A stretch of 37,675 nucleotides of DNA from positions 1-37,675 of the forward strand of contig DATEUE010000213.1 in the NCBI GenBank assembly GCA_035283305.1, written 5' to 3'. The translations under genes and the position numbers were made by a program. This DNA is from Vicinamibacteria bacterium (lineage in GTDB: Bacteria; Acidobacteriota; Vicinamibacteria; Fen-336). The first letter of the stretch is position 1, and the number at the start of each line of letters is the position of its first letter. Shown here in pieces: positions 1 through 37,675 of the stretch. The notes under the pieces are model-generated. The model was not told where the DNA came from, did not search any database, and saw only the letters and a program-made list of their open reading frames with translations.

Positions 1-1765
1 CGATCGGCTCGCGCTGGCGCTCGTACTGGTTCATGCGCGGGAGGAGCACTCCGAGCTCACGCCCGCCGCGCGACACGCCCACGCGCGCGACGACCGCCTC
101 GCGGTGCGGCTCGCTCACCTGGTCGACAGCGAGGAACGTCAGCGTGTAGGCGCCCACCTGGGTCTTCTCCCCGACCTTCAGCTGCGCCTCGCGGCTCGTG
201 CCCATCGTGCTGCTGACCGCGATCGCGACGATCACGATCGCGGCACCCGCGTGCACGACGTACGAGCCGAAGCGGCGCCTGCCGCGCAGGAACCCCACCT
301 CGACGAGCGCCCGCCCCAGGCTCTCGCGGTACGCGCCGCGGCGCCGCGCGAGGGGCAGCCACAGCTCGCGCAGCGTCACCTGCAGCGTGTAGCCGCCGAA
401 CGCCAGCGCCACGAGCGTCCAGGGCCGACGCACCCCGAGCGCCGCCGCGACGGCGGCGACGAGCGCGGCGGAGGCGAGCGGCGGCACGAGCGCCTGGCGC
501 ACCTGCTGCGGCGTCGCCCGGCCCCACGGCAGCGCCGGCCCCACGCCCATCAGCAGCAGCAGCGCGATTCCGAGCGGGACCGCCATGCGGTCGAAGTAGG
601 GGCGGCCGACGCTCATCTGCACGCCGCGCAGAGTCTCCACCAGCAACGGAAACACGGTGCCCAGCAGCACCGTGAACGTGAACAGCACGAACAGCAGGTT
701 GTTGACGAGGAAGAGCGAGTCGCGGCCGAGTGCAGGCTCGATCGTCCCGTCGGCCGAGAGCCGGTCGATGCGCAGCGCGAGCAGAGCAATCGACCAGGCG
801 AGCGAGAGCACCAGGAACACGAAGATCGTCGGTCCGATGGCGCTCTGTGTGAAGGAGTGCACGGAGTTGAAGACGCCGGAGCGCGTCATGAACGTGCCGA
901 GGATCGTCAGCAGGAACGTGGCCAGTACCAGCGTCACGGTCCAGCCCTTGAGGACACCCTTGCGCTCGGTGAGCAGGGCCGAGTGCAGTGCCGCGGTGGC
1001 CGTGAGCCATGGCAGGAAGGACGCGTTCTCCACCGGGTCCCACGCCCAGTAGCCGCCCCAGCCCAGCACCTCGTAGGCCCACCAGCCGCCGAGCACGATC
1101 GCGACCGTGAGGAACGTCCACGGCACCATCAGCCAGGTCCGCAACGGTCGCAGGAAGTCGTGGCCCAGGCGGCCAGTGAGGAGCGCCGCGGACGCGAGGC
1201 CGAAGGGGATGGTCATGCCGACGAAGCCCAGGTACAGGAAGGGCGGGTGAATCGCCATCAGCAGGTGGTTCTGGAGCAGCGGGTTTGGCCCCGGCCCGTC
1301 CGCGGGCACGGGCGAGACCGTTTGGAACGGCTGGGCCGGGCCCGCGAGCAGGAACGCGAAGAAGGCCCCGCACGCGAGCCACACGGCCACGGCCCAGGGC
1401 ATGTACTCGGGGTGACGGTCGCGGTTCGCCCACGTGGCGATGCCGACGTAGGCGCCGATCACGAGGCCCCAGAACAGGATCGACCCCTCGAGCGAGGACC
1501 ACAGGCTGACGATCGCCACCCAATCGGGCACCGAGCGCGATCCCACCTGGGCCACGTAGCTGACGCTGAAGTCGCGCGCCAGGAGCGCCCACACCATCAG
1601 CAGGTTGGCGGCGATCATCGCCCCCGCAAACAGGTAGGCCAGGCGGCGCGTCCAGGCCCAGCCGGCGGCTGAGCGGCGCACGGCGGTTGCCCCACCCACC
1701 ACCGCGCCGACCGTCGACGCGAGCAGCGCGAGCAGGACGAGGTTGCGGCCGATCGCGGCGGTCAC
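1..1765 (-). CDS. ccmF: cytochrome c-type biogenesis heme lyase CcmF (C-terminal part runs off the window)
   Basis: Not in the supplied track because there is no stop inside the window. My translation of the minus strand from GTG at 1763-1765 gives VTAAIGRNLVLLALL...LGGWWAYEVLGWGGYWAWDPVENASFLPWLTATAALH...SVHSFTQS. It has the Trp-rich WWD heme-handling motif and many hydrophobic helices. The GTG overlaps the ccmE stop (GTGA). The listed ORFs 57..1592(-) and 104..1672(+) are shadows of this gene. Confidence 0.9.
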   Translation of the reverse strand, partial: MTAAIGRNLVLLALLASTVGAVVGGATAVRRSAAGWAWTRRLAYLFAGAMIAANLLMVWALLARDFSVSYVAQVGSRSVPDWVAIVSLWSSLEGSILFWGLVIGAYVGIATWANRDRHPEYMPWAVAVWLACGAFFAFLLAGPAQPFQTVSPVPADGPGPNPLLQNHLLMAIHPPFLYLGFVGMTIPFGLASAALLTGRLGHDFLRPLRTWLMVPWTFLTVAIVLGGWWAYEVLGWGGYWAWDPVENASFLPWLTATAALHSALLTERKGVLKGWTVTLVLATFLLTILGTFMTRSGVFNSVHSFTQSAIGPTIFVFLVLSLAWSIALLALRIDRLSADGTIEPALGRDSLFLVNNLLFVLFTFTVLLGTVFPLLVETLRGVQMSVGRPYFDRMAVPLGIALLLLMGVGPALPWGRATPQQVRQALVPPLASAALVAAVAAALGVRRPWTLVALAFGGYTLQVTLRELWLPLARRRGAYRESLGRALVEVGFLRGRRRFGSYVVHAGAAIVIVAIAVSSTMGTSREAQLKVGEKTQVGAYTLTFLAVDQVSEPHREAVVARVGVSRGGRELGVLLPRMNQYERQREPI

Positions 1766-2358
1766 GGGCGGGGCCGCGGGCTGGGCGCCGCGGCGGGCCC
1801 GCCGGTCCGGCCGTCCCCCTCGCGGACGCTGCGCATCAGCTCGTCGATCGCAGCGCCCTCGGCCTCGGTCGGCGCCCGGTACTCGTTGCCGTGGGACACC
1901 ATCAGACGGTGGCCCTCGAAGTGGCCGGCGCGAGAGAGCGTGCCCTCCACCACGACGCCGATCCGCTCGCGGAACATCTGGGGCGGCACTCCGCTGCACT
2001 TCACGTGCGTGAGCGCACCCGCGCGATCGACGACGTCGAACTCGACGCCCGAGGCGCCCGGGCCGCGCCGGATCGAGCCGTCGGCGACCAGGCCGCCGAG
2101 CCGGATCGTGGCGCCGATCGCCTTGTCACCGGCGGCCTTGAGCTCGGTCGGTCCCCAGTAGTAGACGAGGTTCTTGCCGATCCCGCCGAGGCTCAGCATG
2201 AGGATGGCGGCCGCCGCGACGGCCAGGGCCACGAGCGTGACCCGGCGCCGCTTCGTGCCCCAGAGCAGCGCGCCGGTCGGCGGCAGGGAAGAATGGCTAG
2301 AGGGCGGTGTCGCGACGGGACCTGGCCCGCCTATAGCGCCAGAAGACTGAGAAGGCAT
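1762..2358 (-). CDS. ccmE: cytochrome c maturation heme chaperone CcmE
   Basis: A single N-terminal TM helix (VTLVALAVAAAAILMLSL) is followed by NLVYYWGPTEL, an OB-fold-like body and an H-x3-Y heme-binding motif (SHGNEY; HDENY in E. coli). ATG at 2356-2358 is the only start codon upstream of the TM helix, so it overlaps ccmD by 62 nt. It sits between ccmD and ccmF. Confidence 0.85.
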   Translation of the reverse strand: MPSQSSGAIGGPGPVATPPSSHSSLPPTGALLWGTKRRRVTLVALAVAAAAILMLSLGGIGKNLVYYWGPTELKAAGDKAIGATIRLGGLVADGSIRRGPGASGVEFDVVDRAGALTHVKCSGVPPQMFRERIGVVVEGTLSRAGHFEGHRLMVSHGNEYRAPTEAEGAAIDELMRSVREGDGRTGGPAAAPSPRPRP

Positions 2359-2446
2359 ACCCCAGCAGTATAACGGCGCTCGCGACGTAGGCCGCGACGA
2401 CGAACTCCCAGCCGCCCTGGATCACCCCGGCGGACGCGCCGTTCAT
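2297..2446 (-). CDS. ccmD: heme exporter protein CcmD (49 aa)
   Basis: It lies below the ORF-track size cut-off and appears only as the tail of shadow ORF 2297..3772. Sequence: MNGASAGVIQGGWEFVVAAYVASAVILLGYAFSVFWRYRRARSRRDTAL, one TM helix plus a basic tail. ATG at 2444-2446 overlaps the ccmC stop (ATGA). It occupies the canonical position between ccmC and ccmE. Confidence 0.7.
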   Translation of the reverse strand: MNGASAGVIQGGWEFVVAAYVASAVILLGYAFSVFWRYRRARSRRDTAL

Positions 2447-3141
2447 CGCACTCCTCCAAGGGCTTCGGCCACCCGGACCGGCGGCGGCGGGGCGCTCTCC
2501 GCCTCGCGGCGCAGGAAGGCGAGCCGAGCGCGCAGCTCGACGAGGCCAATCAGCAGGAACAGCACGCCGAAGGCGTTGATGCGCAGCGGCCAGTGGAACG
2601 CCCGCGACACGGTCTCGGGCGTCGACTGCAGCTGGTGCAGCGAGTTCCACCAGCGCACGGAGAAGTAGACGAGCGGCACGTCGACGTATGCGATCACCAC
2701 GGCCACGGACGACCACACCGCGCGCTTGACGGGGTCGTCCACGAACTGCCGCAGCGCCAGGATGCCGCCGAAGGCGAACAGCAGCACGGCCGTGGTCGTG
2801 AGGCGCGGGTCCCAGTCCCACCACACCCCCCAGGTCGGGCGCGCCCAGATCGAGCCCTGGATGCAGACGAGCCCCGAGAGCACGACACCCGCTTCGATCG
2901 CGGCCTCGAGTCGCGCGTCCCACCTCCAGCCACCGCGCAGCAGCGAGACGAGCGCGCAGGCGAACGCGAAGGTCAGCACCAGCATGGCGTTCCACGCGGT
3001 GGGCACGTGGACGTACATGATGCGCTGCACCTCGCCCATGTAAGCCTCGCGCGGAGCGAAAGCGAGGCCCCAGGTCGAGCCCCAGGCCAAGAGAGCGAGC
3101 CCGAGGCCCGCCATCACGAACGGCCACACGCCTTTGCCCAT
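2443..3141 (-). CDS. ccmC: heme exporter membrane protein CcmC
   Basis: 232-aa polytopic membrane protein with the WWD motif WGVWWDWDPRLT and conserved His-containing loops (MYVHVP, SLHQ). GGAGA lies 4 nt upstream of the ATG. Position in the ccm operon fits. Confidence 0.9.
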   Translation of the reverse strand: MGKGVWPFVMAGLGLALLAWGSTWGLAFAPREAYMGEVQRIMYVHVPTAWNAMLVLTFAFACALVSLLRGGWRWDARLEAAIEAGVVLSGLVCIQGSIWARPTWGVWWDWDPRLTTTAVLLFAFGGILALRQFVDDPVKRAVWSSVAVVIAYVDVPLVYFSVRWWNSLHQLQSTPETVSRAFHWPLRINAFGVLFLLIGLVELRARLAFLRREAESAPPPPVRVAEALGGVR

Positions 3142-3150
3142 CGCGTCTCC

Positions 3151-3816
3151 TCAGTCCTCGACCACGCGCTCGAACACGAGCCCGCACAAGGACCAGTAGA
3201 TGGCGTCGAAAGCCACGAGCAGCATCGTCCACGCGCCGAGCTGCCCCATCGGATCGCCCAGGATCAGGAGCGAGGTCGCCTTCACCGCTCCGAGCAGCGC
3301 CGGCACCACGAGCGGGAACAGCAGCAGCGGCAGCAGCGTGTTGCGGGCTCGCACCTGGGCGGTCATCGCGGCGTAGAGGGTTCCGGGCGCCGAGAGACCG
3401 GCCGCACCCAGCACGATGATGCCGAGGAGCGCCGGCACCCTGGCCGTCCCCGCATCGTACAGCACCACCATCACCGGCACGAGGGCCGCGCCCAGCAGGG
3501 TGAGCTGCAGCAGGTTGGCGACCGCCTTGCCGTAGTAGAGTGCCCGCGGGTCGGCGGGGAGCAGCAACAGGCCCTCGAGCGCGTGCTGAGCCATCTCGCT
3601 CTCGAAGCTGTCGGCGAGCGCGAGCGTCGACGCGAGCAGCAGCGCGAGCCACAGGAAGCCGCCGGCGAACTCCCTGAGCGCGGCCGCGTTCGGGCCGATC
3701 GCGAAGCTGAACAGCAGCAGCGCGGAGGCGCCGAACACGAAGACGGCGACGAGCTGCGAGCGCGTGCGCCACTGCAGCAGCAGGTCCTTGCGCAGCGCCG
3801 CCACGAACTGGCTCAT
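3151..3816 (-). CDS. ccmB: heme exporter permease CcmB
   Basis: The internal ATG at 3814-3816 of track ORF 3151..4173 gives MSQFVAALRKDLLLQWRTRSQL... (221 aa, six hydrophobic helices). It overlaps the ccmA stop by 4 nt (ATGA). The 119-aa upstream extension in the track is Arg/Ala junk that overlaps ccmA. Confidence 0.85.
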   Translation of the reverse strand: MSQFVAALRKDLLLQWRTRSQLVAVFVFGASALLLFSFAIGPNAAALREFAGGFLWLALLLASTLALADSFESEMAQHALEGLLLLPADPRALYYGKAVANLLQLTLLGAALVPVMVVLYDAGTARVPALLGIIVLGAAGLSAPGTLYAAMTAQVRARNTLLPLLLFPLVVPALLGAVKATSLLILGDPMGQLGAWTMLLVAFDAIYWSLCGLVFERVVED

Positions 3817-4499
3817 GCGCGAGCGCTCCCGCCGGGCGCTTCGGCCGGCATCAGGGCGGCCTCCCCGCTCCAGGCGAGCCGCCCCTCCTCGAGCAGCAGC
3901 GCGTGGTCGCACAGCGCCCGGCCGCGCTCCACGAGGTGTGTCGCCATGATCACGGTGGCCGCTCGCGAGCGCAGCTCGGCGATGACGCGGTCGAGCAGCG
4001 CGAAGCCGGGCGGGTCGAGCTCGCCGTAGGGCTCGTCCAGCAGCACCACCGCGGCGTCCTGCAGCAGCACGCGCGCGAGCGCCAGGCGCTTGCGCATGCC
4101 GGCGGAGTAGCTCGAGACCGGGTCGTCCGCGCGCTCCTCGAGCCCCACCCGCGCGAGCAGGCCCGGATCGCACGGGCGGCCCAGGAAGCTCGCGGCGATC
4201 TCGAGGTTCTCGTGCGCGGTGAGTGCCTCGTAGTGGAAGGAGTGGTGGCCGAGGAGGGCGACCTGGCGCCGCACCTGGTCGCGCTCGTGGCGCACGTCGT
4301 GCCCGGCGACCCTGGCGCTGCCGTGGTCGGGGCGCAGCGCCGTCGCCAGCACGCGCAGCAGTGTCGACTTGCCGGAGCCGTTGCGACCCGCCAGCATCAC
4401 GACCGAGCCCGCGGGCACGCCCAGGCTCACGTCGCTGAGCGCCCAGCGCCGGCCGTAGCGCCGGCTGAGCCCGATCGTCTCGACGGCCAGGGTGGTCAT
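3813..4499 (-). CDS. ccmA: cytochrome c biogenesis ABC transporter ATP-binding protein CcmA
   Basis: Walker A GRNGSGKST, ABC signature YSAGMRKRLALA, Walker B VVLLDEP and H-loop ATH. It is the first gene of the ccmABCDEF order. Confidence 0.9.
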   Translation of the reverse strand: MTTLAVETIGLSRRYGRRWALSDVSLGVPAGSVVMLAGRNGSGKSTLLRVLATALRPDHGSARVAGHDVRHERDQVRRQVALLGHHSFHYEALTAHENLEIAASFLGRPCDPGLLARVGLEERADDPVSSYSAGMRKRLALARVLLQDAAVVLLDEPYGELDPPGFALLDRVIAELRSRAATVIMATHLVERGRALCDHALLLEEGRLAWSGEAALMPAEAPGGSARA

Positions 4500-4512
4500 C
4501 GGGATCAGGAAG

Positions 4513-5610
4513 CTACCAGCTGAAGCAGAGCGTCACGCGTGGAACCAGATCGGAGGCCGGCGTCGTGCCGTCCTGGCCCTGGCCGTAGCTGGTCCCCTCG
4601 AGGTTGGGGACGAGGTGCACCGTCTTGGCAAGCGTCACGTCCACGCCAGCGTAGCCGAAGAGCGCCGGCGCCGTCTCGGAGAACGGCATGTAGTCGATCG
4701 TCTCGCCGTTCGGGATCGAGTCGAAGTTGCGGTCGAGCCGGCCCACGAGCGCGAGCTTCGGCGTGAGCTGGACCGCGGCGAACGCCGACAGGAGCTCGAG
4801 CTCCAGGTCGGCCCCGTCTGGGCCCGCCTCACGACGCTCCTGCCGACCGTACTGGAGCGACGCCCGTCACTTCGCCTCCTGCCAGCCGGCGAACGCCTCG
4901 AGCGTCGAGACGTCGCGCCCGTCGGGCCGGTCCTGCCAGTCGGCGTAGCCCTCGAGCACGAGACCGTTCGCGAAGCGGTGAACCAGCTGCGCGCGCGCGG
5001 ACTTGCTCTGGTCCACCTCGGAGCCGGTGCCGGATCCGTTGCCCAGCTGCAGCGCGTAGCTCGTCCGCTGCGCCCTGCCGAAGCGGCCCAGCAACACGAC
5101 GCCCAGGTCGCGCGAGGAGTCCCAGCGGTAGAGATCGATCGGGGTCTTCTCGATCGAGCGGTAGCCCTGGAAGGCCTCGACGAACTCGATTTGGGGCGAG
5201 GGCGCCATGCCGAAGACGAGGGCGTGCGCGCCCCGCGCCCACTTGAGCCAGGCGTCCTTCAGATACGGGGTGTTGACTCCGGTCGACTCGAAGTCGCCCT
5301 TGCTGTTCATCTCGAGCCGAACACGCAGGGAGAACGCCTTGGAGAGCGTGTGGTCGTACGTGAGATAGACGCGGCGGAGCCAGAAGCCGTTCTGGCCCTC
5401 GAGCTCGTCGCGGTGGTTCGCGGCCACGTAGTAGTAGTCGCCGTATACGAGGCCGCTGATCTTGAAAGCCGGGGCCACGTCGGCCTCGGCCGCCTGGGCC
5501 GGCGGCGGGGCGGGAGCGGACGGCGGGCTCTGCGCCGGCGTCTGGCTGGACGCCGCAGTCGCGGTCAGGGCCAGCTGAGAGACAAGAACGAGCACGAGTC
5601 CGCGGAACAT
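4513..5610 (-). pseudogene. outer-membrane beta-barrel porin interrupted by one in-frame TGA (4867-4869)
   Basis: ATG at 5608-5610 gives the signal peptide MFRGLVLVLVSQLALTATAASS, then alternating-hydrophobic beta-strand sequence (FKISGLVYGDYYYV..., LRVRLEMN...). The reading frame stops at TGA 4867-4869 (..AGWQEAK*). It continues in the same frame (4867-4513 = 354 = 3x118) to a typical OMP C-terminus, ..RVTLCFSW, at 4513. Confidence 0.6.
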
Positions 5611-5678
5611 CCCGCGCAGTATGCCAGACGTCCCACGCCGGACCAGAGCGGGCTCGAAAGCGGCAGCTCCGGCCTGTT

Positions 5679-6545
5679 TCAGCGGCGGTGGCCTGCGATC
5701 GCGAGCGCGATCCCGCCCAGGATCAGGACGCTCGCGAGCACGAGCCGCAGCGAGACGTCCTCGCCCAGCGCGAGCACGCCCCCGAGGGCCGCCAGCGGCG
5801 GGACCGAGAGCTGGACGATCGCCGCCTGCGTGGCGGTGAGGCCCCGCAGCGCCGCGTACCAGACGGCGTACCCGAGGCCCGAGGTGAGAGCGCCGGAGGC
5901 GATCGCCAGCACGACGCCGGCGAGCGTGAGGTGGGTCGCGGCCAACAGACCGAAGACCGCGCTCGCCACGAGCGCGAGCGGGACGGCCCGGGCGAAGCTC
6001 GACGCGTTGGCAGCGACGGCATCCGCGGCGCCGCGGCCGCGCAACGAATAGACCCCCCAGGCCGCCCCGGCGCCGAGCATCAGCGCCGACCCGAGGGGAT
6101 CGGGCCGCGACAGGCCCGGTCGGGTGAGCAGCACCAGGCCGACGAGCGACACGGCGAGGCCGGCCCATTCCAGGGCGCGCGGACGCTCGCCGCCGCGCAG
6201 GCCGGCGCCGATCATCGTGAGCTGGACGGCGGCGAAGAGCAGCAGCGCCCCCGTCCCCGCCGGAACCCACAGATAGGCGAGCGAGAAGAGGATCGCGTAC
6301 GCAAAGAGCGCCGCGGCCGAGACCCACGCGAGCCGCGGCGCCGGCGAAGCGCTCCCGCGGGCCCTCGCCAGCAGGCCCAGCGCGAGCGCGCCCGAGACGA
6401 GACGCAGCGTCGTGAAGCTCGCGGCGTCGGCGTGCCCGCCCGCGAGCGCGGCCCGGCACAGCAGCGAGTTGGCGGCGAACGCGAGCATCGCCGCGGCAGT
6501 CAGGGCCGCGGTGAGCGCGGCACGCGGGAAAGGCTCAGGCGGCAC
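5679..6545 (-). CDS. EamA/DMT-family transporter
   Basis: About 10 hydrophobic helices in two EamA-like halves (LAFAANSLLCRAAL..., GALTSGLGYAVWYAALRGL..., VLILGGIALAI). I prefer the GTG at 6543-6545, which keeps the first helix intact and overlaps the MaoC stop by 11 nt. The alternative ATG at 6488 would cut TM1. Confidence 0.75.
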   Translation of the reverse strand: MPPEPFPRAALTAALTAAAMLAFAANSLLCRAALAGGHADAASFTTLRLVSGALALGLLARARGSASPAPRLAWVSAAALFAYAILFSLAYLWVPAGTGALLLFAAVQLTMIGAGLRGGERPRALEWAGLAVSLVGLVLLTRPGLSRPDPLGSALMLGAGAAWGVYSLRGRGAADAVAANASSFARAVPLALVASAVFGLLAATHLTLAGVVLAIASGALTSGLGYAVWYAALRGLTATQAAIVQLSVPPLAALGGVLALGEDVSLRLVLASVLILGGIALAIAGHRR

Positions 6546-6966
6546 CGAGCGCCATCGTGTAGCAGACCGCTGTGCCTTCGAGAACCACCACCCCGTCCTG
6601 GCGGCGCACGCTGGTCTTGAGCTTCGTGATCGGCTTGTCCTCGCGCGCTTCCAGAACCTCGACGGCACCCGTGATCGTGTCGCCCGGGCGTACCGGAGCC
6701 GTGAAGCGCCAGTCGACGTGCAGGAACACCGTCCCGGGGCCGGGCAGGTCCTCGGCCACGACTGCGTTCAGGATCGCGCTCGTGACGCCGCCCTGGACCA
6801 CGATCTCGCCGAAGCGGGACGCGCGGGCGGCCGCCTCGTCATAGTGAAGCGGGTTCCGGTCGCCGCTGATCTCGGTGAAAAGCCGGATGTACTCGGGCTC
6901 GACGCGGCGTGAGCGTTCGGCTGTCTGTCCCACCCGGGGCGCCCCCCGCGGCCAGGCGCTGGCCAT
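6535..6966 (-). CDS. MaoC-like (R)-specific enoyl-CoA hydratase / dehydratase
   Basis: 143-aa hot-dog fold with the hydratase-2 motif SGDRNPLHYDEAAA...FGEIVVQGGV. AAGGAGG lies 5 nt upstream of the ATG. Confidence 0.85.
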   Translation of the reverse strand: MASAWPRGAPRVGQTAERSRRVEPEYIRLFTEISGDRNPLHYDEAAARASRFGEIVVQGGVTSAILNAVVAEDLPGPGTVFLHVDWRFTAPVRPGDTITGAVEVLEAREDKPITKLKTSVRRQDGVVVLEGTAVCYTMALGAA

Positions 6967-7059
6967 ATTGCCTCCTTGTCGCGCGAGTGGTGTGAGTGGG
7001 CGGCATTATCCCACCGCCGCCGGGAGCGTCCTTCGTGTTCCAGGGCGGCAGCCGGGAGG

Positions 7060-9279
<2,220 letters not shown>

Positions 9280-9295
9280 GACGCTGGCGGAATCC

Positions 9296-11515
<2,220 letters not shown>

Positions 11516-11531
11516 GGCTTTGCTTCGAAGC

Positions 11532-13748
11532 CTACTCGGTCGCCGCCGTCGCCGGGTACAGCTTGGCGAACTCCGGCTCGCCGCGTAGCAGCGCCAGGTC
11601 GGGATCGCGGCGGGCCCAGTCCGGGTCGCGGAAGCCCGCATCCCAGGACTTCTGGATCGCGGCGAGCGCTTCGAATTTCTTGCCGAGCTGGCAGAACACG
11701 CAGGCCGCGTTGTAGAGCACGATCGCCTCGTTCGGCCGCAGCGCGATGGCGAGGCTCGCCTCGCGCTCGGCGGCGTCCACCATCCCGAGGCTCGCGTAGT
11801 CGCCGGCGAGCAGCGTGCGGGCGCGGGCGTCCTCCGGCACGGTCTTGATATGGGCCTCGAGCGCCTGGATCTCACGCTGGCGCATCTTGTCGAGCGCGTC
11901 CTTCTTGCCGAGCGCGCCGAGCGCGTTCGTCACCGGCACGTAGACGTTGTAGTCCCCGCCGCTCGCCTCGAGCGCGGCGTCGCCGAGGCGCGCCACCTCC
12001 TGGTACTGGCCCGAGGCAAAGAGCGCGCGCAGCAGCAGGTAGTAGGCGCCCTCGGTGTCGGCCTTGCGCTCGATCGCCTGGCGCACGGCGGCCACGGCCT
12101 GCTCGTACTGTCCTTCGGCGTACAGGATCCAGCTCTCGGCCACCAGGACTTCGGGCAGGTCGCGCCGCAGGGCACTCGCCCGCTGCGTGGCCGACACGGC
12201 CCGGCCGATCCAGCCCTGCGCGCGCTCGTAGTGGTAGTGGAGCTCGGCGCACACGTTGGCGATGGCGGCGTGCGCGAGCGCGAACGTGGGGTCGAGCGAG
12301 ACCGCGTTCTCGAACATCTGCAGCGCGAACTCCAGATCCTGGCGCGTGAGCCGGCGCGCGAAGCTCTTGCCGCGCAGGTAGAGATCGTAGGCCTGCAGGC
12401 TCTGCGTCGGCTTGACGGCGAGGGCCTCCTGCTCCTGCGGCGAGAGCTGCACCCGCAGCGCCTCGGCGATCTTGCGCGCGATCTCGTCCTGCACCTCGAA
12501 CACGTCGGCCATCTCGCGGTCGTAGCGCTCGGACCAGAGCGGGAAGTCGGTCTGCGTGTCCACGAGCTGCGCGGTGATCCGGAGCCGCTGCCCCGCCCGG
12601 CGCAGCGTGCCGGTGAGCACGCAGGACGCCTTGAGCTGCTGGCCGATCTGGACGGGCGTGACAGGCTTGTCGCGGTACGCGAGCACCGTCGGGCGCGAGA
12701 AGATCCGAAGGCCCTTGATCTTCGAGAGCTCCGTGATGATGTCCTCGGTCACCCCGTCGCGCAGGTACTCGTCCTCCTTCACCCCGGAGAGGTTCTCGAA
12801 GTAGAGCACCGCGACTGAGCGCTCGGCGGCCTTCTGGGCGCCGCTGCGCGTGTCGGGGGCCTCCGCCGCGCGCCGCCCGCCGGAGTCGGCGTCGCGCTTC
12901 AGGCGCATCAGGTCGGTCTTGAGGTCGGTGGCGGTCTGATAGCGGAGGTTGCGGTCCTTCTCCAGCGCCTTGCCGAGGGCGCGGCTGAGGTCGGCCGGGA
13001 GCGATGGGTTGACCTGCGACAGCGGCAGCGGCTCGCGGTTGAGGATGGCGTCGAAAACGACCGCCGAGGTCTCGCCCTGGAACGGCAGCACTCCGGTCGC
13101 CATCTGGTAGAGCACCGTGCCGAGCGAGAAGAGGTCGGTGCGCGAGTCGGTGAGCTGACCGCGCGCCTGCTCGGGCGACATGTAGGACACCGTTCCCATC
13201 GTGGTGCCCGCGCTCGTCAGCTCGTTGGGCTGAATCGCCGTCGGCGCCTCCGAGTGCTCTCCGCCCGCGGGCCGCGCGCGCTCGATCTTGGCGAGGCCGA
13301 AGTCCAGGATCTTCGCCTGCCCGCGCGGCGTCACGAAGATGTTGGCCGGCTTGAGGTCGCGGTGCACGATCCCCTTCGCGTGCGCCGACTCGAGCGCGTC
13401 CGCGATCTGGATCCCGAGGTCGAGCAGCGTGCCGAGCTCGACCGGCCCCTTGCGGATCCGGTCCGCGAGCGTCTCGCCCTCGAGCAGCTCCATCGCGATG
13501 AAGTGCTGACCCTCGTGCTGGTCGATGGCGTGGACGGTACAGATGCCGGGGTGGTTGAGCTGCGAGGCCGCCTTGGCCTCGCGCTGGAAGCGCTGCAGCG
13601 CGTCCGCGTCCTGCGCCATCTCCAGCGGCAGGAACTTGAGAGCGACGTGCCGCCCGAGCTTGGTGTCCTCGGCCTCGTAGACGACGCCCATCCCGCCGCT
13701 GCCCAGCTTCGACAGGATCCGGTAGTGCGCGACCGACTGGCCGATCAT
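11532..13748 (-). CDS. Ser/Thr protein kinase / TolB_N-like / TPR (array copy 3)
   Basis: 738 aa with the same motif set ([60 protein letters not shown] tail). Its ATG overlaps the copy 4 stop (ATGA at 13745-13748). Confidence 0.9.
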
Positions 13749-15991
13749 CGGTCGTCGCCCTTCGGGAGGGCCGGCCCGCCCTCCATGGCATCGGCCGGGT
13801 AGAGCCGCTCGAACTCGGGGTCGCCGTGCAGGAGCGCCAGGTCGGGATCGCGCCGCGCCCAGCTCGGGTCCTTGGAGCCCGCTTCCCAGGCCTTGCGCAG
13901 CACGCTGAGCGCCTCGGCCTTGCGTTCCAGCTGGCAGAAGACACAGGCAGCGTTGTAGAGCACGGTGGCCTCGTTCGGGCGTAGCGTGATCGAGAGGTTC
14001 GCCTCGCGCACGGCCTCGTCGACGCGGCCCATCGCGGCATAGTCACCGGCCAGCACGCTTCGGGCGCGGGCGTCTTCCGGCACGGTCTTCAGGTGGTTCT
14101 CGAGCGCGAGCACCTCGCGCTGCCGCATGTTCTCGAGAGCGTCCTTCTTGCCGAGCGCTCCGAGCGCGTTGGTGATCGGCACGAAGACGTTGTAGTCCGT
14201 GCCGCTCGCCTCGAGCGCCGCGTCGGCCACCGCCGCCACGTCGTGGTATCGCCCTGCCGCGAAGAGCGCCCTGAGCATCAGGTAGTAGGCGCCTTCGGTG
14301 TCGCGCTTCCGCTCGACCGCCTCCTGCGCCACGTGGGCGGCCTCCTCGTACTGGGCCTGCGTGTACAGGATCCAGGCCTGGGCGATCTTGACCTCGGGCA
14401 GGTGGGGCTGGAGTGCTATCGCCTTGCGCGAGGCGTCGCGCGAGCGGTCGAGCCAGACCTTCTGGCGCTCGTAGTTGTAGTGGTACTGGGCGCACACGTT
14501 CGAGATCGCCGCGTAGGCGAGCGCGAACTCGTGGTCGAGCGAGACCGCGTTCTCGAACATCTGCAGCGCGAACTCGAGGTCCTGGCGGGTGTGGCGCCGC
14601 GCGTAGCTGCGGCCGCGCAGATAGAGATCGTAGGCCTGCAGGTTGGCGGTCGGCTTCGCCGCGATCGCCTCCTGCTCCTGGGGCGAGAGTGTCACGCGCA
14701 GCGCCTCGGCGATCTTGCGGGCGATCTCGTCCTGCACCGCGAACACGTCGGCCATCTCGCGGTCGTAGCGCTCGGACCAGAGCAGCGAGTCCGACGAAGC
14801 GTCCACCAGCTGGGCGGTGATGCGGAGACGGCTGCCCCCGCGACGGATGCTGCCGGCCAGCACGGAAGCGGCCTTCAGCTGCTGGCCGACCTGCGCAGTC
14901 GCCACCGGCTTGTCGCGGAACGGAAGCACCGCCTGGCGCGACAGCACCTTGAGGCCCTTGATCTTGGAGAGCTCCGTGATGATGTCCTCGGTCACTCCGT
15001 CGCGCAGGTACTCGTCCTCTTTCACCCCGGAGAGGTTCTCGAAGTAGAGCACGGCCACCGACCGCTCGGCGGCCTTCTGGGCGCCGCTGCGCGAGTCGGA
15101 AGTCTCGGCCGCGCGCCGGCCGCCGGAGTCGGTGTCGCGCTTCAGGCGCAAGAGGTCGGTCTTCAGCTCCGTGGCCGTCTGGCAGCGCAGGTTGCGGTCC
15201 TTCTCGAGCGCCTTCGACAGGATGCGTCCGAGCTCCGCGGGCAGCGCGGCGTTGAGCTGGCTGATCGGCTGCGGCTCGCGGTTCAGGATCGCCTCGAACA
15301 CGACGGCCGAGGTTTCGCCCTGGAACGGCAGGACACCCGTCGCCATCTGGTACAGCACCGTCCCGAGCGAGAAGAGGTCCGTCCGCGCGTCCGTCAGCTG
15401 CCCGCGCGCCTGCTCCGGCGACATGTACGATACCGTCCCCAAGGTGGTGCCCGCGCTCGTCAGCTCCTGCGGCTGCACGGCCGTCGGGGCCTCGGAGTGC
15501 TCGCTGCCGGCAGGTCGGGCCCGCTCGATCTTCGCAAGGCCGAAGTCCAGGATCTTCGCCTGCGCGCGCGGTGTCACGAAGATGTTGGCGGGCTTCAGGT
15601 CCCGGTGCACGATCCCCTTCGCGTGCGCCGACTCGAGCGCGTCCGCGATCTGGATCCCGAGCTCCAGCAAAGGCGCAAGCTCGATCGCTCCCCGCCGGAT
15701 CCGCTCGGCGAGCGTCTCACCCTCGAGCAGCTCCATCGCGATGAAGTGCTGGCCTTCGTGCTGGTCGATCGCGTGGACCGTGCAGATGCCTGGGTGGTTG
15801 AGCGCCGAGGCCGCACGCGCCTCGCGCTGGAAGCGCTGGAGCGCGTCCGCGTCCTGGGCCATCTCCACGGGCAGGAACTTGAGCGCGACGTGCCGGCCGA
15901 GCTTGGTGTCCTCGGCCTCGTACACCACCCCCATCCCGCCGCTGCCGAGCTTGGCCGTCACCCGGTAGTGCGCGACGGACTCGCCGATCAT
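13745..15991 (-). CDS. Ser/Thr protein kinase / TolB_N-like / TPR (array copy 4)
   Basis: 748 aa with the same architecture. It starts 11 nt downstream of the dehydrogenase stop. Confidence 0.9.
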
Positions 15992-16002
15992 CGACCGCTC
16001 GC

Positions 16003-17118
16003 TCAGAACGCCTCCTTGTTGACGACGAACGGCATCTGCTTCGGGTCGCCGCCGTAACGGCCCTCGAGCACGTCGATCGTACCCTGCACGCAGCGGCCGG
16101 CCATGCCGATGTCCGGGTCGGGAGACAGCCGCGTGGCACGGGCCGCCGAGGCCGCGTGCGGGAACAGCCGCAGCGTGGGCACGAGGGTCGCATCCCGCAG
16201 CGGGCTGTCATCGGGTAACGGCTCAGTTTCGAACACGTCGAGCGCCGCGCCTGCGATCCAGCCCTCGCGGAGCGCCCGCACCAGCGCCTGCTCGTCCACC
16301 ACCGGCCCACGAGAGGTGTTCACCAGGTAGGCGGTCTTCTTCATCATCTTCAGCCGCGCTTCGTCGATCAGATGATAGGTCGGCTCCTTCGCCGCACCCG
16401 GCATGGTGAGCGGCACATGCAGCGAGACGAAGTCGGCACGCCGCAGAGCGTCCTCCAGGGACACGGCCTCGATCGTCTGCTGCCGCGACGCGAGCCCCTC
16501 GCGGTGACGCAGGTCCATGACGGCCCGAACGCTCGCCACGAACCCCGAGAGCGCGGCCGAGCCGCGACTGCTGTGGCACAGCACGTCCATGTCGAAGCCG
16601 ACTGCCTTTGCGACCATGCTCTTGCCGATGCGCCCCATGCCCACGACCGCGAGCGTGCGGCCGGTCGCCTCGTCGCCGAGCCACGGCAGGTAGGGGTGCC
16701 AGGTCGTCCACTGCCGCTCGCGGACCTGCAGCTCGGCCGGATACAGGCGGCGCGCCACGGCCCCGAGCATGAAGAAGGCGTACTCCGCGGTCGCGTCGGT
16801 CAGCACGTCGGGCGTGTGGGTGAAGGGGATCTTGTGGCGATTGGCGGCGGCCCGGTCGATGTTGTCGACCCCGACCGCGATCTGGGAGACGACCTTGAGC
16901 CCCGACGCCTTCCCGGCCGCGAGCAGCTCCTCGTCGACTGTGTCGCGCAGCGTCGTGATCAGCGCCTGGATCCCCGCGCGCAGCTTCTCGATCACGAGCG
17001 CCTTCGGAGGCGGCTGGACCTCCGGGTAGACCTCGACGGCGTAGCCCCGCTCGCGTAAACGGTCGAGCGCGGCCTGGCCGATGTCACAGGTGGCGTAGAC
17101 GCGGACAGGCTCGAGCAT
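16003..17118 (-). CDS. D-isomer-specific 2-hydroxyacid dehydrogenase (glyoxylate/hydroxypyruvate reductase-like)
   Basis: NAD-binding [12 protein letters not shown]. Catalytic Arg/Glu/His context: [33 protein letters not shown] prefer the start at ATG 17116-17118 ([12 protein letters not shown]...). The track start at 17166 adds 16 low-GC3 codons and remains possible. Confidence 0.85.
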
Positions 17119-17205
17119 GTGAGGCGCGAAGGGTACCTGGCTAGCGAGGGACGCAGAGAATACCATCCCGCCGAGGACGCTGGGACGCTGGCGCGCCGTC
17201 GACTG

Positions 17206-17331
17206 CTATCTCTTCGCCGCTTTCCCGAAATGCATGGGAGTTCCGATCAGGTCCTTTTTCTTGGCGATCTTCTTCTTGGCGATCTTCTTCTTGGCGGTCT
17301 TCCTCTTGGCGGTCTTCCTCTTGGCAGCCAT
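17206..17331 (-). CDS. 41-aa lysine-rich micro-protein (candidate substrate peptide or small basic protein)
   Basis: Absent from the track (under 60 aa). ATG at 17329-17331 is preceded by GGAGGAG and a 4-nt spacer. Sequence: MAAKRKTAKRKTAKKKIAKKKIAKKKDLIGTPMHFGKAAKR, with stop TAG at 17206-17208. 34 of 41 codons end in G/C, and 23 of 24 do in the repeat part. In the competing track frame (17141..17536, EEDRQ repeats) only 3 of every 5 repeat codons end in G/C. Confidence 0.65.
   Translation of the reverse strand: MAAKRKTAKRKTAKKKIAKKKIAKKKDLIGTPMHFGKAAKR
17254..17325 (-). repeat. 15-nt tandem coding repeats (pentapeptide AKRKT x2, AKKKI x2, AKKK)
   Basis: The minus strand reads GCCAAGAGGAAGACC GCCAAGAGGAAGACC GCCAAGAAGAAGATC GCCAAGAAGAAGATC GCCAAGAAAAAG. 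The units are contiguous with no spacers. Confidence 0.9.
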
Positions 17332-17335
17332 CAGG

Positions 17336-17342
17336 CTCCTCC
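17336..17342 (-). promoter_or_regulatory. Shine-Dalgarno GGAGGAG for the micro-ORF, 1 nt after the radical SAM stop
   Basis: The minus strand reads TGA A GGAGGAG CCTG ATG. Confidence 0.6.
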
Positions 17343-17343
17343 T

Positions 17344-19485
17344 TCAGTGGCCCGAAACCAGCGGAGTTCGGCGGATCAACACGTCTCCCTGAGGTGCGAT
17401 CGAGAAATGCGACGGGGTCAGCCTGGGTACACGCCCGCGGCAGGCTGAAGGACGCCGGCACGTACCTCCACGCGCGCGAAGCGCGCGAGCCGCCCGCCGG
17501 ATTGGCCTGACAGGATCGCCGGCGGACACGATCCATCCCTCCGAAACCCTCCTCCCGACCGCGCGCACGAGCCGGAAGAGGCGGTCCACCGCCGGCGCCG
17601 GAGGCGAGTAGCCGCCCAGGGGAACCGCCAGCGCGAGGTAGCGGGGCCCGTCGCGAAGGAGCAGGCCGGCGTCCACCAACGGCCCGAGCCGCTGCTCGAT
17701 CTCATCCTGTGACAGCGGCACTTCTGGAACGCGCTCGAGGCAGTCGGCAAGACGGCGAAGGTCACTGGCACGATCACAGGCTTGATAGAGAAGTCGGTCG
17801 ACACCGGCGAGCACCGTGAGGAGCGCGTGTCGCCCGGGTCTCATGTCCCACACCAGGAGGCGCTTTCCGAGATCGACGGAGAAGAGGTCGTGCTGCCCCT
17901 CCCGCTTCTGCCAGGCTCGCAGCTCGTGCTCGAGCGGTGCGACGTATCCTCTCACGTCGCGCCGGTCGCGATAGCGGAAAGTGAAGAAGTGCGCCAGGTT
18001 GGCGAGCGCTTCGTCGGGAAGCGGGTAGACGTATCGGTAAGAGGGTATCGGCCCGACCTGCTCGAAGCCGAGCTGCTCGGCATCGTCGAAGTTCGGACTG
18101 AAGCGGTCGAGCCGGATGATCCCGTAGTCCTCGGGCGCGGGGAGGTGGGCCAGCAACGGAATCAGCCTGGCCATCCGGCGGTACTCCTCCGCCGGCTCTC
18201 CCGGAAACCCCCAGATGAGGTTCCACGAGGGCTCGACGCCCAGCTCCTTGCACCACTTCAGGAGCTGCACGTTCTGCAGCGCGCTCACGCCCTTGCGCAT
18301 CAACCTCAGGATCGGGTCGCTCAGGCTCTCGATGCCGGGCTGGATTCTCCGGATGCGCGCGTCCCGTAGCATCCTCACCTGCTCCTTGCTGAGGTTGGAC
18401 TTGACCTCGTAGTACAAGGAGGGCCCGCGCCGCAGGGCAGCCAGTTCCGGGATGAAGTCCTTGAAATAGCCCATGTCCAGGATGGAGTCGGTCGCTCCCA
18501 TGTTGCAGCCCGGGTGACGCTTGGCGAGATGGTGTAGCTCGTCGAGCGCCCGCCGCGGGGACTTGCTGCGATACGCCATCGTCTCGCCGTTCAGGCCGCA
18601 GAAAGTACAGTGTCTCCGCTCGCCCCACCAGCAGCCCCGCGAGGTCTCGAAGAAGAGGCTCGGCGTCCACTCGTGTGCGAAGCGACTCGCCTCGAACTGC
18701 TCGAAGTAATCGCCGTAGTCGGGGTAGGGCAGCGCGTCGAGGTCCTGCACCATCGGCCCCGGGGCGAAGCGACCGCTCGCGAACTCGGCCTCGATGCCCT
18801 GCCGCGTCCGGACGCCGGCAAGGCCGCAGATCGACTTCCCGTCGAGCAGGCGCCGCGCCAGCTCGGGAAAGACGATGTCGCCTTCTCCAGCCACGACGGC
18901 ATCCACGAACGGGAACTGGCGGACCGTCTCCGCCCCCATCACGCCTTCGCAGTTCGCGCCGCCAAAAACGACCGGGAGCTCGGGAGCGGCCTGCTTGACG
19001 AGCCGCGCCAGTGCCAGCGAAGCCACGTGCTGCTGGAACGTGCTGGTGAAGCCCACGACGCGGGGGCGGGCGCGGAGGATCTCCTCCCGGCACCACTCGA
19101 GGAACCCGTCCACCTGCTCGCGCGCGAGCAGCACACGCCGGATGAGGGCGGGGGATGCCGGCCCTGTCGCGTCGTTGGTGGTCCAGGTCGCGCGCTTCCG
19201 GAGGATCTGATCGACGTACTCCTCGTCGCGGGCCCGGGGTCCAAAGAGCGCGTGCGAGAAGATCCACTCGCCGGCGAGATCCTCGATCGAGGGCCTGCCT
19301 TCGACGGACAGCCAACGGTAGAAGCGCTGCCCCGTGAGCTCCGCGAATCGGATCGAGAAGTAGCGAATCCGCGAGGGTATTCCCTGCGCCTGGAGCGCCG
19401 CCTTGAGCAGGCTCAAGCCGATCGAGGGACAGAATGCGTGGGCGAACGGCATGCACACGAGAAGGACCTCGGCGTCTTTGCTCAA
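17344..19485 (-). CDS. B12-binding-domain radical SAM enzyme, RiPP-maturase-like (resembles TIGR03975-type C-methyltransferases)
   Basis: The N-terminus LLVCMPFAHAFCPSIGLSLLKAAL and the segment VVGFTSTFQQHVASLALARLV..VVFGGANCEG look like a B12-binding domain. The Fe-S motif is ETSRGCWWGERRHCTFCGLNG. A radical SAM core follows (IQPGIESLSD, NLIWGFPGE). The C-terminal helix-rich region looks like a winged-helix/RRE. The TTG start overlaps the kinase stop (TTGA). Family assignment is from memory, not a search. Confidence 0.8.
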   Translation of the reverse strand: MSKDAEVLLVCMPFAHAFCPSIGLSLLKAALQAQGIPSRIRYFSIRFAELTGQRFYRWLSVEGRPSIEDLAGEWIFSHALFGPRARDEEYVDQILRKRATWTTNDATGPASPALIRRVLLAREQVDGFLEWCREEILRARPRVVGFTSTFQQHVASLALARLVKQAAPELPVVFGGANCEGVMGAETVRQFPFVDAVVAGEGDIVFPELARRLLDGKSICGLAGVRTRQGIEAEFASGRFAPGPMVQDLDALPYPDYGDYFEQFEASRFAHEWTPSLFFETSRGCWWGERRHCTFCGLNGETMAYRSKSPRRALDELHHLAKRHPGCNMGATDSILDMGYFKDFIPELAALRRGPSLYYEVKSNLSKEQVRMLRDARIRRIQPGIESLSDPILRLMRKGVSALQNVQLLKWCKELGVEPSWNLIWGFPGEPAEEYRRMARLIPLLAHLPAPEDYGIIRLDRFSPNFDDAEQLGFEQVGPIPSYRYVYPLPDEALANLAHFFTFRYRDRRDVRGYVAPLEHELRAWQKREGQHDLFSVDLGKRLLVWDMRPGRHALLTVLAGVDRLLYQACDRASDLRRLADCLERVPEVPLSQDEIEQRLGPLVDAGLLLRDGPRYLALAVPLGGYSPPAPAVDRLFRLVRAVGRRVSEGWIVSAGDPVRPIRRAARALRARGGTCRRPSACRGRVPRLTPSHFSIAPQGDVLIRRTPLVSGH

Positions 19486-22400
19486 GACGCGCCGCCCGCC
19501 TTCGCCGGACGGCTCCGTAGCAGCGCCCTGGCCTTGCGCGCCACCTGCCCGAAGCCCCGGGCCTGCGCGTCCTGCTCGAGGGCGACGAGCTCCGCTTCCG
19601 AGGCGCCACCGCCCGATGCCAGCTCGACCTCACAGCGGGCGAGCCGGAGCTCGAGCTGCAGGCCGAGCAGGCGAAGCCTGACCGCTTCCGCAAGCGCGGC
19701 TGCGATCCTGCGACGGGCCTCTTCGGACCGTCCGGTCCCGGCCTGGACGCGTGCCAGGTCCGCGGTCACCGCGAGCCGAACCTGCGGGCTCTGGCTTCGC
19801 ACGACGAGGACTGCCGACCGCTCGGCCGGCTGGAGCGCATCGCCTGGTTGATTGCAGGCCAGAAGGGCCCGGGCGTGGGCCGCCTGGGCGGAGGCCTCCC
19901 AGTCCTCCGCCTTCTGGGCGGCGAAGACCCGCGCCGCCGACCGCAAGCGCGGCTCCGCGGCTTGCGGTCGGCCTTCCTCGATCGATAGTCGGGCGAGTGC
20001 CACCTGGCTCTTCGCGACGGCGAACGCCGCTCGCAGCTCCGTCCGGATCGTCAGTGCCGCCTCGTGGCCTTCCCTGGACGCGGCGTGGTCGCCCTTGGCC
20101 TTGAGCAGCTCGGCGAGGTTGAAGAGAGTGTCCGCCACGGAGTCACGCGTGCCCCGCTCCTGCAGGGTGGGCAGGATCTCCCGGTAGCGCGCTTCGGCCG
20201 CCGGGAGGTCCCCTTCTTCGTGCGAGATCCTGGCGAGCCGCATCAGCGCCAGGGCCGCCTCGGTCCTGTCGCCGATGTCGCGAGCGAGGAAGAGCGCCTG
20301 CTCGGCCGCGGTCTTCGCGCCGGTAAGATCGCCCAGGTCGTCCAGCAGTCCGGCGATGTCCTCGAGAGCGATGGCGCGTCCGGGCCGGTCGCCCAGCTCG
20401 CGGTTGATGGCGTGGCCGTCCTCCATGCTGCCCCGTGCGCCGCCCAGGTCGCCCTGCTCCCAGAGAACGAGGCCGATGTTGTGGAGCGAGGCTGCGACAC
20501 CGGAGCGATACCCGATCTGTCGCCGGACCCGCAGGCACTCCTCCCAGGTCGTCCTCGCCGTCTCGAGGTCGCCGTGATACCAGGAGAGGCTGCCGATGAT
20601 GTTCAGTGCCCCGGCCAGTCCTCCCCGGTCACCCGCCTCGGCGAAGATCTGCCGCGCTGCCTCGCCCGCCACTGCGGCCTTCGGCGGCTCCCCCAACCGG
20701 TCGAGGGCGTACGCCTCGCGCAGCCGGGCCCGGGCGACCAGGAGCCGCGCGCCCTGGGCGACTCCCTTGGCCACGGCGCGGCTGGCAGCCGCCTGTTGCA
20801 GCCTGAAGTCTCCGAGAGACTGGGCCACCGCGGCTTCGGTCAGGTCGATGCGCGGATCCTCGGGCGCGGGAGGCGGGAGGCGGCGCAGCTTCGCCAGCGT
20901 GGCCAGCGCGTCCTGTGCCTTGCCTCCAGTGCTCTGCGCTGCCGCGAGCCGAAGGCCGTACTCCACGTTGTCGGGGAAGAATGTGAGGAGCGCACCGTAG
21001 ATCTCGATCGCCTTGTCCCACTCGCCAGCGGTCTCGCGGTAGCGCCCTTCGACGGACAGGCGTTGCTCGCGGGAAAGACGGTCCGACAGGTCGAACGCCT
21101 TGCGGGCCTCCGCTCTGGCGTTGGCGTCGTACCCGAGCGTGGCCCAGGCGTCGGCGAGCCCGAAGTGGGCCATCGGGGACCGGGGATCGGCGGCTGTGGC
21201 CTTCTCCAGGAGGTCGCGGGCGGCCAGGGCATCGAAGACCCGCAGCGCCACTACGTTCGAGGGCGTGCCGTCGAGCCCACCGACCTCGGTGGCGGGTGGC
21301 GGATCCACGCCCAGCGATTGCCGCAGCCGAGCGCCCGTCCGCATCAGCAGATCGACGAGCCCGCCTTCGGTGCCGCTCTCCGCGAGCGCGGCCAGCGTCT
21401 CGCCGGTAGCCACGTCCTGCAGCCGCAGGTCGAGGCGGATCTGATCGCCGGGCAAGGCCACGTACGAGCCGAGCAGCACCATGGTCGTTCCGAGGTTCCG
21501 GCCGACCTTGGCGAGCGTGTCCGGGGCCAGGCTCTCCGCGTCCGAAAGCGACAGCTCCAGCTTCATGCGGCCGACATTCTCGCCGGGGATCGTGCGCAGT
21601 CGGCCGCCCGCGGCCAGCTCGGTGGTCAGCATCTCGGCGAACGCGCTGGAGAGCCAGGCCGCGTCGCTCCGGCCTGTGAGGTTCTTGAATCCGAGCACGG
21701 CCACGGACGGGCGCGCCTTCGTGACCTGGGCCGCTGCGGTGGGCGTGGGGCCGGCGTCCGTCCGCGAAAGACGCGGGATCACGGCGCGCGCAAGGCCCAG
21801 CGCGCCGGCCAGCGCCACCAGCGAGGCCATCACGAGTCTCCGCGAGGGTCGCCAGCGAGGGGGACTGCTCGAGGCGGCCGCCTGGCGCGGAGCCGCGGAG
21901 ATCTCGTCGAGGTGCTCCAGCACGCCGGCCAGGTCGCGAGCCAGGTCGCGGGTCGAGGCGTAGCGGCCGGCAGGATCCTTGGCGAGGCACCGCTCGACGA
22001 TCCACCGGAGTGGCGGGGGAACGGCCGGATTGAGCTGCGCGATCGGCTCCGGCTCGTCCTCGATGATCGCGGCCAGCGTCTGGGCGGACGAGGCACGTCG
22101 AAAGGCAGGCCGCCCGGTCGCCATCTCGTACAGGATCGACCCGCACGAGAACTGGTCCGAGCGGAAGTCGATCCGCTCGCCCCTGGCCTGCTCGGGGGAC
22201 ATGTAGCCGACGGTGCCCAGGATGCGGCCCGGCTCGGTCCCGGGAGGACCGCCGGATGCCGTGCGGCCATCGTCGGCCAGCGGCGTCAGCTTGGCGAGGC
22301 CGAAGTCGAGGAGCTTCACGCGTCCGTCCGGGGTGATCATGATGTTCTCGGGCTTCAGGTCGCGGTGGACGATGCCCTCGGCGTGGGCCTGGGCCAGCCC

Positions 22401-22778
22401 GTCCGCTGCCTGTGCGGCGAGCTGCAGCGAGCGGCGCGTGAGCAGCGGCCCGCTCAGCAGGATCTCGCGCAGGGTGCGTCCCTCGATCAGCTCCATTGCG
22501 ATGTAGCGGGTGTCCGCCACCGCCCCGATCTCGTGAACGGTGACGATGTTGGGATGATTGAGCGCCGAGGCGGAGCGCGCCTCCTGTTCGAAGCGGGCCA
22601 CCCGTTCGGGGTCCGAGGAGGCCGATCCGGTGAGGACCTTGATGGCGACGAGGCGTCCGAGCGTGTGGTCGCGCGCGCGGTAGACGACCCCCATGCCGCC
22701 TTGACCGAGTCGGTCGAGTATCTCGTAGTGCCCGAAGCGTCTTAGCCGGACCAAGTCGACAGCCGTTGGCTGACTCAT
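19482..22778 (-). CDS. membrane-anchored Ser/Thr protein kinase with TolB_N-like module and long TPR region
   Basis: Kinase motifs: GQGGMGVVY, VAIKVL, HRDLKPENI, DFGLAK, GYMSPEQ. One TM helix (LVMASLVALAGALGLARAVI). Then SVAVLGFKNLTGRSDAAW... and about 600 aa of TPR-type repeats. I prefer ATG 22776-22778 (MSQPTAVDLV...) over the TTG at 22805 used by the track. Confidence 0.9.
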   Translation of the reverse strand: MSQPTAVDLVRLRRFGHYEILDRLGQGGMGVVYRARDHTLGRLVAIKVLTGSASSDPERVARFEQEARSASALNHPNIVTVHEIGAVADTRYIAMELIEGRTLREILLSGPLLTRRSLQLAAQAADGLAQAHAEGIVHRDLKPENIMITPDGRVKLLDFGLAKLTPLADDGRTASGGPPGTEPGRILGTVGYMSPEQARGERIDFRSDQFSCGSILYEMATGRPAFRRASSAQTLAAIIEDEPEPIAQLNPAVPPPLRWIVERCLAKDPAGRYASTRDLARDLAGVLEHLDEISAAPRQAAASSSPPRWRPSRRLVMASLVALAGALGLARAVIPRLSRTDAGPTPTAAAQVTKARPSVAVLGFKNLTGRSDAAWLSSAFAEMLTTELAAGGRLRTIPGENVGRMKLELSLSDAESLAPDTLAKVGRNLGTTMVLLGSYVALPGDQIRLDLRLQDVATGETLAALAESGTEGGLVDLLMRTGARLRQSLGVDPPPATEVGGLDGTPSNVVALRVFDALAARDLLEKATAADPRSPMAHFGLADAWATLGYDANARAEARKAFDLSDRLSREQRLSVEGRYRETAGEWDKAIEIYGALLTFFPDNVEYGLRLAAAQSTGGKAQDALATLAKLRRLPPPAPEDPRIDLTEAAVAQSLGDFRLQQAAASRAVAKGVAQGARLLVARARLREAYALDRLGEPPKAAVAGEAARQIFAEAGDRGGLAGALNIIGSLSWYHGDLETARTTWEECLRVRRQIGYRSGVAASLHNIGLVLWEQGDLGGARGSMEDGHAINRELGDRPGRAIALEDIAGLLDDLGDLTGAKTAAEQALFLARDIGDRTEAALALMRLARISHEEGDLPAAEARYREILPTLQERGTRDSVADTLFNLAELLKAKGDHAASREGHEAALTIRTELRAAFAVAKSQVALARLSIEEGRPQAAEPRLRSAARVFAAQKAEDWEASAQAAHARALLACNQPGDALQPAERSAVLVVRSQSPQVRLAVTADLARVQAGTGRSEEARRRIAAALAEAVRLRLLGLQLELRLARCEVELASGGGASEAELVALEQDAQARGFGQVARKARALLRSRPAKAGGAS

Positions 22779-22915
22779 GGATCCCGTTTCGTCACACGAC
22801 GACAACGCCGCAGGCGACAGTCTACTCCCCTGTCCGTCTCGCGGAGCCAGGGACTTTGCGCGCGCACGTGCGTCCTCGCGCGGCCGGCTTGTGGGCCCTC
22901 CCCCGCCCTGCTAAC

Positions 22916-24196
22916 GTGCCGGGCGTGAGACCGACCGACCTGCGGGGGATCCTGCAGTACGTCCCCCAGTTCCGCGAGAAGGCGTTCGTGGTCGCCGTGG
23001 ACGGCGCCGCCGTGGCCCACGACAACTTCGGCAACATCCTGATGGACGTGGCGGTGCTGTGGTCGCTCAACATCCGCACGGTGCTGGTCCACGGCGCGTC
23101 GGTCCAGATCCGCGCGCTCGCCACGGAGCGCGGCCTCGAGCCGAGCGACCTCGAGGGCTCGGGCGTGACCGACGCCGCGACCCTCGAGCTCGCGCTCACC
23201 GCCGCCACGCGCCTCAGCCACGAGATCCTGGAAGGGCTCGCGGCGGCCGACCTGCGCGCCGCGGCGACCAACGCGGTGATCGCGCACCCGCTCGGGATCC
23301 TGAAGGGCGTCGACCACCTGTTCACCGGCAAGGTGGAGCGCGTCGACACCGCGTTCCTGCAGACGCTGCTCGCGAGCGGAGTCGTGCCGGTGGTGCCCCC
23401 GCTCGGGCTCGACGGCGAGGGCCACACGTTCCGCGTCAACTCCGACGCGGTGGCGCTCGAGGCCGCGAAGGCGCTACAGGCGGTGAAGCTCGTGTACATC
23501 ACGACCTCGGACGGCCTGCTGGTGGACGGCGCCGTCGCCCGCCAGCTCTCGGTGCGCGAGCTCGCCGAGGCGCTCCAGCGCGGCGCCGTCGACCCGGGCC
23601 ACGTCTCGAAGGCGCGCCACGCGGTCGCCGCCTGCGAGGCCGGCGTGCCGCGGGTGCACGTGATCAACGGCGGCGTCGACGACGGCCTGCTGGCCGAGGT
23701 CTTCTCCAACGAGGGCATCGGCACGCTCGTCTACGCCAACGACTACCAGCAGATCCGCAGGGCGCGGCGCGGCGACGTGCGCGCGATCGAGCAGCTGATC
23801 AAGAGCTCGATCGAGAAGGACGAGCTCGCGCCGCGCACGCGCGCCTCGATCGAGAAGGAGCTCTCCGCCTACTGGATCTTCGAGGTGGACGGCAACCCGA
23901 TCGCCTGCGTCGCCCTGCACCCCTACCCGGCCGAGAAGAAGGGCGAGCTCGCCTGCCTCTACGTGCGGCCCTCGCACGAGAACCAGGGCATCGGCCGCAA
24001 GCTCGCGCAGTTCGTGGAGACGAAGGCGCGCGAGGCGGGGCTCACGCAGCTGCTCGCGCTCTCGACCCAGGCCTTCAGCTTCTTCCAGTCGAAGGCGGGT
24101 TTCACCGAGGGGACGCCGGACGATCTACCGCCCGCGCGCCGCGCGCGCTACGAGCAGAGCGGCCGGCGCTCGAAGGTGCTGGTGAAGAAGCTGTAG
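22916..24196 (+). CDS. argA: amino-acid N-acetyltransferase (N-acetylglutamate synthase)
   Basis: An amino-acid kinase fold (AFVVAVDG..., VLVHGA, VPVVPPLG, FRVNSDAVA) is followed by a C-terminal GNAT domain (LYVRPSHENQGIGRKL). The start is a GTG at 22916 or 22925. The track start at 22766 would overlap the divergent kinase gene. Confidence 0.85.
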   Translation: MPGVRPTDLRGILQYVPQFREKAFVVAVDGAAVAHDNFGNILMDVAVLWSLNIRTVLVHGASVQIRALATERGLEPSDLEGSGVTDAATLELALTAATRLSHEILEGLAAADLRAAATNAVIAHPLGILKGVDHLFTGKVERVDTAFLQTLLASGVVPVVPPLGLDGEGHTFRVNSDAVALEAAKALQAVKLVYITTSDGLLVDGAVARQLSVRELAEALQRGAVDPGHVSKARHAVAACEAGVPRVHVINGGVDDGLLAEVFSNEGIGTLVYANDYQQIRRARRGDVRAIEQLIKSSIEKDELAPRTRASIEKELSAYWIFEVDGNPIACVALHPYPAEKKGELACLYVRPSHENQGIGRKLAQFVETKAREAGLTQLLALSTQAFSFFQSKAGFTEGTPDDLPPARRARYEQSGRRSKVLVKKL

Positions 24197-24206
24197 CGCT
24201 CCTGCC

Positions 24207-24704
24207 TCAGGAGAGCACGCCGGCCAGGAACAGCGACCCGAAGTGCAGGGTGAGGACTGCCTTGCCTTCGAACTTGCCGTGCCCGGGCGTGATGTCGATC
24301 AGCATGTGCTCGGCGGTGCCGTGGTCGGCCGAGAACATCGACTCGAGCCGGATGGCTTTGGCGGAGTCGGGAATGTCGGCGCGCTGCAGCCGGCCCGGAT
24401 AGAGCGCGAGCGTCCAGTCCTTCTCGGCGCTCTTGATCACGCCGATCGTGTACTCGCCCGCGGGCAGCGTCGTGGTGCCGTTCTTGAGCTCGGCCGAGAG
24501 CTTGATCACGGGCCGGCGCGGGGTGACGAACTCGCCGACCTTGGCGGTCTGCGCGTGGGTCTCGTTGGCGGGCGTGGTGTTGTACGTGATCGTGACCTCG
24601 ACGCCCGGCGACAGCGTCGCCGTCACCGTCTTGTTGAAGTGCGGGTGCGCGAGTGCCGTGCTCGCGACCAGGCTCAGGACGATTCCGCGACCGATGCTCT
24701 TCAT
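24207..24704 (-). CDS. secreted DUF2911-like protein
   Basis: Signal peptide MKSIGRGIVLSLVASTALA, then a beta-rich body (LPAGEYTIGVIKSAEKDWTLALYPG) that I recall as DUF2911-like. The ATG overlaps the upstream gene stop (ATGA), and AAGGAGG lies 6 nt upstream. Confidence 0.6.
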   Translation of the reverse strand: MKSIGRGIVLSLVASTALAHPHFNKTVTATLSPGVEVTITYNTTPANETHAQTAKVGEFVTPRRPVIKLSAELKNGTTTLPAGEYTIGVIKSAEKDWTLALYPGRLQRADIPDSAKAIRLESMFSADHGTAEHMLIDITPGHGKFEGKAVLTLHFGSLFLAGVLS

Positions 24705-25474
24705 GACTGTCCTCCTTGAGGCTCTCGTGGGTTCGCCCGCGATTCTACGCGGCCCTCTTCTCCGACGCAGTAGCCCGCCGCCCCGTCGCGGCCGAAGCTG
24801 AACGCATGGCAGCCGGGAGCCTCGAACGGCGCCCAGCTACGCCCGTCGTCGCGCGAAACGTCGGCCCCCGAGGGTCCGAGCGCGATCCAGAAGGGGTCGT
24901 CGTCTCCCGGCCGACGCGCCACGACCGATCGGAATCCGGACAGGCCGACAGCTCTCCTCCAGGTCACGCCGCCGTCCTCGGAGAACGCTGCATTGTCGAC
25001 GGCCTCGGACTCCTTCTTGTAGTCGCCGCCGACCACCACGCCGTGGCGATCGTCGCGGAACGCGATCGAGAAGATCTCGGCGCTCGGGCCCGTGGGCAGA
25101 GGGGCCGTCGCCACGTTCCACGTGCGCCCGCGGTCCCGCGTCCGCAGCACCCGGCCGGCCGTGGTCGCGAACCACGCGAGGTCCTGCCCCAACACCGCCA
25201 CGTTGGTCCCGCTCGCCGCGAACGCGCCCTCGTTGGGGAGCGCCGCGGGCAGGGCCTCCGCGGGGACGCGCGTCCAGTGGCCTCCGGCGTCCTGGGTCAG
25301 CAGGATCACGAAGCTCCCCTCGACCGAGTCGCTGACGGCGACACCGTGACGTTCGTCCCAGAAAGCCATCGCGTCGAGGAACGCCTTCGGGTCGCGGTTC
25401 CGGCGCTTCGAAACAGGGTGGGATGCCATCGCTCGGCCTCTCGGCTCTTCCGGTGCCCAAGGATTATGCGTCAC
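24701..25474 (-). CDS. BNR/Ycf48-like beta-propeller protein (short, possibly N-terminally truncated)
   Basis: Sialidase/BNR-type repeats: TQDAGGHWT, TRDRGRTW, SEDGGVTW, SRDDGRSW. There is no signal peptide and only about four blades. The start is GTG 25474 or ATG 25429. Confidence 0.65.
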   Translation of the reverse strand: MTHNPWAPEEPRGRAMASHPVSKRRNRDPKAFLDAMAFWDERHGVAVSDSVEGSFVILLTQDAGGHWTRVPAEALPAALPNEGAFAASGTNVAVLGQDLAWFATTAGRVLRTRDRGRTWNVATAPLPTGPSAEIFSIAFRDDRHGVVVGGDYKKESEAVDNAAFSEDGGVTWRRAVGLSGFRSVVARRPGDDDPFWIALGPSGADVSRDDGRSWAPFEAPGCHAFSFGRDGAAGYCVGEEGRVESRANPREPQGGQS

Positions 25475-25498
25475 GACTCAAGTGCTAGACTGCTCCAG

Positions 25499-26071
25499 AT
25501 GTCGACGTCAGCCCGCCGCGTCCATTACACGTACGCTCAGTACCTCGCTCTCGAGGAAGAGAGCTCGGTGCGCCACGAGTTCCTGGACGGGGAGATCTAT
25601 GCGATGGCAGGCCGCTCGCCTGATCACGCGGCGCTGGCCGCGGCCATCATCCGGATCGTCGGCGGTCGGCTGCCCCCCAGCTGCCGTATGTTCACCTCGG
25701 ACCTGAGGGTGCGCATCGCTGAAGGCGGGCTGTCTACTCATCCCGATGCTGCTGTCATCTGCGGCCGCACACTCCGGGCGGCCGACGACGCGCTCGCGGT
25801 CGTGAACCCCGTCCTGCTGGTCGAGGTCAGCTGCGCTTCGACCGAGGACTACGATCGCGGCGAGAAGCTGCGGCACTACAAGGGCCTGCCGAGCCTGCGC
25901 GAGGTGCTGTTCGTGTCCCATCGAGGACCGGAGCTCACGCTGCACCGCCGCGAAGAGTCGGGCTGGACCGCTTCGACGGCCGGAACCGGCGAAAGCCTCG
26001 AGCTCGCGAGCGTGGCCGCCCGGGTCGGGGTCGACGAGGTGTACCGCGACGGTCTCGAAGACGCGGGATAG
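25499..26071 (+). CDS. Uma2-family (DUF820) putative endonuclease
   Basis: YTYAQYLALEEESSVRHEFLDGEIYAMAG.., PDAAVICG, LLVEVSCASTEDYDRGEKLRHY match the PD-(D/E)xK-like Uma2 pattern. This is the tail of track ORF 24716..26071, whose upstream part is antisense junk. An alternative in-frame ATG lies at 25466. Confidence 0.75.
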   Translation: MSTSARRVHYTYAQYLALEEESSVRHEFLDGEIYAMAGRSPDHAALAAAIIRIVGGRLPPSCRMFTSDLRVRIAEGGLSTHPDAAVICGRTLRAADDALAVVNPVLLVEVSCASTEDYDRGEKLRHYKGLPSLREVLFVSHRGPELTLHRREESGWTASTAGTGESLELASVAARVGVDEVYRDGLEDAG

Positions 26072-26073
26072 TC

Positions 26074-26508
26074 ATGACCCAGGCCCTGCGCTCGCACTTC
26101 GACGACTACGCGGCGTTCCACCGGACCGCGGGCAACAAGGCCTGCCACTCCTTCGGGATCCCGATCATCGTGCTCGCCTCGCTTTCGCTGGTGGCTCGCG
26201 TGCCGCTCTTCGCGGCCTTCGGGTTCACGGTGACCCTGGCCGAGGTCGTGATCGTCCTCTTCGTCGCCTACTACCTGACACTCGACGCGGGGCTCGCGGC
26301 GCTCATGCTCGCGGCCTACGCCGTGCTCGACGCGGCGGGCCGCTTCCTCGCGCCGTGGCCGGCGCTCGGCCTCTTCGTCTTCGGCTGGATCCTGCAGGGC
26401 GTCGGGCACTGGGTCTATGAGAAGAACTCCCCCGCCTTCTTCAGGAATTTCGTTCACCTGGCGGTCGGGCAGCTGTGGATCCTGGCGAAGGCTGTCGGCC
26501 GAGCCTGA
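26074..26508 (+). CDS. DUF962 / Mpo1-like membrane protein
   Basis: FDDYAAFHRTAGNKACHSFGIPIIV... and WILQGVGHWVYEKNSPAFF are the characteristic His-containing motifs. Four TM helices. Confidence 0.7.
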   Translation: MTQALRSHFDDYAAFHRTAGNKACHSFGIPIIVLASLSLVARVPLFAAFGFTVTLAEVVIVLFVAYYLTLDAGLAALMLAAYAVLDAAGRFLAPWPALGLFVFGWILQGVGHWVYEKNSPAFFRNFVHLAVGQLWILAKAVGRA

Positions 26509-26524
26509 GCCCGTCTGCCTCGCG

Positions 26525-27685
26525 CTACTTCGCGAGGCAGGTCTTGATCCGGCGCAACGCTTCCTGGATGTTGTCGAGGCTGTTGGCGTAGCTGAAGCGC
26601 AGGTGGCCTTCGCCCCACTCGCCGAAAGCCGTGCCGGACAGGCACGCGACGCCGGCCTCATCGAGCAGGCGGTCGGCGAGTGCCTTCGCTCCGTAGCCCG
26701 TGCCCGTGATGTTGGGGAACACGTAGAAAGCGCCTTGCGGACGCGGGCACTTGAAGCCCGTGATCAGGCGCAGGCCCTCGACGATCGCGTCGCGGCGCTT
26801 GCGGAACTCCGCCACCATCGTGTCGATCGGGGCGTGGTCGCCCTTGAGCGCCTGGACCCCCGCGAGCTGGGTGAAGGTCGCGGTGCAGGACACGGCGTTC
26901 GTCTGCAGCTTCGCGATCACCTGCGCGAGCGGCGCCGGCATGATGCCGTAGCCGAGCCGCCAGCCCGTCATCGCGTAGGTCTTCGAGAAGCCGTCGAGCA
27001 CGATTGCGATCGATTCCATGCCCGGCATCGCCGCGATCGAGACGTGCTTGCCGTCGTAGAGGATCTGCGAGTAGATCTCGTCCGACAGCACCGGGATCCC
27101 GGCCCGCACCGCCGCGTCGGCGATCGCGCGCAGTCCCGCCTCCGGAATGATGCCTCCCGTGGGGTTGTGCGGGTAGTTGAGGACGATGAGGCGGGTCTTC
27201 GGTGTGATTTTGCTGATCAGCTGGTCGACGTCGAGCGCGTGGCCCTTCTCCTCGAGCAGGCGCACCGGCACCGGCACCCCGCCGATGAAGCGGATCATCG
27301 ATTCGTAGATCGGGAAGCCCGGGTTCGGGTAGAGCACCTCGTCGCCCGGGTCCACGAGCGCGAGGATCAGGTAGAACATGATCGGCTTGCCGCCAGGGGT
27401 GACCACGACCATCTCGGGGGTGGCCTTGACGCCGCGGCGCGCCGTCGAGTCCTCGGCGATCGCCTGCCGCAGCTCGGGCAGCCCGGCCGCCGGCCCGTAG
27501 TGGGTGGCCCCGCCCTTGAGCGCGGCGATGCCCGCCTCGGTCACGTGGGCAGGGGTGTCGAAATCGGGCTCGCCGATCTCCAGGTGGACGACGCTGCGAC
27601 CCTTGGCTTCCAGGGCCCGCGCGCGCACCAGGACCTCGAAGGCCGTCTCCGTTCCGAGCCGCGCCAGACGCTCCGAGAGCTTCAT
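26525..27685 (-). CDS. class I/II pyridoxal-phosphate-dependent aminotransferase (aspartate aminotransferase-like)
   Basis: LEIGEPDFDTP, NYPHNPTG, the PLP-lysine motif DGFSKTYAMTGWRLGY, and LRFSYA. Confidence 0.9.
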   Translation of the reverse strand: MKLSERLARLGTETAFEVLVRARALEAKGRSVVHLEIGEPDFDTPAHVTEAGIAALKGGATHYGPAAGLPELRQAIAEDSTARRGVKATPEMVVVTPGGKPIMFYLILALVDPGDEVLYPNPGFPIYESMIRFIGGVPVPVRLLEEKGHALDVDQLISKITPKTRLIVLNYPHNPTGGIIPEAGLRAIADAAVRAGIPVLSDEIYSQILYDGKHVSIAAMPGMESIAIVLDGFSKTYAMTGWRLGYGIMPAPLAQVIAKLQTNAVSCTATFTQLAGVQALKGDHAPIDTMVAEFRKRRDAIVEGLRLITGFKCPRPQGAFYVFPNITGTGYGAKALADRLLDEAGVACLSGTAFGEWGEGHLRFSYANSLDNIQEALRRIKTCLAK

Positions 27686-27749
27686 TTGCGCTTCATCTCC
27701 CCGGCTACTCTACCGCGGAGGAGTCGGGTCTTGAACTGATGCGAAGGGC

Positions 27750-29294
27750 TCAGCGCGCGGCCGAGTCGAGCAGCTCGACGCCGTAGGCGTGATGCAGCCG
27801 CTCGCCAGCGGCCTCGGCCTCCGCCGCGTCGATCACGATGCGGCTGGCGGCCTGCCCCGAGACGAGCTCGATCACGTGGAAGCCGGAGCTCGCCGAGCCG
27901 AAGGCCTCGCGCAGCGCCGCGAGGTTCGGCACCGGGCGGCCGTTCACGCGCTCGACGATCTGGTCGCGCAGCTCCTGGTAGCCGAGGTTCGCGGCGTCGG
28001 GTAGCACGCTCGACAGCAGCACGATACGTCGCGATTCGTCCCCGACCTCGTCGTCGGCGCGGTCGATCGCGACCAGCAACCGCGGCGGCGCGCGGCGCGT
28101 CCAGTCGCCCCAGGAGGCGAGGTACGGGCGGGTCAGCTCCTGGAACACGAGGCCGCCCTTGACGACGTAGTCGGGCCCGCGCCCGTAGACATAGGGCGGC
28201 ACGCGATCCTGCTCCGGTCGCATCGCACGAAGCGAAAGCTGCAGGTCGAGACGCTGGCCGTCGCGCAGGATCCGGACCGGCATCGTGTCGCCGGGCCGCC
28301 TGCCGTCGGTGAACAGCAGCGCGAAGAGCATGCGCCCATAAAGAGGATGCTCGTAGTAGCCCGTGGGGTCGAGCCTCGCGCCCCCGAGCTCCAGCACCAC
28401 GTCCCCCGGCTTCAGCACGGAGCCCGCGCTGCCGTGCGGCAGCACGCGCGTCAGCCGGATCCCGGTCTCGCCGGGCTGGAGGCCGAGCGACTCGCGCAGC
28501 GCCGGGTTGGTGAGGTCCTGCCACGCGAGACCCGCGCGCGCGAAGCTGCGCCAGTCGCTCTGGGCGGCGCCGGCGAGGAACTGAGCCAGCACCGGAGCCG
28601 CAACGGCCGCGTACGTGTCGCCGGCGCGGCCCGTCACGAGCCCGGCCACGCGGCCGTTCACGACCACGACCTCGGACTCGCCGAGGCCCTCGGCGCTCGA
28701 CGCCACGTCGATCGTCAGCAGGCTGGTCTGCGACAGACCGTGCCGCCCCGAGCGCACCTGGCGCAGCGTCCCGGGGTAGGCGTCGAGCAGGCCCGTGCGC
28801 TGCCAGCGCAGCACCTGTACCGCGCCCTCGCCCCAGGCGCGCGGCTCGAGCGCGAGCGGTGAGAGGCCCTCCCAGAAGGCGGGGTCGTCGACGGCCACGA
28901 GCGCGAGCGGGCCCTCGTGGTCCACGAGCTCCACGCGCGCCACCGTGCGCGCGTCGCCCCCGAGCTTCTGCGCCTCGACCAGCAGCGGGTTGCCGAAGGC
29001 GGTCGACGCGACCAGGATCCGCCTTCCCGGGACGACGAGGCCGGTGACCGTCCGCGTCCAGGGCGGCTGCTTCTCCCAGGGCGCGCGCCAGTTCCAGTCC
29101 TGGCCGGTGACGCGCACGCTCACGACGCCGGCGCGCAGCGTGCCGTTCGCGGGGACGGCTTCGCCGACGACCGCAGCCGGAGCGGGGGGCGGCGGCGCTA
29201 TGGCGGCGGACGGCTGCGGCCGCGCCGAGGCGCAGGCCACCGCGAGCAGGGCGAGCAGGACGGGGCTACGGCCGGCGGTCGTGCGGGATCGCAT
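27750..29294 (-). CDS. Deg/HtrA-like protein with PDZ-like region but no catalytic triad (pseudo-protease), possible lipoprotein
   Basis: It is collinear with the adjacent protease, but His is replaced (ILVASTAFGNP vs ILTNGHVIADA), Asp is replaced (HEGPLALVAV vs HDCDLAVLRV) and Ser is replaced (AEGLGESEVVVVNGRVAGL vs NPGNSGGPVVQDGRVVGV). Signal peptide with Cys: LLALLAVACAS. Confidence 0.75.
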   Translation of the reverse strand: MRSRTTAGRSPVLLALLAVACASARPQPSAAIAPPPPAPAAVVGEAVPANGTLRAGVVSVRVTGQDWNWRAPWEKQPPWTRTVTGLVVPGRRILVASTAFGNPLLVEAQKLGGDARTVARVELVDHEGPLALVAVDDPAFWEGLSPLALEPRAWGEGAVQVLRWQRTGLLDAYPGTLRQVRSGRHGLSQTSLLTIDVASSAEGLGESEVVVVNGRVAGLVTGRAGDTYAAVAAPVLAQFLAGAAQSDWRSFARAGLAWQDLTNPALRESLGLQPGETGIRLTRVLPHGSAGSVLKPGDVVLELGGARLDPTGYYEHPLYGRMLFALLFTDGRRPGDTMPVRILRDGQRLDLQLSLRAMRPEQDRVPPYVYGRGPDYVVKGGLVFQELTRPYLASWGDWTRRAPPRLLVAIDRADDEVGDESRRIVLLSSVLPDAANLGYQELRDQIVERVNGRPVPNLAALREAFGSASSGFHVIELVSGQAASRIVIDAAEAEAAGERLHHAYGVELLDSAAR

Positions 29295-30768
29295 ACTGCC
29301 TCAGGATCTGCGTGTGGGCGGCGTCGGCCTTCGCGCGATCGAGCGCTTCGATGCCTCCGTCGCCTTCGAAGTCGATCGTGTGGAAGCGGACGGTGTTCGC
29401 GGCGAAGGCCTGCGAGACGTCCTCGAGCGAACGGATCTCGCGACCGTTGATGCGCTCGACGCCCACTGGCAGCGTGAGCGCCATCTGCGAGTTGACCGCG
29501 TGCCGCAGCAGCCGGGTCAGCACCACCACCTCGCGATCGGCCGCTTCGGGCTTCTCGGCCTCGCGGAACAGCTGGTGCCAGACGAGGTCGCGGTTGGCGG
29601 TCTGCGGCCAACCGCGCCCGAGCGTCTTCAAGAGCGCCACCTCGAGCCGCATGAAGACGAGGCCGGCGTACACCACATAGTCGGGCGCTACGGCGTAGCG
29701 GTTCCGGTTGCGATCGTAGCGCGCGATGCGGCGCGCGGGCGCCTCGAGCGCGAGCTCCCGGCCGTCGCGCCAGACGCTGAAGCGCGTCGCCTGCCCCACC
29801 TGCAGCATGTCGATCGCGTGCTCGAAGGTCACGCGCGCGTCGCCCACGCGGATCGTTCCGTCGTCGGCGATCGCGTGGCCCTGCGCCTTTAGCAGCACGT
29901 CGCCCGCGCGCACGACGCCGTCAGCCGTCCCGCCGGGCGCCACGCGGTCGACCACCACCCCCGAGCGCCCCAAAGGCAGGCGGCGCTCGCGCCTGTAGGC
30001 CGGTGACAGCAGCGGCGCCGTTTGCAGTCCCGAATCCGGGAAGCCGTCGTAGCGACCGTCCTCCAGGTTGGCGAGGAAGTGGCGCACGATCGGGACCGGG
30101 ATGAAGAAGCCCATGTTGTCGGCGCCCGGGAAGCCCTGGAACGCGACGCCGACGACGCGGCCGTCCTGCACCACCGGCCCGCCGCTGTTGCCCGGGTTGA
30201 TCGCGGCGTCCGTCTGGACCACGAGGTGCGCGTCCGCGCCGCTGTGCACGTAGCCGCGCGACTCGATGCGCGAGACGATGCCGGCGGTGGACGAGACGTC
30301 CTGCCCGCCGAGCGGGAAGCCGTACGTGTTGACGCGCGTCCCGGCGCGAGGCAGCGTGCCGAGCCGCAGCGGGCGCAGACCGCGACCGAAGGCCGGATCG
30401 GCGACGCGCAGCACCGCGAGGTCGCAGTCGTGGCCGGCAGCCTCGATGGTGGCGACGTAAGGGTTCGCCTGGTCGGGTCGCCGCACGAGGATCTGGCGAG
30501 CGTCTGCGATCACGTGGCCGTTCGTCAGGATGCGACCGCCCTCGATGAGAAAGCCGCTGCCGGAAGCGCCGCTCACCGGCTCCTGGCGCCACGGCTGCGC
30601 CCAGTCGAAGGGCGAGCGGAACACCTGCACGTGCACGACCGAGGCGGCGACCCCGTTGCCGGTGGCCGGCACCTGCGCGGCGGTCTGCCGTGCGTCCGGT
30701 GTCGTGTTCTGCGCGGCCGCGATGGCCGCGGCCGCAACGAGCGCGGCGGCGAGGGCGACGCTTTTCAT
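29266..30768 (-). CDS. S1C (Deg/HtrA-type) serine protease with PDZ-like C-terminal region
   Basis: Signal peptide MKSVALAAALVAAAAIAAA. Triad contexts TNGHV, DLAVLRV and GNSGGPV are all present. The ATG overlaps the hemY stop (ATGA). Confidence 0.85.
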   Translation of the reverse strand: MKSVALAAALVAAAAIAAAQNTTPDARQTAAQVPATGNGVAASVVHVQVFRSPFDWAQPWRQEPVSGASGSGFLIEGGRILTNGHVIADARQILVRRPDQANPYVATIEAAGHDCDLAVLRVADPAFGRGLRPLRLGTLPRAGTRVNTYGFPLGGQDVSSTAGIVSRIESRGYVHSGADAHLVVQTDAAINPGNSGGPVVQDGRVVGVAFQGFPGADNMGFFIPVPIVRHFLANLEDGRYDGFPDSGLQTAPLLSPAYRRERRLPLGRSGVVVDRVAPGGTADGVVRAGDVLLKAQGHAIADDGTIRVGDARVTFEHAIDMLQVGQATRFSVWRDGRELALEAPARRIARYDRNRNRYAVAPDYVVYAGLVFMRLEVALLKTLGRGWPQTANRDLVWHQLFREAEKPEAADREVVVLTRLLRHAVNSQMALTLPVGVERINGREIRSLEDVSQAFAANTVRFHTIDFEGDGGIEALDRAKADAAHTQILRQYAIPHDRRP

Positions 30769-32153
30769 CGCGACCCGGCGGCCGCCGCCTCGCCCGCGCG
30801 GGTGCCGTCGGCCACCGAGTCCGGGATGCCCGTGCTGCGCACGCCGGCCCCGGTCAGGAACAGCCCGGGCACGGCAGCGACCGCCTGCTCGACCTCGCGC
30901 ATCCGCTCCAGGTGCCCGACTTCGAGCTGGGGCGTGCCCCCGGGCCAGCGGAAGACCCGGCTCAGCACCGGCTGACCGCGCAGCCCCAGCACGTCCCGCA
31001 TGTCGTTCGTCACGGTCTCGATCATCTCATCGTCCCGCAGCGAAAGCGCGCCCGGGTCGCGCGCGCCGCCCAGGAAGCCGCGCAGCAGCACGTGGCCCTC
31101 GGGCGCGCGGAACGGGAACTTGGTCGACACGAAGCTGAGCGCCGTAGTGCGCAGGTTCTCCGTCGCGGGCACGACCATGCCGTAGCCGTCGAGCGGGTGT
31201 GAGACGTCGGCGCGTCTGTAGCCGAGCAGAACGGTGGCCGAGGAGACGAACGGGATGGCGCCGAGCGCGCGCGCGGCCTCGGGCACGAGGCCCTCTAGCG
31301 CCTTTGCGATGCGCGGCCCCGGCGCCGCCACGATCACGCGACGGGCCGACACCGGATCGCCCCCGTCGATCGCGAGCGAGAAGCCCTCGGCCGTGGCCTC
31401 GACGCGGTGCACGCTCACGGCCGTCCGCAAAGCACCCGCGTCGAGCCGTGCGACGAGCGCCTCGACCAGCTCGACGAGCCCGCCGCGCAGCGAGTAGAAC
31501 GCCGCGGGAGGCTTGGCGCCAGGCTCGGGCTTCGGGCGAGGCGCCGCCCACAGTCCCCGCACCAGGCTGCCGTGCACGCGCTCGAGCTCTCGGAAGCGGG
31601 GAAACGTGGCGAGGATCGAGAGCCGCTCGGGGTCGCCCGCGTGGATCCCGGCGAGCAGCGGCTCGCCCAGGCGGTCGACGGCTTCCTGTCCGAAGCGACG
31701 CCGCAGGAACGACGCGATCGACTCGTCGCCGTGGCCGTTCTTCCCGGGGATCACGATGTCGAGCCCCATGCGCAGCTTGCCCGGCCAGGAGAAAAGGCTG
31801 CTCGCGAGGAAGGGCAGGATCTTCGTCGGCACCGCGAGCATCATCCCCTCGGGCAGCGGGTGGAGCTTGCGGCGCAGGAGGACGAAGACCGCGCGCTTGT
31901 CGGGGTTGGTCGGGACGAGGCGCTCGCCGAGTCCGAGCTCGCGGCAGAGCGCGATCGCCTCGGGCTTCTGCGCCAGCATCGAGTCGGGGCCGCCCTCGAG
32001 CAGGAAGCCGTCCCGGGCCTCGGTGCGGATCACTCCCCCGAGCCGCTCGCCCGCCTCGAGCACGAGGTAGGGCACCTTCTGCTTGTGGAGAGCGAGCGCG
32101 GCGGACAGGCCCGAGATGCCGCCGCCGATGATGGCGACCGTCGTCTTCGTCAC
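30765..32153 (-). CDS. hemY: protoporphyrinogen/coproporphyrinogen oxidase (HemY-type, FAD-dependent)
   Basis: N-terminal FAD fingerprint VAIIGGGISGLSAALAL, then LEAGERLGGVIRT and C-terminal GLFLTGAGVRSTGIPDSV. 462 aa. Confidence 0.85.
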   Translation of the reverse strand: MTKTTVAIIGGGISGLSAALALHKQKVPYLVLEAGERLGGVIRTEARDGFLLEGGPDSMLAQKPEAIALCRELGLGERLVPTNPDKRAVFVLLRRKLHPLPEGMMLAVPTKILPFLASSLFSWPGKLRMGLDIVIPGKNGHGDESIASFLRRRFGQEAVDRLGEPLLAGIHAGDPERLSILATFPRFRELERVHGSLVRGLWAAPRPKPEPGAKPPAAFYSLRGGLVELVEALVARLDAGALRTAVSVHRVEATAEGFSLAIDGGDPVSARRVIVAAPGPRIAKALEGLVPEAARALGAIPFVSSATVLLGYRRADVSHPLDGYGMVVPATENLRTTALSFVSTKFPFRAPEGHVLLRGFLGGARDPGALSLRDDEMIETVTNDMRDVLGLRGQPVLSRVFRWPGGTPQLEVGHLERMREVEQAVAAVPGLFLTGAGVRSTGIPDSVADGTRAGEAAAAGSR

Positions 32154-32208
32154 GAATTCTCATCATAACCCGCATAGAATGAGGGTTAGTTTCCCCAGTC
32201 TCCCGCAG

Positions 32209-33453
32209 ATGGCAGAGCCTTCGAGAGGCGGCGCGCGCGAAGTGGTCGTGACCGGCACGGGCGTCGCGTGCGTGATGGGCGACGACTGGCCGGCGATCGA
32301 GACGGCGCTCCGCGAAGGGCGCCCGACGTCCTTCCTGCGCTGGCCGCCGGCCATCGAGCACGGGATGCAGTGCCAGCTGATCGGGCTTTATCCCGGCGAG
32401 CTCAGCCCCGATCGGCTGGGCATCGACAAGTCCCAGGCGCGCTTCATGAGCCGGGTCGCGCTGCTGGCGCTGCGCGCGGCACGCCTCGCGGTGGCCCAGG
32501 CCGGGATCGCCACGCGCGACGCGGCCGTGGTCGTGGGCAGCGGCACGGGCGACGTCGAGACGCACCGCGAGATCGCGGCACGCCTGGCGCGAACGCAAGG
32601 GTCACGCCGCGTGGCGCCGACCGTCATCCCGCGGCTGATGGCCTCGACCGTGTCCGCGAACCTCGCGACGGTGCTCGAGTCGACCGGGCCCTCGTTCAGC
32701 GCCACCGCGGCCTGCGCGGGCGGCGCCTACAACCTGCTGCTCGCGTCCCTGCTCGTCGAGAACGGGCACGTCGACGTGGCGATCGCCGGCGGCGCCGACG
32801 TCGCCGACATCCACTTCCACGCGGGCTTCGACGCGATGCGCGCCTACACCACGGTCGACAACGACCGGCCCGAGCGCGCGTCACGACCCTACGCGGCTGA
32901 CCGCGCCGGCTTCGTGTTCTCGGAGGGCGCGGGCGTCGTGGTGCTCGAGACGCGCCAGCATGCCGCGGCGCGCGGCGCCGCCATCCTGGGCGTGCTCCTC
33001 GGGTACGGGATGTCGTCGGACGGAACGGGCAACATGGTGGCGCCGTCGCCCGAAGGGGCCGAGCTCGCGATGCGGCGCGCCCTCCACCACGCCGGGGTGG
33101 CGCCGGACGCCCTCGACTACGTCAACACGCACGCGACCTCGACGCCGCTCGGCGACTTATCGGAGGTGCGGGCGCTGCGGAAGGTGCTCGGCGGACGCCA
33201 CGTCGCCTACTCGTCGACGAAGGGCTACACCGGCCATCCGGTGTCCGCCGCCGGCGCAATCGAGGCGATCTTCACGCTGGCCATGCTCCGCGGCGGTTGG
33301 ATCGCACCCTGTCCGAACGCCGAACCGCTCGACCCCGAGCTTCTCGACTACCCGCCGGTCGTGCGGCCCGAGTCGCGACCGCTGCGCACGGCGCTCAGCA
33401 ACTCGTTCGGCTTCGGCGGCACGAACGCGGCGCTCGTACTCGGGCGCCCCTGA
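32209..33453 (+). CDS. beta-ketoacyl-ACP synthase family protein (KAS I/II type, Cys-His-His)
   Basis: EVVVTGTGV, active-site Cys in ATAACAGGAYNL, His in NTHATSTPLGD and GHPVSAAGAIE, and the C-terminus NSFGFGGTNAALVL. Start is ATG 32209 (MAEPSRGG...) or in-frame ATG 32179. Confidence 0.85.
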   Translation: MAEPSRGGAREVVVTGTGVACVMGDDWPAIETALREGRPTSFLRWPPAIEHGMQCQLIGLYPGELSPDRLGIDKSQARFMSRVALLALRAARLAVAQAGIATRDAAVVVGSGTGDVETHREIAARLARTQGSRRVAPTVIPRLMASTVSANLATVLESTGPSFSATAACAGGAYNLLLASLLVENGHVDVAIAGGADVADIHFHAGFDAMRAYTTVDNDRPERASRPYAADRAGFVFSEGAGVVVLETRQHAAARGAAILGVLLGYGMSSDGTGNMVAPSPEGAELAMRRALHHAGVAPDALDYVNTHATSTPLGDLSEVRALRKVLGGRHVAYSSTKGYTGHPVSAAGAIEAIFTLAMLRGGWIAPCPNAEPLDPELLDYPPVVRPESRPLRTALSNSFGFGGTNAALVLGRP

Positions 33454-33499
33454 GCTCGCTTCTCCCCGACCGTTGACAGGCGGACACGGGCGCTGTCAG

Positions 33500-33705
33500 A
33501 CTGCGCTCGTAACGTCAGGGTGCCTCCCGTTTCGGGAGGGTAAAAGGGAAGCAGGTCGAAAACCTGCGCGGTCCCGCCACTGTAGCCGGCGAGCCCGCTT
33601 CCATAGGCGCCTGTAGGGCGCCGCCACTCGGTGACCTCGCAAGAGGAGGCCGGGGAAGGTCGGGAGCGAGGTGACGACCCGGGAGCCAGGAAACCTGCCC
33701 TGACC
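33500..33705 (+). promoter_or_regulatory. cobalamin (B12) riboswitch
   Basis: GGGUGCC..., the conserved core UAAAAGGGAAGCAGGUCGAAAACCUGCGCGGUCCCGCCACUGUA, then GCCACUCGG...GGGGAAGGUCGG, and the B12 box GAGCCAGGAAACCUGCC (33685-33699). It lies upstream of a TonB-dependent receptor / BtuF-like operon. Boundaries are approximate. Confidence 0.85.
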
Positions 33706-33837
33706 GACGTGAAAGACGTACTAGAGGCTTCTCGCGTGAGGGAGCACCTGGACCGGCGGCCTGAAACAGGCCACCTCCCAACAGACGGCTCGCCGCGAAT
33801 CGTCCACCGTGAGGCTCGAGGGCCTTCGGCGGACAGG

Positions 33838-33851
33838 CCTCCGCAAGGAGG
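33838..33851 (+). promoter_or_regulatory. putative SD-sequestering hairpin of the riboswitch expression platform
   Basis: CCUCC GCAA GGAGG: a 5-bp stem with a GNRA loop. The 3' arm is the ribosome-binding site (AAGGAGG) 4 nt upstream of the receptor ATG at 33856. Confidence 0.4.
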
Positions 33852-33855
33852 AACC

Positions 33856-36078
33856 ATGCGCACCGTGCTTCGTCTCTTCTTTTGTCTCTGCGGCTCGTGG
33901 GCGGCGGTCGCGGCCGCCGAGCCAATGGCCCTCTCGGGGTCGCTCGTGGGTGTCGTGCGCACGAGCGACGGCCTGCCGCTGCCTGGCGTGGCCGTCGTCA
34001 TCGACGGGCCGTCGAGCGAGCGTCGCGTGACGACGGGCCCCGACGGCTCGTATCGAGCGGCGGCGCTCGCGCAAGGCGCCTACACGCTTCGCGTCGACGC
34101 ACCCGGGCTCGCGCTGCGCGAGGCGGCTTTCGCATCGGTCGGGGCCGCGGAAACGCGGCAGGACCTCGTGCTGTCGCCCGCGCCGGTCGCGGAGCGCGTC
34201 GTGGTGAGCGCCACGCGCCGCGAGGCCACGCTGTCGACGCTCGGCACGAGCGCGGACGTGCTCGAGCGCGAGGCGATCGACGAGCGTGCGGCAGCGTCGC
34301 TTTTGCCGCTGCTGCAGGGTGTGCCGGGCGTCGCGACCGCCCGCAGCGGCCAGACGGGCCAGCAGGGCTCCGCGTTCATCCGCGGCGGCGAGTCGCGCTA
34401 CGCGCGGGTGATGGTCGACGGCGTGCCGGTGAACCAGCCGGGCGGCGCCTACGACTTCGGCACGGCGCTGCCCTTCGAGCTCGAGCGGGTCGAGATCGTG
34501 CGCGGCGCCGCCAGCAGCCTCTACGGGACCGACGCGCTCGCCGGTGTCGTGAGCCTCACGACCCGCCGCGCGCGCGCCGGCGCGAGCCCGTCATTGCGCG
34601 CCGAGGGCGAGGGCGGCTCCTTCGACTGGCAGCGCTTCCTGGGCGCGACCTCGGGGGCGAGCGGAGCCTTCGACTGGAACGCCGGTGCGCAGCGCCTCAC
34701 CACGGACAACGAGGCGCCGAACAGCGCGTTCGAGCAGACCGCGGCGGCGCTCTCCGCGGGGCTCAAGCTCGACGAGCGCACGCGGGCCCGCGCCGTCGTG
34801 CGCTTCGACGGCAGTACCGTCGGGACGCCGGGGCCGACCGCCTTCGGCCCGCCCGATCAGGACGCGTCCTTCGAGCGCGAGGACCTCGTGCTCTCGGCCA
34901 CGCTGCGCCGCGACCACGCCCGCTTCTCGCAGCAGGCGAGCGTCGGCTACTCGCGCACCGACCAGCTCTCGCTCGACCCCGCCGACTCCGGGTGCTACGT
35001 GCCCGAGTGGCAGGACCAGCTGGGCAGCTTCCCGATGTGCGACTTCCCGAACCCGGCCGGATTCCGGAACCAGACGGATCGGCTCGCCGTCGGGTACCAG
35101 GCGGACGTGTCCGTCGGGACGCGGCACATGCTGACCGCCGGGACGGAGCTCGAGCACGAGACGGGCGCGCTCGGCGACCGATCGGAAGACCTGCTGCGGC
35201 CGGAGCGCACGAGCTTCGGGGCGTACCTGCAGGACCGCGTGCTGCTGGGCGCGCGCGCGTACCTGACGCTCGGCGCCCGCGTCGAAGACAACGGCAGCTA
35301 CGGCACGCACGTCGTCCCCCGCATAGCGCTCGCCTTGCGCCTGCGCGAGGGCGAGGACGCGACGACGCTGCGGACGAGCGCCGGCATGGGGATCAAGGAG
35401 CCGAGCTTCTTCGAGTCGTACGGGGAGTCGTTCTTCGCGAAGGGCAACCCCGAGCTCGACCCCGAGCGCAGCACCACCTTCGACGTGGGTGTCGAGCAGC
35501 GGCTCTTCGCGAGCCGGCTGCGCGCCTCGCTCACGTACTTCCACCACGACTACCAGGACCAGATCGCCTACAGCGTCGTCGACTTCACGAGCTTCGAGGG
35601 CACCTACGTGAACCTCGCCCACACCCGGGCGCAGGGGCTCGAGTTGGCGCTCGAGGCGCGGCCCGTGCCCGAGCTCGCGCTCTGCGGCCAGTACACGTTC
35701 CTCGACGGCGAGATCCTCGAGAGCCCGAGCGACTTCGATCCCGTCTACGCGGTCGGGCAGCCGCTGCTGCGCCGGCCGAGGCACCAGGGCTCGCTCGGCG
35801 CCCTGCTGTCGTTCCCGCGCTGGAGTGCCGGGGTCACGCTGGCGCTCGTCGGTGAGCGGGCGGACAGCGATTTCGTGGGTCTCGGCCTCGCGACCAACCC
35901 CGGATACGCGCGGCTCGAGGCCCGCCTGCGCTTCCTGCTGGCGGGACCGCTCGAGGCGTACCTGGTCGGCGACAACCTGCTGAACGCGGAATACCAGGAA
36001 GCGCTCGGCTATCCCGCGCTCGGCCGCGCCGTGCGCGGCGGCCTGCGGCTGCGCCTGGGCGGCGGCGGGCGCCCGTGA
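33856..36078 (+). CDS. TonB-dependent outer-membrane receptor with N-terminal carboxypeptidase-regulatory-like domain (probable corrinoid receptor)
   Basis: Signal peptide MRTVLRLFFCLCGSWAAVAAA. CarbopepD_reg-like segment (GVVRTSDGLPLPGVAVVIDG...GSYRAAALAQGAYTLRV). Plug motifs (VVVSATRRE, AFIRGGESRYARVMVDGVPVN, VEIVRGAASSLYGTDALAGVV). A long beta-barrel follows. The 75-codon upstream extension in the track lies over the riboswitch. Confidence 0.85.
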   Translation: MRTVLRLFFCLCGSWAAVAAAEPMALSGSLVGVVRTSDGLPLPGVAVVIDGPSSERRVTTGPDGSYRAAALAQGAYTLRVDAPGLALREAAFASVGAAETRQDLVLSPAPVAERVVVSATRREATLSTLGTSADVLEREAIDERAAASLLPLLQGVPGVATARSGQTGQQGSAFIRGGESRYARVMVDGVPVNQPGGAYDFGTALPFELERVEIVRGAASSLYGTDALAGVVSLTTRRARAGASPSLRAEGEGGSFDWQRFLGATSGASGAFDWNAGAQRLTTDNEAPNSAFEQTAAALSAGLKLDERTRARAVVRFDGSTVGTPGPTAFGPPDQDASFEREDLVLSATLRRDHARFSQQASVGYSRTDQLSLDPADSGCYVPEWQDQLGSFPMCDFPNPAGFRNQTDRLAVGYQADVSVGTRHMLTAGTELEHETGALGDRSEDLLRPERTSFGAYLQDRVLLGARAYLTLGARVEDNGSYGTHVVPRIALALRLREGEDATTLRTSAGMGIKEPSFFESYGESFFAKGNPELDPERSTTFDVGVEQRLFASRLRASLTYFHHDYQDQIAYSVVDFTSFEGTYVNLAHTRAQGLELALEARPVPELALCGQYTFLDGEILESPSDFDPVYAVGQPLLRRPRHQGSLGALLSFPRWSAGVTLALVGERADSDFVGLGLATNPGYARLEARLRFLLAGPLEAYLVGDNLLNAEYQEALGYPALGRAVRGGLRLRLGGGGRP

Positions 36079-36764
36079 CCAGCGAGCGGGTCCTCGTCGC
36101 CTGGAGCAGCGGGAAGGACAGCGCCTTCGCCCTCCACGTCCTGCGCGCGCAGGGTGTTGCGGTCGCTGGCCTGCTCACCACGATCAACGCGGCTTTCGAC
36201 CGGGTGGCGATGCACGCCGTCCGCGTCGCGCTGCTGCGCGCCCAGGCCGAGGCGGTCGGCCTGCCGCTCTTCGAGGTGGGCATCCCCTCACCGTGCCCGA
36301 ACGAGGCCTACGAGGCCGCCATGGCGGGGGCGCTCGCGAGCGCGCGCGAGCGCGGGATCACGGCCGTGGCCTTCGGCGATCTTTTCCTCGAGGACGTGCG
36401 GCGCTACCGCGAGGAGCGCATGGCGGGCACGGGGCTGCGGCCGCTGTTCCCGCTCTGGGGCCGGCCGACGCGCCAGCTGGCCGAGGAGATGATCGCGCTC
36501 GGTCAGCGGGCCGTGCTCACGTGCGTCGACCCGCGCGCTCTGGCGCGCGACTTCGCCGGGCGCGCCTTCGACGCCGCGCTGCTGCGCGACCTGCCTGATA
36601 GCGTCGACCCGTGCGGCGAGAACGGCGAGTTCCACAGCTTCGCCTGGGACGGCCCTGCGTTTTGCCGTCCCGTCCCGGTGCGTGCCGGCGAGGTCGTGGA
36701 GCGCGACGGCTTCGTGTTCGCCGACCTGGTTCCCGAGACGGACGGCGCAAGGCAGTGCGCGTGA
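36075..36764 (+). CDS. DUF71 / Dph6-related PP-loop ATP pyrophosphatase (ATP_bind_4 family)
   Basis: PP-loop variant VAWSSGKDSAFAL, FGDLFLEDVRRYRE, and C-terminal DPCGENGEFHSF. The GTG start overlaps the receptor stop (GTGA). Confidence 0.7.
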   Translation: MTSERVLVAWSSGKDSAFALHVLRAQGVAVAGLLTTINAAFDRVAMHAVRVALLRAQAEAVGLPLFEVGIPSPCPNEAYEAAMAGALASARERGITAVAFGDLFLEDVRRYREERMAGTGLRPLFPLWGRPTRQLAEEMIALGQRAVLTCVDPRALARDFAGRAFDAALLRDLPDSVDPCGENGEFHSFAWDGPAFCRPVPVRAGEVVERDGFVFADLVPETDGARQCA

Positions 36765-37630
36765 GGCGGCGTGCGGTCTTCGGCTTCGTCCTGCTCGCCG
36801 CAGCAGCTCTACCCCCCGGCGCGCGGGCCGCGACTCCGAAGCCGCAGCGCGTCGCCTCGATCAACCTCTCCGCGGACGAGGTGCTGGTCGCGATCCTGCC
36901 GAGTGAGCGCCTCGTTGCGGTCACGCGTTGGGCGGACGTGCCCGGCACGTCGAACGTCGTGGGTCGGGTGCCGCCCGCCGTGCACCGCTTCGCCAAGGCG
37001 GACCTGGAGCAGCTCGTCGCGCTCCGCCCCGATCTCGTAGCGGTCTCGGAGTACACGGACGCCGATTTCATGAAGCAGCTCGAGCGCTCGGGCTTGCGCG
37101 TCCATCGCATGCTGGGCCTCGGTACGCTCGCGGGTGTGCGGGGCGCGATCCTCGACCTCGGCCGCGCCGTCGCAGAAGAGGATGCCGCCGGGCGCCTCGT
37201 CGCCGAGTACGACGGCAAGCTCGCCGAGCTCGCTCGCCGCCTCGCCGGCGCCACGAAGCCGCGCGTCCTCTACTGGTCCGGCAACATGACCGCGGGCAGA
37301 GGCACGGCGATCGGCGCGCTGATCGAGGCCGCGGGTGCCATCAACGTGGGGCGCGAGATGGGCATCGCCGGGATCGCGCCACCGGGGTCCGAGCGCGCGT
37401 TCGTGACGAACCCCGACGCCGTGCTGGTCGGCACCTGGCCGGGATCGAAGGACGCGCTCATCTCCCACCCGCTCTTCTCGCAGTGGAAGGCCGTTCGCGA
37501 AGGCCGAATCGTGGCGATGCGCACGGAGCTGCTCGTGGCACTCTCCCAGTTCACGGCCGACGCCGCGTGGGAGCTCGCGCACCTGCTCCATCCCGATCAG
37601 ATCCCGGCCTCACCCGGCGCGCGACCGTGA
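36761..37630 (+). CDS. periplasmic ABC substrate-binding protein, BtuF/FecB (iron-siderophore/cobalamin) family
   Basis: The GTG at 36761 overlaps the upstream stop (GTGA). Signal peptide VRRRAVFGFVLLAAAALPPGARA. Then RVASINLSADEVLVAI, LRPDLVAVSEY and NPDAVLVG, typical of the class III binding-protein fold. Confidence 0.8.
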   Translation: MRRRAVFGFVLLAAAALPPGARAATPKPQRVASINLSADEVLVAILPSERLVAVTRWADVPGTSNVVGRVPPAVHRFAKADLEQLVALRPDLVAVSEYTDADFMKQLERSGLRVHRMLGLGTLAGVRGAILDLGRAVAEEDAAGRLVAEYDGKLAELARRLAGATKPRVLYWSGNMTAGRGTAIGALIEAAGAINVGREMGIAGIAPPGSERAFVTNPDAVLVGTWPGSKDALISHPLFSQWKAVREGRIVAMRTELLVALSQFTADAAWELAHLLHPDQIPASPGARP

Positions 37631-37675
37631 CCCGCCCGCCCTCGCGATTCGTGATCCCGGCGCTGGCCGGCGCGC
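37627..37675 (+). CDS. start of next operon gene (probably FecCD/BtuC-type permease), truncated by window end
   Basis: The GTG at 37627 overlaps the binding-protein stop (GTGA) and gives VTRPPSRFVIPALAGA.... Only 16 codons are visible, so the call rests on position alone. Confidence 0.3.
   Translation, partial: MTRPPSRFVIPALAGA

Follow-up and report, generated by a model that had tools for sequence, protein, structure and literature searches.

A conserved acidobacterial unit of Ser/Thr kinase, cobalamin-dependent radical SAM enzyme and Lys-rich peptide, in which the enzyme itself ends in a leader-like motif

A Ser/Thr kinase, a cobalamin-dependent radical SAM enzyme and a Lys-rich peptide form a conserved three-gene unit in the soil acidobacterium from which the 37,675-nt stretch of DNA analyzed here (the window) derives. 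The arrangement is conserved and very unlikely to be due to chance, and our search of the literature and of curated family libraries found no description of such a system. Its most unusual feature, absent from the first-pass annotation of this DNA, is a leader-like motif at the C-terminus of the enzyme itself. We put somewhat better than even odds (roughly 0.55) on a reading in which the unit brings a new class of precursor to an already known enzyme family, the leader being provided in cis and the kinase most likely regulatory.

All genes of the module are read on the minus strand of the window (Table 1). Re-reading of the open reading frames confirmed that the TGA stop of the kinase gene and the TTG start of the enzyme gene overlap as TTGA; the same 4-nt overlap is found in one related locus as GTGA (L002; L numbers denote loci of our survey), and we infer it in L083, L001 and L080. 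The kinase frame spans 19482-22805 from its first TTG (1107 aa). At the other junction, the enzyme stop (17346-17344) is followed after 1 nt by GGAGGAG, a 4-nt spacer (cctg) and the ATG of the micro-ORF at 17331, a layout that points to translational coupling of the putative peptide to the enzyme. What had been read from the sequence of the module at first pass thus proved right in every detail.

Table 1. Features of the module, in window coordinates
Feature	Position	Strand	Basis
Hanks-type Ser/Thr kinase gene, 1098 aa from ATG	19482..22778	-	Pfam, hydrophobicity, orthologue comparison
Protein kinase catalytic domain	21954..22727	-	PF00069, aa 27-284, 160 bits, E = 9.8e-47
Predicted single transmembrane segment VMASLVALAGALGLARAVI, aa 316-334	21777..21833	-	Kyte-Doolittle mean 2.05 over 19 aa
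TPR / MalT-like repeat region, putative sensor or interaction part	19674..21224	-	Pfam TPR_12, TPR_MalT, TPR_10, TPR_19
TTGA, kinase stop overlapping enzyme start	19482..19485	-	ORF reading
Cobalamin-dependent radical SAM enzyme, 713 aa, TIGR03975 (PoyC-type RiPP C-methyltransferase family)	17344..19485	-	TIGR03975 score, AF2, Foldseek
B12-binding domain, aa 134-209	18859..19086	-	PF02310, 35.9 bits vs cut-off 32.1
Cx7Cx2C iron-sulfur motif, C285, C293, C296	18598..18633	-	Sequence reading, homologue alignment
Three-strand, three-helix and wing domain, aa 534-618, RRE-like peptide-binding candidate	17632..17886	-	DSSP on AF2 models, Foldseek
Arg-rich linker, poorly conserved, low predicted order, aa 656-687	17425..17520	-	pLDDT 42-59, homologue comparison
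Leader-like motif RLTPSHFSIAPQGDVLIRR of the C-terminal tail, aa 688-706, predicted to form a beta-hairpin and to dock in cis	17368..17424	-	27 tails, hhalign, pLDDT
Shine-Dalgarno GGAGGAG, ATG of micro-ORF 4 nt on	17336..17342	-	Sequence reading
Polybasic micro-ORF of 41 codons, 37% Lys, short C-terminal segment DLIGTPMHFGKAAKR; putative substrate of the enzyme	17206..17331	-	ORF reading, locus comparison
15-nt (5-codon) tandem repeat, 4.8 copies, AK(K/R)K(T/I) units	17254..17325	-	TRF

The proposed membership of the enzyme in the TIGR03975-type RiPP maturases is borne out by profile search, in which this family is the best match over its full length (650 bits, cut-off 282, profile positions 1-606 of 606) and non-RiPP B12 radical SAM families fall well under their cut-offs (HpnJ 64, HpnR 46, BchE 43). 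The suspected B12-binding-like N-terminal domain passes the Pfam threshold, as does Radical_SAM (aa 281-442). The AF2 model (pLDDT 84.5) has TsrM, TokK, OxsB and CysS as its best Foldseek matches, and the predicted fold is that of a class-B radical SAM enzyme. The three cysteines of the Fe-S motif (SRGCWWGERRHCTFCGLNG) are invariant among 26 homologues; their Cx7Cx2C spacing, which had been set against the canonical one, is indeed present, but it is a known family trait, reported for PoyC (PMC11285071), and not unusual. Residues 622-655 form an extra subdomain.

The micro-ORF translates as MAAKRKTAKRKTAKKKIAKKKIAKKKDLIGTPMHFGKAAKR. It is barely credible that this is no gene but merely a purine-rich tandem DNA repeat left open by chance, even though the 15-nt repeat is present, low-complexity sequence lies beyond the reach of homology searches and most such ORFs are missing from the protein collection. 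Repeat copy number differs between near-identical strains, and it does so in frame: in L083 (99.5-99.7% nucleotide identity) the 4-kb block containing the enzyme gene has a single indel, by which one repeat unit is lost without a frameshift. Together with the last 15 codons of the L001 homologue (88% enzyme identity), which carry 4 synonymous and 3 replacement changes, this preservation of the frame suggests that a putative peptide is encoded. Across 160 related loci, the position directly 3' of the enzyme gene holds 26 distinct ORFs that are rich in Lys (33-55%) and 24-64 aa long. They start -70 to +39 nt from the enzyme stop, every one of them with a Shine-Dalgarno-like site and an ATG (in one case a GVG-type GTG). 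Lys-rich coding is maintained in genomes of 62-72% G+C, and the C-terminal ends, which are not repetitive, are conserved. Lys runs (at least 8 Lys in 20 aa) outside the post-enzyme position amount to only two weak cases in the first 82 loci and the window.

The first-pass interpretation, a modification pathway coupling kinase, enzyme and peptide, has held up where it was followed, in family scores and in gene co-occurrence: orthologues of the enzyme are accompanied by a kinase and by a Lys-rich micro-ORF on contigs whose neighbors otherwise differ. In a quick neighbor-joining tree of 119 enzyme cores, the enzymes of Lys-rich loci form one Acidobacteriota clade, and the module is spread over Vicinamibacteria, Thermoanaerobaculia, Holophagales and Terriglobia. 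Of the 22 Lys-rich loci whose flanks are readable, 20 have a Ser/Thr kinase gene no more than 1.7 kb away, in three gene arrangements, and kinase density is 0.30 per kb within this distance of the enzyme gene versus 0.027 per kb farther off in the same loci (about 11-fold). That such adjacency reflects chance or inheritance alone is very improbable, given that the kinase stays while other neighbors, gene order, orientation and kinase type change, and that the L004 contig carries two tandem enzyme-peptide-kinase units. In its favor, Ser/Thr kinases are abundant in Acidobacteriota genomes, the window has five kinase genes on one strand, and a kinase orthologous over its C-terminal part to that of the window is found only in the closest relatives (L083, L001, L002, L080).

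The window kinase consists of a kinase domain, one membrane span, an LpoB/CsgG-like stretch and a long TPR region. Its earlier description as a membrane protein agrees with one strongly hydrophobic 19-aa segment, fitting a single predicted span, whose like was not found by hydrophobicity in the four downstream kinase paralogues. The kinase is probably a regulator. Across module loci these proteins resemble receptors whose non-catalytic part is exchangeable (TPR, PD40 or none), and they are encoded upstream, downstream or convergent to the enzyme; in Blastocatellia-type loci, where the kinase adjoins a related enzyme with no Lys-rich ORF or visible precursor, an ECF sigma factor gene lies beside it (seen in L028 and L105), which is a regulatory pairing. 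The first-pass annotation had named the kinase domains of lanthipeptide synthetases, and the kinase could in principle be a maturation enzyme that phosphorylates Ser/Thr of the peptide, by class III/IV lanthipeptide-like chemistry or as a lasting modification. The very strong adjacency of its gene, the frequency of Thr within the basic repeats (KRKT, KKKT, TKKK) and sub-threshold LanL and LanKC matches of the kinase domain speak for such a role, which we nevertheless consider unlikely: four of the 26 peptides have neither Ser nor Thr (L009, L012, L097, L104), a lyase or cyclase domain is lacking, and the matches are far under their cut-offs (LanL 94 vs 650 bits, LanKC 66 vs 575, and the kinase/cyclase family TIGR03903 144 vs 706).

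The winged-helix element noticed at first pass near the enzyme's C-terminus is recovered in the models as a fold of three strands and three helices with a wing, and with the aa 534-618 fragment as Foldseek query the top structural neighbors are winged-helix domains only (E-values 0.03-0.4); a PDB sequence search for RRE-type support gave no match. We regard this domain as a candidate RRE-like peptide binder. Beyond it, a linker that varies in length and sequence among homologues leads to a tail whose motif, RLTxSQFSxxxxGxVLIR, is kept in 27 enzyme tails. Aligned by hhalign with the leader motif of the separate precursors of sister systems, the tail matches at 94.6% (P = 7.2e-8, 24 columns in register), in reciprocal HMM searches the tail and leader sets are each other's best non-self matches, and tblastn likewise joins the query tail to a Paenibacillus precursor ORF. 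As judged from these alignments, the 19-aa tail motif and the leader motif at the N-terminus of those precursors are homologous. The tail hairpin is modelled with a pLDDT of about 89 on the full enzyme and of 87-95 on a fragment without the catalytic core, and by AlphaFold confidence only it is placed confidently against the winged-helix domain in cis. Possible intermediate states of leader position appear in L088, where a closely related enzyme lacks the tail motif and a leader-type precursor is encoded separately, and in L021 and L034, where the whole precursor is apparently fused to the enzyme. The motif is not obligatory for the Lys-rich type of peptide, since seven Lys-rich loci are without it (L012, L044, L089-L091, L095, L098); the same probably holds for L103, where the enzyme frame may continue into that of the peptide. 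The tail could also be autoinhibitory instead of activating. Recognition of a polybasic peptide is puzzling: the enzyme cores of Lys-rich loci lack an acidic character (a median net charge of 0, vs -13 in other loci), and the linker, like the peptide, is basic.

In the reading that we prefer, the recognition (leader) element would have shifted from substrate to enzyme, the winged-helix leader-binding site being filled in cis by the tail hairpin. With the leader element thus carried by the enzyme, the Lys-rich peptide encoded immediately downstream would be a leaderless substrate. The enzyme would probably methylate an unactivated carbon, with methylcobalamin as the methyl donor, as PoyC does, and its likely target would be the lone Ile or Val near the peptide's C-terminus, which most of the peptides have 3-8 residues from the end (as in GCIFPG, GDVFG, GPVKAF or DLIGTPMHFG). 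Methylation there would yield a polycationic peptide whose C-terminal end has gained in hydrophobicity. In the loci compared, neither a protease nor an exporter is a conserved companion of the module, so the product may keep its Lys-rich part and may work intracellularly or at the membrane. The kinase would couple a signal to enzyme or peptide. A less probable alternative, to which we still give some weight, is that the peptide is an accessory polycation that binds, for example, nucleic acid, polyphosphate or membranes, or that it partners the enzyme, and that the real substrate is another protein, encoded in the neighborhood or elsewhere and possibly the kinase. Three peptides are without Ile or Val (L002, L084, L092), several end in Lys runs without a hydrophobic segment, the Blastocatellia-type relatives have the kinase and no such peptide, and the composition resembles histone-H1-like tails, with NCBIfam matches that are weak and compositional only (E = 0.03). 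However, the peptide gene always follows the enzyme gene directly and has a ribosome-binding site of its own, the C-terminal segments fall into recurring conserved families with a beta-branched residue (GCI[FYG]P, GD[IV]F, GPVK[AS]F), as expected for a PoyC-type substrate, and leader and tail motifs were both looked for in the kinases and not found. If our preferred reading is true, the window would hold a natural leader-on-enzyme case in a radical SAM enzyme.

PoyB/PoyC-type chemistry is the methylation of unactivated carbons on Val/Ile-type residues of a ribosomal peptide. With these proteusin C-methyltransferases, the window enzyme shares full-length TIGR03975, the N-terminal cobalamin domain and Cx7Cx2C (PMC11285071). 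Their precursor is an NHLP/Nif11 peptide of about 100 aa, whereas the candidate substrate in the window clade is a polybasic peptide of 24-64 aa; the window enzyme additionally has the 622-655 subdomain, the basic linker and the leader-like C-terminal motif, and its module has a Ser/Thr kinase as conserved partner and no conserved epimerase, dehydratase, protease or exporter. Closer are the sister TIGR03975 systems with separate short precursors (Lysinibacillus L075/L078, Paenibacillus L052, Herpetosiphonaceae L022, L018 and L088), which have in common with the window the aa 622-655 extension, the motif L(S/T)PxxFxVxxxGxVxI and a small ORF directly 3' of the enzyme gene. In these systems, however, the motif is at the peptide N-terminus, the peptide ends in a Val/Ile/Ser-rich core (VVISISVSV, VKVSVSVSI) and there is no adjacent kinase. 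The precursors looked up (L075, L052, L018) are annotated as hypothetical proteins only.

LanKC, LanL (class III/IV) and the TOMM kinase/cyclase fusion TIGR03903 likewise have a Hanks-type kinase domain in or beside a RiPP locus. The window kinase differs, at the low scores given above, in having no lyase, cyclase or adenylate-cyclase-like domain and in being a separate predicted membrane protein with a TPR region. Finally, a leader tethered by a flexible linker lets engineered enzymes (LynD-F, MicD-F and a leader-fused lantibiotic synthetase) act on leaderless substrates (PMC9052802), and the window enzyme has the same layout of enzyme, disordered linker and leader motif. Those fusions are laboratory constructs, built on cyclodehydratases and on lanthionine synthetases and in some cases carrying an N-terminal leader, whereas the window would provide a putative counterpart, read from sequence and model, in a radical SAM enzyme.

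The module lies on the minus strand, and both junctions that the first-pass annotation had described as signs of translational coupling are present in the sequence. The TGA stop of the kinase gene overlaps the TTG start of the 713-aa ORF as TTGA, and the enzyme stop is followed by one base, the sequence GGAGGAG, a four-base spacer (cctg) and the ATG of the micro-ORF. Since the G+C content of the window is ~70%, an ORF with 37% Lys is conspicuous. An operon-signal scan found nothing promoter-like and a single weak terminator-like site, which does not exceed chance, and no Rfam element falls in the range of the module.

Features of the module and its surroundings in the window
Feature	Position	Strand	Basis
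Kinase ORF	19482-22805 (first TTG) or, read from the ATG at 22778, 1098 aa	-	ORF reading
Enzyme ORF, 713 aa	17344-19485	-	stop at 17346-17344
Strand pair within the enzyme, aa 531-550	~17836-17895	-	leader HMM match
Micro-ORF, 41 codons, encoding MAAKRKTAKRKTAKKKIAKKKIAKKKDLIGTPMHFGKAAKR	17206-17331	-	ORF reading
15-nt tandem repeat, 4.8 copies, the Lys-rich part of the micro-ORF	17254-17325	-	tandem repeat search
Four Ser/Thr kinase paralogues in tandem, 738-748 aa	7060-15991	-	
Two neighbouring paralogous PDZ_3-domain protein genes	27750-30768	-	
Cobalamin riboswitch RF00174, 95.9 bits	33501-33716	+	Rfam
TonB-dependent receptor gene	33856-36078	+	

The rest of the window encodes cytochrome c maturation proteins, a dehydrogenase, DegP-like proteases, fatty-acid enzymes and similar functions. 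Directly downstream of the module, past a 2-hydroxyacid dehydrogenase gene, are four tandem kinase genes whose products combine a kinase domain with TPRs and have no hydrophobic segment; two of them occupy the same place in the closest relative (L001). Of the two PDZ_3 proteins, the second adds a trypsin-like (DegP/HtrA-type) protease domain, and the pair is not conserved with the module. The receptor gene downstream of the cobalamin riboswitch probably serves B12 uptake; the two share a contig with the B12-dependent enzyme but are 11 kb from it.

In a profile search, the 713-aa enzyme scores 650.1 bits (cut-off 281.85) against TIGR03975, the "RiPP maturation radical SAM C-methyltransferase" family of NCBI, that of PoyB and PoyC, and residues 7-621 align with profile positions 1-606 of 606. 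Its sequence places it without ambiguity, over its full length, in a family that is already known. Hopanoid, bacteriochlorophyll and other B12 radical SAM families reach only 20-81 bits, far under their cut-offs, so the assignment made in the first-pass annotation stands against a non-RiPP family. The proposed N-terminal B12-binding domain is likewise recovered (PF02310, above cut-off), together with a Pfam Radical_SAM domain. The Fe-S motif SRGCWWGERRHCTFCGLNG is present and has the spacing Cx7Cx2C, not Cx3Cx2C (C285-x7-C293-x2-C296), with all three Cys invariant in 26 homologues. This spacing had been singled out as unusual; it is better regarded as a family trait than as an anomaly, because it is a reported hallmark of PoyC (PMC11285071). 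The AlphaFold model of the enzyme has a mean pLDDT of 84.5. Its top Foldseek matches are TsrM, TokK, OxsB, MgmA and CysS (E = 1e-13 to 1e-10), the cobalamin radical SAM enzymes with solved structures, and its predicted fold is that of a class-B radical SAM protein. The nearest database relatives, at 55-88% identity, come mainly from Vicinamibacteria and other Acidobacteriota MAGs, and they share the ~90 residues that extend past the end of the family profile.

The comparison set consisted of 160 related loci, drawn from genomes and metagenomes, and of two more obtained by exact protein look-ups. The kinase and the Lys-rich micro-ORF both recur beside orthologues of the enzyme in loci whose other neighbours differ, the co-occurrence on which the first-pass annotation had made its reading depend. 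In locus L002, for example, the enzyme is 67% identical to that of the window and the flanking genes are entirely different; there too the enzyme start lies in a 4-nt overlap with the gene of a kinase, here of 1110 aa, and 17 nt past the enzyme stop begins an ORF of 24 aa (MPAKKKTGGGKKKGRQPGKKKKTK). The 26 distinct Lys-rich ORFs encode 24-64 aa with 33-55% Lys, start -70 to +39 nt from the enzyme stop, and are all preceded by a Shine-Dalgarno-like site. Among the first 82 loci and the window, runs of at least 8 Lys per 20 residues are found after the enzyme gene, with two weak cases elsewhere. In a neighbor-joining tree of 119 enzyme cores, every Lys-rich locus falls within one clade, where the only exceptions are L093, which is cut by a contig end, and L094, which has a different peptide. 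In the latter locus (7047-8428), an acidic 47-aa ORF (MDNTTKIAVAKEDVDVNDFIVEDAVVMEELPSFPLALMQGPEVPYPE) stands in place of the Lys-rich one and is followed by a gene judged by eye to be SagB-like, which may reflect the exchange of one type of precursor for another. A Thermoanaerobaculia contig (L004, 35-6124) carries two consecutive enzyme-peptide-kinase units, and its first peptide, MAPKKTAQQTGTKAKATGKRTTKKKPYDGVIIPGKAGNRE, has fewer Lys and more Thr. In L001 (3434-5578), whose enzyme is 88% identical, the enzyme gene is called as two pieces of 81 and 596 aa, probably owing to a frameshift or an assembly error in the contig.

Several features of the micro-ORF make it look like a gene at the sequence level. 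A metagenome contig from the same population (L083, Ga0214473_10022116; 99.5-99.7% identical) differs from the window by a single indel across the 4-kb block containing the enzyme gene, and this is an in-frame loss of one five-codon (15-nt) unit of the micro-ORF; a divergent stretch of ~40 nt also follows the micro-ORF stop there. Across the last 15 codons, comparison with L001 gives four synonymous and three replacement changes. The non-repetitive C-terminal ends of the Lys-rich peptides fall into recurring families, namely (T/A/V)GCI(G/F/Y)P, GD(I/V)F(G/S/P), GPVK(A/S)F, xIxxGxx, DVGVI and DLIGTPMHFGKAAKR, and in most of them a single Ile or Val sits a few positions before the end. Ile and Val are the type of residue methylated by PoyC. 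The micro-ORF has no family match in NCBIfam or Pfam, and when it was searched against both libraries along with eight other peptides and the enzyme tail, the outcome was no match or compositional matches only.

An unexpected feature of the module is the leader-like motif at the enzyme's own C-terminus. Past the end of the family profile (aa 621) come a short helix-hairpin subdomain (aa 630-653) and then an Arg-rich linker, poorly conserved and of low predicted order, and the protein closes with the motif RLTPSHFSIAPQGDVLIRR, for which 27 sequences give the consensus RLTxSQFSxxxxG(D/E)VLIR. More distant TIGR03975 enzymes are without this tail, but have just downstream a small ORF with the same motif at its N-terminus. 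Examples are MTEKKQIMLTPDVFKVNNDGEVIINN...GVVISISVSV in Lysinibacillus and MAQEKKQLTLSPEAFTVNSQGEVIISD...VKVSVSVSI in Paenibacillus; a Herpetosiphonaceae MAG has three copies, and loci L018, L037 and L088 have one each. These ORFs are typical leader-plus-core precursors with Val/Ile-rich cores, and the three that we looked up (those of Lysinibacillus L075, Paenibacillus L052 and L018) are annotated only as hypothetical proteins. In one-way HMM searches of more than 23,000 six-frame ORFs, tails and leaders each recovered the other set as their best non-self matches, with marginal single-match E-values of 0.3-5 in both directions. These results are persuasive only as rank enrichment. A profile-profile comparison aligns 24 columns in register (probability 94.6%, P = 7.2e-8) and establishes the motifs of the enzyme tail and the precursor leader as homologous. 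A tblastn alignment of the query tail also extended into the Paenibacillus precursor ORF. Intermediate states exist between a separate leader and an enzyme tail: in L088 the enzyme is closely related and its leader-type precursor is encoded separately, and the enzymes of L021 (5995-8151) and L034 (5989-8085) end in the motif plus ~25 more residues (e.g. LSPGHFFFDKGELVIDLAPLEMIDINSVTLQLFQMSAGHA), in what looks like a fusion with a whole precursor. The tail motif is missing in seven Lys-rich loci, and probably also in L103, so tail and Lys-rich peptide are linked but separable.

Structural predictions suggest where the tail might bind. The first-pass annotation had proposed a winged-helix peptide-recognition element at the C-terminus. 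In the AlphaFold2 model, DSSP assigns to aa 534-618 three strands (534-538, 542-547, 556-560), three helices (561-569, 576-582, 593-605) and a wing, a predicted strand-helix order as required of RiPP recognition elements (PMC12710340). The winged helix itself is supported, as a Foldseek search with modelled aa 525-713 returned only generic winged-helix domains at the top (probability ~0.99, but E-values of no better than 0.03-0.4). As a recognition element the domain is a candidate: the top 50 matches include no RRE chain, and a search of PDB sequences with a profile of the domain gave nothing relevant. For the terminal motif the model shows a beta-hairpin at pLDDT ~89, against 42-59 for the preceding linker, and the motif keeps a pLDDT of 87-95 when aa 525-713 are modelled alone with the catalytic core left out. 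Because this confidence persists without the core, the predicted docking partner of the tail would lie within the C-terminal domain. The leader HMM also matches a strand pair inside this domain (DLFSVDxGxxLLVWDLRP), so that the hairpin of leader or tail may be a mimic of this element or a pairing partner for it.

Taken together, these observations suggest that the leader function has shifted from the substrate onto the enzyme, where the tethered hairpin would fill the leader-binding site. Laboratory constructs of this design, namely LynD-F, MicD-F and a lantibiotic synthetase fused to a leader, show constitutive activity towards substrates that have no leader (PMC9052802). By the same logic, the Lys-rich peptide translated along with the enzyme would serve as a substrate without a leader and would be C-methylated at its C-terminal Ile or Val. 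The main weakness of this substrate reading is the peptides that do not fit it, since three (L002, L084, L092) contain no Ile or Val and several others end in Lys runs. Recognition of the basic peptide by charge on an acidic enzyme is not borne out by the enzyme cores, which in Lys-rich loci have a median charge of 0 versus -13 elsewhere and are thus less acidic. The module has neither a conserved protease nor a conserved exporter beside it, so the basic part of the peptide may stay uncleaved.

The PF00069 match of the kinase (160 bits, profile positions 1-254 of 263) identifies it as a Hanks-type (eukaryotic-like) Ser/Thr kinase with a complete catalytic domain, to which are added a single stretch of strong hydrophobicity (aa 316-334) and a long region resembling TPR/MalT. 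Twenty-two of the 28 Lys-rich loci have readable flanks on both sides, and in 20 of these a Ser/Thr kinase gene lies within 1.7 kb; in the same loci kinase density is 0.30 per kb close to the enzyme gene versus 0.027 per kb farther off. The arrangement differs by sub-clade: kinase genes upstream share 4, 10 or 13 nt with the enzyme gene, and those downstream are either co-oriented with it, ~260-290 nt away, or convergent, ~120-140 nt away. Also, the non-catalytic part of the kinase may be TPR, a PD40 beta-propeller or nothing. Adjacency thus outlasts rearrangement, kinase replacement and, in L004, duplication, which argues for a functional link.

A kinase of the lanthipeptide-synthetase kind, the precedent named in the first-pass annotation, would act on the peptide itself. 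The matches to LanL (class IV; NF038150, 94 bits, cut-off 650) and LanKC (class III; NF038151, 66 bits, cut-off 575) cover the kinase domain only and lie far under the cut-offs, as does that to the TOMM kinase/cyclase fusion protein (TIGR03903, 144 bits, cut-off 705.75), and 4 of the 26 Lys-rich peptides have neither Ser nor Thr. These observations, along with the kinases found beside enzymes of a related Blastocatellia-type clade and the ECF sigma factor neighbours in two of its loci, lead us to favour a regulatory role. In five such Blastocatellia/Pyrinomonadaceae loci (L011, L015, L020, L028, L105), related enzymes follow a ~900-aa kinase and end at aa 621, with no tail and no Lys-rich ORF; a search of these loci for a precursor peptide found none. 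An ECF sigma factor gene adjoins the kinase in L028 and L105, and three of the five have LodA/LodB-like oxidase genes nearby. The leader motif is absent from the kinases, apparent minus-strand matches upstream of the Blastocatellia enzymes being reverse-frame readings of the kinase 3' end. Alternatively, the tail could act as a pseudo-leader that inhibits its own enzyme until the kinase lifts the inhibition. A fuller picture, which we consider improbable, is a signal-gated intracellular switch: the receptor kinase would phosphorylate the conserved Thr/Ser of the tethered hairpin (RLTxSQF) or the basic peptide, toggling docking and activity, and the methylated polybasic peptide would be no exported antibiotic but an internal effector that binds membrane, nucleoid or ribosome, anchored by its polybasic stretch and hydrophobic end.

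The case for a candidate new precursor class and an enzyme-borne leader is built from comparative and predicted-structure evidence. The polybasic precursors, the enzyme-borne leader motif, the sister leader-type precursors and the phylum-wide kinase partnership are absent from NCBIfam and Pfam and from the full-text papers searched, a set with few subscription journals; those papers describe neither Lys-rich precursors nor TIGR03975 enzymes linked to a kinase, nor a leader that an enzyme carries naturally. If the reading is right, polylysine peptides with a very short core would be a new precursor class for a radical SAM family that is known chiefly through proteusins of the polytheonamide type. 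The close link to a Ser/Thr kinase across a whole phylum further points to a possible coupling of peptide C-methylation with signalling, which the papers and family libraries searched do not describe for radical SAM RiPP enzymes. The module comprises three genes only, and sister systems occur in cultured Lysinibacillus and Paenibacillus.

Proteusin and NHLP/Nif11 systems use a precursor with a nitrile-hydratase-like or Nif11-like leader, whereas the adjoining ORF here encodes a 41-aa polybasic peptide, and the annotated genes of the window include no other precursor-like gene. In outline, the clavusporin-type system is an actinomycete operon built round a DUF5825 protein, with a B12 radical SAM enzyme (PMC10849626); we set it apart, as no such partner is seen among the genes annotated here. 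In class III/IV lanthipeptide synthetases the kinase is fused to a lyase and a cyclase, whereas the remainder of the kinase here is a membrane span and TPRs. A parallel to the proposed mechanism is offered by the engineered fusions, of which the module would be a natural case: a leader joined to its enzyme, a design that chemists had to construct, with the substrate freed from carrying one.

Follow-up and report, generated by a model that had tools for sequence, protein, structure and literature searches.

The B12-dependent radical-SAM C-methyltransferases PoyB and PoyC of the polytheonamides belong to the TIGR03975 family and reportedly work within proteusin-type RiPP systems. Engineered RiPP enzymes that carry their own leader include the leader-LctM 'ConFusion', leader-fused heterocyclases and microviridin ligases, and tethering the leader by a flexible linker allows these enzymes to accept leaderless cores. 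In borosins (OphMA-type), the core itself is fused to the enzyme, a SAM methyltransferase that modifies itself by N-methylation. The clavusporins are made from a 39-mer precursor, MpcA, by the B12-radical-SAM enzyme MpcB and the DUF5825 protein MpcC; the radical-SAM enzyme multiply C-methylates MpcA at unactivated carbons of Val, Ile, Thr and Pro (PMC10849626). The mpc clusters, which are actinobacterial, contain DUF5825 alongside transporter and S9 peptidase genes; the leader of MpcA is conventional and needed by the enzyme, and clavusporin precursors had to be found manually in high-GC DNA (PMC10849626). TIGR03975 loci are flagged as 'RiPP-like' by antiSMASH, and some authors discard those that lack a visible precursor as false positives (PMC9426513).

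The locus described here lies in a 37,675-nt stretch of acidobacterial DNA (the window), and combines a TIGR03975 enzyme gene with a polybasic mini-gene that begins 12 nt beyond the enzyme's stop codon (Table 1). The mini-gene product, the K-peptide, is a polybasic and apparently intrinsically disordered peptide. On balance, it is probably dedicated to the B12-dependent radical-SAM C-methyltransferase encoded just upstream, as its partner and most likely as its substrate.

Table 1. Positions of the features discussed in the text
Feature	Position	Strand	Remarks
Polybasic mini-gene (K-peptide)	17206..17331	minus	41 aa + stop; recognised by position, conservation and codon pattern
Shine-Dalgarno site AGGAGGAG	17336..17343	minus	4 nt 5′ of mini-gene ATG
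15-nt tandem repeat (AKRKT/AKKKI units)	17254..17325	minus	TRF; copy number polymorphic in frame
Non-repetitive C-terminal tail DLIGTPMHFGKAAKR	17209..17253	minus	Candidate modification site; conserved in L161 and L168
B12-binding radical-SAM enzyme	17344..19485	minus	713 aa; TIGR03975 'RiPP maturation radical SAM C-methyltransferase'
Leader-like motif RLTPSHFSIAPQGDVLIR	17371..17424	minus	Enzyme residues 688-705; conservation, profile matches, AF2 hairpin
Arg-rich disordered linker	17431..17514	minus	Enzyme residues ~658-685; pLDDT <50 (AF2)
RRE-like domain (putative)	17632..17886	minus	Enzyme residues ~534-618; three strands, three helices, wing (AF2 topology)
Receptor-type Ser/Thr kinase	19482..22805	minus	Kinase domain, TM segment, CsgG/LpoB-like + TPR region
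Further Ser/Thr kinase-TPR paralogues (four genes)	13745-15991, 11532-13748, 9296-11875, 7060-9279	minus	System membership uncertain

The mini-gene runs from an ATG at 17331 to a TAG at 17208-17206 and encodes MAAKRKTAKRKTAKKKIAKKKIAKKKDLIGTPMHFGKAAKR. The first-pass annotation gave coordinates that stand, although they belong to the minus strand, and its count of 15 Lys, 3 Arg and a single acidic residue (Asp) holds, as does its report of a Shine-Dalgarno site. In the diverged orthologue L161 that site and the spacer behind it show 100% identity. The K-peptide is the sole Lys-rich entry among the window's 595 six-frame segments of 20 aa or more, and the proteins of neighbouring genes contain 3.1% Lys. 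Over the whole ORF, GC3 is 0.83 against a GC1 of 0.34 and a GC2 of 0.41, and GC3 in neighbouring genes is 0.90. The earlier description of the ORF as unannotated needs revision, since public gene callers have already called the identical ORF (P0121; NCBI nr, ENA) without giving it a name. No NCBIfam or Pfam family matches the window peptide or eight relatives. A scan for terminators and promoters returned one weak terminator-like hairpin at 17179-17164, within chance expectation.

Most of the peptide is built from a tandem repeat, which has the top repeat score in the window (a 15-nt unit, 4.8 copies, 94% matches, TRF score 109; the runner-up scores 63). Codons 3-26 spell five contiguous units, AKRKT, AKRKT, AKKKI, AKKKI and AKKK, and 23 of these 24 codons end in G or C, exactly as first reported. 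Variation in repeat number had been predicted, and four in-frame alleles do occur within the window's own species: (KRKT)2(KKKI)2, (KRKT)1(KKKI)3, (KRKT)2(KKKI)1 and (KRKT)1(KKKI)2. Nucleotide alignment resolves the differences between them as clean 15-nt indels, and all four keep the frame and differ by one 5-aa unit only. The basic part of the peptide is made up of in-frame repeats that are prone to slippage, and their number differs within one species. A phase-variable (contingency) locus was considered and ruled out, because the 15-nt unit never switches the frame in any of the four alleles.

Conservation extends well beyond the species. A search for such ORFs beside B12-radical-SAM genes, which the first-pass annotation had proposed, found a Lys-rich ORF of 24-141 aa 3′ of the radical-SAM stop codon in 26 of the 27 loci of one enzyme clade, monophyletic in a neighbour-joining tree, and in none of about 130 loci outside it. 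Clade members that come from genomes are all from Acidobacteriota, and the pairing of enzyme and peptide recurs in further contigs beyond the surveyed loci. Soils and sediments are the habitats of such contigs, Ga0214473 and ERZ27254858 among them. The ORF always lies on the same strand as the enzyme gene, separated from its stop codon (TGA at 17346-17344 in the window) by -1 to 39 nt, and an ATG with an SD-like motif is present at 26 of 27 loci. These patterns indicate that the two genes are co-inherited through a single acidobacterial enzyme clade and are translationally coupled. Read-through of the stop codon to join enzyme and peptide was ruled out: the two share a frame in the window, but only 11 of 25 loci show this, so the arrangement is not conserved.

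Could the repeat be an intergenic, slippage-prone sequence with no peptide function, or a polybasic stalling element, translated but acting only on the fate of the mRNA or on coupling? Its low complexity, repeat-derived character and highly variable length (24-141 aa) would fit, and all six frames are open across the AAG-rich repeats. Yet codon changes argue for the Lys frame. L010 and L040 differ by seven codon changes, all of them synonymous in the Lys frame, whereas the other sense frames give none or one; between L086 and L087 the Lys-frame count is 8 of 11. Changes confined to the tail are synonymous in 5 of 8 and 4 of 8 codons, compared with 0 in the competing EEDRQ frame, in keeping with the original preference for the Lys frame. 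Within the repeats of the window's own lineage, K/R interchanges are more often synonymous in the EEDRQ frame (6/10 vs 2/9), so that support for the Lys frame comes from the tail in this lineage and from other lineages. Further, the polybasic frame in L168 has survived the decay of its nucleotide repeats, the window's lineage retains both the position of the stop codon and the tail, and a start codon with SD is kept almost throughout the clade. Rfam has no match at the locus, and the downstream genes differ between lineages, leaving no common gene to regulate. A locus without a functional peptide is consequently very improbable. The comparisons indicate that the mini-gene is a genuine protein-coding gene whose frame is under purifying selection.

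The upstream enzyme scores 650 bits against the NCBIfam cutoff of 281.85 for TIGR03975, and contains Pfam B12-binding (PF02310) and Radical_SAM (PF04055) domains, with Cys285, Cys293 and Cys296 invariant across 25 homologues. Its exact start is uncertain, and a 704-aa call exists. A PDB sequence search returned a distant match to TokK only. The AF2 model (pLDDT 82) places a region towards the C-terminus in the order E534-538, E542-547, E556-560, H561-572, H576-582, H593-605 and E609-618, a topology that suggests an RRE-like domain. Beyond it lies the linker, which is rich in Arg in every clade member but varies in sequence. The clade enzymes carry an average net charge of +6, compared with -12 in their relatives. 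An acidic surface on which a polycation might dock was therefore ruled out, the clade enzymes being more basic than their relatives, and simple electrostatic capture of the peptide is unlikely.

Past the linker, clade enzymes finish with a short motif (in the window, linker and motif read LTPSHFSIAPQGDVLI) that resembles the leader of conventional RiPP precursors. Other TIGR03975 clades encode ordinary small precursors in the corresponding place or close to it, which makes a small peptide the expected partner of an enzyme in this family. In sister clades the precursor leader carries the motif L[TS]P..F.[VI]...GE[VL].I, and the cores are rich in Val, Ile, Ser and Thr; these conventional leaders match no curated family. 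A regular expression for the leader motif finds 11 strict and 7 near matches among 26 enzyme C-termini, where 0.09 would be expected. In the reciprocal direction, an HMM of the enzyme motif has the N-terminal leaders of conventional precursors as its top matches, and hhalign aligns the two with 96.5% probability (P 7e-10). An HMM of full precursors from the sister clades gave no significant match to the enzyme tails, so the connection is visible to motif-level profiles only. The motif occurs in about 100 of the 120 top enzyme homologues, and many clade members have no sequence beyond it. AF2 models it as a beta-hairpin (pLDDT 88) past the disordered linker. Full fusions of enzyme and precursor occur within the family (L112, L018). 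Taken together, the profile matches indicate homology between the motif at the enzyme's C-terminus and the N-terminal leaders of the conventional precursors in sister clades. A search of the K-peptides for the leader motif found it absent. Eight clade enzymes that lack the motif have kept the peptide (L086-88, L003, L092, L095 and L010/L040).

Across the 27 clade loci the only conserved neighbours are the radical-SAM and kinase genes, with no conserved protease or exporter. A 2-hydroxyacid dehydrogenase gene (16003-17166) was ruled out as part of the system, as it is found only in close relatives (L081, L162-168); at 65-67% enzyme identity, melibiase or other genes replace it. The first-pass annotation had neither recorded the leader-like motif at the enzyme C-terminus nor excluded this dehydrogenase from the module. 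A reading of the locus as a defence system was also dropped: PADLOC gave generic kinase-domain matches alone (PD-T4-6), with none for the radical-SAM enzyme or the peptide.

Apart from the enzyme gene, a kinase gene is the only conserved neighbour. As first described, the B12-binding radical-SAM gene lies upstream of the mini-gene, and five Pkinase-domain genes share its same-strand string. The stop codon of the receptor-type kinase (1107 aa) overlaps the radical-SAM start, and its orthologues (1106-1112 aa) lie directly upstream of the enzyme in L076 (69% identity), L168, L169 and the P0014 contig. Of 29 clade loci, 21 have an adjacent kinase, compared with 25 of 132 others (Fisher p 6e-8), and the linkage is seen again in four more contigs. 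It takes three gene orders, in which kinase position and strand vary; the kinases beside L008, L010, L095, L098 and L099 resemble the four-paralogue group more than the 1107-aa kinase.

Such linkage lends some weight to the earlier proposal that KRKT is a basophilic phospho-acceptor site. In a wider form of this reading, the peptide would serve the neighbouring Ser/Thr kinases as phospho-acceptor, pseudosubstrate or regulator, and the radical-SAM enzyme would be incidental. The window allele has two [KR][KR]xT units, and the genomic link to kinases is real in all three arrangements. The site itself is not conserved: KRKT swaps with KKKI units, leaving one to two KRKT per allele, and the peptides of L008, L010/L040 and L098 contain no Ser or Thr at all. 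Moreover, it is the radical-SAM gene, and not the kinase with its varying position and strand, to which the peptide is coupled, and a sister clade of kinase-linked radical-SAM enzymes has ordinary, non-basic precursors. We consider a kinase target improbable.

What the enzyme might act upon is suggested by the end of the peptide. In L161 and L168 the tail is kept as D[LQK]IGTPMH[FL]G[KR]AAK[RK]; within the window's lineage IGTPMH.G.AAK is conserved, mostly via synonymous changes, and the basic part drifts. Between sub-clades the N-terminal part is alike in composition alone and the tail is hypervariable. Some relatives, including L169 (MPAKKKTGGGKKKGRQPGKKKKTK), L089, L094, L082 and L083, are basic right to the C-terminus and have no non-basic tail. 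The modified residue could thus lie in the basic part, or those peptides may go unmodified. The first-pass annotation's view of the peptide as a radical-SAM substrate with a core in the tail gains from the clade-wide pairing and the lineage's tail, and loses from tail-less relatives such as L169.

That the universal feature is the polybasic region rather than the tail invites comparison with polycationic proteins. Kinase regulation of H1-like tails is known from mycobacterial HupB. An H1/Hc2-like K-peptide, co-transcribed with the radical-SAM gene, would bind nucleic acid, polyphosphate or the ribosome through its basic region, and the enzyme would tune it or act elsewhere. Its Lys/Ala(/Pro) repeats have the composition of H1-like tails, the longest relatives (64-141 aa, with AKKAP repeats) weakly match models of the Rv3852 family, Burkholderia H1-like proteins and Hc2, and the lack of a conserved exporter or protease is consistent with an intracellular role. 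Those matches are composition-driven and far under curated cutoffs, a 64-aa relative reaching 14-30 bits against cutoffs of 40-135 (NF038053, NF038052, PF07382), and the window peptide matches nothing. The first-pass suggestion of a histone-like mini-protein therefore does not go beyond composition. It would also leave unexplained the strict coupling to one radical-SAM clade and the lineage's conserved tail. We regard an H1-like binder as rather unlikely, though it is only partly a rival, being compatible with a substrate role.

Substrate status, to which gene linkage and membership of the enzyme family point, is the best supported of the three readings first put forward. With the customary leader motif carried by the enzyme itself, the K-peptide is most likely an unusual substrate that lacks a leader. 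Judging from pLDDT only, the leader-like motif may dock in cis on the RRE-like domain of the enzyme, which would then need no leader on its substrate. The leaderless peptide would be the target of C-methylation, most probably of aliphatic residues or Thr/Pro in the short non-basic tail, within DLIGTPMHF; the clavusporins offer a precedent for such modification of a 39-mer. The modified polycationic mini-protein would remain inside the cell, and its production or use would be tied to signalling by the neighbouring kinase. We speculate, tentatively and with more doubt than confidence, that the locus represents a natural leader-in-cis system derived from RiPP biosynthesis, in which the C-terminus of a methyltransferase took over the leader of its precursor. 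The enzyme would then modify a polybasic mini-protein that is built from repeats and has no leader; this product would be neither exported nor cleaved and would act intracellularly with a receptor Ser/Thr kinase.

Full-text literature searches on the family names, and on radical-SAM RiPPs of a Lys-rich, polybasic or kinase-linked kind, gave no relevant result. The mini-gene supplies the small partner gene that had been lacking for a large TIGR03975 clade of Acidobacteriota, which comprises at least 120 enzyme clusters with identities of 54% or more. Precursors of this type would be missed by current leader-based or RRE-based mining, because their N-terminal part is polybasic and of low complexity. 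Should the cis-leader prove functional, it would provide a natural precedent for leader-fused RiPP enzymes, and the two genes would make up a compact system for adding C-methyl groups to short peptides. The conserved kinase neighbour, present also in the sister clade with ordinary precursors, suggests that peptide modification in Acidobacteriota is connected, in a way so far unexplored, with signalling by eukaryote-like kinases. If the leader-in-cis reading is true, RiPP machinery would have been repurposed for signalling or for regulation of a polycationic effector, rather than for a secreted natural product.

The locus shares with proteusin-type systems the enzyme family and a small ribosomal peptide encoded alongside. 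In contrast to their precursors, the K-peptide lacks any recognisable leader, whether NHLP, Nif11 or another, and consists in its N-terminal part of a low-complexity, polybasic repeat; the enzyme bears the leader-like motif, protease and exporter are both absent, and the sole conserved neighbour is a Ser/Thr kinase. With the clavusporins it has in common a very short peptide paired with a B12-radical-SAM enzyme, although modification is here predicted, and the transporter, S9 peptidase and DUF5825 genes are absent at the window locus. H1-like proteins (Hc2, Burkholderia H1-like NF038053, the Rv3852 family and the HupB tail) resemble the K-peptide in Lys/Ala/Pro repeat composition, but the K-peptide is much shorter, is strictly coupled to a radical-SAM gene and matches no family. 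As in borosins, part of a precursor is covalently joined to the C-terminus of the modifying enzyme, and full fusions are found elsewhere in the family; the window enzyme differs in carrying the leader-like part only, and in its chemistry. The tethered-leader architecture proposed for the window enzyme is that of engineered leader-fused enzymes. Whereas those are laboratory constructs, the window enzyme would be a natural example, with docking and leader-independence predicted.

The lysine-rich ORF of 41 codons that follows the B12-radical-SAM gene of the window (the K-peptide mini-gene) encodes a peptide with 15 lysines, 3 arginines and a single aspartate; of the window's 595 six-frame segments, no other is Lys-rich. 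Its 15-nt unit (17254-17325; 4.8 copies, 94% matches, Tandem Repeats Finder score 109) is the top-scoring repeat within the window. G or C occupies the third position in 23 of 24 repeat codons, and the whole ORF has a GC3 of 0.83, with GC1 of 0.34 and GC2 of 0.41 (adjoining genes, GC3 0.90), which is the profile of a true gene in the host genome. Only 12 nt lie between the upstream gene's TGA and its ATG, and an Rfam search at the locus found no RNA family. On rechecking, the first-pass annotation had described coordinates, composition, repeat, G/C-ending codons and Shine-Dalgarno (SD) sequence accurately. It had also called the ORF unannotated; the same ORF is in fact already called, without a name, in NCBI nr, ENA and JGI assemblies.

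Features of the window and of related loci (L-numbers) encoding relatives of its radical-SAM enzyme
Feature	Position	Strand	Remark
K-peptide ORF	ATG 17331, TAG 17208-17206	minus	MAAKRKTAKRKTAKKKIAKKKIAKKKDLIGTPMHFGKAAKR
Shine-Dalgarno	4 nt 5' of K-peptide ATG	minus	AGGAGGAG
B12-binding/radical-SAM protein, 713 aa	17344-19485	minus	upstream of K-peptide; TIGR03975 match
Ser/Thr kinase, 1107 aa	stop overlaps radical-SAM start	minus	upstream of radical-SAM gene
Four tandem paralogous Ser/Thr kinase-TPR genes	7060-15991	minus	after dehydrogenase
Shadow ORF, 131 aa	17141-17536	minus	EEDRQ frame
Shadow ORF, 109 aa	17119-17448	plus	antisense
Sequence switch	17141-17200		~25 nt past K-peptide stop
Cobalamin riboswitch RF00174	33501-33716	plus	95.9 bits; 5' of receptor
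TonB-dependent receptor ORF	33631-36078	plus	
Periplasmic binding protein ORF	36611-37630	plus	downstream of receptor
Second Lys-rich ORF, L002	760-882		5' of kinase; MAPKKTAQQTGTKAKATGKRTTKKKPYDGVIIPGKAGNRE
Radical-SAM ORF, L112	1679-3919		
Radical-SAM ORF, L018	5941-8151		
HHH-core precursors (L014, L016, L017, L020, L024, L101, L102, L104, L105)	just past radical-SAM gene	minus	

Because AAG-rich repeats leave each of the six frames open, ORF status by itself is no proof; substitution patterns, however, do discriminate. Between L010 and L040, the Lys frame makes all seven nucleotide differences in the ORF synonymous and the other sense frames 0-1, and between L086 and L087 the Lys frame accounts for 8 of 11 changed codons, the other frames for 1-2. 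The window's own lineage was compared at three levels of divergence, including the peptides of L161 (MAAKKKTARKKTAKKKVVKKKDQIGTPMHFGKAAKK) and L168 (MVAKKKAGRKKTARKKAAKKKDKIGTPMHLGRAAKR; enzyme 88% identical). Its tail, IGTPMH.G.AAK, is retained, and 5/8 and 4/8 of the changed tail codons are synonymous when read in the Lys frame and none in the alternative EEDRQ frame, which opposes EEDRQ as the coding frame. Changes in the repeat part are K/R swaps that are synonymous in the EEDRQ frame; this part alone is therefore ambiguous. Overall, these patterns favour the frame originally chosen. Further, L161 has kept an identical SD and spacer despite a diverged flanking radical-SAM 3' end. The polybasic mini-gene is genuine, under selection and translationally coupled. 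Two shadow ORFs overlap it, the ones listed in the track behind the first-pass annotation; their openness is due solely to the lack of stop codons in AAG/GCC repeats, whichever frame is read.

Variation in repeat number had been anticipated, and comparison of public contigs revealed four alleles of the gene in the window's species: (KRKT)2(KKKI)2, as in the window, (KRKT)1(KKKI)3, (KRKT)2(KKKI)1 and (KRKT)1(KKKI)2. They lie on otherwise near-identical contigs and differ by clean 15-nt indels. All are in frame, which rules out phase variation and makes this a length polymorphism. In L168, exact repeats have decayed and charge is retained; selection is therefore on polybasic character rather than on the repeat. 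Just past the mini-gene, near-identical contigs (L081, L166 and L167 against the window) become unrelated until the dehydrogenase start, which may mark a recombination breakpoint or a variable intergenic cassette.

Among 160 loci from genome and metagenome collections, scanned in every frame, no Lys-rich ORF was found downstream of the radical-SAM gene outside a single clade of the neighbour-joining enzyme tree, the K-peptide clade. There, 26 of the 27 loci with room downstream carry a small Lys-rich ORF on the same strand, with an ATG start -1 to 39 nt past the radical-SAM stop; an SD-like motif precedes it (26/27). In the one exception, L091, its place is taken by an acidic ORF of 47 aa. Every clade member from a genome belongs to the Acidobacteriota (Vicinamibacteria, Thermoanaerobaculia, Holophagales, Terriglobia). 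The shortest peptide has 24 aa (L169) and the longest 141 aa (L106), and peptides of different sub-clades cannot be aligned as nucleotide sequences. They share the product pattern M-A/P-(K-rich)n, in most cases ending in a short non-basic tail (VGCIFPG, AGCIGPG, TGCIYP, PVGDVFG, PMGDIFP, GPVKAF, GPILGNGND, GEIQGGQD, DISNGQD, TVGIRNG or DVGMI); a few are basic up to the C-terminal end. A single locus can hold two such peptides, as L002 has a second ORF whose tail resembles the window's DLIGTPMHFGKAAKR. In a distant radical-SAM clade (~44% identity; L119, L121, L123, L125, L130, L160), Lys-rich ORFs of 28-47 aa lie upstream of the enzyme, as a tandem pair in L123 and L125 (for example, MTSKKAAKKLKKGKKILPTKNLEISITK), so that basic N-terminal regions have apparently become linked to the enzyme family a second, independent time.

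The K-peptide is co-inherited clade-wide with a RiPP-type C-methyltransferase and a kinase, its only conserved neighbours. A Pkinase gene lies inside 21 of 29 clade loci versus 25 of 132 others (odds ratio 11, Fisher p 6e-8). Of the eight clade loci lacking it, most are contigs of 2-4.7 kb, and ORF clustering recovered kinase fragments in four of them. Three arrangements occur (kinase>enzyme>peptide, enzyme>peptide>kinase and enzyme>peptide<kinase), a signature of functional linkage rather than of common ancestry of one operon, and the triad recurs on four additional contigs. The linked kinases carry varied C-terminal modules (TPR, CsgG/LpoB-like plus TPR, beta-propeller), mostly past a transmembrane segment; in the window's 1107-aa kinase, the kinase domain is followed by a transmembrane segment, and there is a CsgG/LpoB-like plus TPR region. 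The peptide had been proposed as a phospho-acceptor through its KRKT units. Linkage to Ser/Thr kinases holds, but Ser/Thr residues are not conserved among K-peptides, so the KRKT site is not its basis. Downstream in the window lie a D-2-hydroxyacid dehydrogenase and four further kinase-TPR paralogues; kinases beside one K-peptide sub-clade elsewhere are closer to these paralogues (45-48% identity) than to the 1107-aa kinase. No conserved protease, exporter or dehydrogenase was found among clade-locus neighbours.

The window enzyme scores 650 bits (cutoff 282) against NCBIfam TIGR03975, 'RiPP maturation radical SAM C-methyltransferase'. Some 14 kb away, the riboswitch, receptor and binding protein form a B12-uptake operon. 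In other TIGR03975 clades of our data set, ordinary precursors adjoin the enzyme, so a small adjoining peptide is the expected partner. Bacillales and others have 55-63-aa precursors (M..EKK..LTPD.FKVN..GEV.I, an acidic spacer, then VSVSVSI or VVSVTIEL), and in a Bryobacteraceae locus the precursor is of the NHLP type and is accompanied by LanM. In a sister clade that is also kinase-linked, the precursors form a conserved ~65-aa family (…NRE.LE.AG…EQ..AI..L…) with cores ending HHH; the kinase/radical-SAM link is therefore wider than polybasic peptides. Cores are typically C-terminal and Val/Ile/Ser/Thr-rich, and in the clavusporins a B12-radical-SAM enzyme demonstrably C-methylates Val/Ile/Thr/Pro of a 39-mer (PMC10849626).

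K-peptide-clade enzymes exceed the family model by ~70-90 residues, comprising an Arg-rich variable linker and a conserved motif (R688-LTPSHFSIAPQGDVLI-R705 in the window; consensus RLT.SQFSV...GEV.IR) that matches the leader of conventional sister-clade precursors. A loose regular expression for the motif, with 5.7e-5 occurrences per residue in six-frame background, gave 11 strict and 7 near matches on 26 clade C-termini (0.09 expected). With the clade fragment L106 set aside, a profile from enzyme tails only, run against 26,145 six-frame segments from loci not assigned to the clade, ranked the leaders of five conventional precursors at the top, aligned exactly on the motif. Aligning a profile of 100 enzyme tails to one of 12 leaders agrees with this (probability 96.5%, P 7e-10, 21 columns). 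A leader-homologous motif is thus present on the enzyme.

The window enzyme was modelled with AlphaFold2 (pLDDT 82). Three strands and then three helices, the order expected of an RRE-like domain, make up residues 534-618; a disordered stretch spans residues 658-685 (pLDDT below 50), and residues 694-705 form a beta-hairpin (pLDDT 88). A hairpin packing onto the folded body would give this pLDDT pattern, and docking there is inferred. Fusion followed by core loss is a plausible route to such a cis-leader, because whole enzyme-precursor fusions exist: the radical-SAM ORFs of L112 and L018, which represent two further TIGR03975 clades, continue into sequence that is leader-like or a complete precursor. 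Upstream of the L018 fusion there is, in addition, an NHLP-type precursor, and downstream of it a LanM-like gene.

We propose that the K-peptide is a substrate of the adjoining enzyme, whose leader would act in cis; methylation would fall on aliphatic or Thr/Pro residues of the tail, and the modified product would probably remain intracellular. Tail-less K-peptides, motif-less clade enzymes and the basic character of the enzyme argue against this proposal. Indeed, eight clade members pair a K-peptide with an enzyme lacking the motif, so the cis-leader is not obligatory for their pairing. The suggestion that the peptides are histone-H1-like proteins, whose one line of support is their composition, is reconcilable with a substrate role.

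In the searchable literature we found no description of such peptides or of the kinase-enzyme-peptide triad. More than a stray ORF, the K-peptide system varies the RiPP precursor/maturase theme in a new way, and three of its traits are unusual: a precursor that is polybasic and built from repeats, a leader motif moved to the enzyme, and an apparently obligatory kinase neighbour, with processing and export genes absent.
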